In this document: positions 1-64,000 of the stretch, one piece after another
Numbering within the stretch: the first letter of the stretch is position 1
Layout: each line of letters opens with the position of its first letter
Source of the DNA: Malacoraja senta
Taxonomy: Eukaryota
Direction: 5' to 3'
Length of the DNA: 64,000 bases
Assembly (NCBI GenBank): GCA_038087875.1
Contig: JAXLNO010002732.1
Location: 62,001 to 126,000 of the forward strand
The notes under the pieces: generated by a model
What the model saw: only the letters and a program-made list of their open reading frames with translations
Told to the model about the DNA's origin: nothing
Database searches by the model: none
Program-made: the position numbers and the translations under genes

Positions 1-285
1 CCCGGCCCGTCTTCTCTCTTCCCTGGGTATTTTGGCCCCCTGCGGCTCTGCATTTGCCCCAACGGACTATACCTTATCATTGTTGTCTACTCCAACCCCT
101 GGGTATTTCCTGCCCCCCAGTGGTTCAGGATTTGCCCCAACGGACTATTGGGCAGAATGCGGGGATTTGGCCTACAGGCTTTTCCCCTCCCTTTTCAGTT
201 TGCCTTGCCGGTACAGACCCCTGAATCCTTCAGGGCGTTAACCACAAGGTCTTTTCAATCGCCCAGGAAGTACTTTATTAGTCAT
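1..285 (-). mobile_element. Fragment of the 5' leader of ERV family A (same family as 19794-25926)
   Basis: The reverse complement matches 20580-20900 block by block: aatgactaataaagtacttcctgggcgattg vs actgactattaagtactactcgggcgattg; ttcaggggtctgtacc vs ttcaggggtctgtacg; atagtccgttggggc; aaatacccaggg repeats. It is truncated at about 285 next to a GT/GA microsatellite. Confidence 0.8.
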
Positions 286-869
286 TATTCGTGTGTGTGT
301 GAGAAAGAGAGTGTGTGTATGAGAGAGAGAGGGAGCGTGTGTGTGAGCAGGGCTCTCGCTTAACTTTTTTTCCCTGTTGCCAGCCGGGCAGCCTTGGCAG
401 CTTTTTAGGTTGCCAAATGACAGTTTAGGTGGTCATTTAAGATGGCTTGCATGACGCGTGCGATAAGATGGCTTGCATGACGCGTGGTCAGGTTCGAACA
501 CGGGTCTCTGGCGCTGTAAGGCAGCAACTCTACCACTGCGCCACAAAGTGCTGGAATAAGTCAGCTCACTCCATAGATCTCAGCTTCACTTTAACCTTCC
601 ACAGGGTCCACACGCTCAATCAAAGCTCCTCCACTTACCTGACCTCCACACAGGATCACAAACCTGCCTTTCTCCAGACCAGGCCCCCCGGCGACTGCGG
701 AGTTACTCCAGCACTTTGCCTTTTTATGTAAACGAGCATCTGCAGTTCCGTGCGTCCACCCCTCATTAGAACGCGTTAGACCGATCGTGCGCAGCACAAA
801 ACGTTCCATGAGGAAAACGTTCTAACTTTTTGTAAACAAAATGTTTTCCCAGAATGTCGCCTGGATTCG

Positions 870-1215
870 AGAGCTTCAGCTACAGGGCGAGCTTAGGGAC
901 AGTTAGGGTCGACTCTCAGAATCTTTTTACGCCAGGCTGGAAATGTCCAAGACTAGTTGGTATCGCTGTAAGGAGAGAGGGGGAAAGTTTAATGGGGATG
1001 CGCGGGGCAGTGGTGGGGGCCTCATGTGCCTGACCTGGGGAGGTGGTGGAGGCAGATATGACGGGTGTTTAAGAAGCTTTTAGGTGGGCATGTGGAAGTG
1101 GAGGGGAGAGAGGGATATGGATCATGTACAGGCAGATGAGAGTTTAACCTGGCGTCATGTTCGGCACAAACATTGTGGGCCGAAGGGCCCGTTCCTGTGC
1201 TGTACTGCCCTACGT
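870..1215 (+). mobile_element. Degenerate CR1 LINE 3' end
   Basis: Similar to the 3' UTR-proximal part of the CR1 copies elsewhere in the window (gtggtggaggcagat...ggcagatgagagtttaac...gggccgaagggcc...gttcctgtgctgtactg). Confidence 0.6.
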
Positions 1216-1224
1216 TCTAACCAT

Positions 1225-1600
1225 CCAATAACCAACTAGAGAGCAGACCCCACCTACCATCTACTGCATTGGCAGATGTTTTCTGCCGCTCACCTCCGGC
1301 GACAAACTCTTTGAATCACTTCTTTCTGGGAGGCGACTCCGGACTATCAAAGCTGCTACAGTCAGACATAAAACAGCTTTTTCCCACGAGCAGTAACTCT
1401 ATTCAACAGCCAAAAGACCGTAGCCTCTTTTTACTCCGGTACTTTATTTTCACATGTTTGAATTATAATATTTTATTTTTTATTGTCTACAGAATATCTT
1501 GTTGTTACCTGCGAGCAAAGCACCAATGTAAATGCCTTGGATGTGGACCTACTTGGCTAATAACATTTTTATTCATTCATTATTATTCATTGAAGACAAT
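1225..1600 (+). mobile_element. Rex1/Babar-type LINE 3' end fragment
   Basis: ctctttgaatcacttc...aggcgactccggactatcaaagc...aacagccaaaa matches the C-terminal coding end of the Rex copy at 18540-19320. Confidence 0.6.
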
Positions 1601-1885
1601 AGACAATAGGTGCAGGAGTAGGCCATTCTGCCCCTCGAGCCAGCCCCTATTCACCGTGATCATGCCAATCATCCACAAATAATACCCTGTTCCTGCCTTC
1701 TCCCTATATCCCTTGACGCCGCTATCTTTAAGAGCTCTGTCCAGCTCTCTCTTGAAAGCATTCAGAGAATCGGCTTCCACCACCATCTGCGGCAGAGAAT
1801 TTCACAGACTCTCAACACTCTGTGTGAAAACGTTTTTCCTCATCTCCGTTCTAAATAAATTACCCCTTATTCTTAAACTATCCCT
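1600..1885 (-). mobile_element. CR1 LINE 3' end fragment
   Basis: ORF 1583-1786 (VVEADSLNAFKRELDRALKDSGVKGYREKAGTGY) is the CR1 ORF2 C-terminus seen in the 61352-62122 copy. Confidence 0.8.
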
Positions 1886-3783
1886 CAGACTATCTTTAAT
1901 CAGACTTTACCTTGCACTAATCGATATTCCCTTAATCCTATATCTGTACACTGTGGATGGGTTGATTGTAATCCTGTATTGTCCTTCCACTAACTGGTTA
2001 GCACACAACAAAAAAAGCTTTACACTGTACCTCTCCCTGTAGCTGAAGCCCTCTAATCCAAGCAGTATTCTGGGAGAACATTTTGTTTTCATAAAGTTAG
2101 AACAGTCTCGTCGTAAAACATTTAGTGGTTGAAACGTCAGGCTGGGACACTTGCACCCCGCTGAGTTACTCCAGCACTTTGCATCTTTTTAAAAAAGTAC
2201 GCAGGCATCTACAGTTCCTCATGGCTATGTTTTCATTTTTTTAGTACGCGCCAACCAACGATAACCTGTTCACTAGGACTACCCTACTCACTGGGGGAAT
2301 TTTCAGAATTAATCTACACACCTGCACATCTTTGGAATGTGGGAGGAAATCGGAGCACCCGGAGAAAACACACACAGTCACAGAGAGAACGTACAAACTC
2401 TAGTCCCACCTGCCTGAATTTGGCCCATGTCCCTCTCAACCTTTCCAGACCTGTCAAAATGTATTTTAAATCAAAGATAAGAAACAAAATGCTGGAGTAA
2501 CTCAGCGAGACGGGCAGCATCTCTGGCGAGAAGGAACGGGTGACGATTCATGTTGAGACCCTTCTTCAGAGTGATGACGAGAGTGGCCACAGAGATAAAA
2601 TGTAGTCAGAGACAGTGAGAATGTTAAACTGAGTTATTTTGTCAATCTAAAGTCAAGAAAACTTGATTCAAATGCTTGTAGCTGTTGGAATTGATTCTTT
2701 ATTCAGTACTGAGACAATTCTTTGAACCTTCCAACACAGAGCTAGAAGCTCCGGGGCAGCTCCAAAGTATTTGTGTTTTTGATACAAACTCATTGCTTTA
2801 TATAGGTATTTAGACATTTCAAATACAGAGGGTAGGACAACTGGTAACCAATCATCTGAGTCCTTTTGGTGATTTACAACATCAGTCACAGGATATCCCC
2901 TTTCCTGACGTCTTTTTACAATCTTTGTTTGTCTATGGTATAACTCTATAACTGTTTTAGAATTATTTTATTTCAACACAGCAAAACCCCTGTAGGCTTT
3001 TATCAAAGACCACTTCAAAATATAAGATACATACAATGATCACTCAAGTCATACACACTTTCTATACCAAGAGAAAAGATATTTCTATAAATCTAAACAA
3101 TTTCTCTAAGTCTAAAGTGTACCTTTCTACTGAGACAATACATTGCATAATTGGTGTTACTATAATTTTACACATTTTGAAATACCATTACCTATGTCTT
3201 TAAAACATTAATTATATAAGTTTGCTGAATTACAGTTTCTAAGTTCAAAACGCACATTTCCATCTCCCATCCAAAGATACATGGGTCGTAAATCTGTCAA
3301 TTTAGTTAATATGAGTTTGGTGCCTTTCCTGTTATCGGGAAGCAGGATTTCCAATCTCATGTACCAGACAGAACACAAGGTACAAGGTACAACCCAGACC
3401 ATTACGTCAGAATTCCATCTGCTTCAACCTTCTATAAACAACTCCCTCAATCTAATTATTTCTCAAAGCAACTATTCCTTCACTTACATCTTATTCCTTA
3501 TCACACTCATTATAATTTTACACAGCCAAGGCTAACTGCAGTCTATCATCTCTCAGCCTTGAATTCTGTCTCAAACCTAGCATAACAAGCCATAACTCTT
3601 CACGTTTATGTCACATTCAGAGCTAAAAAATGTCCCATAGAGACAGAGCACATGGCCTAAGAAGAGGCCCCTTATTCAGCTTCCCATTCTTCAACACAAA
3701 GCCATATCAAATACAATTTCCTCCAGTGCTATAATTGCCCCAAATAATAATCTAAGCTAAGCAGGTTCAGGTTCAGGCCTCCA

Positions 3784-4166
3784 TGTTTTGATTCATCTTT
3801 GCCTGTGTGTATGTGTCAGTTTGCACTTTATTTCAGTTCAGGGAAACTTTAAGCTTTTCTTTTGCAATTCACCTAGCTTATATAAAAGTCTCTATCCAAG
3901 CGGTTCTATTTGTATAATATTTCCTCATTCCTCACTCTGGTCATTCTATGACCACTAATAGGATAATAACACAAGGCAGAGATTCATCAGCATTGGCTTA
4001 TTAGTCATCCAAGTTTATACCTAACCTCGAGATGCTTTATAGCCCCCAAAACCTGGACCACGTAGGTCAGCAGGCTGGCTTGTTGACACCAATGCTGTTC
4101 CCTACTTCTCTGCTGTGCTTCCAACCCTAGCCCTTATGGTGCTCAATTATTCTGGACTTAATAACA
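3784..4166 (-). mobile_element. LTR of ERV family B (~383 bp)
   Basis: On the minus strand: PPT tggagaaggaggaa, then TGTT start at 4166, TATATAAG at 3884-3877, AATAAA at 3832-3827, and an AACA end at 3784. Confidence 0.7.
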
Positions 4167-4234
4167 TTCCTCCTTCTCCACATTATTAAGTCTATTACAC
4201 TCCTCCTCCAACATTTCCTTCTCTACCTGCTGGT

Positions 4235-5861
4235 TCACACGTCTCTACTTCCATCAGACTCCAACATCGTAACGTCTTCTTCTAGGTACCGCAATAAGAC
4301 CTGTCCACCAGTTTCCACATTACCCAAGGCTGTCATTAGTCTGGTGATGATACATTTAACAATAGCAATTCTCACTAACAAACACATGATCACTATTGCT
4401 GCATTTATGGCCATGCTGATGATCCAATTATATAATCCCCCAAAACCCCAGTTTCCCCATCCAACACCCTCCTTCATTCCATCAAGCAGGGTAGTAATGT
4501 CCTCTTGATGTTTGGTGATATAATTAGTTCTATCCTGAACTCCCATCATACATTTTTCTTTTACAATAGCACACGTCCCTCCCTCACGGGCCAACAGATA
4601 ATCTAAGGCATATCTATTCTGTAAAGAGAACAGACGCATTTCTGATAGTTGGGTTTTTATTGCCTCCTAGGCACCAGTAGTGGCATTTCCCAAAATGGTT
4701 AGTCCACAAATCATATAGTTTCGATGTTTTGCTGCCAACCCTCCCCCTACACCTCTGAAAGTAAGCAGGCTTAGTATTCCCCATCCCGCAGCATCCCACC
4801 TAGATGTTCCCATTGTAGTTGGGTTTCTCCAATTGGCACAGAATTCGGCGGATATTGCCCTGCGCAGAGTCCTTTGGTTTTGTCGGGACCAACTCTCTGG
4901 GCAGGGAACGGTGGTGGGCCAAGGGTCCCGATGGCTACGTTCTTTGGAAAAGGAGGTTTTAGCACATTGGTCCCTTTGCCATTGAAAAAGATGTAATACC
5001 CTTCCTCGGTGTATATGGACCCATGACAGTCCATGCGTGTATTAATCACCTCGCCACCCTTTGCCCAGTCCATCCAATTGCTTGAAATCCAATTGGTGTA
5101 TCTTGGGATGGGCAAGTGATAGAATCCTACAGTTAGATGGGTTCCATTGGCCCACCCACAAAGCAGTTGAAACCCTGCAGAGACTGGGACGCATCTTTTG
5201 GGAATGGTGCATTGGATGCCCTTAGATGTGCTGTTGCTAAGAACTCATCATAATAGATGGTGAGAGCTTTGACCGGAACTGGCATCTCATCTTGACACTT
5301 TACTAATCGTTAAATCCTTCCCCACTCAGGAGATACTGTAAATAGGCTAATAACAGATTTCATAGCGGGGTAACACACAACTTGCCCATTACCAAATAAT
5401 TCATTATGGGCCCGTATAAACACGTTAGTGTCTTTTTCTTCAAATTCTCCCTTTTCCAGTATTTGTTGTTCAGGTTCTGTCCTTTGGAGCCCCGGGTGGA
5501 CCTGTAATGCTACTTGATAACATAGTCCATCATACAAGTGTTTATTTAGAGTTCGGTCCTCCCCGGGGTTCCTCCTGCAAGATAAGTCAACCCTGCATAT
5601 CCGGTACCCACGTGGAAACTCCCAGAGTGACTGATCAATTAGGTAGAGGCTTCAGTTAGTCTGTTGCATTTTGCCATGGCAGTAGTTAATTGTAATTATG
5701 TTCCATCTTCCGACGACTTCTGGGCCTCTACATTGTACAACATCTCCTTTGCAGAGGTGAAATATCCTATATGCGTGTCCTGGGACACATCGTCGAATCT
5801 CTCCTTTATTTCCCTCTGTCTGCAGAAGCATTAGGTTGCATGGCAGGATAAATCGCCTCAT
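4235..5861 (-). pseudogene. env: ERV-B env with nonsense and frameshift lesions
   Basis: Hydrophobic start MRRFILPCNLMLLQTEG. The same frame continues past stops at 5652 and 5310, then shifts to SU C-terminal YYIFFNG...LKPPFP...AIGTLGP. The TM contains LQNRYALDYLLAREGGTCAIVKEKC, a WGNWGFGG stretch and a hydrophobic anchor. Confidence 0.85.
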
Positions 5862-6020
5862 TTGAATTTATCTGCAAATGAATGCAAAGGCTTATAAAAA
5901 GTTCATTTCTTACTTAATTGACTTAATCAACTATTCACTCAAGTTAACCATCCTTCAGTCAGTCAGTCCAGTAATCAGTCGCATATTCTTAACCATATAG
6001 CAAAATAAGGATTCAAAACT

Positions 6021-6100
6021 AAACTTATAATGCTACAACTAAACGTATAATGCTACAACTAAACGTATAATGATACAACTAAACTTATAATGATACAACT
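6021..6100. repeat. 20-bp tandem repeat x4 (aaacttataatgctacaact) in the ERV-B pol-env spacer
   Basis: Four adjacent units at 6021, 6041, 6061 and 6081, differing at only two positions. Confidence 0.95.
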
Positions 6101-6160
6101 CCCAAGCAAAGCAGCAATGTAAAAACTAAAAACTCTGAGTTGAAAATAAAATGACTCTTC

Positions 6161-7603
6161 TCACCCCTTATGATTGGGCTCCCCAATCAGTTTGCAGTGG
6201 TGCAGATGAACCCATGCAGCACGACCCTCGACGTTGGCAGCGGTTGGAGTGGTGAGGAGGACCTGGAAGGGACCATCCCAACGTGAGTCCAAGTGCTTAC
6301 GCTTCCAGTTCCTGACCAGCACATAGCAACATGTCTCAATATTAGATGGAACTTTGAACGCTGGCGCCTCACCATTTGCAGCCCTGACCTGTGAATGAGA
6401 AGTTCGCAAGCACGGGTTAAAGTTAATACATAGGATGTCATTTCCTCAGTCATCTGGTAGAAATGGACCGCTGCGGGGGCATGGAAATGGACCGCCTGGT
6501 CATTCCATGGCATCCGTAAAGGTCGACCATATATTATTTCCGCAGGCGTCAGTCGTGCCGTACCAGAAGGAGTGGTCTGTATCTGAAAAAGAGCTACAGG
6601 AAGCAGTTTAAACCATGTTAAGCCAGTCTGTGCCACTAATTTAGCTAATTTGGTTTTCAAAGTCTGATTTGCCCGTTACACCAATCCGGCGGCCTGAGGT
6701 CTATATGCACAATGGAGCTGTTGATGTATCTGTAATTGTTGGCACATTTCTTTGTTTACTGCAGCAATAAAATGAGGACCTTTATCGGAACTTAAACGCG
6801 CAGGAACACCGAATCGCGGTATGATTTTGCGTAACAATATTTTTACAATGGAAGACGCCTTATTGTCATTGGTCAGGTATGCATCAATCCATTTACTGAA
6901 AACATCGACAATTACAAGAACATACTTATAACACTGACACCTTTTCAACTCAATGTAGTCCATTTGCAAGGTCTCAAATGGACCTGCTGGTAAAGGGGTC
7001 TTACCTGGTTCACAGGGCAAGCCTTTACCTGGATTATGCTGCTGGCAAATCAGACATCGCTGGCTGACACGCTGGGCCAAGTCCAGAAGTTTTGGATGCC
7101 ACCAGGTGTCTAAAAGCATATCATTTCCGGCCTTGGCACCACAATGAGTTGCAAAGTGTACACATTCAATAATCCATAACACATGTTCATCAGACATGCA
7201 AGTCTGGCCTGCAGGCGTAACCCATAAGCTAGTGACAGGATCAAACACACAGCCCTGGTCCTGCCACAGCTGTTTTACCTGTGCAGGAGCGTCCTCCTGT
7301 ATTTGAAGTACTTCCTGGATGGTTGGCATTCCTTTTTCCGGGGGAGACTGATTCTTACTGGAATTTTTAGTCTGCCTCATCATTCGGGGCACAACAACCT
7401 GGTTAGTCCAAGAAGCTTTTTTTAGCGGCACCATCCGCAAGGCGATTGCCGATATCTATAGGGCTCTGGCCTGATGTGTGGGCACGAACTTTAATAACTG
7501 CAAGCTGACTGGGCAATTGGATTGCCTGTAAAAGGTTGGAAACTAACTTCTGGTGTGAAATAACTGTTCCTGATGAGGTCAGGAAGCCTCGATTTTTCCA
7601 CAA
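6161..7603 (-). pseudogene. pol: ERV-B pol 3' part (RNase H end, integrase), frameshifted
   Basis: HFATHCG...CLICQQHN (HHCC); QMDYIEL...LVIVDVFSKW...LSSDKGPHF...YRPQAAGLV (DDE core); LDSRWDGPFQVLLTTPTA (GPY/F module). Confidence 0.92.
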
Positions 7604-7609
7604 TTGCCC

Positions 7610-8010
7610 ATAATCGTGAACAACTCCGAAAGCATACTGTAAATCAGTGTAAATATTTTACCTTATTACAGACACTAAGATTATTGTCAGATAATTTAAA
7701 ATCAGGAAATGTTAGACACTTATCCTCTTTGGTTCTACAGATCATAACAGCATTCTTACTAGCATTATATTTAATGTCATGTTCCACACCATACACAGAA
7801 CATATAGTATGGAGCTGCTGGAGACCAGCGCTAGATGAACTAAAGATCACAAGATCATCTGCATACATAATATGGTTCAGTAAAATATTACCAATCACGC
7901 ACCCAGTGTTACAGGCCTTCAATTGTTTAGACAGATCATCAATATATAGATTAAAAAGGTCTGGGGACAAAATTCCCCCTTGTCTAACACCATTGGTATC
8001 CCCAAATGGA
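7610..8010 (-). mobile_element. RTEX-like non-LTR retrotransposon RT fragment
   Basis: NGVRQGGILSPDLFNLYIDDLSKQL...GCVIG...IMYADDLVIF carries the RT motifs of the RTEX/RTE-related type and is distinct from the CR1, Rex and L1 copies in the window. Confidence 0.6.
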
Positions 8011-8225
8011 TAAGTCCCATTACACTTCCTTAGTTCTATCCATACTGACTCCACATCTCCTGTTTCAATGTCACCCCTTGCAAGGGACTGAATTTCATTC
8101 CTCACCAACAGAGCTACCCCAGCCCCTCTGCCCACCTGTCTGTCTATTCTATAGGAGATATATCCTTGAATATTCAGTTCCCATCACCAGCCCTCTTGCA
8201 GCCATGTCTCTGTAATTCCTACAAC
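8010..8225 (-). mobile_element. CR1 ORF2 endonuclease fragment
   Basis: GRGAGVALLVRNEIQSLARGDIETGDVESVWIELR is a CR1 APE-domain signature. Confidence 0.75.
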
Positions 8226-9395
8226 AAGCCGTGCGCATGAGTTTAGTTTTACATTTAGAGATGCAGAGTGGAAACAGGCCCTTCAGCGCACCAAGTCTGC
8301 GAAGCATATTTAAAATAAAAGGGCTGTTTAAAGTTCACCAGCTGAAACTTTTTATAAAAATCGAATTGGAAGGAAATGTGAAGAATCATAATGAAAATGT
8401 TCCCAAGAGCTGGCATCATTCCGGGGGAGCACATGGTAATTTTGATAACCAATTCGACAGAGATATTTGGGTCTCCAATTCATGGTTCAAAGATGCAAAA
8501 AGTTGGGTCTTCAAGTGAAGCTTTGACTAAGTCAAACCCTATTTTAAAAGAATTTTAAATTAAAAGGATTCTGCAGATGCTGTAAACGAGTTCACGTGGA
8601 AGAATAAGCAATGGTTAAACAAGCCAATTTATTTCATTTGAAGTGAAAATGCAATTTGTCCAATTTAAACAAGTTTGCCTGAACCATGGATATTTGCCCA
8701 GCCTCAAAGATTCACGTTTTCTCACCCCATCAACAAAAAAAGCATGATTAGTTCAAAACGGAATAGATTATTCTGCAGAGGCATCGTTTAAGACTCGGCT
8801 GAATCCAACATTCCTAAAGCACTATCATAATTAACTTGTTTAAGAAAGAACTGCACATGCTGGAAAAATCGAAGGTTGACAAAAATGCTGGAGAAACTCA
8901 GCGGATGAGGCAGCATGCATCTAGACGCCGCCTCACCTGCTGAGTTTCTCCAGCATTTTTGTCTACCATAATTAACTCACTCCCTTCTCCCAGGAGATGG
9001 GTATATGGAACAAGCTGCCAGAGGAGGTAGTGGAGGCTGGTACAATGGCATTTAGAAGATATTTGGACAGGACTATTTGGATTAATTGTGTTTCTCTAAT
9101 ATACACGGAACTTTTTTTGCTGTTTAATAAGGGTTTTACAGTGCAATATGTTACACTACTGTTGTGCTGCTACGAAACCCACTCCATGACACACTGAGGA
9201 ACACCTTCAGCAACAGACTAGTTCCACCAAGATGCAGCACAGAACGCCACAGGAGATCCTGCTCCCCTATGGCTATCAAACTGTACAACTCCACCCCCTT
9301 CTGTCATGGGGTGGACTGACTAACCCCCTACCCCTCCCCAATCTTTGCACATCCGCAATCCTTTCCACTCATCACTTTAATTTCATGTTTCATGT

Positions 9396-9743
9396 TTAGT
9401 TTAGTTTAGTTTAGTTTAGAGATACAGCGCAGATACAGGCCCTTCGGCCCACCGGGTCCGTGGCAACCAGCGATCCCCGCACTTTAACACTAACCAGCGA
9501 TCATCCTGTACACTAGCACTACTCCACACACTAGGGACATTTACAATGTTACCAAAGCCAATTAACCTACAATCCTGTACGTCTTTGGTGTGTGGGAGAA
9601 AACCGAAGATCTCAGAGAAAACCCACGCAGGTCACGGGGAGAACGTACAAACTCCGTATAGACAGCACCCGTAATCGGGATCGAACCTGGGTCTCCGGCG
9701 TACATTTGCTGTAAGGCAGCAACACTACCGCTGCGCCACCATG
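9396..9743 (-). mobile_element. HE1/V-SINE-type tRNA-derived SINE
   Basis: Reverse strand shows the tRNA-like head (ggtggcgcagcggtag...cgggttcgatccc), the V-core (ggagtttgtacgttctccccgtgacctgcgtgggttttc) and an (actaa)n tail. Confidence 0.85.
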
Positions 9744-10134
9744 ACCGTCTTTATCTTGTATTGTATGACTGTTGGCAGAACAATTTCCCTCCTTGGATAG
9801 ATAAAGTTCTATCCTATCGTAAGTCAGCATTTAATAGTTCAGTTTGTGACATATGACAATAAAACACTCTTGACAGGTACATGGATAGGATAGGTATGGA
9901 GAGATATGGAACAAATGCAGGCAGGAGGAACTAGTGTAGGTGGGGCATCTTAGTCAATGTGGGCAAGACAAAATGTGCAGGAACAGCAGATGCAGGTTTA
10001 CACTGAAGATAGACACAAAATGCTGGAGTAACTCAGCAGGACAGGCAGATTACAACTCAGCGATATGAATATTGATTTCTCCAACTTCAAGTAACCCTTG
10101 CCTTCCCTCTCTCTCCACCCATCCCCAACCCTAG

Positions 10135-10890
10135 TTAGAAACATAGAAAATAGGTGCAGGAGTAGGCCATTCGGCCTTTCGAGCCTGTACGGCCATTTGA
10201 TATGATCATGGCTGATCATCCAACTCAGTATCCCATCCCTGCCTTCTCTCCATACCCCCTGATCCCTTTAGCCACAAGGGCCACATCTAACTCCCTCTTA
10301 AATATAGCCAATGAACTGGCCTCAACTACCCTCTGTGGCAGAGAATTCCACAGATTCACCACTCTCTGTGTAAAAAATGATTTTCTCATCTCGGTCCTAA
10401 AAAACCTCCCTCTTATCCTTAAACTGTGACCCCCTAGTTCTGTACTTCCCCAATATCGGGAATAATCTTCCTGCATCTAGCCTGTCCAACCCCTTAAGAA
10501 TTTTGTAAGTTTCTATAAGATCCCACCTTAATCTTCTGAATGCTAGCGTGTATAAGCCGAGTCTATCCAGTCTTTCTTCATATGAAAGTCCTGCCATCCC
10601 AGGAATCAGTCTGCTGAACCTTCTCTGTACACCCTCTATGGCAAGAATGTATTTCCTCAGATTAGGAGACCAAAACTGTATGCAATACTCCAGGTGTGGT
10701 CTCACCAAGACCCTGTACAACTGCAATAGAACCTCCCAGCTCTTATACTCAAATCATTTTGCTATGAATGCTAACATACCATTTGCTTTCTTCACTGCCT
10801 GCTGCACCTGCATTCCTACTTTCAATGACTGGTGTGCCATGACACCCAGGTCTCGTTGCATCTCCCCTTTTCCTAATCAGCCACCATTCT
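10135..10890 (-). mobile_element. Young CR1 LINE 3' fragment
   Basis: ORFs 10397-10726 and 10225-10476 (LYRVLVRPHLEYC.QFWSP...FFTQRVVNLWNSLPQRVVEASSL) are nearly identical to the 61160-62220 copy. Confidence 0.92.
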
Positions 10891-10909
10891 CCAACTAGCT
10901 TCATTGTCC

Positions 10910-11196
10910 TGTGAAACGTCACCTATCCATGTTCTACACAGATGCTGCCTGACCCGCTGAGTTACTCCAGCAATCTGTGAAACGTCACCTACCCATGTTC
11001 TCCACAGATGCTGCTTGACACGTTGAGTTACTCCAGCAATCTGTGAAACGTCATCTATCCATGTTCTTCACAGATGCTGCCTGACACGCTGAGTTACTCC
11101 AGTACTCTGTGAAACGTCACCTACCCATGTTCTCCACAGATGCTGCCTGACCCGCTGAGTTACTCCAGCACTCCGTGAAATGTCATCTATCCATGT
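10910..11196. repeat. 66-bp tandem repeat x~4.3 of a dispersed-repeat fragment
   Basis: Unit tgtgaaacgtcacctatccatgttctccacagatgctgcctgacccgctgagttactccagcaatc starts at 10910, 10976, 11042, 11108 and 11174. The gatgctgcctgacccgctgagttactccagca core recurs dispersed through the window. Confidence 0.9.
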
Positions 11197-12760
11197 TATA
11201 ACCATATAACCATATAACAATTACAGCACGGAAACACGCCATCTCGGCCCTTCTAGTCCGTGCCGAACACTTATTTTCCCCTAGTCCCATCTACCTGCAC
11301 TCAGACCATGACCCTCCATTCCTTTCCCATCCATATACCTATCCAATTTATTTTTAAGTGATAAAATCGAACCTGCCTCCACCACTTCCACTGGAAGCGC
11401 ATTCCGCACAACTACCACTCTCTGAGTAAAGGAGTTCCCCCTCATGTTACCCCTAATCTTCTGTTCCTTAATTCTCAAGTCATGTCCTCTTGTTTGAATC
11501 TTCCCTACTCTCAATGGGAAAAGCTTATCCACGTCAACTCTGTCTATCCCTCTCATCATTTAAAGACCTCTATCAAGTCCCCCTTAACGTTCTGCGTTCC
11601 AAAGAATAAAGACCTAACTTGTTCGACCTTTCTCTGTAACTTAGTTGTTGAAACTCAGGCAACATTCTAGTAAACCTCCTCTGTACTCCCTCTATTTTGT
11701 TGACATCCTCCCTATAATTAGCCGACCAAAATTGTACACCATACTCCAGAATTGGCCTCACCAATGCCTTGTACAATTTTAACATTACATTCCAGCTTCT
11801 ATACTCAATGCTCTGATTTATGAAGGCCAGCACACCAAAAGCTTTCTTTCCCACCCTATTTACATGAGATTCCACCTTCAGGGAACTATGCACAGTTATT
11901 CCTAGATCCCTCTGTTCAACTGCATTGCTCAATTTGCTACCATTTACCATGTACGTCCTATTTTGATTTGTCCTGCCAAGATGTAGCACCTCACACTCAT
12001 CTGCATTAAACTCCATCTGCTATCTTTCAGCCGACTCTTCCAAATGGCCTAAATATCTCTGTAGACTTTGAAAATCGACTTCATTATCCGCAACACCACC
12101 TATCTTAGTATCATCTGCATACTTACTAATCCAATTTACCACACCACCATCCAGATCATTAATGTACATGCCAAACAACAGTGGACCCAACACAGATCCC
12201 TGAGGCACCCCACTAGTCACCGGCCTCCAACCTGACAAACAGCCATCCACCATTACTCTCTGGCATCTCCCATTCAGCCACTGTTGAATCCATCTTGCTA
12301 CTCCACCATTAATACCCAACCATTGAACTTTCTTAACCAACCCTCCATGAGGAACCTTGTCAAAGGCCTTACTGAAGTCCATATAGACAACATCCACTGC
12401 TTTACCCTCATCAATTTCCCCAGTAACCTTTTCAAAAAATTCAAGATTAGTCAAACATGACCTTCCAGGCACAAATCCATGTTGACTGTTCCTAATCAGA
12501 TCCTGTTGTTCCAGATGCTTATATATATTATCTCTAAGTATCCTTTCCATTAATTTGCCCACCACTGACGTCAAACTAACAGGTCTATAATTGCTAGGTT
12601 TACTCTTAGAACCCTTTTAATACAATGGAACAACATGCGCAGTACGCCATCCTCCGGCACTATTCCCGTTTCTAATGGCATTTGAAATATTTCTGTCATA
12701 GCCCCTGCTATTTCTACACTAACTTCCATCAAGACTTATCCACTTTTATATATTTTTTAA
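11197..12760 (-). mobile_element. CR1 LINE (second subfamily), RT to 3' end, with an (ttatatgg)n tail
   Basis: ORFs 12020-12574 (QHGFVPGRSCLTN...DFSKAFDKV...[10 protein letters not shown]...YADDTK) and 11573-12016; tail tataaccatataaccatataacaattaca at 11197. Confidence 0.93.
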
Positions 12761-13874
12761 AGTGTCAGTACTTCCTCTTCTTTTAATCTCATAGTTTCCA
12801 TAGCTTTTCTACTTGTTTCCCTTACCTCACATAATTCAATATCCTTCTCCAGAGATGTTCTCCAGAGATGCTCCCTAACATTTGTCGTTTCAGGTCAGGA
12901 CCCTTCCGGTTTGAGTGGGCCAGTGGAGTAGAGAAGCCAAGGCATTTGTTGCACCAACAGTGGATATAAAAAGGTCCAGAGAGGGTAGAAGGGTGGGTAG
13001 GGGGAGAGGCGGGGGGGGGGGGATGTTGAAGACTGGAGACAGGATTGTCACTGGATGGATAGGATTCTCTCCCATAAAGAAAAGCTCAGAGGTGGCAGTG
13101 GAGCCCAACGTCCCTATGTTCCCAATGTAGGGAGTCCAGAACCAGGGGGTCACAGTTTAAGAATAAGACTCGCTGAGTCACTCCACCTTTTATCTTGGTC
13201 TATTAATGGATTCAAATCTACCTTAGATCTCCTTTTATCATCCTGCTTGGCACTCTCCACCAGCATTTTTGATACAGGTTCCTTTGTTTCTAAATACATA
13301 GAGTGAATTTTAAAGCTCTGATCTGTTCAATATCTCGCAAACTGTGAACCCACTTCAAGTTGATGGATGGAATGGAGCCCGTCCGTCTCTCATGGTTACG
13401 GATGCAGTTCATTGTGATGTCGCCGGCCAGGCACATTATGAGGTCACCTCTGATTATGATGGTTTACAAACTTGCGATCTTATGAATGGAAGGCCGGCCC
13501 AGAAGGGAATAAACCACTTCACCAAATGACCACAGGTCACAGTGGTTATAACCAACTGGACTCAAGTGTTAGATACAAGGAACTCAGTTCAATTGAGTTT
13601 ATTGTCACGTGTACAGAGAAATGCTTTTTGTCGCATGTTAAAAACAGTTAGCAGAAAGACATTGCATGACTACAATCGAGCCATTTGCAATGTATAGATA
13701 CATGGTAAAGGAATAACGTTTAGTGCAAGGTAAAGCCAGCAAGGATAGTCCGAGGGTCACCAATGAGGTAGATAGTAGTTCAGAACTGCTCTCTGGTTGT
13801 GGTAGGATGATTTAGTTGCCTGGTAACAGCTGGGAAGAAACTGTCCCTGAATCTGGAGGTGTGCGTTTTCACAC

Positions 13875-14410
13875 TCCTGTACCTTTCCTAATTTGCAGAA
13901 GGACATTCTTACTATTGAGGGAGTGCAGCGTAAGTTCACCAGGTCAATATCCAGGGTGGCGAGACTTACGTATGATGAAAGAATGGGTAGACTGGGCTTG
14001 AATTCGCTGGAAATGAGAAGGATGAGAGGGTATCTTATGAAAACATATAACATTCTTAAAGGAGTTAAGGCTAGATGCAGGAACAATGTTCCCGATGTTC
14101 GGGGAGTCCAGAACCAGGGGTCACAGTTTAAGAATAACGGGTTAGGCCATTTAGGACTCAGAAGAGGGAAAACATTTTCACGCAGAAAATCTGTAGAATT
14201 CTCTGCCACAGAAGGCAGTGGAGGTCAATTCACTGGATGTTTTCAAGTGAGTGTTGGATGTGGCTCTTTGGGCTAAGAGAATCAAGGGATATGGGGAGAT
14301 AGCAGGAATGGGGTATTGATTTTGGATGATCAGCCAAAATCATATTGTAAGGCGGTGCTGGCTCGAAGGGCCGAATGGCCTACTCCTGCACCTATTTTCT
14401 ATGTTTCTAC
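13875..14410 (+). mobile_element. Degenerate CR1 3' fragment
   Basis: ORF 13893-14276 (DILTIEGVQRKFTR...RMRGYLMKTYNILKG) followed by the CR1 3' UTR. Confidence 0.8.
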
Positions 14411-14556
14411 GTCATGGTGAGTCCAGCACTCGTTGACGTCTGGTCCTGAAGACGGGTCCTGAACCAAAACGTCACCCACTCATGTTCTCCAGAGATGCTG
14501 CTCAACCCGCTGAGTTACTCCAGCACAAACAATATTAAATCTCAAGTGTTTTCATT

Positions 14557-14826
14557 TCGAGATACAGTGTGGCAACGGGCCCTTTGGCCCACCGAGTCCA
14601 CGCCGACCAGTATTCACCTCTACACCCTCACTATCCTACACACTGGGGACTTTTTACCAAAGCCAATTAACCTACAAACCTGCACGTCTTTGGAGTGTGG
14701 GAGGAAACCGGAGCATCCGTAGAAAACCCACGCTGGTCACGAGGGGAACATACAAACTCTGTACAGACAGCACCTGGGTCTCCGGCGCAGTGAGGCAGCA
14801 ACTCTACCGCTGAGCCACACTGCCAT
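14557..14826 (-). mobile_element. HE1/V-SINE-type SINE
   Basis: V-core and tRNA-like head on the minus strand. Confidence 0.75.
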
Positions 14827-15242
14827 GTTGGGGAAAAATACTTTAAAAACAGCAGAATATTTTTGCCATTTGCCAAATGAGAGTTGTCTATAGTCAAAGA
14901 GTGTGTAGTTTGTTCCTGGCACGAAAATACTTCTGCTTTATCAGTTTCACGCTTAACTCTATAAACCTAAAGACTCCATTGTTGGAATGCAATTCAATAT
15001 TTGACAAATCTGAACACCTTAACAGACAGATATAAAGCACACAGAGGGATTACTGGCGTACATTTTCCCTTTGTAGTCCCTGTGGCAGAGGGTTTTTCTG
15101 ATGCTCTAAGCCATGCCAATCCAGATATGATTGAATGACGGAGAGGACTTGATGTACCAAATGGAGAAGGAACATCTCATTGGGTTTTAAAGTTTGCAGA
15201 GGGCTGACATACAACTTCCTTAGCATCAAGTGAATTGATCAA

Positions 15243-15530
15243 CATGGTGGCGCAGCGATAGACTAAGAGTTGCTGCCTCACAGTGCCAGAGACCCGGGTT
15301 CGATCCTGTCTACGTGTGCGTGTAGTTTGTACGTTCTCCCTGTGACCCACGTGGGATTCCTTCCGGTGCTCTGGTTTCCTCCCACATTCTAGAGATGTGC
15401 CAGTGTGTAGGTTAATTGACGTCTGTAAATTGCCCCTAGTGTGAAGGATATAGGACTAGTGTACAGGTGATCGTTGGTTCGCGTGGGCTCGGTGGGCGGA
15501 AGGGCCTGTTTTCATGCCATCTCTCTAAAA
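15243..15530 (+). mobile_element. HE1/V-SINE-type SINE
   Basis: catggtggcgcagcgatag...cccgggttcgatcctg...gtttgtacgttctccctgtgacc...gtaggttaattg. Confidence 0.85.
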
Positions 15531-15821
15531 CAAACAATTGCCGTTACTTCGTTGGTCTCAGTTTAACATTGCTTGTGAAAGTCAGCAAAGTACAAGATTC
15601 TTTCTATAGCCCGCAGACCAGTGAGCCCATGTGTTCATATCTTTAACCAGACAGTCAGAACTTTTTTAGTTTAGTTTAGAAATACAGCACAGAATCAGGC
15701 CCTTCAGCCCACCGCGTCCACGTCAACCAGCGATACCCGTGCATTAAACTACCCCACGCACACTAGGGACAATTTACATTTATACCAAATTAACCTACTC
15801 TCTAGACTGACATCTTCAACC

Positions 15822-17475
15822 TGTCACATGCCCAAGCAGTTGGCCCCACGTGCCTTAAAACCACCTCCCTCGTGCCGGTGCCAAAACACTCCACTGCGGC
15901 GAGCCTCAACGACTTCTGCCCAGATGCACTTACTCCCATCATCACTAAGTGCTTCGAGAGGCTGGTCCAGGCACACCTCAAAGGCTGCCTACCTCCCACA
16001 CTGGATCCCTATCAGTTCGCCTACCGCAAGAACAGGAGTACGGAGGATGCCATCTCAACGGCACTTCACTCCGCCCTCTCCCACCTCGACAACAGAGACA
16101 CCTATGTGAGAATGCTGTTCATCTCAGCATTTAACATCATTATCCCCTCAAAACTGATGACCAAACTCAGCGACCTGGGCATCGACCCCTCTCTCTGCAA
16201 CTGGATACTGGACTTTCTAACCAACAGACCGCAGTCTGTTAGGTCAGACAACCACACCTCTTCAACCCTCACCCTGAACACCGGCGTTCCACAGGGCTGT
16301 GTGCTGAGCCCCCTCCTCTACTATTGTATTGTATATCTTTATTGTCATTTCCTGAGTATTCGCATACCCAGAGGAAACAAAAAAATGTTCCTCAACCAGT
16401 GTCCATTTCAGTGTGCAGTGAAAAATAAATAGAAGTAAAAATACATATATCATGAACAAATTAACACTCTACTCTACTAAACATCAACAGGCGTTCCGAT
16501 CGGCAGCGGCACGACAGTGGCTCTGCTGCAGTGTGTCCAGGTTCGTGGTTGGTGCACGATACTTTGGCAGGGGGCAAAGTCCGTTTATCAGTCTTATAAC
16601 CTGCAGGAAGAAGCTGAGGAGCATCCTGCTGGTTTTGCACCTAATGCTCTGGTACCTCTTCCCAGATGGCAGGATGGAGAATATGTGATGGGATGGGTGG
16701 TAGGGGTCTTTGATGATGGAGATGGCTCTGCTGATACATCTCTTCCTGTATATGTCCAGCAGGAAAGGGAGTGGAGCACCAATAATCCTGCTGGCGGTCT
16801 TCACAATCCTGTCTAGTTGGTGCCGTTCGTACGCCTTGCAGCTCCCGAACCAGGAAGTGATGCCGGAGGTTAATGTGCTCTCGATTGTCCTCCTATAAAA
16901 AGTTCGTAGGTGTGTAGTGGGGAGACCTGCTTTACGTAGTCTTCGGAGAGGGTGTAGTCGCTGCTGGGCTCTCTTGACCAGTGCTGTGGTGTTGGTCGTG
17001 GACGTCAGGTCATCTGACAGGTGGAGTCCTAGAAACTTCAAGCTGTTGACCCTTTCCACATCAGCTCCATCGATGTGCAGAGGTGTATGGTGTTGTTTTC
17101 CCGCCCTCCTGAAGTCAACCACCATCTCCTTAGTTTTTCCCACGTTGAGAATGAGGTTGTGGGATTTGCACCATCCTACTCCCTCTTCACTTACGACTGC
17201 ACACCTGTACATGGTACTAACACCATCATCAAGTATGCAGATGATACAACAGTGATTGCCTCATCAGCAACAACGATGAGTCGGCCTATAGGGAGGAGGT
17301 CCAGCTCCTAGCAGCATGGTGCGCTGACAACAACCTGGCCTGTAACTATAAGAAGACCAAGGAGCTCATTGTGGACTACAGAAGGTCTAGGGGCGGCACG
17401 CACACCCCCATCCACATTAACGGGACGGAGGTGGAACGTGTTTCCAGCTTCAGGTTTCTGGGGGTCAACATCTCT
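15822..17475 (+). mobile_element. Rex1/Babar LINE RT fragment interrupted by an antisense Rex copy
   Basis: ORF 15872 ([20 protein letters not shown]...[18 protein letters not shown]...[13 protein letters not shown]) resumes after 17175 as SLFTYDC...KYADDTTV...DNNLA. Confidence 0.8.
16323..17175 (-). mobile_element. Rex1/Babar LINE 3' fragment (nested insertion)
   Basis: ORF 16484-17212 (WCKSHNLILNVGKTKEMVVDFRR...KFLGLHLS...AQQRLHPLRRL); tail acaataaagatatacaatacaata; ctact repeated at 16318-16322 and 17176-17180. Confidence 0.85.
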
Positions 17476-18119
17476 GTTGTTCCATTATTCTATGTTCACT
17501 CTTCTGGGTGAGATGCTAACTGCATTTCGCTGTGTCTGTACTCTACACTGCACAATGACAATAAAGATTGATTCTGAATCTGAAACCTACATGTCTTTGG
17601 ATTGTGGGAGAAAACTGAAGATCTCGGAAAAAAAACCCACGCAGGTCAAGGGGAAAATGTACAAATCTGTACTGACAGCACCCGTAGTCAGGATCGAACC
17701 CGGGTCTCTGGCACTGCAAGCAGTGTAAGCAAAGAACTCTACCGCTGCGCCACCGTGCCCGCCCCTTTTCTCCAGGACAGAGATGGAATACTAGAGGGCA
17801 TAGCTTTAACGAGAGTGGGGCAAAGTTTAAAGATGTGTGGAGCAAGTTATAAGAGGTTAGAGTGCATCTTGAGTGTGTTGCCAGGGGTGGTGGAGGCAGA
17901 TACAACAGTGGCATTTAACAGGTTTTTGGATAGGCAGGGAATGGAGGGATAATGATAATGTGCAGACAGATAAGAGTTGGCAGTGGTGTCACGTTTAGCA
18001 CAGGCATTGTAGGCCGAAGGGGCGGTTCCTGTGTTGTACTGTTCTATGTTTTGAACCTCAGGTTATCAATCTTTATGTTTGGTGGGGAAGGGAATGAGAT
18101 GAGTTAAGACAAGCTGATT

Positions 18120-18414
18120 TAAACTTTAGCGATATAGAGTGGAAACTGGCCTTTCGGCCCACCAAGACCACCCCGACCAGCGATCACCCCGTACGCTAGC
18201 ACTACCCTACGCACTAGGGACAATTTACAAATTTTCCAAAGCCAATTAACCTTGAAAACCTGCAGGTCTGTGGCGTGTGGGAGGAAACCGGAGCACCCGG
18301 AGAAAACCCACGCTGTCACAGGAAGAAAGTACAGGCAGCATCCCCGGTCAGGATTGACCCCGGGTCTCTGGCGCTGTAAGGCAGCAACTCCATCGCTGCG
18401 CCACCGTGCCGCCC
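18120..18414 (-). mobile_element. HE1/V-SINE-type SINE
   Basis: Full head and V-core on the minus strand. Confidence 0.8.
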
Positions 18415-18539
18415 AAATAGTTGCACATCAGATTAGACAAGTTAGGAAGAAGAACGTGTCCAACATTGTAGATTCAATTGCGGAGTTCAATTACTTCAGG
18501 CATATATAAATGCTAGGCGCCGCTGTTATAACCATATAA

Positions 18540-19320
18540 CCATATAACAATTACAACAATTTTGGCTGTTGAGTAGAGCAACTACTCGTGAATAAAAAAC
18601 TGCTGTGACAGTCCGGAGTCGCCTTCCAGAGGGTAGTGATTTAAATAGTTTGTGGCCAGGGTGAGAGGGGTCAGAGATGATCTTACCCACTCGCTTCCTG
18701 GCCCTTGCAGTGTACAGTTCATCAATGGAGGGAAGGTTGCAGCCAATAACCTTCTCTGCTGATTGGACGATTCGCTGCAGCCTCCAGGTGTCGTGCTTGG
18801 TGACTGAGCCAAACCAGACCATGATGGGGATGGTGAGAACAGACTCTACGATGGTCGTGTAGAATTGGACCATCATTGCCTGTGGCAGATTGTGTTTCCT
18901 CAGCTGCCGCAGGAAGTACATCATCTGTTGTGCCTGTTTGACTGTGGAGTCCATGGTAGCCCCCCACTTATGGTCCTTGGAGATGATGGTTCCCAGGAAC
19001 TTAAAAGATTCCACAGATGTGACTGTGGTGTTGTTGATGGTGAGTGGGGTGAGGGGAGGGGGAGCTCTCCTAAAGTCTACAATCAATTCCACTGTCTTAA
19101 GAGAATTGAGCTCCAGGTTGTTGCTACGGCACCAGGACGCCAGCTGTGACACTTGATGTCTGTAGGCCGATTCCTCCCCATCCTGGATCAGTCCAATCAG
19201 GGTTGTGTTGTCCGCAAACTTGAGAAGCTTGACTGACAGAGGTGAAGTCGTTGGTGTAGAGAGCGTAGAGGAGAGGAGAAAGTACGCAGCCTTGCGGTGC
19301 TCCTATGCTGAGTGTTTACG
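18540..19320 (-). mobile_element. Rex1/Babar LINE 3' fragment
   Basis: ORF 18526-19152 (WCRSNNLELNSLKTVELIVDFRR...KFLGTIIS...LRQLRKHNL); KFADNTTLIG upstream. Confidence 0.88.
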
Positions 19321-19468
19321 GGTCCCAGATGTACTTTCCCAGCCAAAGTAAGTCAAATGGGCACTGGTGGGTGAAGAGTTGTAAACTAAGACCCTTGGAC
19401 AGGTGAGTGGACAAGACAGGTTTAGAGGGGACAATGGACACAAGTGTGTGGGCCTTTGGTACCTTCTC

Positions 19469-19716
19469 AAGATGGCGTCTTGAACGGCGGGACCTTAACA
19501 AGATGGCCGCCGGCATCCGACCAATCATCGGCGCCGACCTCACATGCCCTCACCAGGATGGCCGCCATCAACCCCTCACAAAGATGGCCGCCGGCATCCG
19601 ACCAATCAGCGGTGGCGATCTCACCTGCCCTCACCAAGATGGCCACCGACATCCGACCAATCAGTGGTGCCGACCTCACCACGATGGCCGCCATCAACCC
19701 CTCATAAAGATGGCCG
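19469..19716 (+). repeat. Composite GC-rich tandem repeat carrying YY1-like and CCAAT motifs
   Basis: Seven GATGGC motifs (five as AAGATGGC) and three ccgaccaatca blocks in 55-81 bp imperfect units. Confidence 0.8.
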
Positions 19717-19793
19717 ATGGAACTCTCTGCCACAGAAGGGATCAGGGGGTACGGAGAGAAGGCAGGTACAGGATACTGAGTTGGATGATCAGC

Positions 19794-20321
19794 TGTGAGA
19801 AAGGGGTTAATAGGTATAAGTTGATTTAGACAAGAACCCTTTGTATAGTAGGGAGGATAGGGGGAGTGAAGGACGAGTACAGATGGTGACTTTTTCAAGG
19901 ATGAGAACAGAGAAGATAGCAACAGCCCAGCCAAGAACAGGGGTAAGGGTCAGGAGAAACACTCTGTGCGCATGGGCAATGAACTTACATGAATATGTAC
20001 ACACACCCACTATGACAAGATGTCTCATTTAAATGCACATGCGATGCATGATATGGGAGGTGTCTTTGACGTCGGGTGGACGTTCCAGGACGTTCTCGTG
20101 GGAATGTGGGCTTTATGTTATGATTGGAAGAAGCACAATGGGGAGGGATGAGGGTGTGACAATGATACCCATGAAATGTATAAAGATAGAAGTCATCCCG
20201 ATCCTCGGTGTGCCTCTAGGGGACATCAGAGGAGAGGCACCTATTCTGCAGAATATGATTTGAATAAAAAGCTTCTTTGCCGACTTTGTCTCTAAAAGCG
20301 TTTGTGATTTTGAATCTCACA
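19794..20321 (+). mobile_element. 5' LTR (528 bp)
   Basis: TG...CA termini with a 7-bp inverted repeat; TATAAA at 20179-20184; AATAAA at 20263-20268. Confidence 0.95.
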
Positions 20322-20326
20322 ATTTT

Positions 20327-20345
20327 TGGGGGCTCGTCTCGGGAC
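20327..20345 (+). promoter_or_regulatory. Primer-binding site, tRNA-Pro
   Basis: tgggggctcgtctcgggac vs the canonical PBS-Pro TGGGGGCTCGTCCGGGAT (1-nt insertion), 5 nt after the LTR. Confidence 0.85.
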
Positions 20346-21379
20346 CCCCACTCCGGCTGGCTGACGACGGTATACAGAAGAAGGGACGGTGCACCCCGTT
20401 GATTTTAACGGTCCCAGACCCCTAGATTGCCGTCAGCGGTTTGGGCGAGTGGTATCCCTGAACAGAGACTCAGCAAAGAAGTGGGAGTAGTTGGAAATCC
20501 GATCGGGAGGAAGATCGGGGGAAATTTGCGAAGGAGCCAAATCGAGTGATTCTTGTGTACAGGACCCGGGTAAGAAAACTGACTATTAAGTACTACTCGG
20601 GCGATTGGGATAAGACCTTGTGGATACCGCCCTGAAGAATTCAGGGGTCTGTACGGGCAAGGCAGGAAAATGGCGGGAAAATAGATCGGGGGGGAAATTC
20701 CGATCGGGAAGATGGGCCATGAGAACGGAAAGCCCACCAGGGAGGGGAAGGGCGGTAAGCCCGACCCCAGCATTCTGCCTGATAGTCCGTTGGGGCGAAT
20801 GCTGAGCCTCTGGGGGCAGGGAAATACCCAGGGAATTGGAGGACAAAAATGATTGAGCCTCTGGGGGCAGAGAAATACCCAGGGAATTGGAGAAGACAAA
20901 AATGATTTGATTCTGTTATTTTGAGTTTTAATACATGTAAAAGATGTTGCATTTATTTGAAGTAAGAATGGAACGAATGTGATTTGTGTGTAAAAACCGG
21001 TTTGGAATGAAAGAGGAAGTTTATATATGTGATAATTATTTTGTTTATTGTATTTGTAGACCACATTGTAAGAGTAAGTAAGTACGTTTTATTAAAATCA
21101 AAAATGTTCACTGTAGGTAGGTGTATGTTCCTTTAAATAAATCAGGTCATGGTGAAAGGCGCCGAACAGCTGTAAGATAACGATTAATGTTTGTATCCTC
21201 GTAAGAAGGGGAAGTTGTGAAACCAGCTTTTGGTTTTTCTGATGTTCTTTTAGATTTCTAGTCAGTAAAGATAATTTGGAAAATTGTTACTAGTGCTAGG
21301 AATTGGACATTTAAAATAGTGGTGAATATGGATTGAAATAATTGGAAATAAGTTAATTGGTAAACATTCAAGTTTAGAA

Positions 21380-22800
21380 AGAAAGGAGAGAGAGGCAGTT
21401 AGAAGATAACAGAAGTAGAAAAACGACAGGCGTGAAAGTAATAAAGCAGGAGGAGTCAGTGGAAGATTTTTGCAAGGAGGCTAGAATATTTGAGAAGCAA
21501 GAAATTGAGTTTAGAATTAGAAAGAAGGCATACCAGAAAGGATTAAAGTTGGAAGCATTGGGATAAAGTGATGAGACTGTTTTAAAGAGAAAAGAGAAGG
21601 ACAGACACGGATTATCCCTTGGGGCACCCATAAACTGAAAGGGCTAAAAAATACCTCACCCTATATCCCTGATGGGGGAGGAAATGGATTAGGGCTTTGG
21701 AGGAGGAGAACATGGGACGATTATTGATCATGGAAGATTTGAAGGCACTGTTGGTAAAAGTGATAGGAACCACTAAAGTGACAGAACTACTGAAGATGGA
21801 TGGTATAAACTGATGCGAACAATGTAACAAGCAATGGCATACTGTTTGACACAGTCAGGCAGAGGGTATGGCAGACCCTCAGACAATGTTACCCACTTAA
21901 GAGGAACCCCAAGGAACAAGGGGAGATACAGAAGGAAAGGCAAATAGCCTATCTGGAAAACCAGCTGAAAAGGTGGAGAGTTGATTGATGAACATTATAT
22001 TATGAACTACTGTGGTGGATGTCATTCTTCTTAAAGTCAAGCAGATTCAGCGAACAGTTGGTCTCTGCGGTCGAGAAATATCGCAAAGATAGGAAAAAGA
22101 TTTGCAAACCAGCAGGAGGAGGTGTTGTCAATAAACAATGGACCTAAGTGAGTCCTATGACGGAACCAAGCAGGGCCAGAGAATTACATGCCAATAATGA
22201 ATGTCTTTGGGGTACGTTTCCTCAAAAAGTCCTATCAGGAGTGAAATTAATCTGGATATAAGCCCTAACAGGACTGGGGACCCCAAGAGAGAAAGGGATT
22301 TAAAGGAGGATTTGTTGGTATTGTTCCATAAGTAACAAGCGATGTAAGAGAGAGAGAGAGATTTTAAAAAAATACTTCAGAATGTAGGACAGAGTATGAT
22401 AACCTCGGGAAAAGGCAGGATATAGTTCAGACTAGATTAGGTATAAGCCCTGTAGTGTCGTTTATGATGAATAAGGTAATTAAGAGGTTTGGTAGACGTA
22501 CAGAAATCAGCTTTGACAACGGATTGTTTTCATTTAGGGAGTAGCTAAGTTGGCGATAGAGACCCTTAGAGTAAAATACACATTTGGGTATGTAACACCT
22601 GCAGTCACAGGCATGGTGGAAAGAATAAATGGAACATTGAAGGTTAATATAAATAAGATTTGTTTAATTACAAAGTTGAATGGGATCGATGCCCTGCCAT
22701 TGGCACTGAAGAGATGTTGCATGCAAACTAACCGAGCAGGTGGCACAATGGAGAGGTCCCTACAAGAGACCGAGTTTGGAACAGTTAAAGATAGAATTTA
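21380..22800 (+). pseudogene. Heavily decayed gag and integrase remnants of ERV-A
   Basis: PDGGGKWIRALEE...EDLKALLVKVIG-like gag stretch near 21660-21770 (frameshifted); integrase-like TGMVERINGTLKVNINKICLITKLNGIDALPLAL at 22600-22720. Confidence 0.6.
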
Positions 22801-23094
22801 AAAAGTATATGAAACAGTTAATTATGATATACAAGTCTATTTATGAACAGGAAAAGTAAAAGCTGTTGGAGGTGGACCAGGAGGAAGGACCCTTTAAACC
22901 TGAAGACAAGGTGTATGTATGAGTTTTCTAAACTACCGACCGATGTTCAGGTAGAAGGTTGATATACCTGGTACCATTTCAATAATACCTGAGGGCTGTC
23001 CCGCAGGTACGAATAGATAATAGCCCTGAGGTAAGTGAACAGGAGGACAAGAGATGTGCGAAAAGAGTAGAGTTTGAACAAGAACGTTGTTTGA

Positions 23095-24050
23095 CATCAG
23101 TGGTGGGCAAAATAATGGAAAGCATACTTAAGACAATATAAGAATTTGGATAAATAGGGTAGGATTAGGAAGAATTAGCATGGATTTGTGATTGTGATGT
23201 TTGACTAATCTTGAATTTTTTGAAAAGGTTATTAGGGAAATTGATGAGGGTAAAGTGATGGATGTTGTCTAGATGAACTTCAGTAAGGCCTTTGACAAGG
23301 TTCAATAAGGAAATAAGGTTGGTTAAGAAGGGTTAGTAAGGAATAGGAAGATGGATTAAAAAGTGGCTGTATGGGAGATGTCAGAGAGCAATGGTGGATG
23401 GATGTTTGTCAGGTTGGAGGTCAGTGACTAGAGGGGTACCTCGGGGATGTGTGTTGGGTCCACTGTTGTTTGTCATGTGAATCAATAATCTGGATGCTGG
23501 TGTGGTAAAATAGATTAATAAGTATGTAGATGATACTAAGATAGGTGGTGTTGTGAATAATGAAGTAGATTTTAAAAAGTGTACAGAGAGATTTAGGTCA
23601 TTTGGAAGAATGGGTTGAAACATGACAGATGGGTTTAATGTTGATAAGTGTGAGGTGATACATCTTGGCAGGACAAATCAAAATTGAATGTACATGGTAA
23701 ATGATTGTGAATTGAGGAATGAAGTTGAATAGAGGGATCTAGGAATAACTGTGCATGGTTCCCTGAAGGTGGAATTTCATGAAGATAGGATGGTAAAGAA
23801 AGATTTTGGTGTGTTGGCCTTTATAAATCAGAGCATTGTGTATAGAAGTTGGGTTGTAATGTTAAATTGTACAAGGTATTGGTGAGGTCAATTGTGGAGT
23901 ATGGTGTATAATTTTGGTAGGCATAATTATAGGAAGGATGTCAACAAAATAGAGAGAGTACAGAGGAGATCAATTAGAATGTTGACTGGGTTTCAGCAAC
24001 TAAGACACAGAGAAAGGTTGAACAAGTTAGGTCTTTATTATTTAGGAACG
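23095..24050 (+). mobile_element. CR1 RT/ORF2 fragment embedded in ERV-A
   Basis: Colinear with the reverse complement of about 11600-12575 (gacatcagtggtgggcaaa...cttcagtaaggcctttgacaagg...ttgggtccactgttg...gatgatactaagataggtgg...aaggttgaacaagttaggtcttta); all frames broken. Confidence 0.9.
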
Positions 24051-24124
24051 ATAGAAGGGGTCCCAACAAATACAAGGGAATGATGTATTCCTAAGGAACT
24101 ATTTACTGGCAGTATCTCGTTCTC

Positions 24125-25330
24125 TTACAGAATTAAGAACCAAGGGGCTGCTGGCACAGAGTCCCCATCTCGACTTTCCAATCCATTCTGTGAAAGCGGG
24201 GGACTGGGATCTTGTAACATCATGGAAGGAAGAAAAGCTGCAACCTAAGTGGACTGGACCCTACCTGGTGTTACTAATCACCGAGACAGCAGTACGAACA
24301 AAAGAAAAAGGGTGGACACACGCAAGCCGATTTAAGGGTCCTGTGGAGGCCCCACCAAACAATATCAGCCCGTGGACTGTGCGCAAAGGAGAGGAACCAT
24401 TGACTTTAATATTTAACAAGAACCCGCGGGAAAAATGAAGATTTTGTGTTGGTGGGTCGTGTGTTGGGTGGTTACCCAACTATGTAAGCATACAGAGTGT
24501 TCAAATGCAGGAAAGTGGAAGGATGTGCAGATAGAACAGGGAGAATGAGCCTAAGGATTTGAAGATAATGATAGTAGCAGGAGAAACAGAATTAAGGCAA
24601 TTATATGAGGAGGGAATACCTACAGGAGGGAAGGGAGCCAACACCTGGCTTGCCTGGATGATGTACACGGCCAGGAGTATGCAACACACCAATTGCTACG
24701 CCTGTGCCGGAGCTAAGCCTCAGCTGGTTCCAGAACCATTTCCCTTGAATTGGGATAGGACACCTGGGGCTATGTCATGTATACTACAGCTATTCACGAA
24801 TCCCATCCTACCAAAGGATGCGACCTGCCAGAGTTATCATTACCTACTCCCGGCTAGCAACAACAATACAAAGGGCCGAAGGACAGACCCTTCGACACAC
24901 ACATATATATAGATGCGATAGGGGTGCCAAGAGGGGTACCCGATGAATTCAAAGCCAGAAACCAGATAGCTGCGGGCTTTGAGTCCATACTCTTCTGGTG
25001 GTCCACACTTAATAAAAATGTGGACTGGATCAACTACCTATACTACAATCAACAACGCTTTATAAATTACACTCAAGATGCGGTTGAAGGATTAGCGGAA
25101 CAACTGACAGATACCAGCCTAATGGCCTGGCAAAATCGCATGGCCTTAGACATGCTACTGGCTGAGAAGGGAGGGGTGTGTGTAATGTTTGGGGAACAAT
25201 GTTGCACCTTCATCCCCAACAACATTGCTCCTGATGGGTCAGTATCGAGAGCCCTAGCAGGTCTCACCTCCCTGTCTATCGAATGAGAGGAAGATAGAGA
25301 GAGGCGAAGATTCTGCTGCTAGCATTAGAG
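24125..25330 (+). pseudogene. env: ERV-A integrase C-terminus and internally deleted env
   Basis: WKEEKLQPKWTGPYLVLL; env ATG at 24435; SU CYAC motif; TM WQNRMALDMLLAEKGGVCVMFGEQCC (ISD plus CX6CC); four deletions relative to the 50062-51999 copy. Confidence 0.9.
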
Positions 25331-25384
25331 AAGGGGCAGATAGTCTAAATCAAAGATTGCAGTAGCAAAAGTAAAAGTGTGGAT

Positions 25385-25926
25385 TGTGAGAAAGGGGTTA
25401 ATAGGTATAAGTTGATTTAGACAAGAACCCTTTGTATAGTAGGGAGTATAGTAGGGAGGATAGGGGGAGTGAAGGACAAGTACAGATGGTGACTTTTTCA
25501 AGGATGAGAACAGAGAAGATAGCAACAGCCCAGCCAAGAACTAGGGTAAGGGTCATAAGAAACACTCAGTGCGCATGGGCAATGAACTTACATGAATATG
25601 TACACACACCCACTATGACAAGATGTCTCATTTAAATGCACATGCGATGCATGATATGGGAGGTGTCTTTGACGTCGGGTGGACGTTCCAGGACGTTCTC
25701 GTGGGAATGTGGGCTTTATGTTATGATTGGAAGAAGCACAATGGGGAGGGATGAGGGTGTGACAATGATACCCATTAAATGTATAAAGATAGAAGTCATC
25801 CCGATCCTCGGTGTGCCTCTAGGGGACATCAGAGGAGAGGCACCTATTCTGCAGAATATGATTTTGAATTAAAAGCTTCTTTGCTGACTTTGTCTCTAAA
25901 AGCGTTTGTGATTTTTGAATCTCACA
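25385..25926 (+). mobile_element. 3' LTR (542 bp)
   Basis: About 9 substitutions and 3 indels vs the 5' LTR, including a 12-bp duplication gtatagtaggga; TATAAA at 25782-25787; poly(A) signal changed to ATTAAA at 25868-25873. Confidence 0.95.
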
Positions 25927-26778
25927 ATGACCATGGCTGACGTTCCTCAGGCATCAACTCCTGTTTGGTGCCAGTTCCTCATTGCACTCAATTCTCCAAT
26001 CTTTCAAAAGTTTAACTACCGCCATATTAAATACTTCCAATGATTTTGTCTTCACAAATCTCTGGCGCTGGGAATGACCACACTCTGCAAAAAGAGATTT
26101 TGTAAACAAATGACTGGTCTCTTTTATCTCTTATTGAAGAGGAGTGAAAATACGGCCAATTTTAAGCTTGTCCCCTCCCCAATTGGCCCTCATTTTGTAA
26201 CTTGTCAATTATTTATTATTGTCAATAATATGCCCTAGTGAAAAGATTTGCCGTTGGTATTAGTTTATTATTGTCACGTGAACTGTGATATAGTCAAAAG
26301 TTTTTTCTGTGTGTTATCCAATCAGATCATACTACACATGTGCAATCAAGCCATCCACAAGTAGAACAGTGCAAAGAGAAAACTACTCAGAGTGCAGAAT
26401 ATCGGGTTACAATATCATAGCATTACAGTTACAGAGAAAGTGCAGATCAAAAAGAGTTGCAAGGATCACAATGAGATTGGTTGGAAGATCAGGACAACAT
26501 CTTATCTTACATGAGAATCATTCAGTAGTCCAATAACAGTGGGGAAGAAGCTGTTCCTGAATTTAATGGTGCATACTTTCAAACGTTCTTGTGTACTGTC
26601 TTAACAGGGAGCATACAATCCCTTTTAAACCACGTGTTTGGTTGATGGTGACGAAAGAGGCAAAATGGGGCAGATGTGGACAGTAACTTGGTTGTTGTAG
26701 TAGACTGAAGAATATTTTGTGGTGGGTGACTGTGCAAGTTTTACTGAAGATGAAAATAACCATCTTACTGCCTTGTAG

Positions 26779-27045
26779 TTTCCCCTGAGGTCACTCTCGC
26801 TGCCCGCCCTGATGATCATTCAGTCCTGTACTGCACTGTGTTTGGATTTTACCCACCAGCCATCAATGTCAGCTGGTTGCAGAATGGTCAACATGTCTCT
26901 GAGACGAAATCTTCTGGGGTCATACCCAACAACGATGGAACATATCATCTAAGGTCTGTCCTTGAGTATGATCCATATGATGGGAAACAGTATTCCTGTC
27001 ATGTCGATCACAGCAGCCTGCCCGGTGGGAAGATCATCATCTGGG
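26779..27045 (+). CDS. MHC class I heavy chain alpha3 (C1-set Ig) exon
   Basis: Acceptor ccttgtag and donor G|gtaaga, phase 1 at both ends. Translation: (V)SPEVTLAARPDDHSVLYCTVFGFYPPAINVSWLQNGQHVSETKSSGVIPNNDGTYHLRSVLEYDPYDGKQYSCHVDHSSLPGGKIIIW. It has the C1 hallmarks C..GFYP..I.V.W, PN.DGTY and YSC.V.H, plus the ET.S.G..PN.DGTY...E.DP pattern I recall from shark class I alpha3. No stops. Confidence 0.88.
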
Positions 27046-27120
27046 GTAAGAACGTTAAATATTCTTTCATAGATAATCATTATCTTCTGTTGTTTCCATT
27101 TTAATCATTGTGACTACATC

Positions 27121-28164
27121 TAGGTATGTTACAAAACTTACCTTCAGCGGCGCTGCAGTTCTGTCACTGCCCGTGTGCGTGACTTTGGCGCCTTTGAGAG
27201 GGGGCCGGGTTTAAAATGCAATATTTCGGCAGCCTGTTCTAAACGATCTTGAACAGGCTAAATAGTTGATGAAGAAAAATCGCTTTGACTGCCGTTTTAT
27301 TAAGTTTATTAATATTAGCGCTTTATAATTTAATTGGTGGAGTAAAATTAAAATCATCTTCAAATGCCGTAAACGCAGACAACGGGGACGGATTTCACGC
27401 ACGGGACAAGGCAAGGTACACCATTTATTTTTTCATATAAACTTGCTTCTTAGGATGCCTTTAATAAAAATTTCAAGTTGCGAAAATGTGATTATTTAAA
27501 TATACCAACCGGCAGTATTTTTCCTGCCGATATTGGGATTTAATTCAGTGCAACCGCAGCGTTCCAAACCAGCGCGTTCCACAAAATCCCACTCGCAAGA
27601 TGATTTAAATGGCCATTAATTTACAGGAATTAAACACTAAATTCCTTCCATTTGGCCTATAAATTAATGACAATGAGATTTAAAAATAATGTTATATTGT
27701 GAATTCTTGTGTGAATGTTATTTGGACACTTAGGCTTTTTAAAAATGTTAACTTTTTCTTAAGAAATGGACAGATATTTAGATCTAGTAATTGAATTTTG
27801 TAATTAGCTACAATTGGGTAACTAACTAATTATATGCTTTAATTTCAGGTCATCCAAGTAAGATTGTTTCATATTTGTTTCAGAATGCTTCAATCTATAA
27901 TAACTGAAAATGTCATTAAGTTCTCTTAATTTTTAAGAAAGTTATGGGCTTTTGACTGTCCTTGATCACAGCTTTTGTTTTAAGTCAATGGAAAAGCAAT
28001 AGGGAACAAGATGCTAATTTCCGAGTAAGAAAATGGCCAAACTTTTTTAACACAGAAGATATGAAAGTGGATTAGGTGTCAAATTAAACTTCTTTTTATG
28101 CTTTATCTGATGGGATAAATTGCAGACTTGATTTTTAAAATCTCAAAATTTTGTGACATTGCTA
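27121..28164. mobile_element. Non-autonomous DNA transposon with TAG...CTA termini and a 4-bp TSD
   Basis: Left end TAGGTATGTTACAAAA vs reverse-complemented right end TAGCAATGTCACAAAA; CATC directly flanks both ends (27117-27120 and 28165-28168); no transposase ORF. Confidence 0.75.
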
Positions 28165-30829
28165 CATCCCATGTAGTACATCCCACATTCCAAGATGCTT
28201 AAACTTTCTTTGTTTAGTGGTGTTGCTCTAAGTAATCACGTAATCAGCACCCACTCTCCACATGAGCAGAAGACTTTGTCAACAGAAAATATATTAAAAG
28301 TAAGTAAATAAATAACTAATATACAAGGAAGGAGTATTTGAGATCCTCAGTGGTGGAACTGATATCCATGAAAGGTATGTTTAAATATAAAATGAATCTT
28401 TCCTCATGATGTGATTAACAGCAAGGCACTGGGGGAGTACATGCCCCAATCTGAATCAATAGTCTGAAGTGGAAATGATTGAGAGCTTCGTGTTCCTTGG
28501 CATGAATATATCCAATATTCGGTCATGGACTGGCCACATAGCCAAGGAGGCACACCAACACCTCTACTTCCTCAGGAGACTGAGGATATTCATCATGTCT
28601 CTGGTGACTCCAGCAAACATCTATAGATGCCGCTAGAGAAAGCATGTTGTTGGGTTGCATCACATCTTGATTTGGGAACTGCACTGCCCAAGACTGCAAG
28701 AATATATAAAGAGTTAAAGATCATCACACAGCCCAGACTTCCCAGTATTGACCCAATCTACACCAGGTACCCTTGGAAAACGAGACTTATCCCACCTTTC
28801 TCACATTCCTCCTTCCTGCTCCCATCAGGCAATAGGTACTGAAAGTTGAAAATAAGCACTGCCAGACTCGGGAACACCCCCTTTCCACCTGTTAACAGGC
28901 TTCGGAAGGGTCCTTCCATAATGTAGGTTTAATGCCCGATTCACCTCAACCTCATTGAACATTGAACATTGTCCATGGAACTGATGTGTTACAATGCTGA
29001 GAACTATATTCTGTACTCTGTATCATCCTCTTTGCTCTATCTATTGTTTTTGAGTTTTTTATTTATCTATAGTATTATCTAATTTGTTTGGATAGCATAC
29101 AAAACAAACCTTTGCACTGTATCTTGAAACATCTGACATTAATAAAACTAAACCTAATGAAGTAAGTTCCCTGACGCAAGTTACAGATTCAGCAACAAAA
29201 AATATAACTGCCTGACAAACAGCGATCGTAGTAGTTTGATTCCAGGTACGCTGCACTAACCTACACAAATGTTCACTTTTGAAGATTCCCTCGAACAATG
29301 CACAAATAAGGAATCTGATGTTTCACTCTGAAGACTGTTGACATACTCCAGAACTTAATTTTCAACCTATCTATGTATCATCAGCAATCTAGGCTACAGC
29401 ACCACCAGGCCCTTCATCTGCTCTTAATACTAACGATAAGTAGTTCACTTTCTTGCATTGATTCCCAACCTGCAGTTGCAGTTTCCCAACCTGAACACTC
29501 CTTTAAGACTCTGCTTGCTCTTAATTGTTTTTCCATTCATGCTAATTATTACCCCCAATGTCATAAGCCATGTGCCTTTGCATCACTTGATCAGATATCT
29601 TATGAAAATCCAGATATTCTGGCGACATCTGGTGGTCAGGCCACTTATTGCTAGAACCCTCGTCAGGGGAGCTGGGACTATCACGTGACAGGGTTTTGGT
29701 GGGAGTTGGTGATGAGTTAATCGCCAGTCAACTGGTGTGCCCGATTACAACGGCAGGAACTTTGCTCAAGTCCTTACTAAACGCGAGTGTGCCAAAACTG
29801 TATTTCTTAAAAAAAAAACATTGATTTGTTCACGACACTTGGATCTCTACAATATATTGTATTTCTTTTGTTTCTCATTCCAATTTTGTTACCTATTCTG
29901 CTTTTCCATCATTTTGTTTTTGAATTTTAGGCTGTGCACACCTGCAAACTACTGCTGCTCAAATGTACATTGTCTACGGGTTCCTGTTGCATTTTCAAAG
30001 AATTCTAATCAATTTCTCAAACAAAGTTTGAAGAAGGGTCCGTAAACGAAATGTCACCTGTCCATGTGTAGGGAGAAACTGCAAATGCTGGTTTACACTG
30101 AAGATGGACTCAAATTGCTGGAATAACTCAGCTGGTCAGGCAGCATTTCTGGAGAAAAAGAATAGGTGATGTTTCGGGTCACGATCCTTCTGACTGAGTC
30201 CATGTTCGCCAGAGATGTTGCCTATTCCGCTGAGTTACTCCAGCATTTTGTGTCTATCATGTATATTCTTTCCACTGACTGGTTAGCATGAAACAAAAGC
30301 TTTTCACTGTACCTCAGTACTCGTGACAATAAACTAAACTAAAGCTTTTGTGTAAATCAGTATCTGCATCTCTTTCTTTCTACAATTTTCCTGTTAATGC
30401 ACTTTATTGTTTAGTTATTACTTAAATGTTCTGCCATTACTGAAAGGAATCCAGCATTTTTCCCAAAACAGATGTTAGATTATATAGGGTTAAAGCTTTC
30501 TGCTTTCAATTCACCTTCTTTCATGAATTAAGTTGTGGCTGTGATGGTGCCATAGATCATAGAGTTGTACAGAACAGATATTGTCCCTTTGCCATGTTGC
30601 AGAACTCCATGATTCAAAACAACATATTTATTATATATGTTGAAAAGTGCCAAAGATAGACACAAAATGCTGGAGTAACTCAGTGGTCAGGTAGCATCTC
30701 TGGAGAAAAGGAATAGGTGGCGTTTTGGGTCGAGACCCTTCTTCACCCTGAAGTCTTCAGACAGTGCCCATCTATTTAGCTGCACAGCTTAACAATTGAT
30801 TTGTAAAATTATGCATTCTTATTTTTCAG

Positions 30830-30937
30830 AAGGAAATAGAAAGAAAGACAGGCACATAGGCCTTATTGCCGTGTGTGTGCTGATATTGCTGGCTATTGTC
30901 TTGGCAGTAATTGTTTGGTGGAGAAAAAAGAGGAGAG
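30830..30937 (+). CDS. MHC class I connecting peptide/transmembrane exon
   Basis: Acceptor cattcttatttttcag and donor G|gtaaga, phase 1/1, in frame with alpha3: (E)GNRKKDRHIGLIAVCVLILLAIVLAVIVWWRKKRR, a hydrophobic helix followed by a basic stop-transfer. Confidence 0.88.
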
Positions 30938-31189
30938 GTAAGATGGAAAAATTGTGATGAACTGTTGCTAGTAAAGGTATTGGGCTTGAAGAAATGATCG
31001 ATCTCAAGTAGGATAAGGCAGCAGCTACACATGAAATACCTCGACAGTCACCACTGTCAACTAGCCTTTGTGCTGTTGTTAAATGTTTCTGATAATCAGA
31101 TATTTAAAAATTGTGAATTCAGTGTAAAAAAATGTTATACATTATGGATTCACTGCCCCAAATCCTAGAAATATCATTGAGTCATTGAA

Positions 31190-32290
31190 AAGTACAGCAT
31201 GGGGGCAGTCCTTTCGGCCCACCGAGTCCATGCCAACCACCTGTTCACCTGTTCTCATGAATTCTATCTCATTGCACCTTCTCATCCAGTCACCCACCCA
31301 CTAGGGGCAATTTACAGTGGCCAATTAAACTATAAACTGACACATCTTAGGATGTGTGAGGAAACCGGAGCCCCTGGAGGGATCCAATGCGGTTACACGG
31401 AGAACGTGCAAACTCCACATAGATGGCACTCAAGGTCAAAATTGAACCCGGGTCTGTGTCGCTGTGAGGTAGCAGCTCTACGAGTTGTGACACTGTGCTG
31501 CTCTGTTGGGGGCTCGCACTGTTCATGATCCAAGTCAGCTATGAGGCAGATTGGTTGCAGTTTAACATTTACTAGTTTTGTTTAGTTTAATTTAGAGATA
31601 CAGTGACGAAACGGGTCCTTAGGCCCACCGAGTCTGCGCTGACCAGCGATCCCCGCACATTAACACTATCCTATACACGCACACCAAGCCAATTAACCTA
31701 CATACCTGTACGTCTTTGGAGTGTGGGAGGAAACCTTAGATCTTGGAGAAAACACACGCAGTCATGGGGAGAACGTACAAACTTTGTACAGACAGCATCA
31801 GTAGTCGGGATCGAACCCGGGTCTCCGGTGCTGCAAGCACTGTAAGGCAGCAACTCTACCGCTGCACACAGTAGCTGCCACCAAGGCCGCTGTTGCTGGA
31901 AAACTCCAAATTAAGTGGGAATGTAAGTAGTGGGAGAAATGGTTCAAGGTGGAAAGCCGAATGAATGAGCAACAACATGACAGGTGGACTACAATGTGAA
32001 ACAGGACAGCACAGAGCCAGAGACCTGAATTAAATACCGACATCGGCTGTTGTATCTGTAGAGTTTGCATGTTGTTCCTGTGACCATGTGGGTTTCCCCA
32101 GGTGCTCTGGTTTCCTCCCACATCCCCAAAACATTGTTTGGTAGGTTAGTTGTCCCCTAGATTGTGCATGATACAATGTGGGGAGAGCTGATGAGAATGT
32201 GGGACAAATATAGGATTAGTATACATGAATGGTTGGTGCAGGTCAGTGGGACAAAGGCCATGTTTGTATGCTGCATATTTCCATGACTCT
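31190..32290. mobile_element. Cluster of three HE1/V-SINE-type SINEs (about 31190-31500 minus, 31580-31868 minus, 32010-32290 plus)
   Basis: Repeated V-core and tRNA-like heads. Confidence 0.75.
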
Positions 32291-32784
32291 TTATGATGTA
32301 GAAAGATGCTGACTATTTTTGATTTATAAGATTGGGAAAGACTGTGAGGGACAGTGCTAGAGTAACTCAGCAGGTCAGGCAACATCCCAGGAGACCATGG
32401 ATAGGTGACAATCTGGTTCGAGACTCTTCAGGCAAATTACAATGGGTATTCCTCCGCTTAAGTCTGATAGTAGTGTACAGATGCACCTCAACCACTGACT
32501 TGCTCAACAAGTGCTTAAATTAGTTGAATTAAAGTATGTTTGGAGTAACATGCAGCAGTCCTTAAAATCTACCATTTCCCAAATCCCAAGAGAGCTGGAT
32601 GATCAGGGTTTTAGTGTAAATTCAGTCATCTATATCACTGGTTTCTTGCCTGTGATCACACTGTTGTAAGATATATTCTGGTGATGAATTGCAGTTCACT
32701 TTCCTCCTGTGTAAAGGAGTTATTGTGTTGAATATAACAAGTGGAAGGGAAAGTCAGTGTAGGATTTAGAGTTTGTACGTAATG

Positions 32785-33075
32785 CAGCATGGTAGTGTAG
32801 CTGGTAGAACTGCTGCCTCACAACGCCAGAGACCCAGGTTCAATCTGGACCTCGGGTACTGTCTACGTGGAGTTTGCACATTCTCTTGTGACTATGTGGG
32901 CTTCCTCAGGGAGCTCCGGTTTCCTCCCATATCCCAAAGATGAGCAGGTGTGCAGGTAATCATCCTCGGTAAGACACCCTGATAGTGTAGGGGTGGATGG
33001 GAAATCTATTATGAATGGGTGATTGCTGGTTAGTATGGATTTGGTGGCACAAATGGCCTGTTTACACACTGTATC
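32785..33075 (+). mobile_element. HE1/V-SINE-type SINE
   Basis: gcatggtagtgtagctggtag...gacccaggttcaatc...gtggagtttgcacattctc. Confidence 0.75.
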
Positions 33076-33784
33076 ACTGTTTTCAAGAGAGAGTTAGATT
33101 TAGCTCTTAGGGCTAAGGGAGTCAAGGGATATGGGGAAAAAGCCAGATCGGAGTATTAATTTTGGATGATCAGCCATGTATGGCTCAAAGGGCCGAATAG
33201 CCTATTCCTGCACCTATTTTTTAATGTTTCTATCTTTCTATTAAATAAACTAAATTGGAAGACAGAAGGTATTGACTGATGCATCTTCACGCCAGCTGTA
33301 AATGTCATAAACTGTGAGAATTGATTGCAAATGTTATACAATATTATAAACTAAATTGGGTGATCAAAATGACAAGATGGATGAAGAGCAGAGTTTTCAT
33401 TGAAATAACAGACGTGCTGCTTTCTCGAGCACTTGGCCTTGGTTGTGTAATATTTCCTCTTCAAAATACAATGTTCCCTGGCATTGCTGGTCTGAGACAC
33501 CATTCAGCAAGTATATTTCCTGAAACGGAGGTTCTGCTTTCATGGTATCAAGATGTCTAACAGCTCAAGCACCCAGATCAGAACCTTGCCAAAACTAAGA
33601 ATGCAGCAACAATTTAGTCATTGAACATCAACGACATGCATATTTGAACTGAGGCAATGGTTAGCTTATTATCACTGTAAACCAGTCATGGTCATGGGTC
33701 TGCCATTGTGGTCACTATTAGTGAGGGTGATTAACTATCATTTAGCAGTGAAACGGAAAAGAATTGGCTTTTCAAGCCCACGGT

Positions 33785-34320
33785 GCCATAGTCATACGGC
33801 ATGGAAATGGGCCCTTTGCCTCAACTTGGCCATGCCAACCAAGATGCCATGTTTAAACTACAATTTTCCTGGAATTGACCCATATCTCACTGAACCTTTC
33901 CTATCTACAGTATGTACCTGTCCAAGTGTGTTCTAAATGTGTTTTAATACCTGCCTCAACTCCTTCCCCTGGAATGTTCTTCCATATTTCCACTTCCTCT
34001 GGTTCCGAGTAACTCGTTTCCTTCTCACCTTAAACCTAAGTCCTCTGGTTCTTGATTACACAAGGCTGGTTAAAAGATTCTGTGCATTCAATCTATCTAT
34101 GCTCCTTGATTTTATAAACTTCTATAAGATCACCCCTCAGCCTCTTGCGTGCCAAGGACTAAAGTCCAAGCATTCTCATCCTCTCCCTGAATCACAGGCC
34201 CTGTTAATGACATCCTTCCGATAGTGGAGTGACCAAAACTTAACACAATACTCCAAATGTGGCCTCACCAACATCTTGTACAACTGTAGCAGAACATCCC
34301 AACTTTTTTATTCAGTACCT
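33785..34320 (-). mobile_element. Degenerate CR1 3' fragment
   Basis: atactccaaatgtggcctcacc...cttctcaccttaaacc pattern shared with other CR1 copies. Confidence 0.65.
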
Positions 34321-34321
34321 T

Positions 34322-37300
34322 TCTTTTAAAATCTTTTTATTGCTTTTTTCCAAAAAACAAAAACAAAAATAAAACATAAAAAACAGAGCAAAAAGAATAA
34401 TGATAAACATAACAATGGTATTGATACATAGGGATCAGGATTAAACACATTAATAACAGGTATAACCTAATATGAGACCAGTGTCAAAATACACAATGAA
34501 TATAGACCTCTCGGTCTTTATGTAAATGTAGTTAAATCTTTAAAAGGAAACATAAATGTTTTAAAAAAGCAAAGATAAAAAGACAAAAAGAAAAAGAAAA
34601 AACAAAACCCCCCTAAACTAAAAAATAAATTAAAAAATTGATAATAATAAAATAAGAATACAAATAAAGTAAATAAATAAATAAAACAAAACAGAGCAAA
34701 ACCGAATCTGAACTGAGAAATTCAACAATTTAAGTCTGTTTGTCGTCAAGTCCGTTCCACCCTATGAAGGTAAAATATTTTTTATAAAGGTTAAAGAGGG
34801 AACAATTTATGTTGTATGAAAGTGTTCTATAAATATTCCCCAAGACTTATCAAATTTAACCAAGGGTTCAACAATGTCACTTCTGATTTTTTCTAAATTT
34901 AAAGATGATATCGTTTCAGAATACCACTGGAGTGTGGTCGGAGGGTTGGAATCTTTCCATTTAAATAAAATAAATCTTCTGGCAATTAATGTGGTAAAAG
35001 CAATCAACCGATGGGCGGAGTGGGACAAATGAATAGAATCTAACATTGGTAACCCAAAAATTGCAGTAATAGGATGAGGTTGTAAATCTATACCTAAGAC
35101 TACCGAAATAGAATCAAAAATGTATTTCCAATATTTTTCCAAAAGAGGGCAGGACCAAAACATATGGGTCAGTGAGGCCACTTCAGAGTTACATCTGTCA
35201 CAGGTAGGATTTATATGACCATAAAAACGAGCTAACTTATCTTTTGACATATGAGCTCTGTGGACCACCTTGAATTGTATCAAAGCGTGTCTTGCACACA
35301 TTGAAGAGGTATTGACTAATTGAAGAATCCTCTCCCATTTCTCTATAGATAAAGAAATTTGGAGTTCTCTTTCCCAGTCATTCTTAATTTTATCAAATGT
35401 ATCTATTTGCAATTTTAAAATCAACTCATGATTAGTCGTTATTAATCCTTTCTGATAAGGGTTCAACTTTTGTCTAATTTGTAAATATCTAAAAAAGTGT
35501 GAATTAGGTAAGTTATATTTATTGGAGAGTTGTTCGAAAGACATAAAACGACCCTCCAAAAACAAATTACGAAAAGCTACTAATCCATTCCTCTTCCATA
35601 ACAAAAAAACTTGATCAGTACTAGATGGTTGGAAGAGAAATTTGGATAAAATCAGATAGTCCAAAAAACGTATGAAATTGAAACCGTATTCGGAACGTAT
35701 GTCTTATTATTGGGTTCATCATATATTTATTCAATCTCGTAATTGTAAAAGGTAACGAGGCCCCTAGAATAGAAGCCAATTATAGACCTTGTAAGGAATC
35801 ACACTCTAGGTTTATCCATCCAGGGCATTGGGTATCTTCTAAATCTTTTGTCCAAAATGTTAAATAACGAACATTGACTGCCCAATAGTAGAGTCTAAGG
35901 TTCGGCAATGCCAAACCACCAACTTTTTTTTATTTCTGTAGGTATTTTTTACCTAGTCTGGGATTTTTATTCTGCCATATATATGAAGAAATTTTAGAGT
36001 CTATAATATCAAAGAAAGATTTGGCAATAAAAATTGGTATCGTCTGAAATAAATACAGAAATGTAGGTAAAATGAACATTTTAATAGCATTGATTCGGCC
36101 AATTAAGGATAAGGACATTGGTGACCATTTAGTGAACTGATGTTTAATATGGTCAATTAAAGGAATAAAATTAGCTTTAAATAAATCCTTGTGTTTCTTG
36201 GCGATCTTAATACCTAAATAAGTAAAACTTTCGGTAGTCAATCTAAATGGAAGCTGTCCATAACTCGAAACAAATTTATTTAATGGGAAAGCTCACTCTT
36301 ACTAAGGTTTAGTTTATAACCAGAAAAACTACTGAATTGATTAAGTAATGCTACTATTGCCGGAATAGATTTCTCAGGGTTAGAAATAAATAATAACAGA
36401 TCATCTGCATAAAGAGATAGCTTATGTGTCTTATTCCCACGGACAATACCAAAAATATTAGGGGATTCCCTAATAGCAGTGGCTAAAGTTTCCAAAGCAA
36501 TATCAAATAGTAAAGGACTTAAGGGACAGCCCTGTCTAGTACCTTGAAAGAGCCTGAAAAAAGGGGATCTCTGATTATTAGTAAATACATAAACCTGAGG
36601 TATAAGATATAGCAGTTTGATCCAAGAGATAAATTTTGGACCAATCTTAACTTTTTCAAGTATATTGAATAAGTATTCCATTCTACTCTATCAATAGCCT
36701 TCTCGGCATCAAGTGAGATGACACATTCTGGGGTTTTATTAGACGCTGTATGTACAATATTTATTAATCTCCTAACATTAAAGAATGAGTAACGATTTTT
36801 AATAAAACCTGTCTGATCTTCAGAGATAATTTACGGGAAAATCTTTTCCAATCTCATAGCTAATATTTTGGAAAGAATTTTAAAATCTACATTTCACATT
36901 GATATAGGTCTATATGATGTCACTTCAGTAGGGTCTTTATCTTTTTTTTAAATTAAAGAAATAGAAGCTTCATAAAAAGATTGTGGTAATCTATTCCTTA
37001 AACAGGCTTCTTTAAATACCTTGCATAGCCATGGAGACAATAAATTTGAGAAATACTTTAAAAATTCTACTGTAAACCCATCTAAACCGGGAGTTTTACC
37101 AGAATTCATTGAAAAAATTGCTTTCTGTATTTCTTCTGTGATGGGTTCATCGAAACAACAGAGACTCATTGTATGGTAAATTTGGTAAGTTCAGTTTCTT
37201 TAAAAACTCATGCATTATATTGGAATCAGTAGGAAAATCTGATTGGGATAGGGAGGTATAAAATTCCTGAAAGGATTTATTAATTTCGTCATGGTCTACA

Positions 37301-40110
37301 GTTACTGTACCATCCCGTTTACTCACTTTAGTAATCTGACGCTTGGCCGACACTGCCTCAATTGATTAGCAAGTAATTTACCAGATTTTTGCCATTTATA
37401 TAAAATTGACTTTTGGTTTTAAGTAACTGGTTCTCAATCGGTGATACTAATAACAAATCATATCTCAATTGAAGTTCAACTCTATTCTTATAGAGCTCTA
37501 AACTAGGAGCTTTTGAATATTTTTTATCAATTTCTTTAATCTCGTCAGCCAATGTGTGTATTTCTTTTTGTGTTTGTTTTTTTAATCCCGCGGAGTATGA
37601 AATAATTTGTCCATGAATATATGCCTTAAAAGCATCCCAAACTATATCATTGGATATCTCTTCATTAGAGTTTGTCAAGAAGTAAAAAGCAATCTGATCT
37701 TTCATAAATTTAATAAAGTTTAAGTCTTGAAGCAAAGTAGTATTAAATCGCCATTGTTTAGCACTAAACTTGGAATCAGGTAGTTTGATCAATAGTTTCA
37801 CTGGTGCATGATCAGAAATAGCAATTGTATCATACTCACATGCAATGACCGATGGAACTAGCCGAGAATCTCGTATAAAATAGTCGATCCTAGAATAACT
37901 ATGATATACATGAGAAAAATGAAAATTCTTTGTCATTTGCGTGTAAGAATCTCCAAATTTCTAACATTCCCGAGTCAAGAAATAAAGAATTAATAAAATT
38001 AGCTGATTTATTTGGAAGCACATGATCAGATGTAGATCTATCAATCGAGGGATTCAAACAGCAATTGAAGCCTCTACCCATTATTAAAAAGTGCTAATTT
38101 AAATTAGGAAAGGATGCAATTAACTGTTTAAAAAACTCAGGGTGATCAATATTTGGTGCATAGACATTCACCATAGCGACTTTTTGCCTATAAAGGACAC
38201 CGGTAATCACCAAGAATCTGCCATATGGATCAGAAATTGTTTCATGGTGAACAAACGGAATTGAGGGGTCGATAAAAATAGAGACTCCTTTCCCCTTAGC
38301 CTGTGAATTTGAATGAAACTGCTGTCCTCTCCAAAACTTGAAAAATCGTGACTTGTCATCTTGCCTTACATGAGTTTCCTGAACAAAGATAATCTGAGCA
38401 TTTAGTCTGTGAAGAACTTTTTTTTAAAAATCCTCTTAATGGGATGGTTCAAGCCATTCACATTCCATGAAAGGAAGTTTATCCATATTGCTTGTAAAAA
38501 TCATGTGGGATGTAATGGGTTAATTTCTTGAAGCCTAAAAGTTCATAATACTGGAAGAAGTAAAATCTAGGGCGGAGCCGGGTGATGACATTTCAGCCAA
38601 TTTTGTAGTTCAGAATTTGCACAAATGGAGATCACTAAATAGGGAACAAAAGACCCCTCCCCCTTGCCCCCTCCCACCCCTGTAGAACCCCAAACTGACC
38701 AAAAGACAGTCCGCAAACTACCTAATCCCCTCCATGATCCCATCTCTCCCAGTAACAGCGCTCAGCATAAAATGAATAATATTTAACCACTACGTCATAG
38801 CACATTCGTTATTATCTCTTTGAGAGAGAAGAAAAAAAAATACAGACTGGCATGGAATGCTGCTTATTATTATCCAAGGTCAAGATATGAAAAACAAGAA
38901 CTGCGTTCTCTTAGTTTGTCTAACGACAGGGGAACACGAATTAACAAAGAAATTCTTAAAAGAATATATATAAAAGAAAAACAACTCGTCCAGTTAAATT
39001 CTTAATCATTACCAAACGAAATGTTGTCAAAATAGGAACAGTAAATCTCCAATTATAACTTAATCAGCTATCAATTACTCCCCTTCCTCGTCGTAGCTCT
39101 TCAGACACAGCTGGAGGCATCTTGAGGACTGTTAAAAAATCGAAAGTTACCATTGAAAAGCCGAATACGCAATCTAGCTGGTGATAATAAAGCTGGGCGC
39201 AGTTTTTCTTATATAAATCAGACATTACATTATAAAAAGTCTTTCTTATTTCCAAAAGCTCGTAACTATAATCAGGGACAAACCGAAACTTACATCCTTC
39301 ATATTCAACCACACCAAACTTTTTTGCTGCCTGGAGAATATTCTCCTTCATTTGAAAAAAATGAAACCGAATGATCAAGTGTCTCGGTTTATTACCGGAT
39401 TTCTTCCCAATCCTGTGTGCCTTATCCAGGAACGGAAGGTTTTCATTGTGCTCAATGTTGAATGTTTCCTTTATCATTTTAGAAGCATATTTTATAACGT
39501 TATTTCCTTCTTGGCCTTCCGGCAAACCAACAATTCGTCAATTCAAACCACGGCTTCTGTTTTCTAAGTCCATATTTTTAGACTTGTATTGCTGAAGTGC
39601 TCGAGTGTTTTCATTCATTCTCCGTTCCAATTTTTCAATCTTCAAATCTCTCTCCTGTCCCAGGGTTCACAAGATATCAATTTGATCCTTTTGTTCACGA
39701 AGTTCATCTTGTAACAAAGACAGTTTTCCTTGGACTTCCTTCAATTTGGTCGAAACTCCTTTCACCATTTCTTCCAAACTGCCAAATCTTGTTTTCATTT
39801 CATTTTTCAGGTCATTTTTCAATTCATCGTTCATTTTCGATATTGCTTCTATGATGCTGGAATCAGAAGCTGCAGCTGTGGTTGTGGCTTTCCCCAGTTC
39901 CTTCTTTGGGGATCCTCCTTTCCTTCTTGTCTCCATCCTTTTCACGATTAAGGCGTGTAAAAGTGTTATCAACACTTTATGAACAGTTAGGCGGTGTCTT
40001 GAAGTCAAATAGTCACCAGTAACATTGAAAGAGTGGTCAGTGGAAGTTAAAAGTTAAGGGAGCAAACGAGTTTGCAACCTTACAGCATGCTGCCTTACAC
40101 AAGGAGAGTC
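34322..40110 (-). mobile_element. Near-full-length degenerate fish-type L1 LINE (ORF1, long spacer, ORF2, A-rich 3' UTR)
   Basis: ORF1 pieces 39667-40008 (coiled-coil) and 39064-39525 (PEGQEG...LDKAHR...PRHLIIRF); ORF2 start about 38486 with APE motifs (YSRIDYF...ISDHAPV); RT GTRQGCPLSPLLF...LYADDLLL; C-terminal CDRC...LTHMFWSC; AATAAA in an A-rich tail near 34340; many stops and frameshifts. Confidence 0.92.
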
Positions 40111-40624
40111 TAGTTATTGACATGTTATTGATGTTCATGATTATTCTGTTCTTTGTGCCTGGCCATTTTGACTTTGTCACATTTTACTTGGTTTATGATA
40201 TTGTACAAGATTTGCAATCACACCTCCCAATTGACTAAAATTATCCCAATTAACTAAATGCCTACTATGGCATTTAACTTATTGCATTATATTCAGTGCA
40301 GGGTAGAAGCTGCAGTTTTTAAAAAGGGCAAGTTTTTATTACATACTATGTGGTGTGTGCCTGGAAAGCACTGCCAGGGATGGTGGCATCTGGGGTGCAC
40401 CTTCGTGGGTGCATGGAGATGCAGGGGTTTGAGGGACATGAATCATTTGCAGGCAGATGCTGCCTAACTGGTGTCTGTCCGACTGATCTGGAGGGATCTG
40501 ATGGTCAGGCAGGGAATATTTCCAGTGACCCAATGGTGCTGAGTTCGCTGAATTTTACGGTGAATGGGAATGCCCCTGTAATAGAGGAACAGGTCCTTTG
40601 TCCAACAACGTTTGTGCTGAACAT

Positions 40625-41150
40625 GACGCAACCTGAGGCAGAGTGGCACTGCTGATAGAGCTGCTGCCTCAGTGCGTCATACACATCAGTTCAATCCTAA
40701 CCTCGGTTGTCGGCTGTGTGAAGTTTGCATGTATTCCCTATGACCGCATGGGTTTCCACTGTCCTCCAGTTTTCACACACATACTAAAGATGACAGGTTT
40801 TATGGGTTAATTGGTCTCTGTAATTTGACCCTAGTGTGGAAGCGAAAGTTAGATAACATAGAACTTGTGTGAACGGAACTATTTGAAGGAGTATTGAGTT
40901 TTTTGTTTAGTTTAGAGAGAGAGCATTGAAACAGACACTTCGGCCCCACTGAGTCCGCACCAACCAACGATCACCCACATAAGCTAGGGACACAAGTCAA
41001 TTAACCTACAAACCTGCACATCTGTCTTTGGAATGTGGGAGGAAACTGGAGCACCTGGAGAAAACCTATGCAGTCACAGGGAGAAGGTACAAATTGCGTA
41101 CAGACATCACCCGTGGTCAGGATCAAACCCAGGTGTCTGGCGCTGTGCCT
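40625..41150. mobile_element. Tail-to-tail inverted SINE pair (about 40625-40880 plus; 40905-41150 minus)
   Basis: V-core present in opposite orientations, about 130 bp upstream of the terminal-exon acceptor. Confidence 0.7.
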
Positions 41151-41280
41151 TTATATCTGGAAGGAAGATGTTATGTGGGATGAATCAACAGTTAAAGCGA
41201 ATAAACTAGTTGCATCTTTCTGAGTTCTGTTCTCTGCTATGCCATTTCTTTGTTGTCTAATATTTAATTTCCCTCCTCAG

Positions 41281-41321
41281 ATTATCAAAATATTCAACCA
41301 AAGCAGAACGTGCACTGCTAA
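41281..41321 (+). CDS. Probable terminal cytoplasmic-tail exon of the MHC class I gene: (D)YQNIQPKQNVHC*
   Basis: Strong acceptor tttaatttccctcctcag; phase 1 matches the TM-exon donor (G+AT = Asp); stop TAA at 41319-41321; AATAAA at 41373-41378; lies in unique sequence. Linkage across the 10.3-kb intron is inferred. Confidence 0.65.
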
Positions 41322-42305
41322 CCAATCGCTGAGTAGAAGATTTCATGGATGTGATTAAAATGCAGGAACTGAAATAAATGGAAAGAGTTAAATTAAGTTT
41401 ATCAAACATGACAGAAATTCTCAATAGACTGCCCTGCATTTGTACAAATTAGAGCTATCTAGCAATTTATGTTGATAACAACTGATATGACTGAGGCCTC
41501 AACCCTTTTAATGTGCTTATTCCACATAAGACACAATTCCCTGGTCTTTTAGAATATATCCACGCATTATCCACCAATTCACCACCACATCATGCCTATT
41601 TAATACATTCATAAGGTTAACTCTGTTTCTTGTCATCTCCAAGGGACACAGAACCAGTGATTTCAGCCATTCATGGTTAGGCAACACTTGCTTATTCCAG
41701 AAATCTCTTCTAGCTGATATCCAATATTAATATATCCTTTCTTAAATCTGAGAACCAAACTATACACAATGCTCCTGATATGTCCTTAACAACATCATGT
41801 ACCATAATTACAATAGTAACCTACTTTGAACGCCAATATGCTACTCACCTTCTGCGTTGTGTGCTGCATCTACCTGCTGGCTTTTTGTTTTGCACTTTAA
41901 GCACTTGAATCTCTTGTACTCCACTCTTTGCAATCTCACTCCATTTAGATAATAGCTTCCTTTGAATTGCTCTTACCAGAGTGTGTGAGCACATATTTTC
42001 CATTATTAAACTCCATTTGCCATGTTTATGTTCATCTAACAAAGAGTCATGGAGCCATATAGCATGGAAGTAGGTACTTCAGCCTAATGCTCCAAGCTGA
42101 ACAAGATGCTACATTTAGGTTAGTCACATTTGCCAGCGTTTGGCCCACATTCCTCTCAACATGTTCTATCCATGTACCTGTCCAAGTGTCTTTTCAATGT
42201 TGTTATTCTGCCTTCGCTGGCAGCTCATTCCATACACGCAGTAACCTCTTAGTAGAAAAGGTTGCCTCTCAGGTTCCTACTAAATCTTCCTCCTCACCTT
42301 AAACC

Positions 42306-42949
42306 CAGGGGTGCAGTGGTGCCAGAGCTCACCTGAGCACCGATCCGGCACCTCTGTTAAAGAAAAAATAAACAGCGTGGAATTTTAACTAGCGGATGTG
42401 TGGTCGGGGTAACCTGATTAAAAGAGGGGTAAGGGAAAGATCCATCACAACTGAGGTTCCCTGTAGGAGGAGGGGAACACTATGATACAGCAGAGACAGA
42501 CCATGTGATGTGTGCATCGTTTGTGGTTGTGGGCCTGGAGCTGAGCCTGGAACTTTGGTGGGTGGGTGAGTGGGTGGGTGTGTGTGTAGGTGAATGGGTG
42601 TGAGGGTGAGAGTGTGTGTGTGTGTGTGTGAAGGCCCAGAGCTGCAGGATAGTCAGGGTGAGTCGGTGTCTTGCCGGCACCTCTGTAAAAATACATGATA
42701 ACTGTCTTTTTCTTTACTTGCTTCATAATTATATTTCATGATAATCAGTGAGTGCAACCGTGCAATATTTTGTCATCATTAAATTAAGTATTATATGTTT
42801 TAATGTACTAGCTATACACTGGGATGTAGTAATAGGCTATAATCTTGTTTGACCCTCTAGGGAGACTAGCTTGCCCCCCCCCCCCCAGCATAATCTGAAA
42901 TGCCCCTGTTTGACAGCTCCGACACCTAAAAAATTAGCATTGAACACTG
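42306..42949. mobile_element. hAT-like non-autonomous DNA transposon inserted in a CR1 remnant
   Basis: 8-bp TSD CTTAAACC at 42298-42305 and 42950-42957; termini CAGGGGT / CAGTGTT (reverse complement); the CR1 sequence resumes after the TSD. Confidence 0.7.
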
Positions 42950-45900
42950 CTTAAACCTGTTTTTGCTGGTTCTTGATTACCCTACCCTGGGTAAAATAAA
43001 TCCTGATCAATCGCCCTGATGATTTTAGAAAGCTCTCTAAGCACCAATTAAATGGTTTCAATTATAGATAGAGTAAGACTTTGTGGTTATTTCCAACAAG
43101 AATTTTAGACTAAAGAAAGGCCAGTGGAAGTACTTGGTCAAACAGCATCTGTGGAGGCAAATGACATATACCAACATTTCAAATCAAGGCACTGCATTAG
43201 AATTGAAGGAGAGGATGGGAAGATTCTAACAGTTTGAAGGAGGAATGGGGCAGAGGCTGGTAAGTGGCAGGTGGAATCAGCTGGGGAGGGGATGATGGGC
43301 AGATGGAGCAAAGTTGGTGTATGGGTGGTTGTGGGAGAACAAATGAACACCAGTGGTATGGATAAGCTGAAATGTGAAAACTTTATATTCATACCATCGG
43401 CTTGTAAGTTACCCAGGTGGATTATCATATATTTTACTTAAAACTTTCTGTGCCCAAGGTTAACGACAGATGGGTCAGTGTGAGAGTGGGAAGGGGTATT
43501 AAAATACCATACAACAGATCTCAGGATGATCTTTACTTCAAAGGGATGTGCTGTACAAAATGGTTGACATCTAAGCTAGTTTCTCCACAGTGTGAGCAAT
43601 GATTGCAGTAGAGAAAGTTGAAAGAGATGCAAGTGAACCTCTGTCTCATTTGAACAGTTTATTCTCCTGTTGTTCACCTCTCCCTCCTCCTCTCCTACCT
43701 GTTTCCATCTACCCATTATCCTCTCCCCACCTGGTTCTATGTTTGATCTACCAGCCTCTGTCCTATCCCTCCCTGATTGCTACATATTGGCAATCCATCC
43801 TCTTCCCTCACAGGCCTGGTGCAGGTTCTTGACCCTATTTGTGACATCAACCATTTGTCCCAATAATTTTGCTTGAGCCATTGAATGCTTTCAGTCTTCT
43901 GTTTTTAGTTGCAGATTCCATTAGCTACAGTCATTATTGGATAGAATATATTTTGTTTTAACACTGCATTTAGTCTGAGACACAGCACCAATAAATGTTG
44001 TTACATAACGCTTGGTTATTTGATGTCAAAAGTCTTGATTGTTTGTACTTTGTACATTTCTAATCTAATGCAAAGAATTTATCATCCATATGAATATAAA
44101 ATTATCCACGGTGACTGGTGGTACAGAGATCAAGTTCATTTTATGTGGCTCATTTGGTACAAGTTCTGCTCTTGAGATTTCACCTAATAATAGTTGCCTG
44201 TAGAATGTGCTTGATGAATAGACCATTGAGTATAAGATTTTGGGAAATAAATTGGCATGAAATCCAAGTAAACACATTGGATTGCACCCTGTTTTATAGT
44301 AGCTTCATGTTGCGAAGTAAAGGCAAGATATATGGAATGTGCAAGATATAATATGAAAGATACAATATGCAAGGCGCAAAATTAAATTGTTGTTAAGAAA
44401 ATGTAAGGCCTCCATTTATTTGCAACAGCATCAATCACAGTTATCTTACGTCAAAGTTGATTTTGTATTTTTTAAAGAATGAATGGGAACAAAATGATCA
44501 AAAATGAATTGGCAGTCAAAGTAATACAAGGTTGTAGAGGAGACAAGTGTGTAGGAACAGGCCACTCTGCCTATCCTGCCAATACTGGTGCATATGGTCC
44601 ACATGAGCCTCTTCCCACCTTATGCGATCTGCAACATGGTTGGCAAGTCTATGCTGGATTCTCCAATGTAGAACCGACTGTTCTTTTCTCTTTTGTGTTT
44701 GCCCAGCCTTCCCCTAAATGCAATTCATTGATCTGGATCCTCATTCTCACCTGTATTGGGTGGGAGGGGAGGAGAGGGAGCATTCTCTGTCGAATTCCAT
44801 GCTGGATTTTATGGTGGAAATGTTTTCACCATAGTGATTCATTTAAAAGCTTTATGTATTTTAATATCACCCTTCAGCCACTTCTCAAAGGGGTGGAGGG
44901 CAGGGGGTGGATGACTTACCCAGGGACATTCGATGACCGTGTTTTGTTTATTTTATCCAAACATTTTTTAATATAGATTAATATAGTATTATTGGGTAAG
45001 CACATTGAAATAGAAATGGATGGCGTGTTCAGAAAATTATTTCTGATTTGTCCTCGCTTTGTGAACACCAAACCAATGTATTCATCTGCAAAAAGGCATT
45101 GGCACTAGGGTCTCGGTTCCTTTTAAGCATCCCAGTTATCATGTTCTTCGATGCAGAGGAAATGTGGCCACGATAAATACAAAAATGTTGAAATGCAGAA
45201 TATAAAAGTAATTGGAATTCAGGCATTTGAGCCTCAACTATTATTCCATGTGATCAATTGTGACCTAAAATGTATACCTTGATCCTTTTATTTCTCTGAT
45301 CCTTTGACCATACAAATAACATATAACTCCTTTTATAAATTTAATGATCTGTGTTCAACTGCTTCCAGTGGTATAACATTCCACACGTTCATCATTCTGT
45401 GGGAGAAGTAATCGCTCTTCATCTCAACTTGAAGCCTGATCATCAGATTGTGACCACTGGGTCCTGAACTGACCGGATTTCCCTCTTGAATATACGTATA
45501 CGTACATATATACACATATATATGTGTTTGTGTGTGTGTGTGTACCTGTGAGTATGTGTGTATATATATATATATGTGCACACTGATTTTGTTTTTCTCT
45601 TTCTCGTTTTTCATATTGTTTACCATGTACTATGTTTACATATTCCATTGTGCTGCAGTGAGTAAGAATTTCATTGTACTATCTGGGACATATGACAATA
45701 AAACACTCTTGACTCTCTTGAATCTGTACAGACCCATAAGAATGTTGTAGTTGATTTTGAATGGTCCTAATCACAATGTAAAACTAATCGCCCAAATCGC
45801 CCTTCATACATTAGTCCTCCCATTCCTGAAATCTGATGAACTTTCACAGCACTCCCTCCATAACAAGAACATTCTTCCTAAGATCAGGAGACTAAAACTG

Positions 45901-47719
45901 CAGATGCCATGGTCTTGGCAAGCACATTTCTCAAAATAACATGATGTATCTTTAGAAAGGGATAAGGAGGAATCTCTAGAGTCAGAGGGTGGTGAATCAC
46001 ATATTAAGTTCTTGGAGCTCTGGAAAATTATCAATCTTTGATGGGAAGAATGGATAGGGAGGCTGCTCACTTTGCTGGAGGGTTTTAGAGCGGACAACGA
46101 ATTATATGCAACGTGCGTTTGGAATTTCAAGTGTATGGCACGTAGATGTTGTGTAATTGGCTCCATTATGCCCTTAGTGCATTGGAAAAGGTAAACAGGG
46201 TTTTCACCTATGATGACATTTTCTGCTCACTGCACTTTATGGTAAGCAAGTAGGCTGGCTTTGGGAAACAATTAGATGATTGAGGGCTCACTTAGAATAA
46301 CTGGGAAATGATGGAGCAGCCTACAAGGATATTTAGTGTAGCTAAAGGAGAAGTTAAACCTTTCTTTTCTCTGAGACATGCAAGAATAGCTCGGTGCTTG
46401 ATTTAATGCAGAACCTTTGAAGGACAGTGGCTGGGCCCGCAAGATCTCTATACCAGCCTTCATAAATAGGAGTCTCTAATGGGCAGAAGACTGTGAGACT
46501 TGATGGTATTTGCCACGGCTTCTATCATTTAACACATTGAGCTGAAAGCCATGAGATTCGTTGCTTTTTTAATGCTTTGTCTTGTAATTTGATGTAATAA
46601 AGATAGTCATTTGTACCCCTGCAATTTTCTTTCTCCGTTCATTGATCCAAATCCTATTTATGTTTCATCACAAAGAGAGAATTGGATAAACTAATTGTGA
46701 GCAAAAACATGCAAAACTACAGTCTAAGGGCTGGGGTTGAACAAGTGATTTTCTCCAGTAGAGAGGTGGCATTGGCCTGATAGGATGAATGGTCTCCATC
46801 AGCACAGTAAACATTTAAATGATCCATTGATTTGTATTCATTATCGTATATCAAATAAACTTAGGGATACGGAAGGAGAAATATTTTGGCCTGTTTATAT
46901 GGTGCAAAATAACCCACCCCAGAACAATAAATAGTTGTGAATTTACACTTAATATTATCTGTCACTGAAGCAGAGTGCAGAGGTTCTCAAATTAATTTAA
47001 GAAATAGTATTAAGGCGACTGTATAGAAAATGGTGGGTATTGCTTGGCAGCAAGATGGGAGTAGTATTGTAGTGGTAGTGATGAGGTGTTTTGATGGCAG
47101 TGATCATAATTTAGCATGATTAAAGTAGCAATGTACACTAGGAACGCAGGTTTGCAGCTGAGGTGAAAACATTTCCAAGACTGCAACATAATTTAACAGA
47201 AATGTAATACAAAATGTAATAAAATAGGGCAAATGAATGGTAACAGTTAACAGATCTCTGCGGATACTAGAAACTGCAGATGTTGGATCGTTGAGCAAAA
47301 CTGTTGGAGGAACACAGTGGGTCAGGCAACATCTGTGGGATGGAATGAACCAACGACATTTCAGGCTGGAACTCTTGTTCAGACTGGTGACTTCAAAACG
47401 TTGTCAGTCGATTCCCACCACAGATGCTGCCTGACACACTGAATTCTTCATGCACGTTGTTTTTAACACACCAGCTGGAAAGAGTCCAGAGAAGATTTAC
47501 AAGGAGACTAGATAGTGGCATTTTAAGTCTTTAGAAAGGCATAGATATGCAGGGAAAGGATGGATATGGAACATGTGTTGGTGGAGGAGATTAGTTCAAC
47601 TTGGCATCTCGTTTGGAACAGAAGGTGTGGCCCCAAGGGCCTGTTCCAATGCTGAACTGTTCTGCAAGTCACTGAGTCTATGTTCAGGGAGGGTGAGGTT
47701 GAGAAGGCTCTGATTTCAA

Positions 47720-48580
47720 TAGAAAATAGGTGCAGGAGTAGGCCATTCGATCCTTTGAGCCAGCACCGCCATTCAATGTGATCATGGCTGATCATCCCCA
47801 ATCAGTACCCCGTTCCTGCCTACTCCCCATATCCCCTGACTCCGCTATTTTTAAGAGCCCTATCTAGCTCTCTCTTGAAAGCATCCACTGCCCTCTGAGG
47901 CAGAGAATTCCACAGACTCACCACTCTCTGTGAGAAAAAGTGTTTCCTTGTCTCCGTTCCAAATGGCTTACTCCTTATTCTTAAACTGTGGTCCCTGGTT
48001 CTGGAAATGTGGCCCCTGGTTCTGGATTTCATTCCTTAGAGTGCAAAAAGATGGGGTGATCTGAAAGAGGTTTACTAAATTATGTGAGCAATCAATCAGG
48101 TAAATGCGCATGAGTTTGTTGCCCACAATAGGGGACTCGAGAACCAGAGGATATAGATTTACGGTGAGAGGTGGGTGAGTGTGGAGATTTAATAGGAACC
48201 TGGGGATAACATTTTTACACAAAGAGTGGTGGGTATATGGAACGAGCTGCCAGAGGAGGTTGAGACAGGTACTATCATAACAATAAATAGACAATTGGAC
48301 AGGTACATGCATAGGATAGGTTTAGAGGGTTATGAGCCAAGCGTGGGGAGTTGGGACTAATGTAGATGGGGCATGCTGTGCCGAAAAGCCCGTTTCGACG
48401 CAGTCTTACTAGGGGCAATTTACAGAGGGCAATTAACCGATAAACCTGCACGAGTTTGGAATGTGGGTGGAGACCAGCGCCCGGAGAAAACCCACGTACG
48501 ACGTTCACACAGACAGCGTCCGTAGTCGGGATCAAACCCGGGTCTCTGACGCTGCGAGGCATCCGTTCGACTGCTGCGAA
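47720..48580. mobile_element. CR1 3' fragments (about 47720-48010 minus; 48040-48370 plus) and a SINE (about 48370-48577 minus)
   Basis: KHFFSQRVVSLWNSLPQRAVDAFKRELDRAL; tttttacacaaagagtggtgggtatatggaacgagctgcc; V-core. Confidence 0.7.
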
Positions 48581-49510
48581 TTTTGTTTGTATTTTCTGAT
48601 TTAAATCAAAGATATTGGTATAGATATGAGTTCCATATTTAGGAAATGTGTGAATGTCAGCAAAGTTGTTTGCAGGTGTAGTATTAGGCAAGATGTAAAC
48701 TGCCTTGACATTCAATAACATTACCAAGCTAACTCCTCCGCCATCAATCCCTGTTCAAATAATAATTGAATCACCGTCTTTTTGACCAGACAGTAGGACT
48801 CGCGTGAACTTGGAAGCTGCAGGGAAAATGACTAATTTGGACTGGTGTTACTTTTGGCCACTGAATGGAAGATTATAATCATTTTCCTCTGGACGGTGGA
48901 ATCAACACCCTTTCGCTTTCCAAGCGGGCAATTAGTGCTGTTCTCCCTTTGAAATCTACCGTGTAAAAATAGCACCTGCAGATCAAGATCCAAATTGACC
49001 GCCATTCTGATTTGGAAATATGTCCTGATCCTCAGTATTGCAAATGCCGAATCGCCCCACGCCGACAGAATATTGTACTGGCGCCAGGAGGTCTTCAGCG
49101 GTGGAAAAAAAGATGGCTCTTCACTGTAGATGAAATGTGCATGTACCTTTAACATAGTGACCTCACCACTACTAACCACTCCCCACATCACTGGTATAAT
49201 TACAACCTTCCCACCCAGTTCTCTCTCTCTCTGGTTCCAGTGACAGACCACGGACAGCTAGGGCAGCAATAAACAGTAGTAAAGATACAGTGCATTATGA
49301 CCCATCTTTACATTCACCACATAGTCAAAGGCAAAAAGGAAATGTTAATACAACCTTGCTACCTGCTTAAAATAAACACTGGGTGTTGCAATCGCTAGAT
49401 ATAACGTGTTGGTTTATTATTGACACGGGTAACTAGATACAGTGAAAACCCCTTTGCGTGGTATTCAGCCAAATCATACTATGCATGAATACAATTAAGC
49501 CATACATAAG

Positions 49511-50066
49511 TGTGAGATGCAAAATCACAAACGCTTTTAGAGACAAAGTCGGCAAAGAAGCTTTTTATTTAAATCATATTCTGCAGAATAGGTGCCTCCT
49601 CTGATGTCCCCTAGAGGCACACCGAGGATCGGGATGTCTTCTATCTTTATACATTTCATGGGTATCATTGTCACACCCTCATCCATCCCCATTGTGCTTC
49701 TTCCAATCATAACATAAAGCCCACATTCCCACGAGAACGTCCTGGAACGTCCACCCAACGTCAAAGACACCTCCCATATCATGCATCGCATGTGCATTTA
49801 AATGAGACATCTTGTCATAGTGGGTGTGTGTACATATTCATGTAAGTTCATTAGGCATGCGCAGATATGTTTGACCTTATGTACTTTCTCCCTTTCTACT
49901 TACTTCTCAAATCTTCTGCTGAATTTGCTACTTTTTATCTAGAATTTCTCTCTGTTCTATATATCGTTATTTTCTATTTTACCAGCAGTCTGGCTTCTGC
50001 TGACACCCCAAGCCATTTTTCTATCCCTAGTCTAAATCAACTATGTCTGTTAACTCTTTCCTCACA
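49511..50066 (-). mobile_element. LTR (556 bp) sharing R/U5 with family A but with a different U3
   Basis: TGTGAG...TCTCACA termini; 49511-49853 is nearly identical to the downstream ~340 bp of the 19794 LTR; most of 49860-50030 does not align. Confidence 0.9.
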
Positions 50067-51999
50067 ATCCACCCTTTTCTTTTTTGCTACGCAACCTTTG
50101 ATTTATACTATCTTCCTTTTCTAATGCTAGCAGCAGATTCTTCGCCTCCCTATCCCCCTCTCGTTGGTTATACTGTGTTCTGAAAGCCATCATGGTGGCG
50201 GCGCTGTTCTTTGTCAGGGCTGTTTCTATCAATCGCTGAGCCAATCCCCGTACGCAGGGAATGATACAACATCCGAACAAACAGTGACCCCACCATGACT
50301 ACAACTGATGTTAGAGCTGAGGTAAAGATGTGCTTCCATTTCCCAAACCAGGATTCTAGAAACCCAGTCCAGGAGTTGTCTACTCCAGAGTTCTCAGCCA
50401 ATTCGATAGTCAGAGAGGTGAGACCTGCTAAGGCTCTTGACACTGACCCATCCGGAGCAGTGTTGTTGGGGATGAATGTGCAACATTGTTCGCCAAACAT
50501 TACACATACCCCTCCCTTCTCAGCCAGTAGCATGTCCAAGGCCATGCGATTTTGCCAGGCCATTTGGCTGGTAGCTGTCAGTTGTTCCGGTAATCCTTCA
50601 ACTGCATCTCGAGTGTAATTTATAAAGCGTTGTTGATTGTAGTATAGGTAGTTGATCCAGTCCACATTTTTATTAATTGTGGACCACCAGAAGATCATGG
50701 ACTCAAAGCCCGCAGCTATCTGGTTTCTGGCTTTGAATTCATCGGGTACCCCTCTTGTCACCCCTATCGCATCTATATATATGTGTGTGTCGAATGATCC
50801 TTTCACCCCTCTCTTTTGTCGTTGGCTTCCTTCATTGAGTTCTACAGCATGTTCTACTGCTATGGTGAAGGGCATCATCAGTTGTGTGAGGGTACAGGTT
50901 CCCGTCCAGGTAACCGGGGCCACAGGGTATTCTCCCCGCACCACCACCAGACATCGGCTCTACTGACTATCTGCTTTTTTAGCCAGGAGCTATTGAACAG
51001 TGGTCCCTGTTCCTCAGCCGTTATGTTATACGTCTGATTGCAGTTGAGCACCTTCCCCATATCCTGTCCCTCTGGGTTATTTCTTGTATAGCACTCAAAC
51101 CCCTCCTCCCCAAGAGGACTGGTAAATGGAGGAGGTCGAGGATCTTCCCTTCGGCCCTTCGTATTGTTGTTGCTGGTCGGAAATAGGTAATGATAATTCT
51201 GGCATATCACATTCTTTGGTAAGAGGGGATTCGTGAATAGCTGTAGTATACATGACATAGCCCTAGGTGTTCTATTCCAATTCAGGGGAAATGGTACTGG
51301 GACCAGCTGAGGCCTAGCTCCGGCGCAGGTGTAACAATTGGTTCATTGCATACTTCTGGCTGTGTACATCATCCAGGCAAGCCAGGTGTTGGCTCCTTTT
51401 TCCCCTGTTGGTATTCCCTTCTCATATAACTGCATTAATCCTGTTTCTCCTTCTACTATCATTATATTCAGATCCTTAGACTCATTCTCCCTGGTGACTT
51501 TGCTGACTACTGGTGGTGCTGGTGTTGCCCCGGGATCCCTATTCTGACTGTCATCTATCTTCAACACCTTTCCCCTATTCTCTTATCTTACCATCTCCCC
51601 ATCCCGCTTCACTTCTATCTCAAACTTCAGACATGCGTCCTTCCCTGTTTTATCTGCACATATCCAATACCTACCACTTTCCTGCATTTGAACACTCTGT
51701 ATGCTCACATATATACGTCCTGGCAATTTCTCGTTCGGGTTTTGATATATTTTCCACCTATCAGTTTGATAGGTGGGCTGATGCCACCCATCTCTTGATG
51801 AAGTGAACACCGCGTGCCAATTTCTACAGGGATGGGTGCATACATACATTCTATAGCCACACCACCATTTTCCTTTACATACATTAAATGGGATGGTGGT
51901 GGACCTTCTATTCTGTGGTATTGTGATTTTTATGCATGTTATATTACTCACGAGTTGGGTAACCACCCAACACACGACCCACCAACACGAAATCTTCAT
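50062..51999 (-). pseudogene. env: Full-length but disrupted env (gamma-type)
   Basis: Signal MKISCWWVVCWVVTQLVS; furin site RQKR; ISD WQNRMALDMLLAEKGG; CX6CC (CVMFGEQCC); TM anchor. Split over ORFs 51583-52062, 51343-51567, 50878-51258, 50168-50947 and 50062-50280. Confidence 0.9.
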
Positions 52000-53055
52000 T
52001 TTTCCCGCGGGTTCTTGGTAAATATTAAAGTCAATGGTTCCTCTCCTTTGCGCACAGTCCACGGGCTGATATTGTCTGGTGGGGCCTCCACAGGACCCTT
52101 AACTCGACTTGCGTGTGTCCACCCTTTCTCTTTTGTTCGTACTGCCGTCTCGGTGATTAGTAACACCAGGTAGGGTCCAGTCCACTTAGGTTGCAGCTTT
52201 TCTTCTTTCCACGTTTTTATTAATACCCAGTCTCCAGCCTTGACTGAGTGTATCGGGAAGTCCAGTGGTGGGCTCTGGGCCAGCAATCCTTTAATTTTTA
52301 GTTCTATATCATGCATCGCATGTGCATTTAAATTAGGCATCTTGTCATAGTGGGTGTGTGTACATATTCATGTAAGTTCATTAGGCATGCGCAGATATGT
52401 TTGACCTTATGTACTTTCTCCCTTTCTACTTACTTCTCAAATCTTCTGCTGAATTTGCTACTTTTTATCTAGAATTTCTCTCTGTTCTATATATCGTTAT
52501 TTTCTATTTTACCAGCAGTCTGGCTTCTGCTGACACCCCAAGCCATTTTTCTATCCCTAGTCTAAATCAACTATGTCTGTTAACTCTTTCCTCACAATCC
52601 ACCCTTTTCTTTTTTGCTACGCAACCTTTGATTTATACTATATCCTCCTTTCTAATGCTAGCAGCAGATTCTTTGCCTCCCTATCCCCCTCTCGTTGGTT
52701 ATACTGTGTTCTGAAAGCCATCATGGTGGCGGCGCTGTTCTTTGTCAGGGCTGTTTCTATCAATCGCTGAGCCAATCCCCGTACGCAGGGAATGATACAA
52801 CATCCGAACAAACACAGTAACCCCACCATGACTACAACTGATGTTAGAGCTGAGGTAAAGATGTGCTTCCATTTCCCAAACCAGGATTCTAGAAACCCAG
52901 TCCAGGAGTTGTCTACTCCAGAGTTCTCAGCCAATTCGATAGTCAGAGAGGTGAGACCTGCTCGGGCTCTTGACACTGACCCATCCGGACCAGTGTTGTT
53001 GGGGATGAATCGCCCGTTCACACACGTGCGCGTGGAGGGCGTGCATGTGTGCGGG

Positions 53056-53360
53056 CACACAATACTTCAGGTGTGGTCTCACCAGGGCTCTGTACAACTG
53101 CAGAAGGACCTCTTTGCTCCTATACTCAACTCCTCTTGTTATAAAGGCCAACAGGCCAAAACTGCACACAATACTCCAGGTGTGGTCTCACCAGGGCCCT
53201 GTACAACTGCAGAAGGACATGTTTCCTCCTATACTCAACTCCTCTTGTTATAAAGGCCAACAGGCCAAAACTGCACACAATACTCCAGGTGTGTTCTCAC
53301 CAGGGCCCTGTACAACTGGAGAAGGACCTCTTTGCTCCTATACTCAACTCTTCTTGTTAT
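53056..53360. repeat. 109-bp tandem triplication of a CR1 fragment
   Basis: cacaatactccaggtgtggtctcaccagggccctgtacaactgcagaagg... starts at 53058, 53167 and 53276. Confidence 0.9.
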
Positions 53361-53414
53361 TCAGATTCAGATTCAGATTATTTAATGACCACACAGTCAA
53401 GCTGGTGGAATTCT

Positions 53415-53725
53415 AGTTTAGTTTAGAGATACAGCACGGAAACAGGCCCTTCGGCCCCACCGAGTCCGTGCCGACCAGCGATCCCCGCACACTAACACTA
53501 TCCTACACACACACTAGGGGACAATTTACAATCTTTACCAGAAACTAATTAACCTACAAACCTGCACATCTTTGGAGTGTGATAGGAAACCAGAGCGCCC
53601 GGAGAAAACCCACGCAGGTCACGGGGAGAGAACGTGCAAACACCGCACAGACAGCACCCGTGGTCGGGATGGAACTGGGGTCTCTGGCGCTGTGAGGTGG
53701 CAACTCTACCGCTGGGTCACCGTGA
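53415..53725 (-). mobile_element. HE1/V-SINE-type SINE
   Basis: Tail tttagtttagagatacagcacgg, V-core and head on the minus strand. Confidence 0.85.
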
Positions 53726-53784
53726 CGACCAGAGAGGGAGGGAGAGGTGGATACTTCTCTCTCCCTCTCTCTCTCTCCCTGCTT

Positions 53785-54002
53785 NNNNNNNNNNNNNNNN
53801 NNNNNNNNNNNNNNNNNNNNNNNNNNNNNNNNNNNNNNNNNNNNNNNNNNNNNNNNNNNNNNNNNNNNNNNNNNNNNNNNNNNNNNNNNNNNNNNNNNNN
53901 NNNNNNNNNNNNNNNNNNNNNNNNNNNNNNNNNNNNNNNNNNNNNNNNNNNNNNNNNNNNNNNNNNNNNNNNNNNNNNNNNNNNNNNNNNNNNNNNNNNN
54001 NN
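53785..54002. other. Assembly gap (218 N)
   Basis: Run of n characters. Confidence 1.
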
Positions 54003-57000
54003 GTTTGCTTTAAAAATGCTAAAGGGGGTTTGCTTTGAAAATGCAAAATGTTGTTTGGTTTGAAAATGGAAATGGTGGTTTGGTTTGAAAATGCAAATGG
54101 TGGATTGGTTCGAAAATGCTAAAGGTTTGGTTTGAAAATGCAAAAGGATTGGGTTGAAAATGCAAAAGTTGGTTTGCTTTGAAAATGCGAAAGATGTTTT
54201 GCTTTGAAAATGCAAAAGGTGGTTTGCTTTGAAAATGCAAAAGGTGGTTTGCTTCGCAAATGCAAAAGATGGTTTGCTTCGAAAATGCAAATGGCGGTTT
54301 GCTTCGAAAAGGCAAATGGCGGTTTGCTTCGACAATGGAAAACATTTTTGCTTTGAAAATGCAAACGGTGCTTTGCTTTTAAAATGCTAACGGTAGTTTG
54401 CTTTGAAAATGCAAATGGTGTTTTGCTTTGATAATGCAAAAGGTTTGCTTTGAAAATGCAAATAGTGGTTTGCTTTGAAAATGCCAGAGGTGCTTTGCTT
54501 TGAAAATGCAAAAGTTGTTTGCTGTGAAAATGCTAAAGGTGGTTTGCTTCATACAAAAGGTGGTTTGCTTTGCAAAATGCAAAAGGTGGTTTGCTTTGAA
54601 AATGCAAAACGTTGTTTGCTTTGAAAATGCGAAAGGCGGTTTGCTTTGAAAGTGCAACAGGTGGTTTGGTTTGATTGAAAATGCAAAAGGTGCTTTGCTT
54701 TGAAAATTCAAAAGGTGCTTTGAAAATGCAAAATGTTTGCTTTGAAAATGCAAATGGTTTGTTTTCAAAATGCAAATGTTTGCTTTAAAAATGCAAAAGG
54801 TTTACTTTGAAAATGCAAAATGTTTGCTTTGAAAATGTAAAAGGAGGTTCGGTTTGAAAATGCAAATAGTGCTTTGGTTTGAAAATGGAAATGATGGTTT
54901 GGTTTGAAAATGCAAATGGTGGATTGGTTTGAAAATGTAAATGGTGGTTTGGTTTGAAAATGCAAATGGTAGTTTTGTTTGAAAATGCAAATGGTGGTTT
55001 GCTTTGAAAATGCAAAAGGTGGTTTGCTTTAAAAATGCTAACGGTAGTTTGCTTTGAAAATGCAAATGGTGTTTTGCTTTGATAATGCAACAGGTTTGCT
55101 TTGAAAATACAAAAGGTTTGCTTTGAAAATGCCAAAGGTGCTTTGCTTTGAAAATGCAAAAGTTGTTTGCTGTGAAAATGCAAAAGGTGGTTTGCTTCAT
55201 ACAAAAGGTGGTTTGCTTTGCAAAATGCAAAAGGTGGTTTGCTTTGAAAATGCAAAATGTTGTTTGCTTTGAAAATGCAACATGTGGTTTGCTTTGAAAA
55301 TACAAAAGGTGGTTTGCTTTGAAAATGCAAAAGGCGGTTTGCTTTGAAAATACAAAAGGCTGTTTGCTTTGAAAATGCAAAAGGCAGTTTGCTTTGAAAA
55401 TGCGAAAGGCGGTTTGCTTTGAAAATTCAAAAGGTGCTTTGAAAATGCAAAATGTGTGCTTTGAAAATGCAAATGGTTTGTTTTCAAAATGCAAATGTTT
55501 GCTTTAAAAATGCAAAAGGTTTACTTTGAAAATGCAAAATGTTTGCTTTGAAAATGTAAAAGGAGGTTTGGTTTGAAAATGCAAATAGTGCTTTGGTTTG
55601 AAAATGGAAATGATGGTTTGGTTTGAAAATGCAAATGGTGGATTGGTTTGAAAATGTAAATGGTGGTTTGGTTTGAAAATGCAAATGGTAGTTTTGTTTG
55701 AAAATGCAAATGGTGGTTTGCTTTGAAAATGCAAAAGGTGGTTTGCTTTAAAAATGCTAAAGGTGGTTTGCTTTGAAAATGCAAATGGTATTTTGCTTTG
55801 AAAATGCAAAAGGTTTGCTTTGAAAATGCAAAGATTTGCTTTGAAAATGCAAAACGTTTGCTTCGAAAATGCAAAAAGTATCCTGAAAATGCAAAAGGTG
55901 GTTCCATTTGAAAATGAAAAAGGGGGTTCGGTGGTTTGGTTTGAAAATGCAAATGGTGGTTTGGTTTGAAAATGCAAATGATGGTTTGCTTTGAAAATGC
56001 AAAAGGTGGTTTGGTCTGAAAATGCAAATGGTGGTTTGGTTTGAAAATGCAAATGGTGGTTTGGTTTGAAAATGGAAATGATGGTTGGGTTTGAAAATGC
56101 AAATGGTGGTTTGGTTTGAAAATGGAAATGGTGGTTTGGTTTGAAAATGCAAATGATGGTTTGGTTTGAAAATGCAAATGCTGGTTTGGTTTGAAAATGC
56201 AAATGGTGGATTGGTTCGAAAATGCTAAAGGTTTGGTTTGAAAATGCAAAAGGATTGGGTTGAAAATGCAAAAGGTGGTTTGCTTTAAAAATGCTAATGG
56301 TAGTTTGCTTTGAAAATGCAAATGGTGTTTTGCTTTGATAATGCAACAGGTTTGCTTTGAAAATACAAAAGGTTTGCTTTGAAAATGCCAAAGGTGCTTT
56401 GCTTTGAAAATGCAAAAGTTGTTTGCTGTGAAAATGCAAAAGGTGGTTTGCTTCATACAAAAGGTGGTTTGCTTTGCAAAATGCAAAAGGTGGTTTGCTT
56501 TGAAAATGCAAAATGTTGTTTGCTTTGAAAATGCAACATGTGGTTTGCTTTGAAAATACAAAAGGTGGTTTGCTTTGAAAATGCAAAAGGCGGTTTGCTT
56601 TGAAAATACAAAAGGCTGTTTGCTTTGAAAATGCAAAAGGCAGTTTGCTTTGAAAATGCGAAAGGCGGTTTGCTTTGAAAATTCAAAAGGTGCTTTGAAA
56701 ATGCAAAATGTGTGCTTTGAAAATGCAAATGGTTTGTTTTCAAAATGCAAATGTTTGCTTTAAAAATGCAAAAGGTTTACTTTGAAAATGCAAAATGTTT
56801 GCTTTGAAAATGTAAAAGGAGGTTCGGTTTGAAAATGCAGAAGGGGGTTCGGTTTGAAAATGTAAAAGGAGGTTTGGTTTGAAAATGCAAATGGTGCTTT
56901 GGTTTGAAAATGCAAATGATGGTTTGGTTTGAAAATGCAAATGGTGGATTGGTTTGAAAATGTAAATGGTGGTTTGGTTTGAAAATGCAAATGGTGGTTT

Positions 57001-60000
57001 TGTTGCAAAATGCAAATGGTGGTTTGCTTTAAAAATGCAAAAGGTGGTTTGCTTTAAAAATGCTAAAGGTGGTTTGCTTTGAAAATGCAAATGGTGTTTT
57101 GCTTTGAAAATACAAAAGGTTTGCTTTGAAAATGCAAATGGTGGTTTGCTTTGAAAATACAAAAGGTAGTATGCTTTGAAAATACAAAATGCAGTTTGCT
57201 TTGAAAATACAAAGGGTGGTTTGCTTTAAAAATGCAAAAGGTGGTTTGGTCTGAAAATGCAAAAGGTGTTTGCTTTGAAAATGCAAAATGTTTGCTTTGA
57301 AAATGCAAATGGTTTGCTTTGAAAATGCAAAGATTTGCTTTGAAAATGCAAAAGGTTTGCTTCGAAAATGCAAAAAGTATCCTGAAAATGCAAAAGGTGG
57401 TTCGGATTGAAAATGAAAAAGGGGGTTCGGTGGTTTGGTTTGAAAATGCAAATGGTGGTTTGGTTTGAAAAAGCAAATGGTGGTTTGGTTTGAAAATGGA
57501 AATGATGGTTTGGTTTGAAAATGCAAATGATGGTTTGGTTTGAAAATGCAAATGCTGGTTTGGTTTGAAAATGCAAATGGTGGATTCGTTCGAAAATGCT
57601 AAAGGTATGGTTTGAAAATGCAAATGGTGGATTGGTTTGAATATGTAAATGGTGGTTTGGTTTGAAAATGCAAATGGTGGTTTTGTTGCAAAATGCAAAT
57701 GGTGGTTTGCTTTAAAAATGCAAAAGGTGGTTTGCTTTAAAAATGCTAAAGTTGGTTTGCTTTGAAAATGCAAATGGTGTTTTGCTTTGAAAATGCAAAA
57801 GGTTTGCTTTGAAAATACAAAAGGTTTGCTTTGAAAATGCAAATGGTGGTTTGCTTTGAAAATACAAAAGGTAGTATGCTTTGAAAATACAAAATGCAGT
57901 TTGCTTTGAAAATACAAAGGGTGGTTTGCTTTAAAAATGCAAAAGGTGGTTTGGTCTGAAAATGCAAAAGGTGTTTGCTTTGAAAATGCAAAATGTTTGC
58001 TTTGAAAATGCAAATGGTTTGCTTTGAAAATGCAAAGATTTGCTTTGAAAATGCAAAAGGTTTGCTTCGAAAATGCAAAAAGTATCCTGAAAATGCAAAA
58101 GGTGGTTCCGATTGAAAATGAAAAAGGGGGTTCGGTGGTTTGGTTTGAAAATGCAAATGGTGGTTTGGTTTGAAAAAGCAAATGGTGGTTTGGTTTGAAA
58201 ATGGAAATTATGGTTTGGTTTGAAAATGCAAATGATGGTTTGGTTTGAAAATGCAAATGCTGGTTTGGTTTGAAAATGCAAATGGTGGATTCGTTCGAAA
58301 ATGCTAAAGGTATGGTTTGAAAATGGAAATGGTGGATTAGTTTGAATATGTAAATGGTGGTTTGGTTTGAAAATGCAAATGGTGGTTTTGTTTGAAAATG
58401 CAAATGGTGGGGTGCTTTGAAAATGCAAAAGGTGGTTTGCTTTAAAAATGCTAAAGGTGGGTTGCTTTGAAAATGCAAATGGTGTTTTGCTTTGAAAATG
58501 CAAAAGGTTTGCTTTGAAAATACAAAAGGTTTGCTTTGAAAATGCAAATGGTGGTTTGCTTTGAAAATACAAAAGGTAGTATGCTTTGAAAATGCAAAAT
58601 GCGGTTTGCTTTGAAAATACAAAGGGTGGTTTGCTTTAAAAATGCAAAAGGTGGTTTCGTCTGAAAATGCAAAAGGTGGTTTGCTTTGAAAATGCAAAAT
58701 GTTTGCTTTGAAAATGCAAATGGTTTGCTTTGAAAATGCAAAGATTTGCTTTCAAAATGCAAAAGGTTTGCTTCGAAAATGCAAAAAGTATCCTGAAAAT
58801 GCAAAAGGTGGTTCCATTTGAAAATGAAAAAGGGGGTTCGGTGGTTTGGTTTGAAAATGCAAATGGTGGTTTGGTTTGAAAATGCAAATGATGGTTTGCT
58901 TTGAAAATGCAAAAGGTAGTTTGGTCTGAAAATGCAAATGGTGGTTTGGTTTGAAAATGCAAATGGTGGTTTGGTTTGAAAATGGAAATGATGGTTTGGT
59001 TTGAAAATGCAAATGGTGGTTTGGTTTGAAAATGGAAATGGTGGTTTGGTTTGAAAATGCAAATGATGGTTTGGTTTGAAAATGCAAATGCTGGTTTGGT
59101 TTGAAAATGCAAATGGTGGATTGGTTCGAAAATGCTAAAGGTTTGGTTTGAAAATGCAAAAGGATTGGGTTGAAAATGCAAAAGGTGGTTTGCTTTAAAA
59201 ATGCTAACGGTAGTTTGCTTTGAAAATGCAAATGGTGTTTTGCTTTGATAATGCAACAGGTTTGCTTTGAAAATACAAAAGGTTTGCTTTGAAAATGCCA
59301 AAGGTGCTTTGCTTTGAAAATGCAAAAGTTGTTTGCTGTGAAAATGCAAAAGGTGGTTTGCTTCATACAAAAGGTGGTTTGCTTTGCAAAATGCAAAAGG
59401 TGGTTTGCTTTGAAAATGCAAAATGTTGTTTGCTTTGAAAATGCAACATGTGGTTTGCTTTGAAAATACAAAAGGTGGTTTGCTTTGAAAATGCAAAAGG
59501 CGGTTTGCTTTGAAAATACAAAAGGCTGTTTGCTTTGAAAATGCAAAAGGCAGTTTGCTTTGAAAATGCGAAAGGCGGTTTGCTTTGAAAATTCAAAAGG
59601 TGCTTTGAAAATGCAAAATGTGTGCTTTGAAAATGCAAATGGTTTGTTTTCAAAGTGCAAATGTTTGCTTTAAAAATGCAAAAGGTTTACTTTGAAAATG
59701 CAAAATGTTTGCTTTGAAAATGTAAAAGGAGGTTCGGTTTGAAAATGCAGAAGGGGGTTCGGTTTGAAAATGTAAAAGGAGGTTTGGTTTGAAAATGCAA
59801 ATGGTGCTTTGGTTTGAAAATGCAAATGATGGTTTGGTTTGAAAATGCAAATGGTGGATTGGTTTGAAAATGTAAATGGTGGTTTGGTTTGAAAATGCAA
59901 ATGGTGGTTTTGTTGCAAAATGCAAATGGTGGTTTGCTTTAAAAATGCAAAAGGTGGTTTGCTTTAAAAATGCTAAAGGTGGTTTGCTTTGAAAATGCAA

Positions 60001-63000
60001 ATGGTGTTTTGCTTTGAAAATGCAAAAGGTTTGCTTTGAAAATACAAAAGGTTTGCTTTGAAAATGCAAATGGTGGTTTGCTTTGAAAATACAAAAGGTA
60101 GTATGCTTTGAAAATGCAAAATGCAGTTTGCTTTGAAAATACAAAGGGTGGTTTGCTTTAAAAATGCAAAAGGTGGTTTGGTCTGAAAATGCAAAAGGTG
60201 TTTGCTTTGAAAATGCAAAATGTTTGCTTTGAAAATGCAAATGGTTTGCTTTGAAAATGCAAAGATTTGCTTTGAAAATGCAAAAGGTTTGCTTCGAAAA
60301 TGCAAAAAGTATCCTGAAAATGCAAAAGGTGGTTCCGATTGAAAATGAAAAAGGGGGTTCGGTGGTTTGGTTTGAAAATGCAAATGGTGGTTTGGTTTGA
60401 AAAAGCAAATGGTGGTTTGGTTTGAAAATGGAAATGATGGTTTGGTTTGAAAATGCAAATGATGGTTTGGTTTGAAAATGCAAATGCTGGTTTGGTTTGA
60501 AAATGCAAATGGTGGATTCGTTCGAAAATGCTAAAGGTATGGTTTGAAAATGCAAATGGTGGATTGGTTTGAATATGTAAATGGTGGTTTGGTTTGAAAA
60601 TGCAAATGGTGGTTTTGTTTGAAAATGCAAATGGTGGGGTGCTTTGAAAGTGCAAAAGGTGGTTTGCTTTAAAAATGCTAAAGGTGGGTTGCTTTGAAAA
60701 TGCAAATGGTGTTTTGCTTTGAAAATGCAAAAGGTTTGCTTTGAAAATACAAAAGGTTTGCTTTGAAAATGCAAATGGTGGTTTGCTTTGAAAATACAAA
60801 AGGTAGTATGCTTTGAAAATGCAAAATGCGGTTCGCTTTGAAAATACAAAGGGTGGTTTGCTTTAAAAATGCAAAAGGTGGTTTCGTCTGAAAATGCAAA
60901 AGGTGGTTTGCTTTGAAAATGCAAAATGTTTGCTTTGAAAATGCAAATGGTTTGCTTTGAAAATGCAAAGATTTGCTTTCAAAATGCAAAAGGTTTGCTT
61001 CGAAAATGCAAAAAGTATCCTGAAAATGCAAAAGGTGGTTCCGTTTGAAAATCAAAAAGGGGGTTCGGTGGTTTGGTTTGAAAATGCAAATGGTGGTTTG
61101 GTTTGAAAATGCAAATGGTGGTTTGGTTTGAAAATGGAAATGGTGGTTTGGTTTGAAAACTGGTCCTTTTCACAATGGCAGGCAGTGACTAGTGGGGTAC
61201 CGCAAGGCTCAGTGCTGGGACCCCAGCTATTTACAATTTATATTAATGATCTGGACGAGGGAATTGAAAGCAACATCTCCAAGTTTGCGGATGACACTAA
61301 GCTGGGGGCAGTGTTAGCTGTGAGGAGGATGCTAGGAGACTGCAAGGTGACTTGGATAGGCTGGGTGAGTGGGCAAATGTTTGGCAGATGCAGTATAATG
61401 TGGATAAATGTGAGGTTATCCACTTTGGTGGCAAAAACGGGAAGGCAGACTATTATCTAAATGGTGGCCGATTAGGAAATGGGGAGGTGCAGCGAGACCT
61501 GGGTGTCATGGTACACCAGTCATTGAAAGTAGGCATGCAGGTGCAGCAGGCAGTGAAGAAAGCGAATGGTATGTTGGCCTTCATTGCAAGAGGATTTGAG
61601 TATAGGAGCAGGGAGGTTCTACTGCAGTTGTACAGGGTCTTGGTGAGACCACACCTGGAGTATTGCGTACAGTTTTGGTCTCCAAATCTGAGGAAGGACA
61701 TTATAGCCATAGAGGGAGTGCAGAGAAGGTTCACCAGACTGATTCCTGGGATGTCAGGACTTTCATATGAAGAAAGACTGGATAGACATGGCTTATACTC
61801 GCTGGAATTTAGGAGATTGAGAGGGGATCTTATAGAAACGTACAAAATTCTTATGGGGTTGGACAGGCTAGATGCAGGAAGATTGTTCCCGATGTTGGGG
61901 AAGTCCAGGACAAGGGGTCACAGCTTAACGATAAGGGGGAAATCCTTTAAGACCGAGATGAGGAAAAACTTTTTCACACAGAGAGTGGTGAATCTCTGGA
62001 ACTCTCTGCCACAGAGGGTAGTTGAGGCCAGTTCATTGGCTATATTTAAGAGGGAGTTAGATGTGGCCCTTGTGGCTAAAGGGATCAGGGGGTATGGAGA
62101 GAAGGCAGGTACGGGATACTGAGTTGGATGATCAGCCATGATCATATTGAATGGCGGTGCAGGCTCGAAGGGCCGAATGGCCTACTCCTGCACCTATTTT
62201 CTATGTATCTATGTATCTATGATGGTTTGGTTTGAAAATGCAAATGATGGTTTGGTTTGAAAATGCAAATGCTGGTTTGGTTTGAAAATGCAAATGGTGG
62301 ATTGGTTCGAAAATGCTAAAGCTTTGGTTTGAAAATGCAAAAGGATTGGGTTGAAAATGCAAAAGTTGGTTTGCTTTGAAAATGCGAAAGATGTTTTGCT
62401 TTGAAAATGCAAAAGGTGGTTTGCTTTGAAAATGCAAAAGGTGGTTTGCTTTGCAAATGCAAAAGATGGTTTGCTTCGAAAATGCAAATGGCGGTTTGCT
62501 TCGAAAAGGCAAATGGCGGTTTGCTTCGACAATGGAAAACATTTTTGCTTTGAAAATGCAAACGGTGCTTTGCTTTAAAAATGCTAACGCTGGTTTGCTT
62601 TGAAAATGCAAATGGTGTTTTGCTTTGATAATGCAAAAGGTTTGCTTTGAAAATACAAAAGGTTTGCTTTGAAAATGCAAATGGTGGTTTGCTTTGAAAA
62701 TGCCAAAGGTGCTTTGCTTTGAAAATGCAAAAGTTGTTTGCTGTGAAAATGCAAAATGTGGTTTGCTTCATACAAAAGGTGGTTTGCTTTGCAAAATGCA
62801 AAAGGTGGTTTGCTTTGAAAATGCAAAACGTTGTTTGCTTTGAAAATGCGAAAGGCGGTTTGCTTTGAAAGTGCAACAGGTGGTTTGGTTTGAAAATGCA
62901 AAAGGTGCTTTGCTTTGAAAATTCAAAAGGTGCTTTGAAAATGCAAAATGTTTGCTTTGAAAATGCAAATGGTTTGTTTTCAAAATGCAAATGTTTGCTT

Positions 63001-64000
63001 TAAAAATGCAAAAGGTTTACTTTGAAAATGCAAAGTGTTTGCTTTGAAAATGTAAAATGAGGTTCGGTTTGAAAATGCAAAAGGGGGTTCGGTTTGAAAA
63101 TGTAAAAGGAGGTTTGGTTTGAAAATGCAAATGGTGCGTTGGTTTGAAAATCGAAATGATGGTTTGGTTTGAAAATGCAAAAGGTGGATTGGTTTGAAAA
63201 TGTAAATGGTGGTTTGGTTTGAAAATGCAAATGGTAGTTTTGTTTGAAAATGCAAATGGTGGTTTGCTTTGAAAATGCAAAAGGTGGTTTGCTTTAAAAA
63301 TGCTAAAGGTGGATTGCTTTGAAAATGCAAATGGTATTTTGCTTTGAAAATGCAAAAGGTTTGCTTTGAAAATACAAAAGGTTTACTTTGAAAATGATAA
63401 TGGTGGTTTGCTTTGAAAATACAAAAGGTAGTATGCTTTCAAAATGCAAAATGTGGTTTGCTTTGAAAATACAAAGGGTGGTTTGCTTTAAAAATGCAAA
63501 AGGTGGTATGGTCTGAAAATGCAAAAGGTGGTTTGCTTTGAAAATGCAAAATGTTTGCTTTGAAAATGCAAATGGTTTGCTTTGAAAATGCAAAGATTTG
63601 CTTTGAAAATGCAAAGATTTGCTTTGAAAATGCAAAAGGTTTGCTTCGAAAATGCAAAAAGTATCCTGAAAATGCAAAAGGTGGTTCCGTTTGAAAATGA
63701 AAAAGGGGGTTCGGTGGTTTGGTTAGAAAATGCAAATGGTGGTTTGGTTTGAAAATGCAAATGATGGTTTGGTTTGAAAATGCAAATGCTGGTTTGGTTT
63801 GAAAATGCAAATGGTGGATTGTTTCGAAAATGCTAAAGGTTTGGTTTGAAAATGCAAAAGGATTGGGTTGAAAATGCAAAAGTTGGTTTGCTTTGAAAAT
63901 GCGAAAAATGTTTTGCTTTGAAAATGCAAAAGGTGGTTTGCTTTGAAAATGCAAAAGGTGGTTTGCTTTGCAAATGCAAAAGATGGTTTGATTCGAAAAT
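54003..64000. repeat. Satellite array of ~20-25-nt monomers (GGTGGTTTG[C/G]TTTGAAAATGCAAA[A/T]) with higher-order repeats
   Basis: Hundreds of variants of the TTTGAAAATGCAAA core; rare variants recur at fixed spacings (705-706, 1256, 2227 and 2910 bp); runs off the window end. Confidence 0.97.
61158..62222 (+). mobile_element. Young 5'-truncated CR1 inserted in the satellite
   Basis: [21 protein letters not shown]...KFADDTKLG, then an uninterrupted 256-codon ORF (61352-62122), the CR1 3' UTR and a (ctatgtat)n tail; flanked by tggtttggtttgaaaa on both sides. Confidence 0.95.

Follow-up and report, generated by a model that had tools for sequence, protein, structure and literature searches.

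The endogenous retrovirus (ERV) at 19794-25926 of the window (the whole analysed stretch of 64,000 nt from Malacoraja senta contig JAXLNO010002732.1) is one of ∼320-420 genomic sites that have these CR1 junctions in common. Our main reading, to which we assign a probability of about 0.8, is that a CR1 LINE with its 3' tail and a 4-bp target-site duplication (TSD) inserted into a defective ERV of greater age (family B), that the resulting block was likely template-switched between the ends of a younger ERV (family A) and likely copied by its proteins, and that sense-strand cytosines were lost, likely via biased reverse transcription. The history itself (insertion into B, transfer to A, amplification) is highly probable; the mutational cause proposed for the cytosine-loss step, misincorporation opposite template C, is tentative and close to an even chance. 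The element is real and well resolved, and its main surprise is the replication-linked loss of cytosine.

Structure and copy number of the chimeric element

The element is a member of the non-autonomous class I (gamma/epsilon-like) ERVs, with paired LTRs, a primer-binding site (PBS), a polypurine tract (PPT) and no intact ORFs (Table 1); the longest stop-free sense stretch is 142 aa, and gag, pol and env are all broken. The LTRs (528 and 542 nt) are separated by 9 substitutions, of which 5 are packed within 27 nt, and by 3 indels (12, 1 and 1 nt), in agreement with the original prediction of ∼9 substitutions. The PBS, which we take to be of the tRNA-Pro type, and the PPT had been described as intact; both can be recognised, though each departs from other copies at a few bases. 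No tRNA genes were detected in the window by ARAGORN. A 51-nt tandem duplication (20803-20907) lies within the family-A leader/gag part. The CR1 piece is indeed a sense-oriented ORF2 fragment, although it starts at 23089 rather than at the predicted 23095, and it is preceded by 5 additional nt (23084-23088). The corresponding part of the free CR1 copy is RVT_1. The piece is 85% identical to 11595-12576 on the minus strand of the window, and the sub-stretch earlier said to diverge by ∼12% aligns over 238 nt at 88% identity.

Table 1. Features of the ERV element and of the free CR1 copy in the window.
Feature	Coordinates	Strand	Remarks
5' LTR	19794-20321	+	Family A type, TG...CA; 3' flank without matching TSD
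Primer-binding site	20327-20345	+	Sequence varies among copies
Family-A leader and gag start	20346-20926	+	ATG at 20712
Family-B non-coding segment	20927-21370	+	C-poor (6-10% C)
Family-B gag-like remnant	21371-22310	+	Broken; presumably gag, label from position and resemblance, without a Pfam gag match
Family-B pol/integrase remnant	22374-23083	+	Reaches integrase C-terminal end
CR1 ORF2 (RT) piece	23089-24038	+	5'-truncated, sense, broken frames, ∼40% of C gone
Crossover zone CR1/family-A integrase	24039-24058	+	Imperfect 20-nt similarity, ends in common AGAAGG (24053-24058)
Family-A integrase C-terminal part and env start	24059-24481	+	MLVIN_C
Family-A env remnants	24482-25284	+	Deleted; TLV_coat
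Polypurine tract	25367-25384	+	
3' LTR	25385-25926	+	
Free CR1, source subfamily	11197-12760	-	5'-truncated; sits inside multi-copy ∼36-kb unit

We searched the 1.94 Gb assembly for further copies. With a 351-nt query spanning the 5' CR1 junction, all 40 scored matches (from 1954 candidates) were 97-100% identical. Both CR1 junctions are present in 38 of 39 fetched loci, the remaining locus stopping at a contig edge. In pattern searches with at most 1 mismatch, the 5' junction was found at 418 sites, the 3' junction at 323 and an eroded internal motif at 375, while control patterns gave 0 in each case; the counts refer to sites rather than independent insertions, since tandem arrays are among them and some of the precursor elements described below are counted in the 418. 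An LTR pair was found in 38 of 50 loci, with 0-12 substitutions between the LTRs of chimeras. Among the 31 chimeras scorable for a TSD, 19 have one of 4-6 bp; half of the 12 misses are window-type duplicates, so that the non-window-type chimeras alone score 19 of 25. Thus, the predicted multi-copy family, in which the LINE piece was already part of the element and was copied through retroviral cycles, does exist.

The window copy itself has no TSD, being flanked by CAGC and ATGA. Where the surrounding repeat unit occurs without the ERV (L150), the 5' flank runs on into sequence unlike the 3' flank of the window copy, which indicates that its two flanks derive from different loci; the copy is probably a join between them. 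Without a TSD and with mismatched flanks, its ∼2% LTR difference is an unsafe date, and the LTR pair, which the original prediction had used as a clock, probably does not date one insertion.

Two parental ERV families and the entry of CR1

Family A carries the Gag_p30, RVT_1, rve, MLVIN_C and TLV_coat domains, its reverse transcriptase is closest to MLV-type structures, and copies with long open frames are present in the genome. Family-A matching in the element extends up to 20926 and resumes at 24039. The LTRs, leader, gag start and 3' pol/env come from a class I ERV family, A, and 20927-24038 is a family-B cassette. The integrase remnants on both sides of CR1 noted earlier are both present; however, they belong to different ERVs, the upstream remnant having ∼50% and the downstream part 85% amino-acid identity to family A. 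The A-type junction was found at all 30 examined loci with the eroded motif. By its sequence, the element is a recKoRV-type recombinant, with the ends of a young ERV and the middle of an unrelated older one.

At the 3' junction, CR1 and the A integrase share an exact 6-nt AGAAGG, a putative microhomology, and no clear microhomology was seen at the 5' A/B breakpoint. The short 3' match is what copy-choice recombination would be expected to leave; the CR1 tail appears to have been lost at this point. Searches with Gag_p30 and rve found no autonomous family-B copy, nor did 20 further loci and 20 RT-related loci include an intact-frame B relative above ∼50% amino-acid identity. The family-A integrase tail of the element differs from the sampled A copies mostly synonymously (∼25 to 15 codons), and therefore likely derives from an unsampled A subfamily, which makes it unusable for testing the cytosine bias. 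No RNA data set was listed as carrying the stretch. In an RNA run of a related organism, one-strand reads cover the B-type and A-type integrase parts; those on the insert are mostly free-CR1 reads and thus uninformative on the chimera. The CR1/integrase junction had no cover in runs of three other organism labels, the contigs of which cannot show absence.

Precursors of the chimera are preserved in the same genome. One of the 20 loci bearing the gag-like remnant (L298) is a separate provirus with its own LTRs and with the same 5' CR1 junction; here CR1 continues as far as its 3' tail, with 93.5% identity to a free copy. A query across the tail junction matched at 91-100% in all 40 scored cases, and a pattern search located 71 precursor sites; a 4-bp TSD is legible at some precursor copies. 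All 11 compared family-B loci that lack this CR1 have the empty site, and comparison of empty with filled sites gives AAGA as the 4-bp TSD of CR1. Its left copy (23080-23083) ends the family-B integrase remnant of the window element, from which the tail and the right TSD are missing. The absence of both from the window element had been noted correctly; in the precursors, however, the 5'-truncated CR1 retains the intact tail together with a TSD relative to the empty site. The proposed capture of CR1 by the ERV is thus replaced: on these sequence features, CR1 entered family B by ordinary LINE insertion (target-primed reverse transcription) and reached the present element through later recombination. 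Since CR1-free B relatives show the empty site, the env deletion is older than the CR1 insertion. A second CR1 entered family B at another place (8 sites, 8-bp TSD). When the CR1 segments of 7 free, 15 precursor and 10 chimeric copies are placed in a tree, the chimeras group as a single clade (support 1.0), nested among the precursors and set off by a long branch.

The order of events would be as follows. An env-deleted family-B ERV took in a 5'-truncated CR1 and then amplified, as the empty and filled sites indicate. Both of its ends were replaced by family-A sequence, at 20926 and within the microhomology of 24039-24058, presumably by copy-choice recombination between co-packaged RNAs. The common ends suggest that family A mobilises the chimera in trans.

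Strand-specific loss of cytosine

Free CR1 copies are numerous (7447 sites by an exact 26-mer). Among 30 fetched, 15 covered the whole segment and differ by 0.2-2.8% from their own majority, versus 11% for the insert, in a sample that leans young because of the exact 26-mer. Of their C, these 15 free copies have lost 0-3%, a set of 13 precursors 3-17% and a set of 48 chimeras 36-42%; the changes at other bases amount to 0.2-2.5%, 2.5-4.4% and 6.1-7.8%, respectively. The original prediction had read the ∼12% divergence as a sign that CR1 is older than the LTRs; the source subfamily is instead young, and the divergence reflects accelerated, C-biased change inside the ERV rather than age.

The fixed changes of the chimeras comprise, at 110 C, 19 C>T, 14 C>A and 3 C>G, and, at 291 G, 17 G>A, 1 G>C and no G>T; 14 C>A thus face not a single complementary G>T. 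C was lost at 45 of 106 positions and G at 23 of 271 (p=3e-13), and gains from A/T were rarer for C (4) than for G (20; p=0.0015); the fixed changes include 4 gains of C. The changes shared by precursors show the same tilt (37/141 C versus 30/400 G), as do those of the second CR1-in-B family (9/141 versus 7/400), whereas the free CR1s are unbiased (26/141 versus 70/400). An additional CR1 confined to a single precursor copy lost 3 of 104 C. The remnants of family B have also grown poorer in C: in the RT remnant, its share is ∼0.13-0.16 among the most distant copies and 0.09-0.12 among precursors.

The loss is uneven along the element. On the chimera stem it reached 31/90 in CR1, 20/88 in the B integrase and 15/93 in the B gag (CR1 versus gag, p=0.006). 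In precursors, segment X, pol, integrase and CR1 show the bias clearly, while it is weak or absent in the leader, gag, env/3'UTR and LTR. Private changes in the precursor CR1 and integrase also tilt to C loss, while most private changes lack the bias; shared variation is symmetric among A-backbone chimeras and among family-A copies. No heavily eroded donor with a B backbone was found among the 30 examined of the 375 eroded-motif sites, so that most of the loss may fall either before or after the transfer. C-free stretches near two loci (L152 and L160) proved to be simple repeats outside the ERV. At 4-fold sites, CR1 has low C (0.10-0.11, versus 0.27-0.29 for G), and so do two distant LTR families, of which one is Ty3-like; most sampled ERV-like ORFs have no such low values. 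This directs attention to the cell where the intracellular elements are copied. In the least-degraded B copies the value is 0.17, which shows that the coding ancestor had not long been subject to the bias.

In the changes inherited among B-backbone copies, then, C was replaced by T, A and G on one strand, with few C gains. The cause may be that wrong bases were incorporated opposite template C as the first strand was made, for instance in germ cells short of dGTP, with the effect damped in cis-acting regions. The rise of all C losses and the fall of all C gains fit misincorporation under dGTP shortage and also fit selection for C-poor RNA; the uneven loss among regions counts against a pure polymerase bias, which does not predict it.

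Selection on the parasite RNA, with the history unchanged, is a real possibility, though we hold it to be the lesser one: C-poor filler rich in G, A and U would fold less, or would be better packaged or copied by the helper. The spared leader and LTR, the suppressed C gains and the onset of C loss once coding is gone all speak for it. Predicted folding does weaken (from -42.7 to -33.4 kcal/mol per 200 nt), but this is expected from C loss whatever its cause, and predicted pairing does not separate lost from kept C (p=0.25). Moreover, selection would have to act at dozens of single sites, and the A-backbone copies show no ongoing bias although their B remnants still contain 13% C.

Deamination or damage of sense-strand cytosine (AID/APOBEC-like or transcription-linked) followed by abasic-site bypass, in a few source copies and with the same history, is unlikely. 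Deamination plus bypass can yield C>T, C>A and C>G together, the combination seen here, and in the window copy WRC sites are hit more often than others (21/38 versus 24/68). However, the WRC enrichment is missing from both independent sets, the precursors and the second family (p=0.27-0.84), so that WRC context does not separate lost from kept C; the losses are unclustered (p=0.19), and suppressed C gains are not predicted. The usual signature of retroviral deaminases is G>A on the sense strand, unlike the C loss observed. Neither the context preference nor the clustering that would mark AID/APOBEC-type hypermutation was found.

It is very improbable that CR1 was captured from CR1 RNA by template switching, or came from an older C-poor subfamily, the divergence then reflecting age or the comparator. 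The microhomology at the 3' junction and the young-leaning sample of free copies speak for these views, but the precursors, with tail and TSD, carry only 11 fixed differences from the young CR1 subfamily. Empty and filled sites, TSD and tail contradict direct template-switch capture of cellular RNA. Among the changes of the window insert, 21 of 91 are synonymous and 8 create stops, as in non-coding drift, which excludes an older coding subfamily. Also, all 30 examined top matches to the insert alone (of 40 listed, window copy counted) lie inside the chimeric ERV. The multiplication of one CR1-bearing provirus by segmental duplication or assembly redundancy is negligible as an explanation, because, in spite of the tandem arrays and of the 6 among 39 fetched loci with the flanks of the window copy, the majority of copies sit between flanks and TSDs of their own, with several LTR types, on many chromosomes.

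Relation to known elements and implications

The rescue of an old ERV by recombination into a new one is an architecture already known from koala, where recKoRV elements are KoRV x PhER recombinants. In the portion of that report available (PMC6112702), recKoRV likewise places the 5' LTR, leader and 3' env/LTR of a young ERV around the middle of an older degraded one, with TSDs where it has newly inserted and several LTR types per core; some of its breakpoints have microhomologies, to which the short 3' match found here may correspond. Unlike recKoRV, the old ERV here bore a LINE insert that supplied the 3' crossover sequence, there are hundreds of sites, and the full series of empty, filled and recombinant forms is found in one genome; the same portion makes no mention of C erosion.

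The ETn/MusD elements are the model for trans-mobilised non-coding ERVs (PMC6466679; bioRxiv 10.1101/2022.10.18.512801, both in part). There too, a non-coding LTR element outnumbers its coding relatives and has their ends; trans-mobilisation of ETn is proven experimentally, however, while here it would follow from the shared ends. ETn/MusD belong to class II rather than class I, and the present case makes clear where the foreign middle came from (PMC6466679, in part). LTR-mediated mRNA retroposition, as far as the accessible text of PMC5131818 describes it, also puts foreign sequence in place of internal ORFs, with secondary amplification and a median 6-bp microsimilarity at the junctions, but it proceeds by a double template switch onto cellular RNA, whereas our LINE piece came by its own insertion with a TSD. 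The A-rich lentiviral genomes share the sense-strand C poverty, with C as low as 13.7%; in comparison, C reaches 6-8% in the non-coding filler here with G largely retained, C is often replaced by A or G, and the change is traceable from a known starting sequence (PMC3511177, sections available). No description of an amplified LINE-in-ERV family or of comparable C loss was found in the literature searched, which mostly excluded subscription papers; the accessible part of PMC5753468 contains nothing on LINE-in-ERV families.

The genome of M. senta thus preserves every stage of such a recombination, in which a LINE acts as the bridge. The repeat-divergence ages of LINE pieces inside ERVs can mislead, as can LTR dates of copies without a TSD. 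Because the starting LINE sequence is known, the element offers a rare direct read-out of non-coding change during ERV replication; the loss of C from one strand differs from the usual G>A signature and bears on the question of mutation versus selection in the biased base composition of retroviruses. It can be speculated, at somewhat less than even odds, that a replication-linked, one-strand purge of C (to T, A and G, with almost no gains) removed 40% of C in no more time than a young LINE subfamily has existed, and that the LINE passengers, gained twice independently, report a germ-line reverse-transcription bias that would also shape the codon usage of CR1 and Gypsy elements in this genome.

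Composition at fourfold sites and a second CR1 insertion in family B

At fourfold-degenerate sites of the sense strand, the CR1 and two LTR families (loci L232 and L233 and free CR1 copies outside ERVs) contain C at a frequency of ∼0.10-0.11 versus 0.27-0.29 for G. The L233 LTR family is closest to Ty3. Low C at these sites is absent from most of the sampled ERV-like ORFs. Like those of the first CR1 insertion in family B, the older defective ERV, the changes common to copies of a second CR1 insertion in this family are C-biased. This CR1 family has been amplified to 8 sites.

The second insertion is located in the family-B RT remnant, is independent of the first one, and is flanked by an 8-bp TSD (three loci in the same genome, see table).

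Locations of the described features
Feature	Location	Contig or strand
Second CR1-in-B copies	L332, L333, L334	G000 C1, C14, C5
Second family-A piece, fuller env and 3' LTR	window 49511-53009	(-)
Satellite array, 25-bp unit, higher-order repeats	window 54003-64000	
Family-A protease/RT frame running into L1 ORF2-like sequence	L153:6919-8949	(-)
Free CR1 and 5' flank of the window ERV, in the multi-copy unit	window 11197-19793	

Repeats in the window

The multi-copy unit contains a free CR1 and the 5' flank of the window ERV, and is arranged in tandem at ∼36.2 kb on contig C3880. The window ERV and its flanks are duplicated together on at least six other contigs. The second family-A piece possesses a tandem duplication with 2.5-kb spacing, and its rearranged form is found again on many contigs. 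The satellite array is broken up by a CR1-like piece near 61460-62211.

Family-A proviruses and the ends of the cassette

In one family-A provirus, the protease/RT frame continues without stops into L1 ORF2-like sequence (677 aa). At L160 and L169, a gag-bearing provirus has a different LTR subtype, and a family-A provirus lies directly downstream of it or is nested in it.

Several LTR, leader and env subtypes surround a single core of the cassette, the family-B block that includes CR1 (L021-L059, L280-L299), which suggests that this core has repeatedly exchanged ends with members of family A, the younger class I ERV.
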